A DNA stretch of 54,477 bases from Macrostomum lignano (lineage: Eukaryota). The notes beneath the pieces were generated by a model that was given only the letters and a program-made list of their open reading frames with translations, searched no databases and was not told where the DNA came from. This document shows, in pieces, positions 1 through 54,477 of this stretch. The translations under genes and the position numbers were made by a program. The stretch's first letter is position 1; each line of letters begins with the position of its first letter. Where the stretch lies: contig NIVC01000203.1 in NCBI GenBank assembly GCA_002269645.1, positions 1 to 54,477 of the forward strand, in the 5' to 3' direction.

Positions 1-620
1 ACATTCTCAGCTAGTTTCTCAAGCATTCCGTCATCATCCCGACGCCATCGGCTCCTTCAACAGATTACACCAGGTGACTATGGACATCCTGTTGCAAAAA
101 TGTTAGGTTTTTCTTATCAAGCTTCAAATAATGGGCAAACCTCAACTGCTGGACATCCTCAGCTAATCAGTCAAGCATTTAGCCATCACCCGATGCCGTC
201 GCACCTTCAACAGGTGGCAACAGCCACAGCTATTGAGGGTCCAGAAGCTCCACTTGGTGAAGACTAGTGACCAACAAAGTCAGAACTGATGCAGACACAT
301 GTGTTTGACATGCTGATGAAATTTGGAGACTTGGCAAGGCTGCACTAAGGCGCAGTGCTAATTGGCGCACAGGGGTGTACTGAATACACTAGCACTTATG
401 GGAAAAATCTGACCTGGCAGAATCATTGAATATCTCGATGGTCCAAAGGGCTGGTGACTTGATTCTTGTTTGAGAAGGTACGCAACAAAAAGTTAGCCCG
501 TGTTCTTGAATTTTGTGTGCCTTTTTCGTGTGCCTGTGTTGCTGGCACAGCAAAAAAAATTGTCAGGGGAGGGGGAGAGAATTTTTCCCCCCTCTTGGTA
601 GTTCAACGGGTAGAAAAATG
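1..620. repeat. Dispersed degenerate repeat family, copy 1 (homologous to segments in STK11 intron 15415-16480)
   Basis: 61-215 aligns by eye with 15556-15710 and 15925-16010 (shared CAAACCTCAACTGCTGGACATCCTCAGCT and TTTTCTTATCAAGCTTCA). 235-380 aligns with the reverse complement of 15415-15560. 575-620 aligns with 16430-16480 (CCCCCTC..TTGGTAGTTC.ACGGG). Confidence 0.8.
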
Positions 621-2393
621 GCTTGGTATTCCTACTGTTAATATGTGCTTTTATTTTTTGGCACTTGAATTTTTATGGCAAGCTTTTTATGGGTTTTTGT
701 ATAATTTTTTTTCATGAATCCCTAAAAAGAATATTGATATTTATTTCTTTACTATTAATATAGTACTCAGTGGCTTTGTTTTTAAATGCAATAACTTTTG
801 ATTATTTATTTGACTATTTGGTAACAAAGTGTGTCTATTTCAATAACAAAATGGGTATCTACTTCTGTAACAAAATATGTCCACTTTGGTAATAGCATTT
901 GTCTACTTCCTATAAAAAGTGATGCCTATGAATATGAATAGGTGCCTATGATGCCTATGAACAGCTAATTGTTATATACTTCATATGTATAAAATATTTT
1001 GCAACATTAAAAAATTTAGGATAAAATAGTAAAACAAATCTGTAGACATTTGAAGGAAGGCAATATAATAGAAAATGCTTTTTGAAAGGCATATGTCTAA
1101 AAATAATTCTTGATAGCCACTTGTTTTTTTTCAAATAAGTAAATTGTTAATAATAAGTCTTGGGTTGGAGACTTAAGCAATAGAGCTTTTTTATGCTAGG
1201 TTAGGGCAATAAAGGCAAGAATATAAATTTAAGATAATGATTTTACTCTAAATAAACTAGGGGCTTTAAAGTCTATTGTCAAGGACTTAAAAACAGATTT
1301 TCAATGTCATATATATATTGTGTGGTTTGGGCAATATTAGCTAAATTTAGGATAAATGCCTATTAATAAATGACAAGTTTTAACTATTTCCATTATCTTT
1401 TATATCATCATTATATTATAGTAACTAATAAAACTATTGCCATTTTGGATTCAATTAAAAGTTATATAAAGCTATATCTATTGTTTAAATATCCCTAATA
1501 AAGAATCTTTATATCTATAACAAATATTTCTTGTTTCTTAGTCCAAAACAAACACTTTTAGTATTGTAATAGATAATAAAAGTAGAATTTATCAACTTCT
1601 ATAAATTCTTTGGTTCAGAAAGGCTTATATAACAATCTAAAGATAGAGTAGATATTGATATTTCATTGATATTTTATTATAGAATTTTTTACAATGGTAG
1701 CTAAAGCATTTTTATAATCAATTTAACATATTGAGTTTGGAATCAGGATGCCAAATGGCACTGGGATTGTGATGTTAGAAAACTTAAGCTTTTTTGTATA
1801 TAGATTCAATCTTGAAATTGGTTTAGAAATTTTTCTTTAGTAGCCAAACATTAAAGCAATAGACTAATAATTTTTTCATCTGTATTAACTGGCATTGACT
1901 GGTGTGTTTATTAGATTTTCTAAGCTTTCTAGATTTTCAGTTCAGGCTCTTTGGTCAAAGCCTAAAGAAACTCTACGTTCAAGATTCAGTAAAAATATCT
2001 ATTCACATGGATTTTGTATGCTTTTCAGTTTTTTTTAATTAACAGTTAAGGCATCATTGCTTGAGTTGTTAGAGAGTTGTGAATGTGTTTAATATATGAA
2101 AAGAGCCACATTTTAAGATAAGTCGACGAGGACTGATCGATAAAATAATTTATAGTATATTTGCTATATAAGTTTATAGCATGAAGTTACTCTTTTTGCC
2201 AGACTCTTTGGTCAGTGCATGGTGGGTAGTATGACTTCCCAACAGTCTCAGCAGTCTACAATCTGTACACAGCCAGCATGCTTTGTGCAATTGTAGCGGT
2301 TTGGGAGTACATCTTTTGTTATTTGTTATTTGTTATTTTTGTACTAATGAAGCCTTGCTGTGCCGCTCATGGTCAGTTGGGACTTAATCCATC

Positions 2394-5300
2394 ATGTCCA
2401 GCGAGCAGGAAATAGCACCGGCTGGCAATGCCGCCGCCGATGGCCAACATCAGCCAGTCGCTGAAGATGCACAGACGATTGTCGAACCGGCAAACTCTGT
2501 TAACAACAATTCCGACGCGTCAGTTGGCGACGCTGACACTTCTGCCACCATCGCCGCCCCAGCCAAGCTGAACGGGCTAGCAACTAGCGGCGGGATTAAA
2601 AAGAGTCAACGGGTTCGCGTCATGGGCGCCAGCGGCAAGCACAATGACAAAGACCTGGCGGAGATGTTTGGCAAATACGGCGACGTGGCGAAGATCGAGC
2701 CGCACAATTATCAGGAAGGCGTGCTAGTCGTCTCCATGGACTGCGTCGATTCGGCCAATCGGGCGGTGGCCGAGCTGAACAATGTGGAATTCCAGGGCCA
2801 GAAGCTGATTCTCAATAATGATTCGGCTAACCAGCGCCGCCTTAATCAGCAGAGGCGGAGCGCTCCGCCGGCCACCAGCCTGCCGCTTAGGGAGAATTAT
2901 CCTCTGCGCATATTAATCAATAGCGATCTGGTTGGCGCCATTATTGGCAAAGGCGGTGAAACAATCAAGGAGATTACTAATAAGACTAAAGCGCGAGTTG
3001 ACGTTAAACGTGAAGTCGTGCAGAAGAATGCCCAGCCTAAGAAGGTCAGTGGTTGCTAAAGTATACATCTTACCTACTGTCTTCTTTCGTATTAATAATA
3101 TATATTTTTAAATATTTGCATCGGTCTATGGATTCAATTAATAGAGCATTACAAACATTTGGTATGTGGGGACTAGTTGTCTTAGCCCCCTTTAGCGGGC
3201 AGTCATAGTTTAGAAAATTAGCATATTTGATGATAGCACACTGAGCTTGAATACATTCTGAAAGTAATATTTTATTTAGAAATTTATTATTGTGTAAAAC
3301 GCTACGTGCATAAGTTTACAGAATGGCTAAAAATTACACTGACACAAAGACGAACCCTTATGACAGACCATAAAGAATTTACTGAGACAGAAGCTGATGC
3401 ACTTACTAAGACAGCTATTTTGTCTTATACCTTGGCAGGCAGACAGAGACAAAAAAACAAATTATCTTAGACATTTAATATGTACAAATGAAAAGTTCCA
3501 TACTCTATGTTTGTGTATCCCGTTGAAAACGTTACCGTGACAAGAAACGCTAAAGAGCCATTGCAAACAACTCACTAGTGACTCAAGCGACTCTTCTGAG
3601 GAGACTCTTTGGTGATTTTTTGACAGACCATGTGACGAAGAGGCGACTGTTGAGTCACAGGTGCATGACGTGAGTTTTAGAGTAAAAAAATGGTCGCGAA
3701 AAAATCGTCAAGGTCCCGCATTGTTTAATGCTTACAAGATCCCGAGGAACTTCCTCATTTAGACACCATTTCCCTCGGCCATTCAGCTAGGCTACAAAGC
3801 ATTGTTCTCAAGACGAAATCGGACTTCAAAGGGATTTTTAATTTCGCGCACCTGCTTCCCTCCTATTATTGCAATTTTTTCAAACATTCCATATTTGCAA
3901 TACTATCATTTTTTGCAGAGCTCGCCGCGTAGTCCAGAGAAGGGAGACGCGACTGAAGCAACGGCTTTGAGCGAAAGACTTCAGGTTAGTCGGGGAAAAA
4001 TAATCTTAGATCTCTTTGATTCTGTCGTCATGTAAATCCACTTTCATTAATAATGAATATGATTAGACTGTTGGCCCTTTCTATCAATGAAAGCAATTCA
4101 AAATTCCAATGCTCTTCTCGTGGGCGGTCCATACTATATTTAGCCGACTTGTGTTTTTGTGTAGTTTTTTCCCGATTTTTGAACGAAGAATCGCTAATTT
4201 TATGCACAGATTGTCTTCGTGTACGGCTCGCCGGAGTCCTGCTCCGACGCCTGCCGCGAGATCATGTCCATCTGCATTGGCGAGGCCAAGGAGAAGGGCA
4301 AAGAGTAAGTCCTGTCTGTCTAGATATGTGTGCGTTTAAACCCCCCCCCTCCAGTGGGGCTTAACACCGGCTTCAGAAGCTTGACATTTCCAGACTCTGC
4401 TGTCAACCCCTTCCCATGCACTATTTGTTGTTTTGAAAGTAAAATATCTCGTCCTATTCCACTGATTGCAGGGAGCCCGATCTTGGCATTCTGGCGGAGG
4501 ACCGTTTCTGCGGACGGATTATTGGCAAGGATGGCAAAAATTTGAATACGATTCGCGAAAAGTCTAAGACAAGCATACAGTTGTCCAAGTATGCAGTTTG
4601 TTTACATCAATTCATAACCGTCTACTCTCCCCCATTGTCTCTTTTTGCCTTTAACCCCTTGCTGCTTTTTGCCCTTTAGCCTTTCCCTCTTGTCTCTCCC
4701 TTGAGCCCCTTGTTTGTCCACTTGACCCCTTGACCTCCTTGTCTTTCCCATTGACCTCTTGCCTGTCCCGTTGACCCCCTTGTCTTTCCCCTCGACCCCC
4801 TTGTCTCTCCTCTTAAACCCTTGTCTTTCCTGTTGACCCCTTGTCTTCCCCTTGACCCCCTTGTCTTTCTCCTTGACCCCTTGTCTGTCCCGTTGAACCC
4901 CCTTGTCCCTTACCTTGACCCCTCTTCTCTGTCCCTTTGAACCCCTTGTCTCTTCCCTTGACCCCTTTTGTCTGTCTCGTTGACCCCCTTGTGTGGCCCA
5001 TTGACTTCCTTGGCTCTCCCCTTGACCCCCTTGGCTCTCCCCTTGACCCCCTTGGCTCTCCCCTTGACCCCCTTGGCTCTCCCCTTGACCCCCTTGGCTC
5101 TCCCCTTGACCCCCTTGTCTGTTACTTTGACCCATTGCCTCCCTTGATTTGAATAAGCGCCTCTGACAAAACGTTTTCTCGCAAAATTTTCAGCTCGCCC
5201 ACCATAACCACCTACGATTCGAGTTCTCCAACATTCAGTCTTGACCGAATCATCACGGTAAAGGGCAGCTTAGAAGGCATGTGCCAGGCTGAGAAGTTCC

Positions 5301-6691
5301 TATCTGAGAAGCTGCGCCAGTGTCACACTATCGATATGCAACAGTACAGCTATGCGCCCTCCGTTAGCCAGGGCTACCCGGCTCCCTATCAGCCTGCCGA
5401 ATTTGGTAAAGTTTTGATTATAGATTGATAATTTTATAATCCTGTGCTATCCTACTTTGAGTAGCCTGTCTCTAATATGGCTGAATATAACTTATTTGTA
5501 GGCTATCCGGCTCCCGTGCCAGGCATGCTGCCGGCCCCTGGGGCTCCGCTGCCCGGCTACTCTGCTGCCGGATTTCGCCTCGGCATGCCCGCCAATCCTA
5601 CGGCTGCCACGTTTGCGCCTTTGCCGTCGCCTTCGGCCGCTGCCGCAGCCCAATACGGCGCCGCCGCTATGCAGGCACCAACGCAACCACCTCCACCGCC
5701 GCCGCAGCCGCTGCCGGCGCATCATCACCAGCAGCAACATCATGGAGGCCATCTAGGCATGGTTGGCATGATGCCAATGGCGCCGGCCGGCCCGGCCATG
5801 TTTGCACCTGCGCCGCCCCCGCCGCAGGCTGCTGTAGAAGAGATCCGATTGGACGAGGCCGTGTACATGCGAATCCCGCACGCCAGCGCCGGCGCCGTTA
5901 TCGGATCCGACGGCGTTTCGATTAAGAAAATCATGGAGGACACAAAGACCTACGTGAACGTTAGCAAGGTGAACGTCGATCCGAAACGCGACGGCGAGCT
6001 GCCGCAAAGACTCGTGACGATCCGCGGCCCGCCTGGCAACCAGTGCCGAGCCCAGTGGCAAATCTTTCAACGAGTTCGCGCCTCGGTCAAGCAGCAGGAG
6101 ACGCCGGACGTGTCCGAACGAGATTTGCGCCTGTGGACGGTGCTGCGCGTGCCCAAGAAGTGGATCGGCCGTATCATTGGCAAGCAGGGCAAGACTGTGC
6201 GCAACCTGCAGGCCACATCTGGCTGCATTATAAATTTACCAGACGAGCCCGATATGCCCGAGGAGCGGGATCAGAGTCTGGAGATTTACGGCAACTTCGA
6301 CTGCACTCAGCTGGCTCTGACTAAAATACGGGCACTTATTAGCCAGGCTCAGGTTCTGCACCAGCAGCAGCTGGCCGCGTCGCTAGCCTATCCGATGCCA
6401 GCCCCGGCTATGCATAGCTATCCGCCTATGCCGCCTGTCATGCCGCCAAGGCTGGCTCCTTACCCGGCGCCGCGGGCCGACTACATGCCAGCCCATGCCG
6501 CTATGCCGCCAATGCCCAGCTATCAGCCACCGCCTCCTCCTCGGGGGCCGCCGCCTCCAAGGCAACAACAGCAGCAGCAGCAGCAGCCTCGCACCGCTGC
6601 TGGTCCATCTGCTGTTGCGAACGGCCACGCCGGTCTGCCTGGAAGCAGCGGCGACGCGAAACAGCAGGCTAGTCCGCCCGTGCCCGCCTAA
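2394..6691 (+). CDS. IGF2BP: IGF2BP/Imp (ZBP1/VICKZ family) mRNA-binding protein, 1 RRM + 4 KH domains, 776 aa; exons 2394-3044, 3919-3984, 4210-4304, 4472-4588, 5194-5405, 5502-6691
   Basis: All five introns are GT..AG with matching phases (0,0,2,2,1) and the exons sum to 2331 nt = 777 codons. KH motifs: LVGAIIGKGGETIKEI, FCGRIIGKDGKNLNTI..DRIITVKGSLEGMCQAE, AGAVIGSDGVSIKKI, WIGRIIGKQGKTVRNLQ. N-terminal RRM ends AVAELNNVEFQGQKL. RRM + KH1-2 + KH3-4 layout matches IGF2BP. Confidence 0.93.
4610..5150. repeat. Pyrimidine-rich ~21-bp minisatellite in IGF2BP intron 4
   Basis: Degenerate GACCCCCTTGTCTTTCCCCTT units, ending in about 5 near-identical CCCCTTGACCCCCTTGGCTCT copies at ~5005-5110. Confidence 0.85.
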
Positions 6692-6693
6692 GG

Positions 6694-6781
6694 GTAAGCA
6701 TATTTGTCATTAGTTGCTGTATTGCTATAAATGCTATCATTTAAACAGAATTTTTTATTGCCACATTTTTCAATTTGACAG
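6694..6781 (+). other. Probable 3'-UTR intron of IGF2BP starting 2 nt after the stop codon
   Basis: TAAGG|GTAAGC donor at 6694 and TTTTTCAATTTGACAG acceptor ending at 6781; no transcript evidence available. Confidence 0.55.
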
Positions 6782-9700
6782 ATGAAATTTGACGCGAGGC
6801 AGCGACAGCAGAAGAGATGACAAATTTATAATTTTATTATTGCTGAATTTCTTTGATTTCTTTGGTGCGAACGAACCCTCCGCCTGCGCTTGCGTTGCAA
6901 CAAAAAATAGTTATTAAAATTATAGAAATTTTGTTTTAATTGAATGGTTGAAGATCAACGAAAAGCTCCCCGTGTGCGTCCAATATTGGATTGCTAGATT
7001 CGTTGTTAACAGTTGTGGGAATGAATACTTAAATATTTATATTCATTGTTTTGCTTTGTTTTACTTTCTCGAGCCTTTGTTAAGCTGCTTATTTTTATTT
7101 ATATATTTTATAAAGAAACTAATTTGTGCCAGGAGAGTTTGCTTTGTGTCGCGTAGAGACGGAGATATTCGGAGCGTTTTGTTGTTGTTAGTAGCAATTT
7201 TTTTACAGCAAAGAGGCTCCTTGGCCGATTGCGACTCGAACGCGCCGGGGCCGAGCGTGTGTTTGCGCGTTTTTTGTGCATTTTTCGTCTATCGAGCGAC
7301 TTTCAGGGATTTTTTTCCCTAAATAACACACACAGCGAACTGGTGATGCGTCCGGCTAGGGCTGGGGTGAATTTTGTGGGTTTTTTTCTCTTTTCTTTGT
7401 TGTCTTTTTTGCCGAATGGACAGTTTTAACTGGGCGAGTCCTTGTGCAGCTGGCTGATTGATAACTGACACCAAATGTCCCTCTATCCATCTATCCCTCT
7501 AGCACTTAGGTATGCTAACTATATCAACAGGCATTCTTTGGTCCCTTTTCTGTGCTTCCATAGGTTCTATTGTGATGGCTGGCTGTGTCAGCAACCGCCC
7601 CCTGTGGTTTTGCCCCTCAGCAGTTGCAGTCAGCTCGTAGCACAGGCGTTTGACTCGGCGCCATTCGGCAAAAATCCAGCTTGCTCAGCCAGCAGACCCT
7701 GGCCCGTTGCACCGGCTCCGCTGGCCAAATACAATGTCAACTTTGTTTCTTCGTGTCTTTTGTATCTTTTTTTCAAGTTTTTTTTTCATTTTTTGGCAAG
7801 TGTTCTGGGGCCCGACCCGATTAACGGCCCCCAGCCTTTTACACTTGCAGGCTGGTGTTGAGAATGTGTGCTAAGACAAATAGGTTTAAAAATACTTAAA
7901 TGTGAAACTTAAGAAAAAAGCATTGTATTTTGTATTGAATTATATATTTTATTTCTTACAGACTCTTCTTGGTCACGAATAGTTTTCTGCCTTTTTTTAT
8001 ACGAAGTCTTGTGTTTTACGTAACTATATATTTGTATAAATTAATGCTTCTGTTTGCTGAAATTATAAATTACTAAAGCTTATTAATAAAATAACGTCAA
8101 GTCCACTTACTTCGAGCATAAAGTAGAATTAACCAAAATATTATCCATAACAAAAGGCTATACTGTACTTACAAATATTATCACCTGCCTCTTCTCTTTA
8201 CCTTATGAATCGGAAAGGCCCGCTTGTCGAATAATTTTCTGTCGCGCGCACCTCAATGAAAGCAAAAACAATTCTGGCACATATCCAACGCAACCGAGTT
8301 ATCATTGCCGTTTTTTAAACAATCTCTGCTTCCGTGTGCTGACTAAGTTCAATACCAGTTATTTCAAAAGCAGAAGTTATTTAAATAAATCTGTTTTGCT
8401 AGACAGGCAAATCTCGCATCGCTTTTGCCAACTCGATCTTCCTGTCCTGAAAAAAGTGTTCCGGAACTCTCTCTCTCTCCGCGTTCTCCTGTTTGCTGTG
8501 CAACGACTTTTATTATTTGTCGGTAATTTTCCTAATCGGACTTCGCGTCTCTGGCCCTCTCCTGCCCTCTTTGTTTTGCTCTTTTTTATTTGGTTTCTTT
8601 ATTATTTTCTGTGCAAAACTACTAGGCCGTGCTCACAATATTACTTTCTGAGTAGTCTCTATGCATATACACTTGTATTTTTGTTTCTATTTGTCCTGCT
8701 AGCACCTTGTCCCAAGCAATTTTTTCCCATCCTCCTGTTTTCTCCAGCCAATTTTTTTGTTCTGCAATCTGTGTTTGAATATCTTTTTTGTACGTTTTTC
8801 CTATCTGCTAGACTATATAGAATGAATTTCTAGAGTATCTTAAGCTAAATAATAGCGGTTTAAAAATAACCGATAAAAACAAGCCCTCCTGAAAAATCAG
8901 ATACTGTGTCCCAAGTTTTAACTAGAGCTCTGTTTAAATAGTAGCTCAAAGCTGTCCCTTCTACTACTAGTGCTCAGAGAGCAGTGCTTTAATATCCAAT
9001 ATACTGCACCGATATTCTTAATCCTTCTGTAGCCGCGCCAGTAGGTCCTGCTTTGTAAAAAATCAATAAGATATTACTATTAGTAGCTAGTTCATGCGTT
9101 ATTCTTAGCTTTATAATTTGTTATGTTTGAAGCTTCCTAAATTTTTTCTTATTTAGCATGCCGTAATTAGTTTTTCTATCTGTTGCAGTGAAGCCTCTAT
9201 CCGTAGCAAACTTATAAAACAGTTTTCTCTGCTTGTTTCACCGTTTTCTGCTTTTCTATATTTCATATTTTCCTGTTCGCGATATTTTCCTTGCAGTTTC
9301 CCGATCCGATTCTCCAAAATTTGTTTCTAATTATTCTCCCACTTTTGTTTGTTCTGCCCCTTTTTTGAAACCCCCATTTCTTCTTTTCTCCAACAGCAAA
9401 GTTCAAAATTTTTAAAGCTGTAGTCGCCCCGCTTCATTCAGTAGGCAGTAGTTCAAGAAGCTCAACATTTATTAATGTAGACTATAACAGTTAAATAAGT
9501 TATTGCCATCGTGAATTAAAGTTTACTCGCCCGCAGATTATAAGCTAAGCTAACCAAAATCGAATTCCGATGCAAGTTCAATTAGCGCTGCTCTCGCTAT
9601 CTAAGTCTGAAACGCAAGCGGGCACTCAGCTTGTCAGTTATTAATATAATCTAAATCCTCTGCTAAAAATTTCTGCCGACGGATTTTTCTTATCCCATTG

Positions 9701-10084
9701 TCAACTAACACTGTTATCAGATTCACTTGTTAATAATAAGAGCTACGTATAAGTATAAATTAAAAATCCCAACCCCTGTGTTGATCCACCTGCCACCGGA
9801 AACAGTAAACAACATCTTATGTTTTGGTTGAAAAGAAGCTTAATAAATAAATTGAAATGTTTTTTCAAGGAAAATTGTGACCATTTTTCTCGTCTTCAAC
9901 TTTTTTATCATTCGCATCGCTTGAAAAACAGCACACAAGAAAACGTTGAAGGCATGCAAAACGAAAAAAAACTACTAAGAAATTAAATATTATGTTATAT
10001 ACAAAAATATTTGTTTTAAATTTGGATGATGCAAAACTAGATCGATTCGCAATTCAGGAAGCGTGACGCACGTGCATAGATATA

Positions 10085-11267
10085 GGGCCCTTTCATATTG
10101 CTTGTTCTGGTTCCAGAACCAGAACCAATTTGTGAAGTATAACTTTTTGTCTCCATAACTAGAGGGAGATACGTGCTATAAATTTTTTATTATTGAATGA
10201 CAATCGCCAAGAAGAAAGTGAAAAATTGTGCTAAGTGAGGTTGTTAAGGCAGTCAAACATTCAACAGAATTAAATATTTATACTGCTGTTTTTCTTGGAA
10301 TTCCGAACCGATTCTGATTCTGGAATTGGTAATATGAAAAGCCTCATAGATAACCGATTACTAAGCGAAGTAAGCTTAAGCGTAAAGCTAGCTTGTTCTG
10401 TAAAGTAAACATACTTTAAGCTTAAGCTAAGCGAATTTCTGTCATATACGTGAATTTTGTAGAATTTACATGTACATAATTTATCAGTTAAGAAGAAATC
10501 AAGGGAGGGTTTTGCTGGTTGAGCAAGTTGGGATTGGGGAGCAATTTGAGAGGTCAAGGGAACTGCAGCTACATGTACATCTCAATATACTAAACATTCT
10601 ATATTACATGTTTGTTTGATGCGCGTATGAAATATTCCAATTTTTAGTCAGTGAATGTAAAGACGAACTTTTAGGACAGTCTATTTAGATGTTATCCTGC
10701 ATTCCGTCATGTAACATTGTAATGTATTCATATGATTCAGCTGTACAGCAAAATCTCATTCCTTTCGTTGATACTTTAAAAAAATATAAGCATAATAACA
10801 AACAAATGTTAATACAAATAAGCTTAGGTCCTTTTTAATTTTTTTATTTACGATAGAGTAGGCCTATTTTAAGTTTTATTATGCTTGTAATTAATAGACC
10901 CATAGTTTGGTGGAATTTGCAGTTTAAAGTTTGACCGAGTAATACCGGGTGATAATTTTCAAGCTTAACTTTCATGGACATTGGGCCTTTCGCCTTTTAA
11001 TATTGCTTGTTCTGGTTCTAAAACCAGATCCAATTTGTAAAGTATAACTTTTTGTCCCCTTAACTAGAGGAATATACGTGCTATAAATTTGTAGCTATTG
11101 AATTGCAATAGCCAAGAAGAAAGTAAAATTTGTGCAAAAAGAGGCTGTTGTTAAGGCAGTCAAACATTCAGCGAAGTTAAATAGCTATACTTTTTTTATA
11201 GGCCTACTGCTTTTTTCTAGGAGATCCAAATCGATTTTGGTTCTGTAATCGGTAATATGAAAATCCT
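10085..11267. repeat. Pair of diverged ~260-280 bp direct repeats (10085-10345 and 10983-11267)
   Basis: Both copies share ATATTGCTTGTTCTGGTTC, AAGTATAACTTTTTGTC, TACGTGCTATAAATTT, GCCAAGAAGAAAGT, GTTGTTAAGGCAGTCAAACATTCA and GGTAATATGAAAA in the same order. Confidence 0.85.
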
Positions 11268-11479
11268 AATTATAAAAACATCAGCTTTGGCTCATAATTT
11301 TGGAATGCATTAAAAATGAATAATTTATTAGGCCTAATTTTTGTTAAATTATTGCTACTGCTAACATTAACAGCTATATGTTGATAAATCAACAAAACTA
11401 TTTCCTTTTTATGTACAAGCATTGAAACTACTAGGCGCCCTAGTACCAGGCCCCTACTAAATTGCCTACTAAAAGGCAA

Positions 11480-11895
11480 GGCAGTTGTTATCTGTCCAGT
11501 GACCGGACAAATAGCAATGTGGTTATTTGTCCGGTTACTGGATCCTGACCATGCTTTCCTATTCATCCGGTTAATACCGGACAAATAGACATTTTGATAT
11601 TTGTCCAGTTAAATTGATAATGCTAAAATATCTAGTTTATAAAAACCACAAGGGTAAATATTCCTAGACTTCAAAGACTTCTTACTCGTGTCGTGTCTTG
11701 ATTATTATATTGTTATACTAGTGTGTGTCTTATACACCAAATTATGCCATATTGAATACACTGCTTTATACGAGAAAAGGTCTAAAAAAATCTAGAATAT
11801 TCATCACAAAACAAATAAGATATTTGTGTTAGCAATTTAACCGGACAAACAGCAAAAAGGCTATTCGTCCGGTCACTGAACAAATAACAACTGCC
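11480..11895. mobile_element. Non-autonomous Mutator/MULE-like MITE, 416 bp, ~60-bp TIRs, 9-bp TSD
   Basis: TIR GGCAGTTGTTAT.TGT.CAGTGACCGGAC.AATAGC is present at both ends in inverted orientation. Perfect 9-bp TSD AAAAGGCAA at 11471-11479 and 11896-11904; 9-bp TSDs are typical of MULEs. Confidence 0.85.
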
Positions 11896-13095
11896 AAAAG
11901 GCAATAGGCCTAAGGCTAAGACAAGTGGGCCTGTAATAGATAGCTATATTATATATATTATAAAAAACAGACTGCTATTATTAAAGAGCATCTATGACTA
12001 TCTACCTAGATGCAAATTATATATTTTATCAAGATAGGGCACCTTCAACATAGCCAATGGTAGGCCTATATACAATACAACTGTAGGCTATAAAAATTCT
12101 GGCAAAATTTTTTAGCTAGGCCTTAGGCCTATAACAAAGCCTAGATATCAAACTGTTTGACTAGGGCCTAGCCTATCATATCTTATAACATTTAGTAGCT
12201 TTTCAATATAATTATCTTTTTCTTTCTTTCTATATCTTTCTATAAAATTACTTTTTATTTTACCATATGGTTATTGTCTATTAGTATCAGTCTAGAATTT
12301 TAATAACTTTAAATTAACATTTTTAAACATTTTTAAGCCATATTCAAGAAGTTACTTAATATTAATGACTATAAAAAATAATATATGATATAGTCATAGA
12401 TATAATATTCTATTGTAAACAGTATTATATATGATATAGTTCAAAAGGCAATATGTATACTAGGATTTCCTAGGATATAATAAAGGTAGTTGCCATTTTC
12501 TAATATATATCAGTGTATATTCTAGGTACATAATACAGTGGTAATTTTTTGGCTTATATCTATAGTTAGAATACTATAAAAAATAATGAATTTATATAAA
12601 ATATACTATATGCAACATCATTAACATAGAACACTGAATAATAAAAAACAAATTTTAATTTTTTACCCTAAATACTTGTTTCCCCATATCTCTAAATATA
12701 TAATCCAAACTATTGTTTTGATTGATATATTATATATAATAAAAAACAATATTTAGAGTTTTGATTGATATATTGATATTAATATATCAATCAAAACAAC
12801 TGATTTGGCTAACTAAACAAAAATTTCTTAACTTATTATTAGAATATTTACTTATTAGAATTTTATCAATGATAGGTAGTCAATGGTGAATAAATTGGTT
12901 TTAAATGAACAATTATAATATATTTAAAATATATTTTATTTTGTATATTGGTTTTGTGATTTATAAGAAGTTAAATTAAAGTATTCTATTAAAAAGTATA
13001 TCTTTGTTGCAAAGTTAAATGACTATAATGGCCATTATCCTGGGCTCATTGCATAGGCCTATTTGTAAATCAATTCTAATATGCCATTCACAAGA

Positions 13096-13636
13096 GTTAC
13101 CCTGAATAATCTCCCCAAAGACAGTTGCCCTGGATAATCTCCCCAATGGCAGTCGCCCTGGATTATCTACCAATGGCAGTCGCCCTGGATAATCTCCCGA
13201 CTCCCCAATGGCATTCGCCCTGGATAATCTCCCAATGGCAGTCGCCCTGGATAATCTCCCCAAAGACAGTCGCCTTAGATAATCTCCCAATGGCAGTCGC
13301 CCTGGATAATCTCCCCAAAGACAGTCGTCCTGGATAATCTCCAATGGCAGTCGCCCTGGATAATCTCCCCAATGGCAGTCGCCCTGGATAATCTTCCCAA
13401 TGGCAGTCGCCCTGGATAATCTCCCCCAATGGCAGTCCCCCTTCACGAGAGTCATTCTGGATAGTCTCTGCAATGGCAGTCGCCCTGGATAATGTCCCCA
13501 ATGGCAGTCGCCCTGGATAATCTCCCCAATGGCAGTCCCCCTTCACGAGAGTCATTCTGGATAGTCTCTGCAATGGCAGTCGCCCTGGATAATGTCCCCA
13601 ATGGCAGTCGCCCTGGATAATCTCCCCCAATGGCAG
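13096..13636. repeat. 27-28-bp minisatellite (CCCTGGATAATCTCCCCAATGGCAGTCG)n abutting the STK11 5' end
   Basis: About 17 units seen directly, plus a duplicated ~100-bp higher-order block containing CCCTTCACGAGAGTCATTCTGGATAG. Confidence 0.92.
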
Positions 13637-13688
13637 TGGGTACTCCTACACCACACGCGACATCTCCTTGAGAAAAATCACCCTAAAG

Positions 13689-16600
13689 TCGCCCCGGCAC
13701 TCGGGCATTCCTGCCTCGCAACACTCTGGCGAGCTGCAACTCCCAGCAGTCTCAGCGTCAGCGGCCGTCTGCGGCGCCTATAGTCGATGAATTCGACGGC
13801 GGCTGCAACGAGGACATCAGCGAGCTGAATGGCGAGCTGCATAATTTCATCACCAGACTAGACGAGACCTCAATCGTATACGTGAACAAGCCGCCTAAGC
13901 TGCTGCAAGATCGCTATTTATTAGATGAGAAATTAGGCGAAGGCTCCTACGGCAAGGTGAAGCTGTGCGTAGACAGACAGACTGGCGACCGGCTAGCCGT
14001 TAAGATTGTGACAATCAGGCTGGTGCGCAAGATTCCGCAGGGTCTGGAGACTGTTGAGCGAGAGGCCGCCACAATGCGCCAGCTGAAGCACGTCAATACC
14101 GTCCGGTTGTACGCCGATTTCTCCGACGAGCAGTGCCAGAAACGCTACCTAGTGATGGAGTTTGCCGTCTGCAGCATCCACGACCTGCAGTCCAAGGGCA
14201 TGACAATGGATGCCGAATATTTCCGCTGCCTGCCGGAGTCGCAGGCGCGGCACTATTTTGCCCAGCTATTAGACGGCGTTGAATATTTGCATAATCTGCG
14301 CATTGTTCACAAAGATCTGAAGCCGGGCAATTTGCTGCTCACAGCCGATCACACGGTTAAGATTACCGATTTTGGCGTTTGCGAGCAGCTGCCGGAGAGT
14401 GCGCTTGACGATACCATCACTGGCACTCAGGCTACACCTGCTATTCAACCGCCTGAGGTGAGTGTAGTTGGGCAAGGAGTTCTCCATGACTACTAAATGA
14501 CAAACTTTTCACATTTCTGTCAGAGCTGCGAATAACGCAACCGGCTATTGAGTATTTGGTGACATTTAAAATCCGAGTAAATTCTCGCAACCGGCTCTTG
14601 AGTATTTGGTCACACTTAAAATCCGAGTAAATTCTCGCAACCGGCTCTTGAGTATTTGGTGACATTTAAAATCCGAGTAAATTCTCGCAACCGGCTCTTG
14701 AGTATTTGGTCACACTTAAAATCCGAGTAAATTCTCGCAACCGGCTCTTGGAGTATTTGGTCACACTTAAAATCCGAGTAAATTCTCGCAACCGGCTCTT
14801 GAGTATTTGGTCACATTTAAAATCCGAGTAAATTCTCGCAACCCCGGCTCTTGGAGTGTTTGGTCACACTTAAAATCCGAGTAAATTCTCGCAACCGGCT
14901 CTTGAGTATTTGGTCACACTTAAAATCCGAGTAAATTCTCGCAACCGGCTCTTGGAGTATTTGGTCACACTTAAAATCCGAGTAAATTCTCGCAACCGGC
15001 TCTTGAGTATTTGGTCACATTTAAAATCCGAGTAAATTCTCGCAACCCCGGCTCTTGGAGTGTTTGGTCACACTTAAAATCCGAGTAAATTCTCGCAACC
15101 GGCTCTTGAGTATTTGGTGACATTTAAAATCCGAGTAAATTCTCGCAACCGGCTCTTGAGTATTTGGTCACACTTAAAATCCGAGTAAATTCTCGCAACC
15201 GGCTCTTGAGTATTTGGTCACACTTAAAATCCGAGTAAATTCTCGCAACCGGCTCTTGAGTATTTGGTGACATTTAAAATCCGAGTAAATTCTCGCAACC
15301 GGCTCTTGAGTATTTGGTCACATTTAAAATCCGAGTAAATTCTCGCAACTGGCTCTTGAGTATGTGGTCACATTTCAAAGCCGAGTAAATTCTCAGCAGG
15401 CGCTGTTGTCTATAAAGTGCGTCAATTAGCACTGCGCCTCAGTGCAGCCTTGCCAAGCCTCCAAATTTTATCAGCACGTCGACCACATGTGCTTGCATCA
15501 GCGCTGACCTCCTTGGTCTCTGGCCTTCACCCAGGGGGAGCTTCTGGACCTTCAGCAGGTGGCACCAGGTGATCATGGACACCGTGTTGCGAATTTCTGA
15601 GTTTAGCTGATCAAGCCTCGCCAATGGTCAAACCTCAACTGCTGGACATCCTCAGCTGGTCTCACAAGCATTCCCACATCACCCGACGCCGTCGGCACCT
15701 TTAACGGGTGATACAAGACTGTGAAGTCTAGGTTTGCGTGCCGAAAAAAGGTGGCCTCTGTAAGGCTCTGTTTACTCAATATATTTATTAGTCAATATTG
15801 TGGGGTGGGGTGAAGCGATGCGCGATTGGTCGAGAATTAGTAAACAATTTTAGGCGAGAGAATGAGTCATGAATAATAATGTGGGGCAGAGAGTGCAGCG
15901 CACGGCCTACTCCCTACAAAGACGATTGTGGACACCCTGTTGCAACTATACCTGCTTTTTCTTATCAAGCTTCAATAACGATCAAATCTCAACTGCTAGG
16001 TAGCAACTGGTTTCTCAAGAATTCTTCTTCTTGTCTTTTGTTGCCGGAAGGCGTGGCGCTCTTCGAGCCACTCCAATCTGACGGCTACAACTCTTGGGCC
16101 CAGTTATCGCCGTCCGTTAGGCATGGAGCCACCAAAACTGCAACCGCCTGACCGTTGTAACCCGGAGAGCAGTTCACTAGAATGATGTTTAAAGAGGTGC
16201 ATCGGGTCGTGGGTCCGAAGCCGCTCAGTGAGAGGGGGTTCGCCGAACTTTTGCGCGAGCTCATGACTGCAGGCCTGCCCCCCCCCCTTGAGCTGTTACT
16301 TTGCCAGTTGGCCACGCCAGCAGGCCGCTTGACAGCACGTGGAGGTGAGCAGCTCTAAGCCAAGCTGCTCAAGCATTCAGTCGTCATCCAGACGCCGTCG
16401 TCTCCTTCAACTGGTGACACAAAGTCTCAAGGAAAATCCCCCCTCCCTTGGTAGTTCGACGGGAGGAAAAACGGCTTTGTATTTTTACTTAATGAAGAGC
16501 CTAGATTTAAGGCGGGCGGTCTAGCGCGTCGCTCTTATGTCAGTCACCTTAATTTGGGTTAAATTGGGATCTCGGCTTGGCTCTGCTCGTGCAATTAATG

Positions 16601-17387
16601 CCCTTGAGGGCCAACCCCCAAGGCACAGTGAAGTGTACATGCCTTAGGATAAATAAAGTTAGGGCCGCTGTACCCAGTTACATCAGAGCCAATTAAAATT
16701 GGTGAACTGGGCCAGCCTGGGTTAAATTGTCCCAATTTATACCAAACAAACCAGGTTGCGGACGGCAGCAAGCAGTTCTCCGGCTTCCGCCTGGACATCT
16801 ATTGCGCCGGCGTGTGCTTGTACTTTATGGTGTGCGGCCGGGTGCCCTACAGGGAGAAGAATGTGCTGCTAATCTACGAGCGGATAGCCGAGGGTCGCTA
16901 CACCATCGAGAGCTGGGTTAGCGAGGCCTGCCAGCAGCTGATCGGGGCTCTCATGGCCTACACGGCGGCGGACCGGCCGGACCCGGCCAAGGCCAGGCAG
17001 TTCGATTGGCTTCAGAAGCAGTCGGCGGCGCCAGTGCCCGGCCAGGATTGGATCCGGCTGGAGTCAGTCTGCGAAGTGGAAGACGCCGCGGCCACCGTTG
17101 CCAGGGTCCGGCAGGCATTCGAGGAACGAATGCACCGGCGCTCGCAGTACGAGACGCATGGGCTTAGCCTGGCCTCTGAGGCGGCGCTGACTGGCGAACA
17201 GCCGGACGACATTCTGGCCACTGACGACGAGGACGACGGCATCGATTTCAAAGCCGGCGGCGCCCGCTGCGGCCAGGCCTCCTCTGGCGCCTCCACGTGC
17301 AGCGAAGCTCCGCCAGCCCCGCAGCCGCCAGCCGCCGCTCCCGCCGCCTCCACGGGTCGGAAGAAGCGGCGCTGCTGCCTATCCTAG
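13689..17387 (+). CDS. STK11: Serine/threonine kinase STK11/LKB1 (PAR-4); visible exons ~13689-14457 and 16755-17387; 5' end incomplete
   Basis: LKB1-type N-terminal motif NFITRLDETSIVYV (cf. human TFIHRIDSTEVIYQ), LGEGSYGKVK, AVKI, HKDLKPGNLLL, DFG, PAIQPPE|VADGSKQFSGFRLDIYCAG, and a C-terminal polybasic CaaX RKKRRCCLS. Intron GAG|GTGAGT..CCAG|GTT is phase 0. The frame is open from 13687 with no ATG before the kinase domain. Confidence 0.9.
14537..15394. repeat. 50-bp minisatellite, ~17 copies, in STK11 intron
   Basis: Unit GCAACCGGCTCTTGAGTATTTGGTCACACTTAAAATCCGAGTAAATTCTC with only 1-3 nt variants; no spacers between units. Confidence 0.95.
15415..16480. repeat. Dispersed degenerate repeat family, rearranged copies within STK11 intron
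   Basis: 15415-15560 is the reverse complement of 235-380. 15556-15710, 15925-16010 and 16340-16480 are forward homologues of parts of 1-620. Confidence 0.75.
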
Positions 17388-19503
17388 TTAGTGTTTTCTA
17401 AATAAATAATAATAACTATAATAGTAAATTAGATGATCTTCGTACTTGATAAACTGATTCAATTGATTGCGTTGTTTGCTGGACCGCAGCTGATGCTAAA
17501 CTAATTATTTATATATTTAGCTCTCTATTTTTTCTGTTCTTAACACTGCTCGGAAATAAACAGACCGAATCGGAGTATTTTCCTATCTACTTACAGTAGC
17601 GAGATGTACTTACTATTTGCGCGACTATCCGCTGTTAAATTATGGATTTAGTGCATCGCGATTATTTGAATTCTTCATCTGGCCTCCTCGTGCAATACGT
17701 ATTATAGTTAGCAGAGATGAATAATAACTATTATTTATTTATCAGCCTGTGTCCCGAATAAATAAAGCTAACTATGAATAATATATGGTTTGTTGTGTAA
17801 AGATGCGACTCCCGGTGACTATTTCTATTATTATTACACAACTTATATTTTTTGTAACCACAGATCCACAGAAGATAAATCTATTTCACTAAAGCCAGCG
17901 CAGGCGGTTTATTGACAAAAAATGCTGTTAATAATAAGCACTACTATTTGTAAAACACAGCACCGATGTATTAATAATCATTGTTATTGGCAGATAGAGT
18001 TTCCTTTTCCCCCTTAATCATTCCCCCTTGTGTTGTCCGATTTTCAACCTATAAATATATGCAAATAATTTTCATACTAAACTTTGTATTCATTCTGTGT
18101 GTACTTGTACAGCATGCGTGTATATATATTATATATACTAGAACCATATAAAGTTCCAGTGTCTGCTCGCACTGTGCTGAGGGCTGAGCGCTCAACTATA
18201 TATATATATATATTTTGTTAGTAACTCTTTAACTTCCCTAGCAGCCTTTCCCGTTTATAACTATCATTATTAACTATTGTACCGATTTTCCTAACTGCTC
18301 TACTATTAGTAGCAATTGCCGTTTTTTAATCACATATTTGTGCTGCATCAGTCAAGCCACTAACTTACCGCTTTAGCCTGCTCTGTGTTATACTATATAT
18401 TGTTGTGTTATGATCAAGTTAGTTCCGATTGAAAGCCCATCAAGGCAGTTTATAGAAGACTTATAATATAGTATAGAGACTATTATGATATTGTGTTAGT
18501 TCATTTCTATTCGAAAGACCGTCATATTTATGGCTGGCTAGTTGAATTAAATAGAATCCAATAATGATATAAACTCTTCAACTGAATCTTCTAATATTAA
18601 ATCCCGTTCCAAGACCTTTCTCTGGCAAAAATATTTTAGTCTACTGACTAAGTAGTACAAAGCATGGTCTTTTGATTGATTAAAAGTCACCAGAGGAAAC
18701 TGATGCCTCATGTTTTTTATAAGTTATTTGGTGTAAAGAAGCAAAATGATTCGACCCAATCATTTATAATTATTTTTTCCATTTCTTCTATTTAAACTGA
18801 GAACAGTTATTATATTGAATTCAATTTAGTTTCTTGTGCTGTTATTTTGTTTAAAGTTGTATTCTTATACTATATATAATATATATTAGCTTTGCTATAA
18901 CGCAAATTTGATTTAACAGTTTATTAAATTTAATTGTTTCCTATTCCGCTTCTAGCATCGAGAAAGTTCATATAGTATTTAGTATTTTTCCGAATCATTT
19001 TATAATAGGCCTTTGTCCTCATATTTTTATTAATAAAAATAATGCTCCATATACTACTACTGCTAGTGGCGCGCGTGATCTTTCATAAACTTCCATACTC
19101 ATTCCTGCGCTTGTTTCTCTCGCGAGGCTTATTTTTTTCTCTAGCTAGACAGCTAATATTGGAGAACACGAAGGCTGGCTTCATTGAGGACAGCGTGTAC
19201 TTACTTGAGTTGCTGTACCGATTATAAATGGTGCTCCATCTAGACGCCACAATGTCTGAGCCAGATACTGAGCAATAAATTTATTAGTAGATGGACTTCA
19301 TCGCAATGTATTAATTACTATGATATCTCAATATGCAAAGGCCGGGTCAGCGTAGCTCGATTCAGTCTAGTGTGTACGAGTGCGCGTGCCCGCGTACAAA
19401 TTGACTCGCTTGTAGAGGTCTGTGCTCAACGAATGGGTAGAATTGCCTAACCACTAGCTGGTGCGCTTTCATATCTCCGGCACTTCACATGCACACATGT
19501 ATA

Positions 19504-19929
19504 CTCAGCAACAGTCAAAAGTTCCACCCTCCAAGCGAGATGATTTTTTTCACTTTTTGCGAGTGACGCAATCTACTACGCACGTTCGAAAAGAAAATCC
19601 AGAATGTTCAATGTTCAAACTCCATTCTAGCCATTGAAAACGCTTGGTAGCAGCTTCCCCAAGACTTTCCTCATCCTGGGATGCCCCGCAGAGTCGCCGC
19701 ACTTCTGCGTGCGAGGGGATCCCATACGCGTTATTAAGCATCGCATTGCATAAATATAAACTGTTATCATTTTGTGCAACTGACTTTTGTTATTGATTCA
19801 ATCAACTTTCCCTTCCTCACGGCGGCTTAGTTGCGTAACTTGAGGGTTGAATTGTGAGTGAGAAATTGTCGCAATAAGTGAGAAATTTTTCATCTCGCTT
19901 GGAGAGTGGAACTTTTGACTGTTGCTGAG
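19504..19929 (+). mobile_element. Internally deleted Tc1-like DNA transposon, 426 bp, ~65-bp TIRs, TA TSD
   Basis: TIR CTCAGCAACAGTCAAAAGTTCCAC.CTCCAAGCGAGATGA at both ends, flanked by TA at 19502-19503 and 19930-19931. Internal 19681-19737 encodes MPRRVAALLRARGSHTRY*, the classic Tc1 transposase C-terminus, preceded by a degenerate AIENAW*QLPQDF. Confidence 0.88.
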
Positions 19930-20299
19930 TACATCTGATATCTCCGACAAGCTTCACCCTAAGCCTAGCGGATGCTGTTTCGGAGATATGAAGTTCCCAT
20001 AGGTATGAAGCGTCGGAGAACTGCTTTTCAGAGATATGAAACCCCCGCTCGCTGTGGGACGATATCAAGGATGGACATGGACTGCACAATGGTGTCCCCA
20101 ACCCTCTTGTAAAAATTTACTTTTACATAAAGAGGTACAAAAATTTACACCAGTCCTGAACCAATGCTATAAGTACGAGCTAAGAGAACGTAACACTTCG
20201 GAATGATGCAACATCTATATTGGAGGAACCTATTTTTCTCTAAAATGCCTCAGGAAGTTTTCCGATGTTTTTAGCACGAAATTGACTGTTATTCGGACG

Positions 20300-20650
20300 G
20301 ACGATTCGGTGTGATGCGATTCGCTGGCCTGCTGCGCGCCGCTTTCAAAATCGGCTTCGAGCATGTCACCAATGCGACACTCTATCGCCGCGCCGGGCCT
20401 GTCCCGTCCCAGCGACCTGTTGCGCCGTCGGCGACTCCAGCTGGCGAGCCGTATCATCCGAGCCAAGTCGTACTGCCCGCAACCGGTAGGAGAAGCACCC
20501 TACCAGCGCGGGCAGGCGCGCACCCAGCGTGTCTACTGGCTGATGCCGGCGCCCCGGACACTGCCGGCGTTCTCGCCCAGGCCCTGAAATGCGACCTATG
20601 ACATTGTCTCACGCCTGACTGGCTGACAATGCATTTTGTTGTTGTTGTTG
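20300..20650 (+). mobile_element. Frameshifted 3' remnant of an RTE-like non-LTR retrotransposon
   Basis: Joining two frames gives LLRAAFKIGFEHVTNATLYRRAG / LSRPSDLLRRRRLQLASRIIRAKSYCPQPV, resembling the C-terminal RRRRLxWxGHxxR motif of RTE ORF2. It is followed by a (GTT)n tail at ~20636-20652. Confidence 0.65.
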
Positions 20651-21592
20651 TTATTTTGACTTCCAAAGATCATTTGAAGCCGGAAAGTTCGGAAAGTAAG
20701 AAAATGATTTACTGCTTAAAAAAACATGAAAATCCATCTCGTTAATGCATGCATTGTAGCTAAGTTTGGAAGTGTTACGTCCTTTAACTATACGAGCTAC
20801 CAGTAGGTCCTTGTCTTGAACTTCTTGTTAAATTTGCGCTCCCCTACTTGCGCACCGTGCCGTTAATCACCGGCCGGATGCGAAAATGCCAGCGCATTCC
20901 TTAGGACGAGTTGGATAACAACAGAGCCCGAAGCTGCATTCATCATCTTCTGCAGCTTTTCCTCGCCGAATACGAGAGGACTGAGCCCTTTTTGTTGTAA
21001 AAAATGGCCATTTTGTAAGTCCATAATTTTATTTATTTGCGTGCAAAGACATGGCAGGAGTTGGTGCGTTTTCCTGTTGCGGCTTGGCATCAAAGCGTTA
21101 CAAAAATAGAATTCTACTGCTCGTAGCTGAAACAGTGCAAGGAACTTTCGTCCCGGTTTGCATGCGAGGTACCGTGCAAGCTAGGATATAATTGCACCCC
21201 CATGCGATGCGCTTAAACACAGACGTCTGGTTCGCGTTTTTCCGCTTTTAACCTTCTTCCCTTCGGAACCCTACGAATTCTTATCAACAAAATCGCGGCT
21301 GACTCGGAAAGGAAGTTTCCAACACGGTGAAGTCTGGGTTGTGGGTGCAGTCTGACAATTTACATCCTTGTCCGCCCTGCCCCAATACCCACCACATCCT
21401 GACAGGCCCGAAAGTTGCAAAGCCGGGGCCAATGACGGAGGGCCATCGCGGACGAAACCTGCGCCAGTCATGTAGTGCTTAAAGCTTTTTTACGTTGCAC
21501 CAACCTCGATATTTAGATGCTTCCAGTGGAGGTATTGCTGCAAACACAAAGCGCAATTTGCAAAAATAGCATTGCAAAGACAGAGTAATCTA

Positions 21593-23173
21593 ATGATTCT
21601 GCAACTAGGCCTTCTGTTTCTGTGTCTCGGACACTTTGGTGTCGAGACAACATCGGTGCACGAGGTCGCGATTTCAGTTCGCAGTGTCAAATCCATTGTC
21701 TATCGAGGCATGCAACTGTCCATCTTTGAGCACGTCGAAATGCCCCGTCGCTACTTTTTTCAGCCGCTTAGCTTCCTCGACGCCGCCTCGGCACGTCTTG
21801 TGGACAATTCCGAACTCAAGCTCACCGAACTCCATTTTGATGTTTACCTGTGGACTGACGAATTCATCCAGCTAGTTGAGAGCCACTTTGCCGAACACAA
21901 ATCTGTGGAGCTGCTGCCTCTGACAGAGATCAGTCTGACCTGGTCAAAGCACGCATCCATGTGGCTCGGCGCTGAGTTCAATCGAACATACCGCCTACTG
22001 GATGAGTGGAAAGACGGCGACAAGCCGCATATGAGAAGTACATTCACCATCTTCTGCGACAAGCGTGACGCGTGCGAGCGACTGATGTCGAAGTTCAACC
22101 AAAGCAACGAGGCGATCGGCAACATTTTCGATCTGAGGTACAAGATCCAGTGCGACAACTCGCGCAACTTCTCGCTAACCGTTCGCAGCAACCACTTCTT
22201 GCAGTCATCCACATTTCAGCAATTGGACAAATTTGCTTCGCAACACGGCAGTGGTGAGGTTATTATATCTGAGCAGACTGTCGACCAGCTGGCCGACCAA
22301 GTGTACACTGCTGCTCTAGCTGATCTGCAGCGCGACGTCAAGCAGCAGCTGACCTCTGTTGACAGCAAGTCGCACCAAGCCATTCTAACAGACCTTCACC
22401 GTCACCTGCGCTCCAACCAGGTGCACTCACTGAGCGACTTCCAGTGGAAAAGCAGAGTGTACTGGCCTCAGCACCGGGTCAGTCTTCGGCCTGACCAGTT
22501 GTCTCGCATTTTCAACGAGCTGTTTAAGCCTTCTGCCACACAGCCTCGAATGGTAACGCTGCCGAACTCCGGTTCGCTGGCGTCTGCCGGTGAGACACTG
22601 CCTCCGGCTGAATTCGCCAAGATCAGCGCATTTGTGCAGCTCCACATCGGCCAGCGCAAAGGCTCCGATCAGCCTGTCGTCCCTGTCAACGAGGTCCACA
22701 GCCTGGCTGTTGAGCTGGGCAGCTATGCCGACTGGGATGTCGCTAAGCGGCAGTTCGTTCCGCCGCCATCCCTCATTCTGTTCCGCGTCGACCTGCTGTC
22801 AGTGCGCCGTCGTGGAATCTTTCTGATGCGCGACATTACCGTTAGCTTCAAGGTGTCGCAGCACATGGACCCGGTACACCCGCTGCCTAAGGACACGGAG
22901 TTCCAGAGCTCTCTGTGGCAGCGCCACTTTGCCGGCTCATTCTGCATCCTGGCTAACCGTGGCGAGCCGCCTGGCATGCAGTGCCGCGTGCTGTCCTACC
23001 TGTTGCCGACCAAGTCTCTGCAGCGAGAAATTCGCAACCAGCTGAGCTCGCCGCGGCCCAGCATCAGCTACAGCGGTGGGCACATCGGGCAAAGCCACTT
23101 CTATCAAGTCAACCCGGAGGAGTTTAGTTTCAGCATCAAGATATGTTGCACAAAGGACTTGGAGAACCCGTAG
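21593..23173 (+). CDS. Secreted protein of unknown function, paralogue A (526 aa, intronless)
   Basis: Long ORF with host-like GC-rich codons. The first ATG is at 21593 (the track start 21572 is TTG). Hydrophobic signal peptide MILQLGLLFLCLGHFGVET, N-glycosylation sequons NRT/NQS/NFS, C-x5-C pair, and a C-terminal GSFCIL..KICC domain. Clear paralogy with 26552-28399. Confidence 0.88.
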   Translation: MILQLGLLFLCLGHFGVETTSVHEVAISVRSVKSIVYRGMQLSIFEHVEMPRRYFFQPLSFLDAASARLVDNSELKLTELHFDVYLWTDEFIQLVESHFAEHKSVELLPLTEISLTWSKHASMWLGAEFNRTYRLLDEWKDGDKPHMRSTFTIFCDKRDACERLMSKFNQSNEAIGNIFDLRYKIQCDNSRNFSLTVRSNHFLQSSTFQQLDKFASQHGSGEVIISEQTVDQLADQVYTAALADLQRDVKQQLTSVDSKSHQAILTDLHRHLRSNQVHSLSDFQWKSRVYWPQHRVSLRPDQLSRIFNELFKPSATQPRMVTLPNSGSLASAGETLPPAEFAKISAFVQLHIGQRKGSDQPVVPVNEVHSLAVELGSYADWDVAKRQFVPPPSLILFRVDLLSVRRRGIFLMRDITVSFKVSQHMDPVHPLPKDTEFQSSLWQRHFAGSFCILANRGEPPGMQCRVLSYLLPTKSLQREIRNQLSSPRPSISYSGGHIGQSHFYQVNPEEFSFSIKICCTKDLENP

Positions 23174-24564
23174 TGCGATAGGCTCGGGTTGTCGGATCGG
23201 AAAAATGGTTAACATTTGTTTTGCAAATGATTTACATCAACGCTCGTATTCGATTAACTTCGAACTTGGCAGCGTTATTTTTAAAATCATCCGTATTGAA
23301 CTATCGCACCCACTAGTTAGTGCTTCGCACTTGATACTAGGTCCTGTCTGCCTCAAATTTCTATCAATACTATGGTAAAATGTGCGTCATCTTTTCTGTG
23401 TAGTTGCTTGTATTGTTGGACCGATATTTTTTAACACGCCAGACCGCGTGCTCGTGTTGTCTTTTTGCATCGGGAATCACAGGTTTTTGTTCTATAACGT
23501 TATAGGACTTCCATTCTGTTATCTATTTCGCAATGCATATATTTAGCAGTCGTAATCTATTATTATCTAGCAGAATGGTTTGAAGCAGACTTCTGTGACG
23601 AATTGCTAGGAAAGTATAAATATACAGGAGCAAATCATGCTTGGGTTCAGTGTGAGGGCTGCGTACAACACGACCAAATTTTTATCAGATACCAGATCAG
23701 ACATTGGAACATCGCATGTAAACGAATCTAATAAACAGATGCTAATTAGCATTTTAATTTGCTGTTGGGCTATTAATGCAAAATTCAATTGTCAGGAAAA
23801 GCTAGTAGTTTTTTTTGCTGTCACTGGATTTGAAGCAGTCACAGGATGGAGAGATAGATATAATCCTTTTCTTCTGCGGAGCAGGGACAGTTTCTCTGAA
23901 AAAGTAGAAAACTAATGCCCAGACAAGGAGGGTCTACTTTGGTGCTGCAGACTGTTATGACTTCGCACTCTATGAGTGCGCTAGCTATCTAAGATAGCTT
24001 TTTTAACTTTCTTTTCCCATGCAGACATTGCTTATAAATAACGCTGACGCAAATGCATTTACCGCAGCAGAGGGAGAGCGTGTCTGCAGGGAGTTGTCCA
24101 TGGCAGGCAATGCCAAGCTTCACCCTTAAGCATTGACGAGCGGGCGGCGTCTGTCACTTGGCCATCAAACTTTTTCCCACTTATCGCGCAGCTCTGATGA
24201 CTTACTTTACTTTATGCAGACAGACAACCGGTCGGCTGACCCGCAGAACTTTCCACCCGATCGTTCCCCTGGGGGGTACTATTATTTTTGTTTCTTCTAG
24301 GTATTCATTTGATTGGCAGTCCAGCATCCTTGATGCTGCAAAAGACGGACAGTCGATATGTTTGCCTTCGCATCACAACTAGAAAGCTTCAGTCTGTCAA
24401 TTATTTAACTAATGAAATGTTCCACTCTTTAAGCCCTTTGAAAGCGCCCACAAGTTGTGCGAATTCTTACAAAAGACACACTGCAGTATTCAGCAAATAT
24501 AGCAGCGCAATCAGCATTCTTGAGTGACTGTGTCGCCCTTACTTTGTCTGGTTGGGGTCTGCAT

Positions 24565-24978
24565 CAGGGGCGTAGCCAGGAATTTTGTTTGGGGGGGGGG
24601 CCTTGAGTTAGGGGGCGCCAGCTTCTTATAGGGGGGGGCGCCAGTTTCTTGTAGGGAGGGGGGGGGGCGCCAGTTTCTTTTAGGGGGGCGCCAGTTTCCT
24701 TTAGGGGGCGCCAGTTTCTTTTAGGGGGGGGGCGCCAGTTTATTTTAGGGCGGGCGCCAGTTTCTTATAGGGGGCGCCAGTTTCTTTTAGGGGGGGCGCC
24801 AGTTTCTTTAAGGGGGGCGCCAGTTTCTTTTAGGGGGGCGCCAGTTTCTTATAGGGGCGCCAGTTTCTTTTAGGAGGGGGGCGCCAGTTTCTTTTAGGGG
24901 GGGGGGGCGCCAAGGCCAGAGTTGGTGATTATGGGGGGGGGCCACGGCCCCCTTGCCCCCCCTCTGGCTACGCCCCTG
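24565..24978. mobile_element. Non-autonomous hAT-type MITE, 414 bp, with internal G-rich tandem repeat
   Basis: TIR CAGGGGCGTAGCCAG..CTGGCTACGCCCCTG and perfect 8-bp TSD GTCTGCAT at 24557-24564 and 24979-24986. About 14 internal GGGGGGCGCCAGTTTCTTTTA-type units. Confidence 0.92.
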
Positions 24979-26468
24979 GTCTGCATACAGCTTTAATTGT
25001 TTACGGATGTGGGCGTAAACACAAGAGCATCGGTACAATCGCAGGGTAGGTAAAAAAACTCGAGGCCTCGTTAAATACGTTTGCAGCTCTCAAAGCTTAC
25101 TGAAGTTTATGCAGAAGCTTTCAACTGTCAACAGAAGCTAGGAGCTGTCTTAGTTTAAGGTGCATCGTAAACTTTTTTCAGGAAACTGGTAAGCAAAAAT
25201 AGCTTTATTTATTGCAGATCCTTTCGGCTGCCGAAACAGTTAAGTCAGCTAATACACCAGCAGTACCACTGCTTTATGCTTTATTTATGCTTTTAGTCGC
25301 ACGCTATTGCCCCTGCTGCAGACAACAACTTTCAGAAGGAAATTCATAAAGTTACTCGAAAGCAACTCCTGTTGCACCTGTTTTGTTCCTAAGCTGCACT
25401 CGAATTCGCGCGGTTGTGTTGCCATAAAAGCTACTTTTTACAAGCCAGGACGCTGACATTTGGGTGAGGATGGATTGATTCCACAGTTGACATTGGAATC
25501 GGCCAACCGTCTGTCTGCTAGCAAAAAATCCAGCCAAATCTGCTGACCGCTTCAATTGATAAGTAGGAAACTGAAATGTCATCGAGGAACCTGCCGGTAC
25601 CATTTGATTTTCTTAAACAATGTAGGGCTTTTGTTGTAGGCCTGTTTCGCTGCAATCTTCTATCGTTAAATTAACAAGCTGCAAATTGTATAGTTCCATT
25701 TTAGAGCATTGAGAACTTAGCAATTTCGCATCACATGATGCGCTGCTGGCCGCCGTTCCGAACTTTCGAGGGATTATTGATGTGAGAGGTAGTTCCTCCC
25801 CTGAAGGGTGTTGGTCCGACCGTCCGACGAGACTAACTAGGCGGAACTTTCCTTCAAGCGCCTGCACTCGCTCAACTTTCCATAGGCAGCGAATAACTAG
25901 ATGGGTGCCTGGCGCCGCCAGTAATGAGGAAAAGGGGAACTTGGGCCCCAGACCCCCTTTCCCCTAGCAGATTGCAAATTCCAACGCAACGGGAGTGCGG
26001 CGAATTGCTAGCTGAGAGTTGGAGGTGCAGAGGCCAGATTGCCTGGCACCTCCCGCGGAGAAAGAGGCCAAGTAGACTTACAGACTCGCATTGTAGACCA
26101 TTTCCGCGCCCCCAGCAACTATCACCAGCTGTTCCTTTCCAAATCTCCCTACAGTTGCAGACTAAACCAGTTTTCGGTGGGCCTTCACATAGTCATAAAC
26201 CCAGGCGTGCACAGCAGGGATCCAGATCCCACATTTGGGAACAACTGGCGTCAATTAAACGCCCAATACCAGGCCTATTCGCTCTCAGCCAAGTAATTAT
26301 AAAGATTCTTGCGAAATTCCAACACTTCGGCCTGCATTCTTCACGCCCGAGGTTGTTACAAGAAACCACTCATGCTATACAGAATTTGATTGCTAGTCAC
26401 GTGATTCTGACATAACAGCCCGATGTGCGGGCGTTACCAAGGCAGGCTATCCAGCACCACCTGATCCC

Positions 26469-26476
26469 TATAAATA
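26469..26476 (+). promoter_or_regulatory. Candidate TATA box of paralogue B
   Basis: TATAAATA about 76 nt upstream of ATG 26552; position is plausible but unverified. Confidence 0.45.
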
Positions 26477-26551
26477 CACAGCTGACCAGGAAGGGATACA
26501 GGCTTAAATTCCACACTATTTCTTAAAATCGAACAAAATCTGTGACCAAAA

Positions 26552-28399
26552 ATGTTTAACTGGAGGCTGCTATGCCTCTTCGGCTTCCTGCTAGGACACA
26601 TCGGCGTCCACGCAGCATCTGTGCACGAAGTGTCAATCTCCGTGCGAAGCGTCAAGTCCATTGTCTATCGAGGCATGCAGATCTCGGTATTTGAGCATGT
26701 CCAAACGCCTAAGCGCTACTTCTTCCAGCCCTTAGGGTTTCTCGATTCTGCCTCTGCGCGGCTAGCCGACAATCCTGGGTTCAACCGCACGGAGCTTCAC
26801 ATCGATATTTACCTGTGGACTGACGAGTTCATCCTGCTAGTTGAGAGTCACTTCACCGAGCACAAGTCCGTGGAGCTGCTGCCTCTGACTGGACTCAGTT
26901 TGACCTGGTCGAATCGCGCATCTATGTGGCTCGGTCCCGACTTCAATCGAACATACCGCCTACTGGATGAGTGGAAAGACGGCGATAAGCCGCATATGAG
27001 AAGTACATTCACCATCTTCTGCGACAAACGCGACGCGTGCGAGCGGCTGTTTTCGAAGTTCAACCAAAGCAACGAGGCGATCGGCAACCTTTTCGATCTG
27101 AGGTACAAGATCCAGTGCGACAACTCACGCAACTTCTCGCTAACCGTTCGCAGCAACCACTTCTTGCAGTCGTCTGTCTTCCAATACCTGGACCGGTTTG
27201 CATCCCAGCGGCCCGCAGATCGACAAGTGATAATTCCCGAACAGTCTGTGAATGAGCTGGCCGACCAGGTATACACGGCTGCGCTAGTCGAACTGCAGCG
27301 TGAGGCCAAGCAGCACTTCACCTATGTTGACAGTGAGTCACGCCAAGCCATCCTGGCTGATCTGCATCGCCACCTGCGCTCGCGTCCGGTGCACTCGCTG
27401 AGCGATTTCCAATGGAGGAACTACGTCGCCTGGCCTGCTGACCGCCTAGACATGCGCCCGGACAAGCTTGCGCACATGTTCAACGCTCTGTTCACGGCCT
27501 CCGACCGGCCGCTGACAGTGCAACTCACCAGCGCCGACCGGATGAACGAAGTTCGCGAGACCCTGCCAACCGCCGAGTTCATGAAGATCGACGCGTTCGT
27601 CCGACGCTACACGCCCAGGCGTCCAACCGACACTGTGCCGATCCCAGTTACCGAAGTTCGCGACCTTTCGCTAGCACTTTCCAGCCCCGTTGTCTGGAAT
27701 GTGTCCACCAATAGGTTCACCGCCTCGCCAAACAGCGTCATGTTTCGCATCAATATTGAGCAGATAAAGAGTGAAGGCACGCTGTTGATCCGCGATGTCC
27801 TAGTATTCTACAAGGAGACTGCCCATCGGGATCAGGTGACCCCGCTGGATCGCTCCAAAGGCGGCATCGAGACTACCTGGCGCGCACAGGCTGACCAGCT
27901 GGACACTAATCTGCAACAGCTGCAGCAGAAGGTGAGACAACTGGAGTCCAGCCTCAGGCGAGTCTTATCCGAGTTCGACAGCTGGACTTCCGTGTACGCG
28001 CCTGGAGGCCGCGGTCCAAGTGGCGTCAACCTACGCAGCGGTGAAGCGCCGGTTGAGTTCTACCCACCGGTTGGCCCCAGAGAGGCCATGCCCGACCTGG
28101 CCGCCCTGCGCCGCTCCCTGGCCTCGCTGGAGACCCGGGTGGCCGGCCTGGCCGCTAACCGGTCCCGGCTCTACCAGCCGCGGTTCGCCGACTCCTTCTG
28201 CGTATTGGCTAATCGGGAGAACCCGCCCGGCATGACCTGCCAGATCCTGTCCATGATCATCCCCAAGAAGTCGCTGCGGTACAGTCCGATATTCGACAGG
28301 CGCATTCGCTACCAGGAGGGCCGCATCGGCCAGAGCCACCTGTCCGAGCTGAACGATGACTTTGTCGCTTTCAGCCTCAAGATTTGCTGCACCGCCTGA
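26552..28399 (+). CDS. Secreted protein of unknown function, paralogue B (615 aa, intronless, extra coiled-coil neck)
   Basis: ATG-initiated ORF with signal peptide MFNWRLLCLFGFLLGHIGVHA. Colinear with paralogue A except for a ~90-aa insertion with heptad repeats before the C-terminal DSFCVL..KICC domain. AATAAA at 28684. Confidence 0.9.
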   Translation: MFNWRLLCLFGFLLGHIGVHAASVHEVSISVRSVKSIVYRGMQISVFEHVQTPKRYFFQPLGFLDSASARLADNPGFNRTELHIDIYLWTDEFILLVESHFTEHKSVELLPLTGLSLTWSNRASMWLGPDFNRTYRLLDEWKDGDKPHMRSTFTIFCDKRDACERLFSKFNQSNEAIGNLFDLRYKIQCDNSRNFSLTVRSNHFLQSSVFQYLDRFASQRPADRQVIIPEQSVNELADQVYTAALVELQREAKQHFTYVDSESRQAILADLHRHLRSRPVHSLSDFQWRNYVAWPADRLDMRPDKLAHMFNALFTASDRPLTVQLTSADRMNEVRETLPTAEFMKIDAFVRRYTPRRPTDTVPIPVTEVRDLSLALSSPVVWNVSTNRFTASPNSVMFRINIEQIKSEGTLLIRDVLVFYKETAHRDQVTPLDRSKGGIETTWRAQADQLDTNLQQLQQKVRQLESSLRRVLSEFDSWTSVYAPGGRGPSGVNLRSGEAPVEFYPPVGPREAMPDLAALRRSLASLETRVAGLAANRSRLYQPRFADSFCVLANRENPPGMTCQILSMIIPKKSLRYSPIFDRRIRYQEGRIGQSHLSELNDDFVAFSLKICCTA

Positions 28400-29968
28400 T
28401 GACTGCAGTGAGGCTGCAAAGTTTGAGTGGTTCACATTGACCTTAACTATGAAGACAACAAATGAGAAATATTTTCCGGGCTCAGTCTCCCGATGAGCGC
28501 GGCATTTGGTCGCATTCTACCTTTGACTCTTAATTAGTAGTTAAACCTTTGTGCAGTGCAACACAGTTTTACTAACCTCTCCAATTTTTTATTCAGCCAG
28601 CATTCTCTCGAAATGCTACTATTAGTAAAAAAAAAACGGCGCAAAAAGCTTTTCTTTTCAAATCCAACTGCTAGCTGGAAGCAAATAAAAATTGATACAA
28701 CAGCGTTCATTTCGGTACTGTTTCATAACTTATTGGTGTCAAAGTATAGTTGAAGATTTGCTTATTTTAACCAATTGTCCATCCACGTACAAGGCTTAGA
28801 TTGGCACTCCATTCTATTCTTTCTTCCATGGTGAAAACGCTCAAAATACCGTTGCGTTTTTCTACGGCGCTGAATGGGCTTTCGCCATAGACAATTTCAG
28901 TCCAGAAGATCCTATGACAAAAATACACTAAGGAGATAGGAATTACTACTGGAACTGACCTGAAGGTATTACTTTAAGTAGCGTAAATTGACGGAATGCA
29001 AATCGAAACTAGCGTCAGCCTTTATATTCGGTTTGTTTATCATGGCTGGCTAACTGATTTCTATTCAGAGGCTTGCAGGCGAAATGCATTTGACTAAAAT
29101 CAGGCTCTTCTAAACCCGAGTCGGGTCGAATCGATGAGACTGGGCTATCATGAAATCAGAAGAGATGCCAGCAAGGGCTGGGTGAAGCAGCAGGCATGGC
29201 GGCAGCGGGGAAGTGACAATGGGAAGCAAAGCGGGATACAAGCGATCAATCGATTGTCAGTCGGTGCATGATCTGGGAGGCATTGTGGGATGAGAGCTGG
29301 GTCTTGCAAGCTGGCTGCCAGGAAGGCCCGCAAAGTCTTCGGATTGCAACTGCAGCGGCAGAAAGTGGCAATGCAGATGAGTTTTCCCTACCGGTGCACT
29401 TTTCGCCTTTCCCTTTCTGCTTTTTGCACTTTTCGGTTAAATTAAGGCATGATTGATAGAGCTTCCCGGAGCAGACCTTTTATTTATTATTCCATTAGTA
29501 TTAGTATTATTATTATGCTGGTAAAAAAACAAACTACTTAAGCTCCCATGGCTGTGAGTTTCTAGGGGCATTGGTTCTTGATACAACCAATTCTTTCGGT
29601 TTTCGGTATTAATCTTGTTTTTATACAGTAAGTGACGACTGATGGAGAGCGTCCTCAAAGCTCTGGCTTACCAATCTGAGCTGCTATTCAAAGTTAATCT
29701 GTGATCTGAGGCTGAGCTTATCCTCAAATACCACACAGCATATTGATGAAGAATAATATTCTCGCACGCCAATTCAAGCTCAGCATCCTTATTTTATCGC
29801 AGCCAATATAGGCATTGAGAGGGCTCTCATTCCCTAGCCAGTCTGCCCCATAAGAGGATAATTTTCTGTGGCGAATCCGAATCAGCATGAAAATCATTCC
29901 CCTAAGACTGAGCACCTTTTCAACAGAGAATGTTTTTTGTCTCCATTAAAGATTTGGGGTTCTGAGCT

Positions 29969-30862
<894 letters not shown>

Positions 30863-31262
30863 AGTGTTCGGTGATTAATGTTGCCGCAGCCAACGGCAGA
30901 CAGGAAACTGTGTCAGTTTCAATTCACACCAGCCCCTTCCGGTGGATAACGGACAGCGCGACTGACTGACTATCATTACATGAAACAGTTGGAAAAGCAA
31001 TATTCAGAAATACACTGCCGCCTTGAACTCGGCTCAGCTTCTTCCGACATCAAGGTAATACTCGTACCAAAGCAAGAGCAGGGAGCGGTAGGATAACCGC
31101 TGCAGATCGCTATTGTGCGACAGGATAAATGGGGGAACGGGCTGAGTCCCCATTTTTGTTGTTTTTTATTAGTGAATTTTACGTTTGAGTTGCATCTGAG
31201 CTGACTTTTCATTAATTTTCTTTAGGAGAGGCGCAGCTTTTCATTCTCTGCTTTTGTCAATA

Positions 31263-31688
31263 CAGTCAGTCAGTCAGTCAGTCAGTCAGTCAGTCAGTCA
31301 GTCAGTCAGTCAGTCAGTCAGTCAGTCAGTCAGTCAGTCAGTCAGTCAGTCAGTCAGTCAGTCAGTCAGTCAGTCAGTCAGTCAGTCAGTCAGTCAGTCA
31401 GTCAGTCAGTCAGTCAGTCAGTCAGTCAGTCAGTCAGTCAGTCCAGTCAGTCAGTCAGTCAGTCAGTCAGTTAGTCAGTCAGTCAGTCAGTCAGTCAGTC
31501 AGTCAGTCAGTCAGTCAGTCAGTCAGTCAGTCAGTCAGTCAGTCAGTCAGTCAGTCAGTCAGTCACCCACTCACTCAAGTCAGTCAGTCAGTCAGTCAGT
31601 CAGTCAGTCAGTCAGTCAGTCAGTCAGTCAGTCAGTCAGTCAGTCAGTCAGTCAGTCAGTCAGTCAGTCAGTCAGTCAGTCAGTCAGT
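31263..31688. repeat. ~425-bp (CAGT)n tetranucleotide microsatellite
   Basis: Seen directly; about 105 units with a few interruptions. Confidence 0.98.
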
Positions 31689-31927
31689 CTGGTTTAATAC
31701 CGCACGCTCTCAGCTGGCCATAAATGGAGGTTTTAAAATCAAAGATGCGAAACTTTTTACGGAATTATGAGTTATGGATTGTTTTTTTAGTTGCTTAACC
31801 TTCCGCCTTTATTTTTCATTATTTATTTGCACTGGCTGAGCAAGCAGCAGAGCGGGCAGGCTGTCCGAGTTAGTGTCCAGTCAACATGTCCTGCTCGCTA
31901 TCTTTCCGCTTTTATTTGTCCAACTGG

Positions 31928-32275
31928 TCAGCCGAGGAAACCCGGCGAGCCTCTGGACGATGAAACCGGCTGCCGCAGACTGTCGAGGTCGGACTCTAGC
32001 GGCATGCCGAACATGGCCGCCGCCTCCGAGCTGCTGCCAGCTCTCTTAGCCAGCCTGGCCTGCCGCAGGCGGCGCAGCACCTCTAGGAGGACGCTGTCGG
32101 GAGGCAGGCGACCGTCGTCTACAACAGCGTAGCCAGTGTTGATGCCAAGGACATCCGTCTCGTCACCGGAGCTGTTGGCCAGCGGCGTCGGGAGCAGAGC
32201 GGCGAATAACGCGATGGCAACTATGGATGCGGAGTTGTTGGCGTTTGTCAGAGTGCTAGTCCCTGTGTTGGTCAT
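31928..32275 (-). CDS. Putative neuropeptide/peptide-hormone precursor (115 aa)
   Basis: GC-rich coding-like island with hydrophobic signal segment SIVAIALFAALLPTPLANS, acidic spacer, dibasic RR and KR sites, and C-terminal amidation-donor Gly (GSPGFLG*). AATAAA on the minus strand at 31911-31916 lies 12 nt after the stop. The ATG is in the last minisatellite unit. No family assignment possible. Confidence 0.55.
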   Translation of the reverse strand: MTNTGTSTLTNANNSASIVAIALFAALLPTPLANSSGDETDVLGINTGYAVVDDGRLPPDSVLLEVLRRLRQARLAKRAGSSSEAAAMFGMPLESDLDSLRQPVSSSRGSPGFLG

Positions 32276-33385
32276 AGAGTGCTAGTCCCTGTGTTGGTCA
32301 TAGAGTGCTAGTCCCTGTGTTGGTCATAGAGTGCTAGTCCCTGTGTTGGTCATAGAGTGCTAGTCCCTGTGTTGGTCATGGAGTGCTAGTCCCTGTGTTG
32401 GTCATAGAGTGCTAGTCCCTGTGTTGGTCATAGAGTGCTACTAGTCCCTGTGTTGGTCATAGAGTGCTAGTCCCTGTGTTGGTCATAGAGTGCTAGTCCC
32501 TGTGTTGGTCATGGAGTGCTAGTCCCTGTGTTGGTCATAGAGTGCTAGTCCCTGTGTTGGTCATAGAGTGCTAGGTTCTGTGTTGGTCATAGAGTGCTAG
32601 TCCCTGTGTTGGTCATGGAGTGCTAGTCCCTGTGTTGGTCATAGAGTGCTAGTCCCTGTGTTGGTCATAGAGTGCTAGTCCCTGTGTTGGTCATAGAGTG
32701 CTAGTCCCTGTGTTGGTCATAGAGTGCTACTAGTCCCTGTGTTGGTCATAGAGTGCTAGGTTCTGTGTTGGTCATAGAGTGCTAGGTTCTGTGTTGGTCA
32801 TAGAGTGCTAGTCCCTGTGTTGGTCATAGAGTTTTAGTCTCTGTGTTGGTCAAAGAGTGCTAGTCCCTGTGTTGGTCATAGAGTGCTAGGTTCTGTGTTG
32901 GTCATAGAGTGCTAGTCCCTGTGTTGGTCATAGAGTGCTAGGTTCTGTGTTGGTCATAGAGTGCTAGTCCCTGTGTTGGTCATAGAGTGCTAGGTTCTGT
33001 GTTGGTCATAGAGTGTTAGTCCCTGTGTTGGTCATAGAGTGCTAGGTTCTGTGTTGGTCATAGAGTGTTAGTCCCTGTGTTGGTCATAGAGTGCTAGTCC
33101 CTGTGTTGGTCATAGAGTTTTAGTCTCTGTGTAAGTCAAAGAGTGCTAGGTTTTGGTTGGTCATAGAGTGCTAGGTTCTGTGTTGGTCATAGAGTGCTAG
33201 GTTCTGTGTTGGTCATAGAGTGCTAGGTTCTGTGTTGGTCATAGAGTGCTAGGTTCTGTGTTGGTCATAGAGAGCTAGTCTCTGTGTTGGTCATAGAGTG
33301 CTAGTCCCTGTGTTGGTCATAGAGTGCTAGCCCCTGTGTTGGTCACAGAGTGCTATTTTGGTCATGAAGTGCTAGCACTGTGCCA
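32250..33385. repeat. 26-bp minisatellite (AGAGTGCTAGTCCCTGTGTTGGTCAT)n, ~43 copies
   Basis: Seen directly; variants include GGTTC for GTCCC and a 29-bp unit with an extra ACT. Confidence 0.96.
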
Positions 33386-33516
33386 TATTGTTTCAGATCG
33401 ACAGTGTCTACGTGGTGCCTTTCTAGTCAAATTGTGAAAGACATGGTGATAATAAAGAATTATTAATGTGTGTAGTGAATAGCTGTTCATACATCAGCCA
33501 TTTTTATGGCACCTGC

Positions 33517-33795
33517 AATAATCAATGGCCAGATGTGCAACCGACAGCTCAGCCGCAGCTATTGCGCGGCACATCTGAAGGCTGCGTACGGCTGTTCAGT
33601 CCAAGAACTGGGGGGGGGGGGTTGCCACGCCAATTATCCCAGCTAATGCTGGCACCCATTTTACAGCTGGGTGAATTGAAGCAATACAGAGTTAATTGTG
33701 TCTTGCTCAGGGACACAAATTGTTCAGAGTGGGTCGAGAATCGAACCCCCGACCTTTCAGTCGTGAGTCCGTTGATCTAACCACTAGGCTACAAA
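33517..33795 (-). mobile_element. tRNA-derived CORE-like SINE, copy 1
   Basis: Minus strand has A box TAGCCTAGTGG and B box GGTTCGATTC, then a central block CCTGAGCAAGACAC..TTCAATTCACCCAGCTGTAAAATGGGTGCC resembling the MIR/CORE domain. Same body as the copies at 35141, 39192 and 40818. Confidence 0.85.
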
Positions 33796-35140
33796 ATTTT
33801 TTTAGGATTTTTTCAATGCCGTATTTAGTTTCTACTCATAATAATTAATTATGTGGGATTTTCATAGATCTAATTTTCTTAAAAGCTTTCGTGACACCGC
33901 AGCGGATGCTCGTGATTTTGGATGCGGCCTGAGGTGGCAGACACAGGCAAGTCCCATGCTGTCAAGCAACCAGATTTCAATCGAATAAAGACTGCTCACG
34001 ATTTTTATCAATTCGCTAGATTGATTAAAGCAACCGAAATTTCTGATCTGGTACACGAAAAACCACAATTTTTTTCTGCACCCTCTTTTATGCATTGACA
34101 GAAATTTTCAAGCCTTCACTAACCACTGAGCTGCCTCTGTCTCGTAGTGGTGCCCTCTTTTTGTAGCAACTTCTATGGCACCACCGTTTGTGGCATCCGG
34201 GGCCTCTGAACGGCTATTTGATCACCAGGGTCATAAAGTACAGGGTGTCCCAGGGTGCCTAAAGTGCTTCCAGGTCGTTAAATGAGGTCAAAGTATCGAA
34301 AAGAGAATTAGGTTTCTAAATTATTCATAAGAAGTTCACTTCTACGGGCTCTCAAAAGATTGATATCGGAGAACCCGATATTATTCAGCCACTTCAGGTT
34401 CTGCACTCCATTCTTTAATCTCAAGTTACATTCCAATTCCAACAGACCAATCCGTTGGATTAGTGAAAGTGCTCAATTCACCCAGTCGCTTCTGTTTACT
34501 TTCTCTCGACAAGAAAGTGTCATTTTCAAAGGTAAATTCAAATTAGTCTAGAGAAGATTTGCGGTAAGAGATTGGTGAGAGAAATGCGCCTCACCACCTG
34601 ACACTGCTCAGAAGGTTTGATTGATCTATTCGACGCATGGGCTTATCCGAAAACAGATGATGGAGACGCCTAAAACAACAGGTTCATTTGAGTCGAATGA
34701 AAAGAGAAAAAGTGCGCCAAAATCTTGGTCAAGACTCGAGAAAACCGATTGAGATCTGTTGAATCGGATCGAACTGCTGGCCATTCAGAAGCAACGAGCT
34801 GGGAAAATGTCAAAGCTTGGCTATGAGAACAAAGGAGCTTTGATCGACATGCCAAACGATTTATATTTTATAACAGAGGCGAGGGCCTCTGTTATAAAAT
34901 AACAGAGGCTTCAAGTTTATCTGGAAAAGAGTTGCCACTAAAGTGCATATTGCTTGTCCGCATTGTCTTTGCATGAATTTTATGCTGTAACCACTTGAAT
35001 AATTAGAAACCACTAATTCTGCGTCATTCCCTTGCTCGGAGCAATCTTTTGCCAGAGGACAACAAGAAGATCTAATTTGGACACCCCATTTTCACTAGGG
35101 GCAGGTGACCCACTTGACCTCCCCTACCGTTGGATAGCTC

Positions 35141-35402
35141 TAATGGGCAGATGTGCAACCGACAGCTCAGCCGCAGCTATTGCGCGGCGCATCTGAAGGC
35201 TGTTCAGTCCAAGGATTGGGGGGTCGCCACACACCCTCAATTACCCCAGCTAATGCTGGCACCCATTTTACAGCTGGGTGAACTGAAGCAATGCAGAGTT
35301 AAGTGTCTTGCTCAAGGTCACAAATTGTTTTGGTGGGATCGGGAATCGAGCCCCGGACCTTAAAATCATGAGTCTGAGACTCTGACCAGTAGGCTACAAC
35401 CC
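35141..35402 (-). mobile_element. tRNA-derived CORE-like SINE, copy 2
   Basis: Colinear with copy 1 (AGATGTGCAACCGACAGCTCAGCCGCAGCTATTGCGCGGC; GCTGGCACCCATTTTACAGCTGGGTGAA). Confidence 0.85.
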
Positions 35403-36379
35403 CAAGAAATAAATAGTTACAAATGCCATCCCAATGCCAGGGGGCAACGTCCCCTTCTGCCCCCTCCGTCTGCGGTGCCTGATGCAGAGAAACCGAGCGA
35501 CTTCACTTTTAATCCATTCTGTAAGACACTTACAAAGAAAAATCGTCACCCGCATGCTTCGCTGATGTCTCATTGTTCAAATCTGCAGCAGTTGAAGGCT
35601 CGTCGTGTGTTGGAGTGCTTTTTTGGAGTGCAGCAAAATCTTTAATATGAATTTGGCTCGACTATTTTATCCATCAGGAGAATGGACAGTTTCATCAGCC
35701 TCTCATGCTCAGAGCTGTACTTTTTACCGTGAGTGAGTCCAGATTTGTTCCGAAGGCGCCAGCCAACCAACCCCGTCTTTGCTCGAGCCCTAACTGATGG
35801 AAAACGGTCATAGAGTGCGACCAGCGAATTGCGATATTGGATTGGGACATGCTTCCAATGGTTTGGCCATTCAGTGCTTTTGCCAAGAGCATACATACCG
35901 TTTTCCATAGCTTTCGAAACTCGATACCTTAGTGAGTTATTTCGCAGTTGAGGCTTCGAACACTGAAGCAAATCAAACTGTGGAACAGCCAACGACATCG
36001 TCCAACAACCAGCGCTGAGACAATTCTGTCCGTTTCTGTCACTCTTGAGCACACATACAAGGGCGCAGATACACAGGATGTACAGAAACTCTGAATATTT
36101 TGCTCTTGAGGCACGTACTCTCTCTGTGCCTTGGTGTGTTGCCCCTCATGGGAGCCCAAATTTATGTTTCAGAGTACAGAATCGAACTTTGACGCTACTG
36201 TTATATATATTTACCGCTGGGTCATTCAGCTCTAGGACGTATTTCAATTTCTACGAGTATTTCGAACCTTTGAAGAAGCGAATTGTTTAAATAAGTGCTT
36301 TGTTTAAATCTTGAGCAATATAATTATTTACTTGTTACTGGCATTGTACTGTTTGAGAATGAATGATGCCACGCCGCTG

Positions 36380-37933
36380 TCAATCAAAGCCTTCTGTAGC
36401 CATCAGCTCCGACTCGTCTGGCAGTCGAGCCAGGAGGCCGGAAACCGCGCGCAGAGGCCTGGAAGCCAGCCGACTACCGCCGACAATCCACGTGGTGGCG
36501 AGCAGCCGCAGCAGCGATGTGGGCGACAGCCAGAGCCCGGCAACGGCCACGACTGCCAGCATCGCCAGGGCCAGCGCTGAGAGCCGAGGCTCCACAGTCC
36601 AGTCAGCCAGCCGTCCAAGTCTCCAGCAGGCGTTGCCGGCTTTGGCGATGCCCGACAGAACGCGCGGCAGGGCGTCTGGCGACTCTGCTTCCTCTCGGCT
36701 TGACCGCCTACGCGCCTTTAATGTCGCCGCCGGTTGAAAGTGCGCCTCTGCCAGGCGGTAGGCGAGGCTGGTCAGCATTAGCGACGCCAGGGTGGCCGGC
36801 AGGAGACGGAGCTCGAAGTTCCAGGCCACGGCTAGTCGGCATGCGATGACCAGGTGTCCACCCTTGAACTCTCCGTCGCCGAGGCAGAATGCGCCAAACC
36901 TGGCCACGTCGTCGGCCGTCTTGGCGATAATCTGAGCCGCGTAGCGTCGCTGCTGCCTCCGGCTCTGCCGTAATCGGATCAGGGTGCTGGACGCTGGCCG
37001 AAAGGTCCGCAGCGCGGCTCGCACGGGGTTGTACACCAGGTCCAGCTCCAGCTGGATGGCGCCACGCGGCGCGAGCGGCAACCAGCGCCTGGCGCCATTG
37101 AACAAGCGAGTCAGTCGAATCGGTGGAGCGTGCCACTCCTCTGTAGTCGAGGTTGCCCTCAGGGACAGCAGCAGAGGCTCGTGCAGATCGGCCACCGGCA
37201 GCTCGAACGCGACCGTCTCGCCGAAGCCTCCGGTGCTGCCGGCCAGAAGGCCGCTGCAACGACGGACAGACCCCAAGCGAAGGAGCAGGCGAAACGAACT
37301 GAGAAAAGGCGAATTTTTGCCGACGTCCGGCTCTGTCAGGGCGTCCGCGCGCAGAGCCTGTAGATTTTTTAAAACCAGTATAGTTTAAATTCGTTGTTAA
37401 CGAGAACCAAGGACAGGTAAAAGTACGAGCTCATAGAATCGTGCCAATTTTCGCAGCAAAATGCATTAGTGAGATTGAATTTTTTTAACTAGAGTACAAT
37501 AGTAATGAGAAATGGGAAACAACTGGAAACTTTTGAACAAGAGACTGCGGTAAGCATTCCTGAAAGAGTATCAAGACAAATTTGTCAATAAACCTGCTGA
37601 TAAAAGTGAACTTTCTATTTTGCATTTTTTCGAAATTTCGCTATTTTTATAATTCAGCGTCCTCGTATTTTAGTTGTCCATGTTGAAAACGGGTGAGCTA
37701 GAAAATTTTCAGGTCTTAGAGGCTTATCGGATAGGAAAATTGCCACGAGTCCTCACCTTGACCCTCAGCCAGCCGACATCGCTAAGACAGTTGAAGGTCT
37801 TCCACCAGCCGTACCGATCGACAATTTCGTCTCTGCTTCGTCGGCTATAAAAAATGTCGCTCTCCATCGCTGTCTCTGAGTCTTCCGACTCAGCTTCCTG
37901 TTGCTCTACCTGTTGGGCAGGAGACTCCAACAT
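36380..37933 (-). CDS. MCTP: Short MCTP-like protein (single C2 domain + PRT_C transmembrane region), 384 aa; exons 37933-37757 and 37357-36380
   Basis: Exon 1 RDEIVDRYGWWKTFNCLSDVGWLRVK joins in phase 0 (AAG|GTGAGG..CTACAG|GCT) to ALRADALTEPDVGKNSPF, matching MCTP C2C start [29 protein letters not shown]. Further MCTP motifs: GAIQLELDLVYNPVRAALRTFRP, VAWNFELRLLP, ADWTVEPRLSALAL, LLARLPDESEL. Confidence 0.85.
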
Positions 37934-38097
37934 TTGTTTTATCTCAGCGCAGGCCCAGACTGAGGCTGAGACAGATTATTAGGAAATTATTCCGCCTAAT
38001 AGGCGATCGACAGCGGGGTCTCAATATCTGCTCTGCCTTTTCTGCTCCTCTTATCGCGTGGCAGGTTGTTCCTCCCGCTAGGAGGGGTGGGCGGACT

Positions 38098-38456
38098 CAA
38101 GGAGGCCTAAAACCAGAAGCTGGAGTTGACAACTCTTGTCCAAACCTCACTGATTTCAATTAACCGAGTTTTTTTCTGTGTCATTTTTATTTACTAAATT
38201 TATCATAACTTCGGTTTGGTTGAAGCGATTTTCATAGGCTTGGTCGCATTAAAAAGTTAAATAAATTCTCTGTACTGATTAAAATATGAGCTATGTCAGA
38301 GATATAGCCTCGACAGTATAAGAAGCAAAAAACTAAACAAACTGAAACGTGTCGAAAACTTTTTTGGCTCAATGTTTATTTCCGAATTAAAGATGTGAAA
38401 TTTGGTGGAATTTGGGCGAGAGTTGTCAATCCAGCCTCTGGTTTTAGGCCTCCTTG
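38098..38456. mobile_element. MITE-like element with ~48-bp terminal inverted repeats
   Basis: CAAGGAGGCCTAAAACCAGA.GCTGGA.TTGACAACTCT at the left end and its reverse complement at the right end. No TSD recognised, so the superfamily is unassigned. Confidence 0.7.
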
Positions 38457-39191
38457 GTGAACACGGCTAGGGCCATATAGGAATTCTCGTCCCCCCACCG
38501 TTCCTAGCTGAGGGTTGGGGCTTTTTAAATTCCCGACTTATTAAATTTGGGGACAAGCGTATCTAGTTGTGCTGCGCTTTTATTTGCCTTGCATATTTCT
38601 AGTCTGCCTGCCGTTCCCGTATGCATGGATTGCCAACCACTGGCAACCACCCCGCCTTTGTGTCTCTCTGTTAGGACAATTTCTAACAAAAAATGTAAAT
38701 TTTCACCACCTGCCTCTGCAGCATACGAGCGCAGGGCATTTAGTCGTACTCAAATATGAAATTTTATTCCGCTATACATGTAGAGCGAAACTCACAGGTT
38801 TTTTTCAATTTAGTCTCGACATTTTGTAGCCTTGCACCTTTGCAAAGTAAAAACTGGTGTTGATAGCGAAGCGTGATATTTGACTCGATGGAGCACCAAG
38901 TTTTGTGGAGAAATGGGATTATTATTCTTATCAATATTATTACTTTAAAGCTGATGAGTACACTAAAATGAATCTATACATATTCTGCATGCACTACTTA
39001 TTTACAAAAATAAGTAACAAAGCACGAGCATAGTACGCCACGTTATCCCAAATTTCATAATCCATGTTACAGGTGTTATCTAGCTTCACACCGCCATCAA
39101 AAGGGACTTGAACTTCGTGTGCTCACACAGCTTTCAGTCGTGTCAATCGATATCTCATTTACATTTAATGGCGTTGTTGTTATTAATACCC

Positions 39192-39454
39192 TAATGGGCA
39201 GATGTGCAACCAACAGCTCAACCGCAGCTATTGCGCGGCGCATCTGAATGCTGCGTACGGCTGTTCAGTCCAAGGACTCGGGTGTCACCACACACACACC
39301 CTCAGCTGGCACCCATTTTACAGCTGGGTGAACTGAAGCAATGCATAGTTAAGTGTCTTGCTCAAGGACACAAATTGTTCCGAGTGGGATCAGGAATCGA
39401 AACCCCGAACTTCAAGTCGCGAGTCCGTCGCTCTAACCACTCAGCCACAACCCC
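39192..39454 (-). mobile_element. tRNA-derived CORE-like SINE, copy 3
   Basis: Colinear with copies 1, 2 and 4; has a small internal deletion. Confidence 0.85.
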
Positions 39455-39931
39455 CGAGAGTATTGAGGGGGTTTGAGCTTGAAGCCAGACAATTCTGACA
39501 CTTTTAATCCCAAAACAAAAACGCAAGCAGCTACAAACTTGACCTGATACGCACAAGATCACTTCCGGGTAGAACCCGTTCCCATCATGCATCAAGGCCA
39601 AGACAGAAGCCAACGCCGAAGGGAAAGAGTGTTGGTATCTTGGCTTCTGTAACGCAAGGACAGCAACCGCAAACGGAGTGTGAGGCCACCGATGAACGCA
39701 AAACGTTCGCAGAATTTGTGAAACTTTTGAAAATTTTTAAGAAATAAATGTAAATTTTCATGGCACTTGCAGAAAAACTTTATCTGAGGCTTGCCTTTTT
39801 GTTTTGTTAAAATTTCTTTTTGCAGCCATTTATGCAAAGTGCGCACTTGTACCAACTATAGCAAAAAGATACACTTGCGCGCTAATGTCATGCGTGCTGA
39901 TTCAGGCCTGATTTGCAGCTGAACAGCCAAT

Positions 39932-40648
39932 TCAAAGGGCGAGTTTTACATGCCGGCAGGGACCATTTGGCTGACAAGGTCCGACGCAGTCCCTCCAAGG
40001 AAAGGCCTTTTGCACTGCGAGTGGAGAGCTCATCTCGAGAGCTCTTGCTAAAGGATCTAGATGGAGGGGACAGGCTTCTACCATCCTTGCCGGCTGGCTT
40101 GGGGCGCACCGGTGATTAATAGGCTCTCGTTTAGACCCCTTTGTCCCGCTTGAACTCTCAGTCTCGGAATCAGAGGTTTCTACTCGTAGAGGCTTTTTCT
40201 TTTCTAAGGATGCTTGTTTAGGCGTTGGGACGGCTCTTTTGAATGTACCAGACTGTGGCTGTTCCTTATCGCCTTGAAATTTAGATTTTGGACCAGGTGT
40301 TTCATTGGACTGCAAGGACTTTGGCCATGAACCAGCCTCCTCCCGTTTCTTTCGGTCGTCGTCTTTCAATCATCCTGACGACGCGGTCAAAGACTGCCGC
40401 CAGTTCTATATGCCGGCATAGAAGTGCTCAGTGGAGGTGACATGTCTCGGGTAGCTAGATTTCTTGACCGCCGAAGGCTTAAGCCGTTTAGGCAGAGTCG
40501 ATTCGTCATCACTGCCTTTGTAGCGACTTTTTGAACTTAAAAGCAGGCCTGTCTGTCTCTGCGAAGTTGCCGAGTCTCTAGCATAGCTAGACCGCCTTGG
40601 AGACAGATTGTTCCCCAATGAAGATTGAAGAGGTGGCGATGAGGACCT
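39932..40648 (-). pseudogene. Decayed Ser/Lys/Arg-rich reading frame with two in-frame stops
   Basis: Track ORFs 40406-40618 and 39932-40369 are in the same frame, separated by TAG, 11 sense codons and TGA. No ATG (both starts are TTG). Product unknown. Confidence 0.35.
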
Positions 40649-40690
40649 TCAAGTCGTGAGTCTGACGCTCTAACCACTAGGCTACAACCT
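40644..40690 (-). mobile_element. Isolated SINE tRNA-head fragment
   Basis: GACCTTCAAGTCGTGAGTCTGACGCTCTAACCACTAGGCTACAACC matches the heads of SINE copies 1-3. Confidence 0.7.
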
Positions 40691-40817
40691 CCTAGGACAC
40701 GGCAAGGACTACTATAATAGAAACATTCATTTAACTTCCAACCAGAGGAACAGTCTAAACCAGAGAAAAAGGAAACGGAGACATCAAATCCTGCTTGGTA
40801 CTGTGTTAGTACCAAGT

Positions 40818-41241
<424 letters not shown>

Positions 41242-43796
41242 GTGCTAAGCTTGTTATTTGACGTCTAGTCTTCAGCTGTATGAACACGAAGAGAGTACTA
41301 GTAAGGTTAGTGCAGTTGCACTCTCTAAAAGTTTGTAGCCTGTCGTAAAAGCAGCAGAAATCAGGCAGGGTAACAAAAATGCAACAGATGGGAAAAGATT
41401 GACAATTTATTGGCCGGACAATGCATAGCTTGGTTGGGTTTTACCAAGCTATGGGTGTCAAATAGGTTGATACGACCTGCGCCTCTCGTTACAACTGCCA
41501 TGACTTCGGTCCCGAGCTACAGTTTACAAGGTTTTGCGAAGCGTCTGTAGCAATCTATACTGAGGGGGTGAACCTGGCTGGGCTTCATCATGTACTACGA
41601 ACTACTTACACAATGGCCGAATGCATTGATCAATATCTGAAGAAAATTCAGGACTCAAATAAACAAAATTCTTATCGAAGCACAGTCATAGAAATGAAGA
41701 AAAATGTTTGAACTGGTGCAGCTGATGAGCACGTATGCGACTCTGTCGGCCTGTCCTGCTGCAGATTGTCCCAGGATGATCCTTTTCCTACGGAAGATTA
41801 TCCCTTTCTTTCGTCCTGCCGCAGTACCCTCGAAGCCAAGCTGCACTGTCGGGCTGCGTGGGAATCTTCCGGGCCGATAAGACTGCTAGGGGATCTCGTT
41901 CGGGGCTTGTGGGTTTAAGCCGGCCCGTCTGACGCACGCACTTGCATAGTCTGAGACATTCGGCTCTGCAATAATCAGCCAGTGTGTTCGGCCTGATTGA
42001 TTGCGCCTCGCCCGCTGCTGGCTGGGACTCTGTCCGAAGACTTGACCAAATTTGTGCTCGGCAAGTTGCAAGAGGCTGGCGGCCGGATGTTTTGAATCTC
42101 TTGGGGAAGGGGGGTCAGATCTGGGTCTTCAGTTCGAAGACTAAACTGAAATGGGTCTCTGAGGTGGGAGTTCATAACCATTTTGGGATCTCCAAAGTAT
42201 TTAAAGGTCTCCCCACCCACTCAGAGATCCCACACCAGTTTCCAGTCTCCCCCGGCCGATGAGGCTGGAATAAGTAACGACTGTCGGAATAATTACTTAA
42301 ACTACTCGTAGAATACTGCAAAATTTAGGAGATTGACACCTTTACAAAGCGATGTCGAAATGTAACCTTTGTCAGTGTAGGGTGTCAGAGCCGGAGACGG
42401 CAAGCTCTAAAACCGGCTTCCCGTTGAAACATCCGCCATCTTCCGCCAACAGCCGTATCCAATGGGACAAGTCTGATTTCCCTGCACAGACTCTGCCTCA
42501 TCGACTTTCCGGAGCAATTCAACCTGCAGAGTAAGCCTCTTCCTTACAGCCGCGAGTTACAGTCTGTCTGGAGTGCTTAAGGAGAGACAAGTTAATTGCT
42601 AAAGAGAATTTCGCTCTTCTTAGCACTAAAACTTTTATTACCGAAGTGTCAGATATACGTGTTACTGCGCCAATTAAGTTTCGGCCGCACTTAGTCGACA
42701 CATTTACCATCTGCTTTCAAGGCAATGTACTTTTCTGCATAAACAGCCATGTAGATGGCTAGATAGCAACTGCGTACCATTTTTACAAGTTTTTTGCGAG
42801 TTATTTTCAGAGGAATTTACTTTGGGTTTTGTGGTTTTGTGGCTAAAGCCAATCCAGATTAAGTCCTTTAACTAGCAATGAAAAAGTCACCTAGGACTAG
42901 CAAAGACGTCAAGTTGGCTTGGTCAACGTCTTGTGGTGGGGGGCGTACATATTTTTCACCGGTTTTACAATATGATAATATAACAGAAGGAAAGATAACA
43001 ATTTAGACGGCACCTGCGCGGTCATTTCCTGGCACATGTAGGCTGACGGATCCCAGCGGAATTCGGTGGTGTGGACTTGTTAGCCGAGCGAGACATTTCC
43101 GATCAGAAGCCTCACTGAGAGCATACAGGCAGTCTGCACCAGCAGGCCTAAGGACGGGAAGATGCAAAGCTGCTAAAATACGCTTGATAAGCATCTCCTG
43201 CAGCCAGGCAAGTGTTCTACTTTGGTTTGGTTTTGTGCTATTAGGCACTGCTTAGTCGAAGGAAAAGTACACCAGACTGAAGCGTCCTTGTATGGTCTCT
43301 ATTGACAGTTGCAGAGAGTTGCAGAGTTCACAGACGGCTAATTAACTGATTTTGCATCGGACTGCTCAAATTCTGGTATTACTTTCTCGGGGTGGAATAA
43401 GTTGCGCACACATATCTGCTTCTTCCTATGAGATGAAATCGATTTAAACCGCGCTAAATCTCTCTAGTGGAGGAAACTGACACGTTCTGGGATTGTATAG
43501 ACGCGAAAATTTCTTTAAAAGTTGCGCGGTTTTACTCGAAGCAAAAACTGTAAAGTTTGATGGCTCTTACATGTACAGTGTACTCATATGGCTGGGATAA
43601 TGTCCTATTCAATGTTTTTTCAATAGCTCGTACTTATAGCGAGATGAGAGAAATATCTTTTCTTGGATTAAATAATGAAGAGTATTGTCATTGTGCATGT
43701 AGTAGGCCCAACAGTGCGCAGTACTTGGCATTGGGGAAGAATGCAGCTAGACGGAGTAATGCGATAGGGGATATTTGCATTCCATTGCAAATAATA

Positions 43797-44956
43797 TACC
43801 TTTTCAACTTCGGATTCGTCAAAAGTGAGTTCAAATTCGTCAGCGTATGCAAAACTATATAGTGCTCAAGGGGAAGCGAATGATGAGTGTCCATGGTAAG
43901 TTTTTAGAGAAAGTGACTTCGAATTTGTCTAAGTAAGTGAAATTCTTCAGTGCAAATGCAGCCTGATCAGAAAAAGTGTCTGCTTTGTCCATGGTAAGAA
44001 AAGAAGATGTCTATGGTAAATTTAAGTAAGAAAGTGAGTGAATTTCGTCTGTGGAAAAGTAGCCAATTCCTTGAAATCTTCATTTCATGCTTTGATTGTT
44101 GTCAGAGATGCCCTGCATGACAACAAACAGCCAATGTAACGCACAAAGTCCCGTCAAGCCGACGACTGATTGCCTGCGTTGTCAGCAGGAGCAGCAGGAA
44201 AATCTGCAACAAGCGTTTGCTGCATTTCTTTGAGGGTCACAGTCGGCTTCTCTTCCACATACCTCGTCAACGCCCCGAGCATCTCCTCAGAAAACTTTAG
44301 TCTTACTGCACCGCCACGCACGTTAAGATCAATCCTATCCTCATCAACATATCTCCTGATGATGTCACTGGCAGTTGTCCTCTTGATATCCAGTTCAATT
44401 GCGAGTTGTCTCCAGTCTCGTCCTTGTTGAAAACATCGCACGAGTCTAGAGCGATCCACAGACGAAATTCTCATGCAGGGCATCTCTGACAACAATCAAA
44501 GCATGAAATGAAGATTTCAAGAAATTGGGCTGCTTTTCCACAGACGAAATTCTCATGTAGGGCATCTCTGACAACAATCAAAGCATGAAATGAAGATTTC
44601 AAGAAATTGGGCTGCTTTTCCACAGACGAAATTCTCATGTAGGGCATCTCTGACAACAATCAAAGCATGAAATGAAGATTTCAAGAAATTGGGTTACTTT
44701 TCCACAGACGAAATTCACTCACTTTCTTACTTAAAATTACCATAGACATCTTCTTTTCTTACCATGGACAAAGCAAACACTTATTCTGATCAGGCTGTAT
44801 TTGCACTGACGAATTTCACTTACTTAGACGAATTCGAAGTCACTTTCTCTAAAAATTTACCATAGACACTCATTCTCTTCCCCTTGAGCGCTATATAGTT
44901 TTGCATACGCTGACGAATTTGAACTCACTTTTGACGAATCCGAAGTTGAAAAGGTA
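43797..44956 (-). mobile_element. Tc1/IS630-superfamily non-autonomous element, 1160 bp, ~320-bp TIRs, TA TSD, carrying only the transposase HTH region
   Basis: TA|TACCTTTTCAACTTCGGATTCGTC at the left and its reverse complement at the right; the arms match over ~43797-44120 and ~44640-44956. ORF 44477-44154 MRISSVDRSRLVRCFQQGRDWRQLAIELDIKRTTASDIIRRY..RGG..KFSEEM..LTRYVEEKPTVTLKEMQQ is a Tc1-type paired-like HTH. Three tandem 82-bp units at 44457-44702. Confidence 0.88.
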
Positions 44957-45299
44957 TAGTTTAGTACTACTTCTTTGTAGGCGAATCTGAAGTTTTAGTA
45001 CGACTACCCTATTCCCGAAAGTAGCAGTCATGATCTATCTTTATTCCTTAAGTGGTCTTAAAAGTATCTGATAGCTCCACTTAATGATAGGCCGGAGCTA
45101 TTAACAGTAGGAATATTAGGGGGATAGAGGGGATTTCCCTTCAAAATTTTGCTTGTTTGCTGGAGGCTTTGGGCGCTACCGCAACTCAAGGTGACAGTCC
45201 ACCTGCAGTCAGTGAGGAGCCAAGTATCTGATACCTATGACCACTCCACCGGCCTCTTAGAACGTGCACATGGATGCATACGCAGCCCCCTCCACGATT

Positions 45300-45515
45300 G
45301 CAGAGTAGCTTGTCGTCTTCCACAGAGGTCCGTCCTTCGTTGAAGAGCCAGAACCACTTTCGCACTGTGGGTTCTGATGGAGCTAGGAGCCCGAAACCCT
45401 GTTGCAGCTCCCTTGACATTTCTGGGGGCTTTTTGCCTTGCAAAAAATTGGAACTTCATCACGACTCGAAGGTCGTGCTTCGAGAACGATTCTTGCATGG
45501 CCTTTGCCAACAAAG
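45300..45515 (-). mobile_element. Frameshifted mariner transposase N-terminal fragment
   Basis: Two frames join to FSKHDLRVVMKFQFF / QGKKPPEMSRELQQGFGLLAPSEPTVRKWFWLFNEGRTSVEDD, matching the mariner HTH region (..TVxxWFxxFxxGxxSxEDxxR). Confidence 0.75.
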
Positions 45516-47512
45516 TGCTGAAATTAAATTTGCAGCTGTTAAGAACAGAATGCATCTGAGTAGCCTAAACTTCGTGTGTGTTGAGCCTACAACCTGGCTA
45601 ATGTTTTAGTACAATATCATGTGTGTAGATACAATCTCTACAATGGCTGACCGAAAAGAGCTTATTGAATGCACCTCCACTTATTGTAAGCAATCCATTA
45701 TATTGCCGACCATCTACGAGCGTATATGCAGACGTGTGCTGATTGTGCCAATACTTCGCGTCCCTCGGATTCTCGCTCTTTCTGCCCTCAGAGCTCTATG
45801 GTATAAGCTACTCCCATCCGATTCGCAAGGATCTAAAAATCAACCTATTGTCTATGGTCCAGTAAGCTAATAACAGACTGAAGATTCATGTAAAGAAAAT
45901 TAAATGTACCCGATAGGTAAAACGGGTGGGAATACCTTCTGAAGCGTCAGTATACTAAAATGCCAAATATTTTAAGGTAATGAATTCGACCAAAAGATAT
46001 TTATATTTCAATTCAACAGAAGTATGCGTGACTTCCCGTGACTTCTTCTTTTAGTCAGCAGTGCAAATACTCGTATTTTTTCGACCATCAAGCGTAGACA
46101 AGAAGCTACGCTTCGGGTATTTTTTTACAACTTTTTTCACTCTTCTTCCAGCAAGTTTTTTTGCGCCGACCCTAATGAGGACGAAGCAGCAGCCGCTAGG
46201 CCTCTAGTGTCCCCAAGCCGTTACCAAATTGCTAGACGTGGCAGAGGGCATCCTATGGCATAGGCAAGAAACTATATTTCTTGTCAGCCAGCAGCTAGGC
46301 AATGCAGCTGCAAAAGTATACAAGGCAGGTCAGGTAATCCGAGACGGCGCGGCTGCTGTATTTATATTACACCGTGATGAAGTGTTGCGAAGAAAATAGC
46401 TCTACTTGCGGGGGATTAAAGTTGAGTAAGTATGAGGGCGCAGTGCATATCTCGCAAGACATTTCGCAATTAAGCAGTACTTTGTCCAAAATTGCTTTCA
46501 CCAGAGACTGTCCCAGCAGTCCTGTAATAGCTTATCAAGCCGCTTATGTACCCAAGGCTCTACAGCACAGAAAAGCCTCATTCAAGCGGCTCAAAGGTGC
46601 TATTTTAGAAACTTTTTGAAGAGAAAAAACAAACAGAGAGCCTGGAAATCATCTTGACGACAAACAAAGGATGAAAAAGCGTCAAACCTTAATTTTCAGC
46701 CGAGCAATAACAGCTTGTCAAAGCTAGCTCATGGAATGCGCAACAGACGGCCGTCACATAATTATATAATTATGTAATTATACAAACTTCAGAAACAAAA
46801 AAAATTAAAATAGAACAAACGGGTTGTTAGAAACAAAAAAGTGTTTTTAGTCCAAATATTAAGTATAAAGTTTATCGATGTGTGCTTAGGGCAGGTATAT
46901 GTATTCATAGTATTTTACAGAACAAAGACTAACAAATCTTTTTATTGTTACACAAAATACTGTCAACAAGTTTTTACAACGATGCATGACACATCACAAT
47001 GTAGCTTACATTTTAATTATTAATTTTTTTATAATAACACTACTAGAATTAAATAAATAAATCGTCTGTCACAAAACTTGGTACCTTAAAGAAAAACGAT
47101 TAAATCATCCCGTCCGTTGTTCGCAGGGAGTTTTTGCAACAAATCGAGCATCAAGGTTAATAAAAATCATATTGCAGTGGTAATTATTGCATCATTTTCT
47201 TTAAATTCTACCTAAACTACATCGTGCATGAGTTAGACAACAATAGATAAGCAATATTGTGGTAGAAATACGTTTGAATCACTTCGTGGTGTGACCAGGT
47301 GCAAGGCTGTCTGCATCTGCAAATTGCTTCGAAAGTTAAAGCTACAGATACCACAAACACAAACACTGATTCAGAATTGCATCTTGTTCAAAAATTTCTA
47401 TTAATTTCTTATTAAATAAAGTGACAATCACGATACTCAAGCATAAATAATAGAGCTTATTTCCATAAGATTTTAACTCGATACGAAACCCTTAGGTCTT
47501 ATTATATTAGGC

Positions 47513-49006
47513 TCATTCTTCATCAGCTCCACCGTCGGTCGGCGCCATCTCCGATGCCAGCGGGCGCATCTCGGCTAGCCTCAGAGCGTCCTTTTCGTTA
47601 GAAGCGACTTCGTCTCGCTGGCGCAGAACCTGCGCCGCAATGACGCAGTGTCCTTTGTTCTCGGGCGAACTGGACGGCGAGCCTCCTTCCGGGTAGTTAT
47701 TTCGCTGGTGCGGCTGGTGCTGGCCTACCGTGCTGCTGACGATCCCGGACGTGAAGTTTGTTCCCGTCCCTGGGCTGCCACCACCGTAGCGAACTCCGCG
47801 CGAAGTATCAGCAGCTGTCAGTCGGGCAGCCCAGCGAGGACAGAGCGTCACGAGCATTGACTTGCGGAAGGAGGCGGACACAACGCAATAAAGAATGAAG
47901 TTGACCGCGCAGCCAAGGACCTGGCTAAGCGTGACAACATGAAGCAGAGAGTTGACGCTATAGTAGGTGGGCACGGAACTGACGTCACCCCGACGCAGAC
48001 GGTCCTTCAACTCGCCGGTGATAAACTCACGGCAGAAGAAGTTTACCAGTTCGGCGGGAGCAATGGTAACAAAAAATATGGCTGTTGCTGCCACCAGAAG
48101 AGGCGTCAAACTGTCTTTTTGCTGCTGCTGTTGTTGCTGCTGTCGGGTTGTTTTATCGAATCGCACCTGCATCTTGCCGCTGGCCCGGTTAGTGTTGTTG
48201 CTCCTGTTGCGCGAACTGACAACTGCAGATGAGTCAGCATCTCGGGAGCTTCCTGTCAAACGGTTGCGCTGCCGAAGGCTGGACCTGTAGGCTAGAATCA
48301 GCTTAACATTTCCCACAATCATCACCAGCAGGGGTAGAACATTAACTAGAATCGCGCAGAGCCAAGGATACACCAGGGTGAAGAGTCTATGCGAGAAAAA
48401 GTCGCGCCTCTTCTGCACGTAGCAAACCGGCTCCGGGCCGCAGGGCGCGTGGCGCTCAATTTTAAACTTAAAAAAGTACGGAGCGTGCAGCCCGAAAGCC
48501 AGCAGAAATATTCCGACAATGGCGCAGCGCAGTTTGCGCCGAGTCAGCCAGGATCTGGCGCGTAGCGGCTGCCAGACGGCTATGTAGCGGCAGACGGTGA
48601 TGGAGAGGGTGAGCCAGATGCTGGTGGCTAGAAACGCGCTGACCATGGCGGAGGCCCAGGCGCGTGCGTGGCTCAGTAGCCAGGAGGTGCGCACGCCAAC
48701 TGTAATGCTGAGCGGCAGAGCCCACAGACAGACGCTGAGGTCGGACACGGCCAGTGCGGTCAGCGAGTGCGACACCGAGCCTTCTAGACCTTCGCGGCCG
48801 AGGCGGCGTCGTATAAAGACGGCAAGATTGACGGCATTGCCGGCTAGTCCGATGCAGCACACCAGCTTCAGGGCCACGTCCATCACTGCGAACTCGAAGG
48901 TCTTTGCGTTGCTTAAGTGCTCTGCAATCAGCTCGCGAAACTCGTCGCTGCTGTTGTTACTTGATGGCATCTTGGCGAGCTGCAATGAGGTGAGATAAAT
49001 TGACAT
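47513..49006 (-). CDS. Class A peptide GPCR, FMRFamide/myosuppressin-receptor-like (Srw-type), ~497 aa, single coding exon
   Basis: Seven hydrophobic segments: TM1 CIGLAGNAVNLAVF, TM2 LAVSDL, TM3 ITVCRYIAVWQPL, TM4 LHAPYFF, TM5 NVLPLLVMIVGNVKLI, TM6 FFVTIAPAEL, TM7 AVNFILYCVVSASFRKS. N-glycosylation site NNSS. First ATG at 49006 (the track start 49135 is GTG); strong acceptor TTTTTTTATTTTCAG before 49057. Confidence 0.92.
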   Translation of the reverse strand: MSIYLTSLQLAKMPSSNNSSDEFRELIAEHLSNAKTFEFAVMDVALKLVCCIGLAGNAVNLAVFIRRRLGREGLEGSVSHSLTALAVSDLSVCLWALPLSITVGVRTSWLLSHARAWASAMVSAFLATSIWLTLSITVCRYIAVWQPLRARSWLTRRKLRCAIVGIFLLAFGLHAPYFFKFKIERHAPCGPEPVCYVQKRRDFFSHRLFTLVYPWLCAILVNVLPLLVMIVGNVKLILAYRSSLRQRNRLTGSSRDADSSAVVSSRNRSNNTNRASGKMQVRFDKTTRQQQQQQQQKDSLTPLLVAATAIFFVTIAPAELVNFFCREFITGELKDRLRRGDVSSVPTYYSVNSLLHVVTLSQVLGCAVNFILYCVVSASFRKSMLVTLCPRWAARLTAADTSRGVRYGGGSPGTGTNFTSGIVSSTVGQHQPHQRNNYPEGGSPSSSPENKGHCVIAAQVLRQRDEVASNEKDALRLAEMRPLASEMAPTDGGADEE

Positions 49007-51209
49007 GTTAGCTGCGGATTTTATTGTCCAGTTCTTATTTGGGGATAAGGAAGACGTCTGAAAATAAAAAAAACGAAACTTTTCCACTTGCAGTTGCTCT
49101 GATACGAAGGTAATTAAAACGTCACCAGCTGTCACTTAAAAAAAATAATATAGCATTAATTACCCTTGCACACTCAAACTGTAGCTGAGTTTACTTAATA
49201 CTGATTGAAATGTAAATTACATTCTCTGGCCTGCAGGAAGCCATCTGCAGGAAGATGCGGCACAAGGCCTTGGTACCTGCATTTAAATCTTCGCTGACAG
49301 CTTTTGAAGCAGCCTTTGGGTTGACTGCGATCTGAGATGTCACTTTAGGGTGAAGTGCAATTGTTTTATTAACAGGAAATGAAACTACAAGTCATTTCTC
49401 AGGAATTGGCAGCGAGGTGTGGGTGCACGAGTGGCATTCAACTTTGTTCTTGAAGCCTTTCTGAACTTTTATTCCTCCCCATTCTTAGTTGCTAAGTCGA
49501 TTCGGAGCTTTCTCTGCATGACAACGTGAACATAATTTGCGTTGTCATGCTTCAACTGCACACGCAGACTGCTTGACTGGCTCTGGACTGGCGTAAGATC
49601 GCAACAAAAAAATGAATGACGGCAGTCAAAGTTAACAGTGCTCAGCATCACAAAGTATTCGGTTATTCGATTCCCTGAAGCACCTTCACACTTCACTGCG
49701 GGACAGAGGAATGGGAGAGAAGAGTGAATGGACAAGAGAGATAAGAGAAAGGAGAGACGAGGGAATATAGTACAATAGAGGAGATGATAAGAGATGAGAA
49801 ATGAAATAGGAGAGTAGAGAGGAGATCAGAGGAGATTAGAAAGAAAGGAGCTGAGAAAAGACACAAACCTTGAGCGGGCCGGATTGCTATTGTGAAGTTT
49901 CAAAGGACTGTCAGAAAAAGCGGATTTAGGCAAATATTGTTTTCTCGATTATAATTGCAGAGAAATCTTTTATTGGCATTAAAAGACTTCTAAAACTGCT
50001 GCAGTGCTTGCAGAAGGCAGTTTGCTAATCCAGCTGGCTTCCCCATTCTATTTTCATCAGGCCAGGCAGAAAATCCTCTCGGATTATAGCTCCCAATTTT
50101 CCCAATTAACAATAAAGGAGATGGGGAAAATATTAAGTTGGAATTTTTCCCATCTATTTCTCTCAGTTTCGTTGACTTTATTGCTCGTACGCTGCTGTTT
50201 GGCGAGCTGCGTCGTCTTTATCCCCGGGGAACAGCCCGGGGTTAATAGTGGCCCGAGAAGACCTGGCAAACACGGAAACTGTTAGCTGGATTCTCTGCAG
50301 TCTCCTGGCTGAAATTGCATTAAAACGAACCAACGGCTGCAGTAAGTTGGAAAGCTAACAATGAAAGATACACGGCGTGAAAGTTTGCCAGGCCCACCCA
50401 AAAGCAGTGCAGGTAAGCAAACGTGGCGGGTATGCGAACCATTGCTGCAGTACATTCATGCTTCCAGGTTGATTTGCTGAGATAGGCGGAGGGCTGAGCA
50501 CAGCGGACACAAATTGTTAATCCTTGATTGCCTGTTAAAGTTTAGTCCTGCCGGCTCAGAGTGAGTAGTTCTATCCTACATTAGAATCCTATTTCATCTA
50601 CGAATACAGAGCTCAAATCTGACTTTCCCCGTTTGTCTTCATTAAAAATTTTGGGGAGAGAGAATTCAGACTGGGCCCGGTGGTTCTCCACTTCCTTTCC
50701 TTGCACTGCCTCATTGCGCATCTGCAACCGCGTATTTGTATATTCCGTAGCAATTACGAGTTTGCATCAGTCGTTTCTCTTGAAAAATAGAGAAAAGCCA
50801 CATTAAACGGTTTTTTTTATCTATCTTCCTTCCTAGCAGAAAAAAACACGTAAAATGCGCAACTAAGAATACGCAGTCACGGGTCCAATCTAATGTCAAA
50901 TTCGATCGGGTACTTTTCTAACTTCTAATCCCGACTGTACAGTTGATGAAGTAATTTATCTGGCAAGGAAAGATTTGCGACCAAGTGCCACTCAGCTGCC
51001 GCTCTCTAGACAGCTGTCACAGGATTGGGGAGGAGCGCTCTCTGTGACTAGGCGCTACAGCAGACTTTGTGACGGGGATTCGGTTTCGATACGGACTCCC
51101 GCACAGCTATTTGGCTGTCAGGGCTGAGGAACCTAATTACAGCCGAAACTGAGACTTCACTTGTTCAGACCCTCTCATCTTTGAACCATTTTCGTTATTG
51201 ACTCGAGTC

Positions 51210-51263
<54 letters not shown>
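51210..51263. repeat. (GAT)18 microsatellite
   Basis: Seen directly. Confidence 0.97.
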
Positions 51264-53369
51264 AAGGAAATAAGCAGCCTCGCACCGTCTGCTGGTCTGG
51301 GGACGTATAGCTACATCAACCGCTGCGATGATGCTCTAAATTGAGAGCAGCTCAGCTGGCTGCGATGGCGGACGGCCGCGTCATCCATCCGAGACTTTTC
51401 TCATCAAATGACAGGCGCCGGCGCTACAAGGCTAGATCAAGAAAGAAGGTACCGATGCCTTGGGACTCATAAAAATCGACAAATTTTACCCTACTGAAGG
51501 CTGACTTCTCGCTATCATTGCTTGACCTGCAACTGGTGCATCTGAGAAATTTCCCGTATTTTTGTTGAACTGATCTCAGCCCTGTCTAGTCCGGCAGCTG
51601 GGTCAATCGTCTCCCCACCGCGTCATCAACGGTGGCAGAGCAATCTAGACGGAGAGTGGCGTGGCTTGAATACTTTGCTGAGCATTTTTCCAGGGCTCCC
51701 CCTGCCAAAAACAACTCTAGTGGCATAAGGCGAATCATCCATCCACATGTTTTCTATAGAACCCGGACTATTGAGAGCCTCATACTCGTAACATCGGTAA
51801 ACAAAATACGCAGCTCTTTAGTTTTTACAAAACGAGACAAGAAGGGGGTAAAAATGTAGGAACACACTCGAAAAAGGTGGGAATTTGCTGCAGAAAAACT
51901 CCAAACTGATAGGGTATTTCAGAATTCCCCTCCGACAGGAGCATTGGCGATCGGTGCAGGGAACACGAGATGGCTTGCATCCCTGCGGGAAAGTGGCAGC
52001 TTTGAGTGCCATCCGGAGCGTGCAATTTCTATTGTCTAAAATTTTGTAAAAGTAAAAATACCAACGAAAGCGCTCCGCAGGGAATGGGATACGCGATTGC
52101 AGCTAATTATGGTAGTCGGTCTGCTTTCAGCTCATTGCAGTCACCAGCTCTATCGAAGTCTCTTTAAGCCTCGCCGACTTAAATAAAAAAAGAGCTAGTT
52201 TCAGACGCTTTCTGCTCGAACCTGCGCCGTTCGTTCAAGCGCGCATTTCCGGGGCCTTTTATTTTTTCCGACTCGTATTGTGCCTCCTGCTCAGCTGCAA
52301 CCTGAGCGGCTTGCAACAACAGGAGCAGCAGTGGGAGCCCCGGCTTCAGTTCACGACTCATCGTTGGATTTCTCTACGCATTCAGAAGCAGAAAATCCTG
52401 CTCACATGCTATTGCTTAGCAAGCCAAGAGGTTTCAGTATTAACCACTTTAAGAGCCTAGAATGAATAGCACAGTACACATTGAACTATAAAACTTCAAC
52501 ATTGGTATGCACTCAAGATCGCAATCTCTTATGCTCAAGTCGTAAAGCATACGAAATCCATTTTCAAACGGTTCAGAAAAATTCCACGATAAACTTCCGA
52601 AGTGACTTACCGTGCTCGTAAGCTGGCTGCGAAATGTTTCAACTATGCAATATTATATGCATGAGGCCCAGCAACTCAAGTTACTTTGGGGGACTTCGAG
52701 CTCCATTTGATCTGCCATGCGCCTTTAGTTGTTTTATCTTCCCAGGGAATACAATCTGCCGTATGCCAGTGGCCCAGGACCGCTAAGCTCAGGCGCTGTC
52801 ATTGGACCGACATTGCAGACCAATGCAGGATAGAGATAGAGAGGCAAATGCTTTTTTCCTAGCTTTCATTTTCCATCTATTGGCTACTCCACCGATTGAA
52901 CTTCTAACAAATGCGCTCGCTAATCAGGTGGTTCACATCTGTCCGAGATTTCCAAAATACACTTAATTGCTTGCGGCCATTCAGTCTGTTCCGCTCTCAT
53001 CCTTCAATCCCGAGTCTCAGCTTTGCTCGGATTATCGCATCTGGACTCTCTGGGGGGATGGCCAAGTCAAGGACCTAAACAACTACTGGGACATTCTTCT
53101 AGTCAAGAAATCCTGAGCCAAATTTAATTAAATTTGTCGAAACCAGTGGCTTAAATGCTCGGGGCTGAATCGGGCCAATTATGCGTGAGATTGAGTTATT
53201 AAGCCACGGTTTATTGCCGGAGACTCACTTATCGTCTACTTTTTGGGACTTAAGGATAGCCACTTATATTTAATGATATCGATAGCTTCGGATTTCGTCT
53301 TGCAGATTGCATTTCAGTGTGAGCAACATTTCCAACTGTTGTGAATTGAGCTTTTGTGTTCTCGGCGTA

Positions 53370-53870
53370 GACTATTTGCAGCTTATATGGACATATGGCT
53401 GAGCTTGACTCAGCTGCACGGGGTTCCGGGCATCCGGATGCAGCGAGGAGGCGTTGCCGCCCATTCCGCTAACCCCTAGCGCCCACGGCAGCTGGTGCCG
53501 GTGTCCGCAGCACGGTCCCCCTCCGGAGAGTCCAGGAGGTGGATGGTCGCTGGCCCGGTAGCCCTTAGGTAGGACGAGCTGGCAGAGATTCTCGGGCCTG
53601 AAAACGTCGGGTTTGGGCCAAGGTAGATGAGCCTGTCCTGAGTAAAACCGTGGCATTCACAGATGAAGTACTCCGCATTCTTGACACCGGAGAGGCAGAA
53701 TGGGCATTCCTCGTTTTTTTACGGATTTTTCCCTGGGGGTGACGATGCCTTTCAAAACCGCCATGTCCCGAGAGGGCCATGGTCACCGCCCTGCTGTCCC
53801 TGTGGTTGAGTCCAAGCAGGGCCCTGCGGAGGGCGTGGGAGCCATATATACGCATCGCCAAATTCCAAAA
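53370..53870 (-). mobile_element. 3' remnant of an RNase H-type non-LTR retrotransposon (LOA/R1/I-like) with degenerate CCHC knuckle
   Basis: Joining frames across the A-run at ~53715 gives LLGLNHRDSRAVTMALSGHGGFERHRH..GKI / ECPFCLSGVKNAEYFICECHGFTQDRLIYLGPNP..YLRATG, the typical LTGH..CxxC..H..C ORF2 C-terminus (His replaced by Tyr). Confidence 0.72.
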
Positions 53871-54477
53871 ACAAATTTAAAAAACTCCACAGAAGGCAAA
53901 GACGAACATTAGTTTTGTTTTTAACTTTAGTAGACCTATATAACGCCTTGTATACTAATTGGAATTAATTTTAGTGTCTAAAACAGCGACTATGCACCTT
54001 CTGCATAGGTCAGACCAGCCAAACTCATCCAGCAAGATTCAATCTGGCTGATCCGTCTACCGCGACTAAGTAAATAACCATTAGCTCGTACTGTTGCCTC
54101 ACGTTTTAAGGCAGAAATGTGGCATCTGGGGAGGGAGCAGAAGAAAAGCTGTTTTTCTGCTTATCTCTTCTAGCCAAGCCCATAGTTCTTGTTCTGTACG
54201 GAGATTTACTCTGCTCCATTCAAGCCCCCGGCGTCTCATCGCTGCGCGCTCTCCCTCCCTTTCTCTTTCTCTCGGCACAATGAGAAAAAATTGGCCACAG
54301 TTGGCAGCGCGACCAAGGGTCCCGAGGCAGACTCGGACGGAGCCAAAGCGTGCTGATAACACACTGCATGGAGACTGGGGCGCAGGCTGGGCGGCAACCT
54401 TTCTGTTTGCTACTCTTGTTAGCTGCTTGGCAGAGGCCCACAGACAGGCATTGAGAGAAGCGACTTTGCCTTGTCAG

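Follow-up and report, generated by a model that had tools for sequence, protein, structure and literature searches.

A tandem pair of putatively secreted Macrostomum lignano proteins built on a core without a named family

Gene pair and sequence features

We analyzed a stretch of 54,477 nucleotides from a Macrostomum lignano contig, referred to here as the window. The ORF list contains the two open reading frames of the same strand that the initial annotation had placed at 21593-23173 and 26552-28399, hereafter gene 1 and gene 2 (Table 1), which are separated by 3,378 bp. Their description as intronless is correct at the level of the coding sequence, as the alignment to homologues spans single ORFs from end to end. 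No third copy was detected within the window by tblastn, and the neighbors of the pair are ordinary host genes (kinase, KH/RRM, GPCR).

Table 1. Features of the gene pair (positions refer to the window).
Feature	Position	Strand	Details
Gene 1 CDS (P0002)	21593..23173	+	ATG 21593, stop 23173; 526 aa, uninterrupted; short paralogue
Gene 1 putative signal peptide	21593..21646	+	~aa 1-18, MILQLGLLFLCLGHFGVE; cleavage site approximate
Gene 1 family core	21647..22894	+	~aa 19-434; alignment A2 and HMM match
Gene-conversion tract (probable), gene 1 side	21977..22206	+	pairs with 26942-27171
Gene 1 C-terminal 4-Cys tail	22925..23170	+	~aa 445-526; Cys 451, 464, 518, 519
AATAAA, gene 1	23730	+	pattern search
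TATAAAT box, gene 2	26469..26475	+	83 nt 5' of ATG; sequence reading and pattern search
Gene 2 CDS (P0003)	26552..28399	+	ATG 26552, stop 28399; 615 aa, uninterrupted; long paralogue
Gene 2 putative signal peptide	26552..26614	+	~aa 1-21, MFNWRLLCLFGFLLGHIGVHA
Gene 2 family core	26615..27859	+	aa 22-436; mixed alpha/beta, pLDDT mostly above 90
Gene-conversion tract (probable), gene 2 side	26942..27171	+	pairs with 21977..22206
Gene 2 stalk	27866..28156	+	absent from gene 1 (BLASTP, alignment gap)
Gene 2 C-terminal 4-Cys tail	28184..28396	+	aa 545-615; Cys 550, 563, 612, 613
AATAAA, gene 2	28684..28689	+	285 nt past stop; pattern search

By a hydropathy heuristic, both proteins have the hydrophobic, signal-peptide-like N-terminus that had been annotated, with the highest nine-residue Kyte-Doolittle value reaching 2.61 at aa 5 in gene 1 and 2.97 at aa 6 in gene 2; a second hydrophobic segment resembling a membrane span was found in neither. 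An AlphaFold2 model of the gene 2 protein (mc766fb839de4) was built with 33 homologues. In this model, the putative signal-peptide region forms a helix (aa 2-16) followed by a low-confidence segment (aa 18-24), and the confidently predicted core (pLDDT in Table 1) contains two long beta-hairpins (aa 181-200 and 410-428) lying against helices. The stalk consists of two predicted long helices (aa 439-482 and 516-535) with heptad spacing of hydrophobic residues (3-4), which are parted by a Pro/Gly-rich linker of low confidence, and coiled-coil Pfam entries match weakly at aa 441-481. The tail was modeled as a small beta-rich knob (pLDDT 56-82). Three N-x-S/T sequons are common to both paralogues, and the mature protein contains seven cysteines.

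The two proteins share 63% identity across 431 aa of the core (BLASTP, E = 0) and 48% across 85 aa of the tail (E 1e-20), and all motifs quoted in the initial annotation occur in both (IVYRGMQxSxFEH, YFFQPLxFLD, LWTDEF, CDKRDAC, WPxxRxxxRPD and SFCxL..PPGMxC..GxIGQS..KICC). A comparison of the two genes gave a dN/dS of 0.23, and a relative-rate test against a third paralogue (P0008) indicated equal rates (37 vs 36). Gene 1 and gene 2 are thus real genes under constraint. Together with the profile match of the family described below, these values are far from what chance would give. With a dS of ~1.2, the tandem duplication is old. Within the tract 21977-22206/26942-27171, identical runs of 36-44 nt occur and dS is 0.36, compared with 1.4-2.3 elsewhere, which probably reflects gene conversion.

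A second contig (L001) also carries the tandem pair with 98-99% identity, while gene 2 is additionally present on a third (L002); PAA62307.1 represents gene 2 from another contig with a difference of 2 aa. Family paralogues in M. lignano fall into three groups and include BOX15_Mlig006920 (P0008, 665 aa, E 1.5e-100), which has the same architecture with stalk and four-cysteine tail. In four public gene models (PAA47939.1, A0A1I8G0X7, A0A1I8J910 and A0A1I8JD22), the N-terminus of gene 1 (~207 aa) is fused to the rest of gene 2, with PAA47939.1 covering 6.3 kb over both genes on L001. Since the junction is located at the identical 36-44-nt runs of the paralogues, these models are most likely chimeras that arose in assembly or annotation.

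The core family and its variable C-terminal heads

The family search yielded 32 matches among 1.8e9 representatives; this sole exhaustive search used a weak two-sequence profile. Named members come from acoels, a tardigrade, bdelloid rotifers, the nematode Plectus and Daphnia, supplemented by many unnamed metagenome contigs. For a reciprocal comparison, an HMM was made from 19 homologues with the Macrostomum sequences excluded. It matched gene 1 with E 1.7e-45 (aa 24-429) and gene 2 with E 8.6e-42, both in a 1.8e9-sequence space, and both window proteins match the core profile of ~365 positions in full length (alignments A2/A3). Among metagenome loci retrieved by a motif pattern, 39 of 47 had ORFs matching the family HMM (E <= 1e-3, up to 396 bits). 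These sequence matches show that the core defines a real family spanning phyla. No true homologue was obtained when viral and prokaryotic collections were scanned for motifs. According to the hydropathy heuristic, the core is directly preceded by an N-terminal hydrophobic segment in 20 of 33 members; many metagenomic members are interrupted by introns, and certain members appear to consist of the core only.

The core had been described as covered by no named domain, and this description is correct: no match was obtained in Pfam, NCBIfam and PHROGs or by sequence against the PDB, and, despite the confident model, Foldseek found no fold match at E <= 0.001 among 350,542 PDB chains. The core therefore represents a family without a name and without a curated or solved counterpart. 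The only significant fold match to the model was the BFVD predicted structure of an uncharacterized protein of Medusavirus stheno T3 (A0A7S7YF07; E 4e-14, probability 1.00, 464 columns). Nearly all of its 417 aa were aligned to the gene 2 model with 11% identity, TM-scores of 0.31 and 0.43 and an rmsd of 15.9; the low TM-scores and this rmsd indicate that the two differ in domain arrangement or model quality. The viral protein has the size of the core and lacks stalk and tail, and the likeness is one between predicted structures.

A signature of conserved residues, in gene 2 numbering P60, P111, W141, C157-x5-C163, W288, W294, R302-P303-D304 and N311, is complete in gene 1 and gene 2, and each residue is kept in at least 85% of 33 members. 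P60, P111, W141 and C163, which lie outside the search pattern, are also kept in 12 independent metagenomic members. The C-x5-C pair is kept across the whole family, R302-P303-D304 is near-invariant (29-30 of 30 members), N311 occurs in 27 of 30, and H49 and E81 are conserved in ~70% of members. At three consensus acidic positions, the Macrostomum proteins carry other residues (D232 to S, E239 to Q, D251 to E). As the conserved core residues are mostly structural (P, W, C) apart from the R-P-D-(K) motif, core conservation is uninformative on an effector activity.

The C-terminus is swapped across the family while the core stays constant, and lectin domains are among the varying tails. The initial annotation had likened the core to secreted families of Daphnia and bdelloid rotifers whose tails are variable and lectin-like, and such relatives were indeed found. 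Recognized heads comprise C1q in a Daphnia pulicaria protein (P0035, aa 716-845, E 4e-18), phage-tail-collar domains (499-547 and 732-791; P0025, P0030), Xlink (P0014, 414-478), NHL (P0032), the tail type of Adineta vaga, and, behind a coiled coil in a metagenome member (L042), Lectin_C with a QPD motif (E 4e-11). Paramacrobiotus (tardigrade) members have Link and phage-tail-collar tails, and Didymodactylos is also among the family members. All recognized heads lie C-terminal to the core, often behind a coiled coil. In the gene 1 and gene 2 proteins themselves, no C-type lectin or C1q domain was found with Pfam.

The tail had been proposed to resemble weakly an apextrin ApeC half-repeat, and this proposal failed. 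By definition, ApeC spans ~200 aa and contains three DXED motifs besides eight conserved cysteines (PMC9585378), whereas the window tails have ~70-85 aa and four cysteines, D-x-E-D is absent from both, and Pfam ApeC (PF16977) did not match the tails scanned alone at E <= 5. On length, cysteine number, missing DXED and missing PF16977 match, ApeC was rejected for the window tails. What they share with apextrin/ApeC proteins is a secreted, invertebrate setting, a cysteine-containing C-terminal module and the motif in degenerate form (SFCxLAN..PPGMxC); unlike in apextrin, no MACPF domain precedes the tail. The best ApeC match in the family was that of the acoel homologue P0012 (WPAGSYCILKNGDCPPGF), which covers 25 residues at profile positions 70-95 (E 0.0018) and is below threshold (18.6 bits vs a cut-off of 26.5).

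A proposed collectin-like build and alternative readings

We tentatively propose, at slightly less than an even chance, that both genes encode secreted, probably oligomeric recognition proteins with a collectin-like build around an undescribed core. Each chain would consist of a signal peptide, the ~400-aa alpha/beta core and the small four-cysteine C-terminal knob, and the products could be N-glycosylated. In gene 2, the heptad-repeat stalk would hold the knob away from the core and, perhaps with an unpaired cysteine, assemble the chains, probably to trimers. The C-terminal heads would then bind a glycan or surface ligand via several arms together, and the core would provide a shared downstream activity, for instance higher-order assembly, recruitment of a partner or an effector step. 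In the worm, the proteins might act outside cells in recognition or agglutination, for instance in the mucus or as part of innate defense. Secretion, oligomerization, ligand binding by the knob and any defense role are what we infer.

A mode of the collectin/C1q type is the most likely one because the core is constant, the C-terminus is swapped, and lectin or C1q heads follow a coiled coil. In their known contexts, C1q and tail-collar domains form trimers, which supports a trimeric stalk, and the odd number of cysteines would leave one for an inter-chain bond. As in collectins and C1q-domain proteins, relatives combine a signal peptide and a heptad neck with a C-terminal C-type lectin (L042) or C1q domain (P0035), and the N-terminal part is constant while the head varies. 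In contrast to collectins, the constant part is neither a collagen stalk nor a short Cys-rich segment but a ~400-aa globular alpha/beta core, and the window proteins bear a four-cysteine knob that is neither CTLD nor C1q. Gene 1 has no neck, which precludes coiled-coil oligomerization of its product. The absence of a recognized lectin domain from the window proteins and the only moderately modeled knob (pLDDT 56-82) count against the collectin-like reading. A further point against it is that some members, like the Medusavirus relative, appear to be core-only, so that the core has its own function and needs no head for it. Matrix, adhesive or reproductive proteins would suit such a modular build with binding domains as well.

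Lineage-restricted secreted proteins of reproduction and adhesion are numerous in M. lignano, and screens for such proteins have been published. Against this general background, the pair might belong to matrix, mucus, eggshell or seminal fluid, with the core assembling and the heads anchoring the protein to matrix glycans. The Link domain (hyaluronan-binding type) of a tardigrade member and the multiple paralogues in three M. lignano groups agree with such a structural or reproductive role, and the odd cysteine count would make cross-linking possible. We nevertheless consider it rather doubtful: the proteins show none of the low-complexity or repetitive stretches that are typical of adhesive and eggshell proteins, a dN/dS of 0.23 is unlike the rapid evolution usual in seminal-fluid proteins, and a search for the gene identifiers in supplement sets and full texts, of which the coverage was poor, gave no match. 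The toxin or pore-former idea of the initial annotation, by which the core would attack membranes and the tail would target it like MACPF and ApeC in apextrin, obtained no support from Foldseek. In the PDB, with its MACPF and aerolysin structures, no likeness to MACPF/CDC, aerolysin, actinoporin, Cry or other pore formers was detected (best E 0.09, TM below 0.15); Pfam scans gave no MACPF or aerolysin match, and no amphipathic or hydrophobic stretch follows the signal peptide. A cytolytic function is thus very unlikely, even though putative secretion, a targeting-domain architecture, the long beta-hairpins packed on helices and the ApeC-like motif of one acoel homologue would suit it.

There is also a slim prospect that the core acts enzymatically or binds a small ligand, with the heads serving only to localize it. 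R-P-D-K together with H49, E81 and N311 would then form the active or binding site, in agreement with the conservation of these positions and the existence of core-only members; the replacement of the consensus acids D232, E239 and D251 in Macrostomum and the lack of any enzyme family found by sequence or fold argue against it. Another alternative concerns the origin only. Horizontal transfer among giant viruses, protists and small aquatic animals would account for the lack of introns in the genes and for the patchy distribution, with named hosts scattered over phyla and a Medusavirus stheno protein as the sole significant fold match. However, the pair has host-gene neighbors at a locus assembled at least twice (window contig and L001), the duplication is old, introns split many metagenomic members, and the viral and prokaryotic motif scans gave no true homologue. 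Patchiness may also stem simply from the weak profile of the one exhaustive search, and we regard transfer as highly improbable.

A further-reaching form of the collectin-like reading, which we consider unlikely, is that the ~400-aa core is a new extracellular fold of invertebrate phyla and an amoeba giant virus, serving as the constant effector module of a head-swapping innate-recognition family. If true, the family would parallel collectins, ficolins and C1q, with a globular core in place of the collagen stalk, and the core would have its own effector activity (assembly, membrane attack or signaling), new with respect to any solved protein.

Two tandem genes and their family

Both colinear reading frames proposed in the initial annotation are present on the forward strand where it had placed them, without interruption, and every motif cited there was found in the two encoded proteins. 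The window corresponds to an entire contig (54,477 bp) of the Macrostomum lignano assembly Mlig_3_7, as indicated by exact-sequence look-ups and a UniRef entry with 95% identity. The genes are 3,378 bp apart. Their proteins share 63% identity across 431 aa and 48% across the final 85 aa, while at the DNA level the alignment is confined to 21626-22448 versus 26591-27416 (80.7%) and the flanks of the two genes do not align with each other. A third copy was sought in the window and none was found. Putative core promoter and polyadenylation signals are listed in the table below; upstream of gene 1 no TATA box was found.

The comparison of gene 1 with gene 2 gave a dN/dS of 0.23 at a dS of ~1.2 (Nei-Gojobori); therefore, the duplication is old and both copies are under purifying selection. 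Relative to the third M. lignano paralogue P0008, unique changes numbered 37 in gene 1 and 36 in gene 2. A pseudogene status of gene 1 in the window was ruled out, as its ORF is intact and its evolutionary rate is the same as that of gene 2; judged by these sequence comparisons, neither gene is decaying. In codons 100-210, dS is just 0.36 and the genes share identical runs of 36-44 nt, which probably mark a gene-conversion tract.

Neither protein matched a Pfam family or a PDB sequence, the core had no match in NCBIfam or PHROGs, and the family profile matched nothing among the PDB sequences. As far as the databases and the literature searched show, the family is thus unnamed and uncharacterised, as had been claimed for the core. 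Word-index searches with a single protein or with the family alignments A2 and A3 retrieved sequences almost exclusively from Macrostomum and Plectus, and the family emerged from an exhaustive HMMER search, which yielded 32 proteins at E <= 1e-3 among 1.84 billion representatives. These include P0008 (E 1.5e-100) and proteins of the acoels Symsagittifera roscoffensis and Convolutriloba macropyga, the tardigrade Paramacrobiotus metropolitanus, the bdelloids Didymodactylos carnosus and Adineta vaga, the nematode Plectus sambesii, and Daphnia pulicaria; further matches came from ENA and Logan assemblies. A profile built from 19 non-Macrostomum cores matched residues 24-429 of the window proteins with E 1.7e-45 for gene 1 and 8.6e-42 for gene 2 (search space of 1.8e9 sequences); therefore, the homology is solid. 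Nearly invariant positions in the 33-sequence alignment are P60, P111, W141, C163, W288, W294, R302-P303-D304, and N311, C163 being usually accompanied by C157.

Forty-seven metagenome contigs were recovered with a degenerate DNA pattern for the WxxVFW..RPDK motif. In 39 of them, ORFs matched the family HMM with E <= 1e-3 and scores of up to 396 bits; these metagenome members comprise both single ORFs and intron-split ones. The motif scan of IMG/VR gave 14 matches, about the number of a rough chance estimate, with no real homologue (best 16.6 bits, mostly from the pattern itself), and the one over 185,579 prokaryote genomes returned 4, none of them real; both negatives are weak, since such scans detect only members keeping the WxxVFW..RPD(K) motif.

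Coordinates of sequence features of the two genes and of C-terminal heads in the family
Feature	Sequence	Position	Strand	Remark
Gene 1 coding sequence	window	21593-23173	+	uninterrupted ORF, 526 aa
Gene 2 coding sequence	window	26552-28399	+	uninterrupted ORF, 615 aa
TATAAAT box	gene 2	83 nt upstream of ATG
AATAAA	gene 2	285 nt past stop
AATAAA	gene 1	557 nt past stop
Identical-run tract	gene 1	window 21977-22206		low dS
Identical-run tract	gene 2	window 26942-27171		low dS
Small 4-Cys knob	M. lignano, acoel-type sequences, Plectus	tail		ends in CC
C1q head	Daphnia pulicaria P0035	residues 716-845
Phage-tail-collar head	tardigrade P0025	499-547
Phage-tail-collar head	metagenome sequence P0030	732-791
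NHL repeats	Adineta vaga P0032	tail
Link domain	tardigrade P0014	414-478
C-type lectin	metagenome contig L042 (Ga0170475_127213871)		+	Lectin_C, E 4e-11; QPD motif; after coiled coil

Modular architecture and predicted core fold

A hydrophobic, signal-peptide-like segment immediately precedes the core in 20 of the 33 members, and the remainder seem to be truncated at the N-terminus. By hydropathy, the window proteins contain no further hydrophobic span; they have three N-x-S/T sequons in common and seven Cys each past the signal peptide. Between core and head, many members carry a heptad-repeat segment, which is present in gene 2 and absent from gene 1. The heads themselves vary between members, and the relatives in Daphnia and bdelloid rotifers with variable lectin-like tails, which had been suggested in the initial annotation, were indeed recovered (C1q in Daphnia pulicaria, NHL in Adineta vaga). 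In the lectin-bearing contig L042, the core is split across frames +1 and +0 by an intron or a frameshift. The proposed likeness of the window tails to an ApeC half-repeat did not hold: an ApeC domain spans about 200 aa and holds eight Cys plus three DXED motifs (PMC9585378), whereas the window tails have ~75 aa, four Cys, no DXED, and no Pfam hit. The sole trace of ApeC in the family is a sub-threshold match to a 25-residue motif in one acoel homologue.

AlphaFold2 supplied with the two paralogues only reached a pLDDT of 41, and this run was replaced by one using the 33-sequence alignment. The resulting gene 2 model has a mean pLDDT of 81.8, with residues 30-430 mostly >90, and its core adopts a mixed alpha/beta fold including two long beta-hairpins. 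Past the core, long helices at 439-482 and 516-535 enclose a disordered Pro/Gly-rich linker, followed by a small, beta-rich C-terminal knob (pLDDT 56-82). A profile-profile comparison of six core segments revealed no internal repeat.

Foldseek found no fold similar to the model among 350,542 PDB chains (best E 0.09, TM <0.15); "no known fold" here means no solved fold. Against BFVD, one strong match was obtained, to an uncharacterised Medusavirus stheno T3 protein of 417 aa (A0A7S7YF07; E 4e-14, probability 1.0, 464 columns, TM 0.31 and 0.43). No other structure matched the core model significantly, and the motif scan of IMG/VR yielded no sequence-level homologue. The link to this viral protein raises the question whether genes have been exchanged between animals and giant viruses or the hosts of these viruses; as an answer to the question of origin, horizontal transfer involving giant viruses appears improbable to us.

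Possible roles of the two proteins

Collectin- and C1q-type recognition proteins likewise combine a constant part, frequently a coiled-coil neck, and interchangeable binding heads. Three of the head types in the family are carbohydrate-binding, and two are trimeric in known contexts. From this layout and these head types, the window proteins can be read as recognition or agglutination factors. The existence of the genes, the constraint on them, their membership in the family, and its modularity are shown, whereas we infer secretion, oligomerisation, ligand binding, and any role in defence. By this analogy, which we follow tentatively and with somewhat less than even confidence, they would be secreted, probably oligomeric factors in which the 4-Cys knob would serve as head and the core would provide an activity common to the whole family. 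Core-only members, including the Medusavirus relative, show that the core is able to act without a head.

Other roles were weighed against this reading. The proteins could be structural, adhesive, or reproductive, which we regard as unlikely, although the best placed of the alternatives. A pore-forming toxin, a role raised in the initial annotation, is improbable: Foldseek against the PDB chains returned no similarity to MACPF or aerolysin folds, so that the idea has no fold support. The core could also be enzymatic or bind a ligand, with the R-P-D motif, a triplet nearly invariant in the family, at its centre; this is given a similarly small chance. The evidence suggests, in sum, modular secreted recognition proteins with an undescribed constant domain.

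Repeated fusion to varied binding heads is typical for recognition systems under diversifying pressure. If the recognition reading is true, the family represents a widespread component of extracellular biology in invertebrates that so far lacks a name: a confidently modelled fold without a solved relative, recurrently joined with heads of the C1q, C-type lectin, Link, NHL, and phage-tail-collar types, and a new constant module would join the known pattern-recognition architectures of animals. Although both fold and head-swapping stand out, uncharacterised families of such kind are not rare. M. lignano is suited to testing because transgenesis and RNAi exist there.

Assembled copies, public gene models and neighbouring sequence

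Contig NIVC01004284.1 (L001) carries the same tandem pair and is collinear with the window, to which it is 98-99% identical. Its gene 1 equals that of the window except for a 1-bp deletion in codon 278 (at about 10833, corresponding to window 22426), which truncates the ORF at 279 aa and is a genuine frameshift allele or else an indel error of the assembly. A third contig (NIVC01001952.1, L002) carries a gene 2 copy near its end (2596-4443; model PAA62307.1), differing from the window protein in two residues; one of these, L95Q (giving DEFIQLVE), matches the gene 1 sequence, which is a further hint of exchange between the paralogues. Neopolyploidy is known in M. lignano, and the several assembled copies of the locus are consistent with it.

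Gene 1 and gene 2 are deposited as hypothetical proteins. The models PAA47939.1, A0A1I8G0X7, A0A1I8J910, and A0A1I8JD22 combine the first ~207 residues of gene 1 with the remainder of gene 2, and PAA47939.1 covers the two genes on L001 over a length of 6.3 kb (10001-16345). As the junction coincides with the end of the tract of identical runs, a transcript-assembly chimera or a mis-joined model is the simplest explanation, the alternative being genuine read-through splicing. Three UniProt entries start with 26 residues translated from the DNA immediately upstream of the gene 1 ATG, which suggests transcript-derived models and is the sole hint of expression found. The names given in UniProt (Fmp27_GFWDK, Peptidase_M1, and Vitellogenin domain-containing) differ among near-identical sequences, and Pfam scans support none of them. 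Several public models and names are thus wrong at this locus, with chimeras and unsupported domains, and expression studies relying on them would confuse gene 1 with gene 2. Gene and locus identifiers were not found in any searched paper text or in the searched supplements of M. lignano papers, and a literature search for tail-collar fusions in rotifers, tardigrades, or Daphnia found nothing relevant.

Between the two genes lies a G-rich tandem array (24662-24902; 21 bp x 11). The window and L001 do not align over 24567-24978; therefore, this array probably varies from one assembled copy to another. A 336-aa ORF directly downstream of gene 2 (29868-30878) with weak beta-barrel Pfam hits was discounted as a gene, being a (CT)446 microsatellite translated as SLSLSL, which produced the spurious beta-barrel/Omp85 hits. 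Further on come (CAGT)106 at 31263-31689 and a 26-bp x 42 minisatellite at 32250-33355, and together the three repeats account for the extreme skew in GC and AT between 30 and 34 kb. Elsewhere in the window, a protein-kinase exon (13882-14496) is flanked by a 28/55-bp array (13100-13637) and a 50-bp x 17 array with 94% matches (14536-15394), both recurring on L001 with other copy numbers. An intronless GPCR gene with an uninterrupted 540-aa ORF is located on the reverse strand at 47513-49135 (rhodopsin-family 7TM domain, E 1.4e-22). KH and RRM domains were found in forward-strand ORFs at 2394-3059 and 5477-6691, probably exons of one or two genes for RNA-binding proteins, with a C/T-rich tandem array of 21/42/63-bp periodicity between them (4689-5147).
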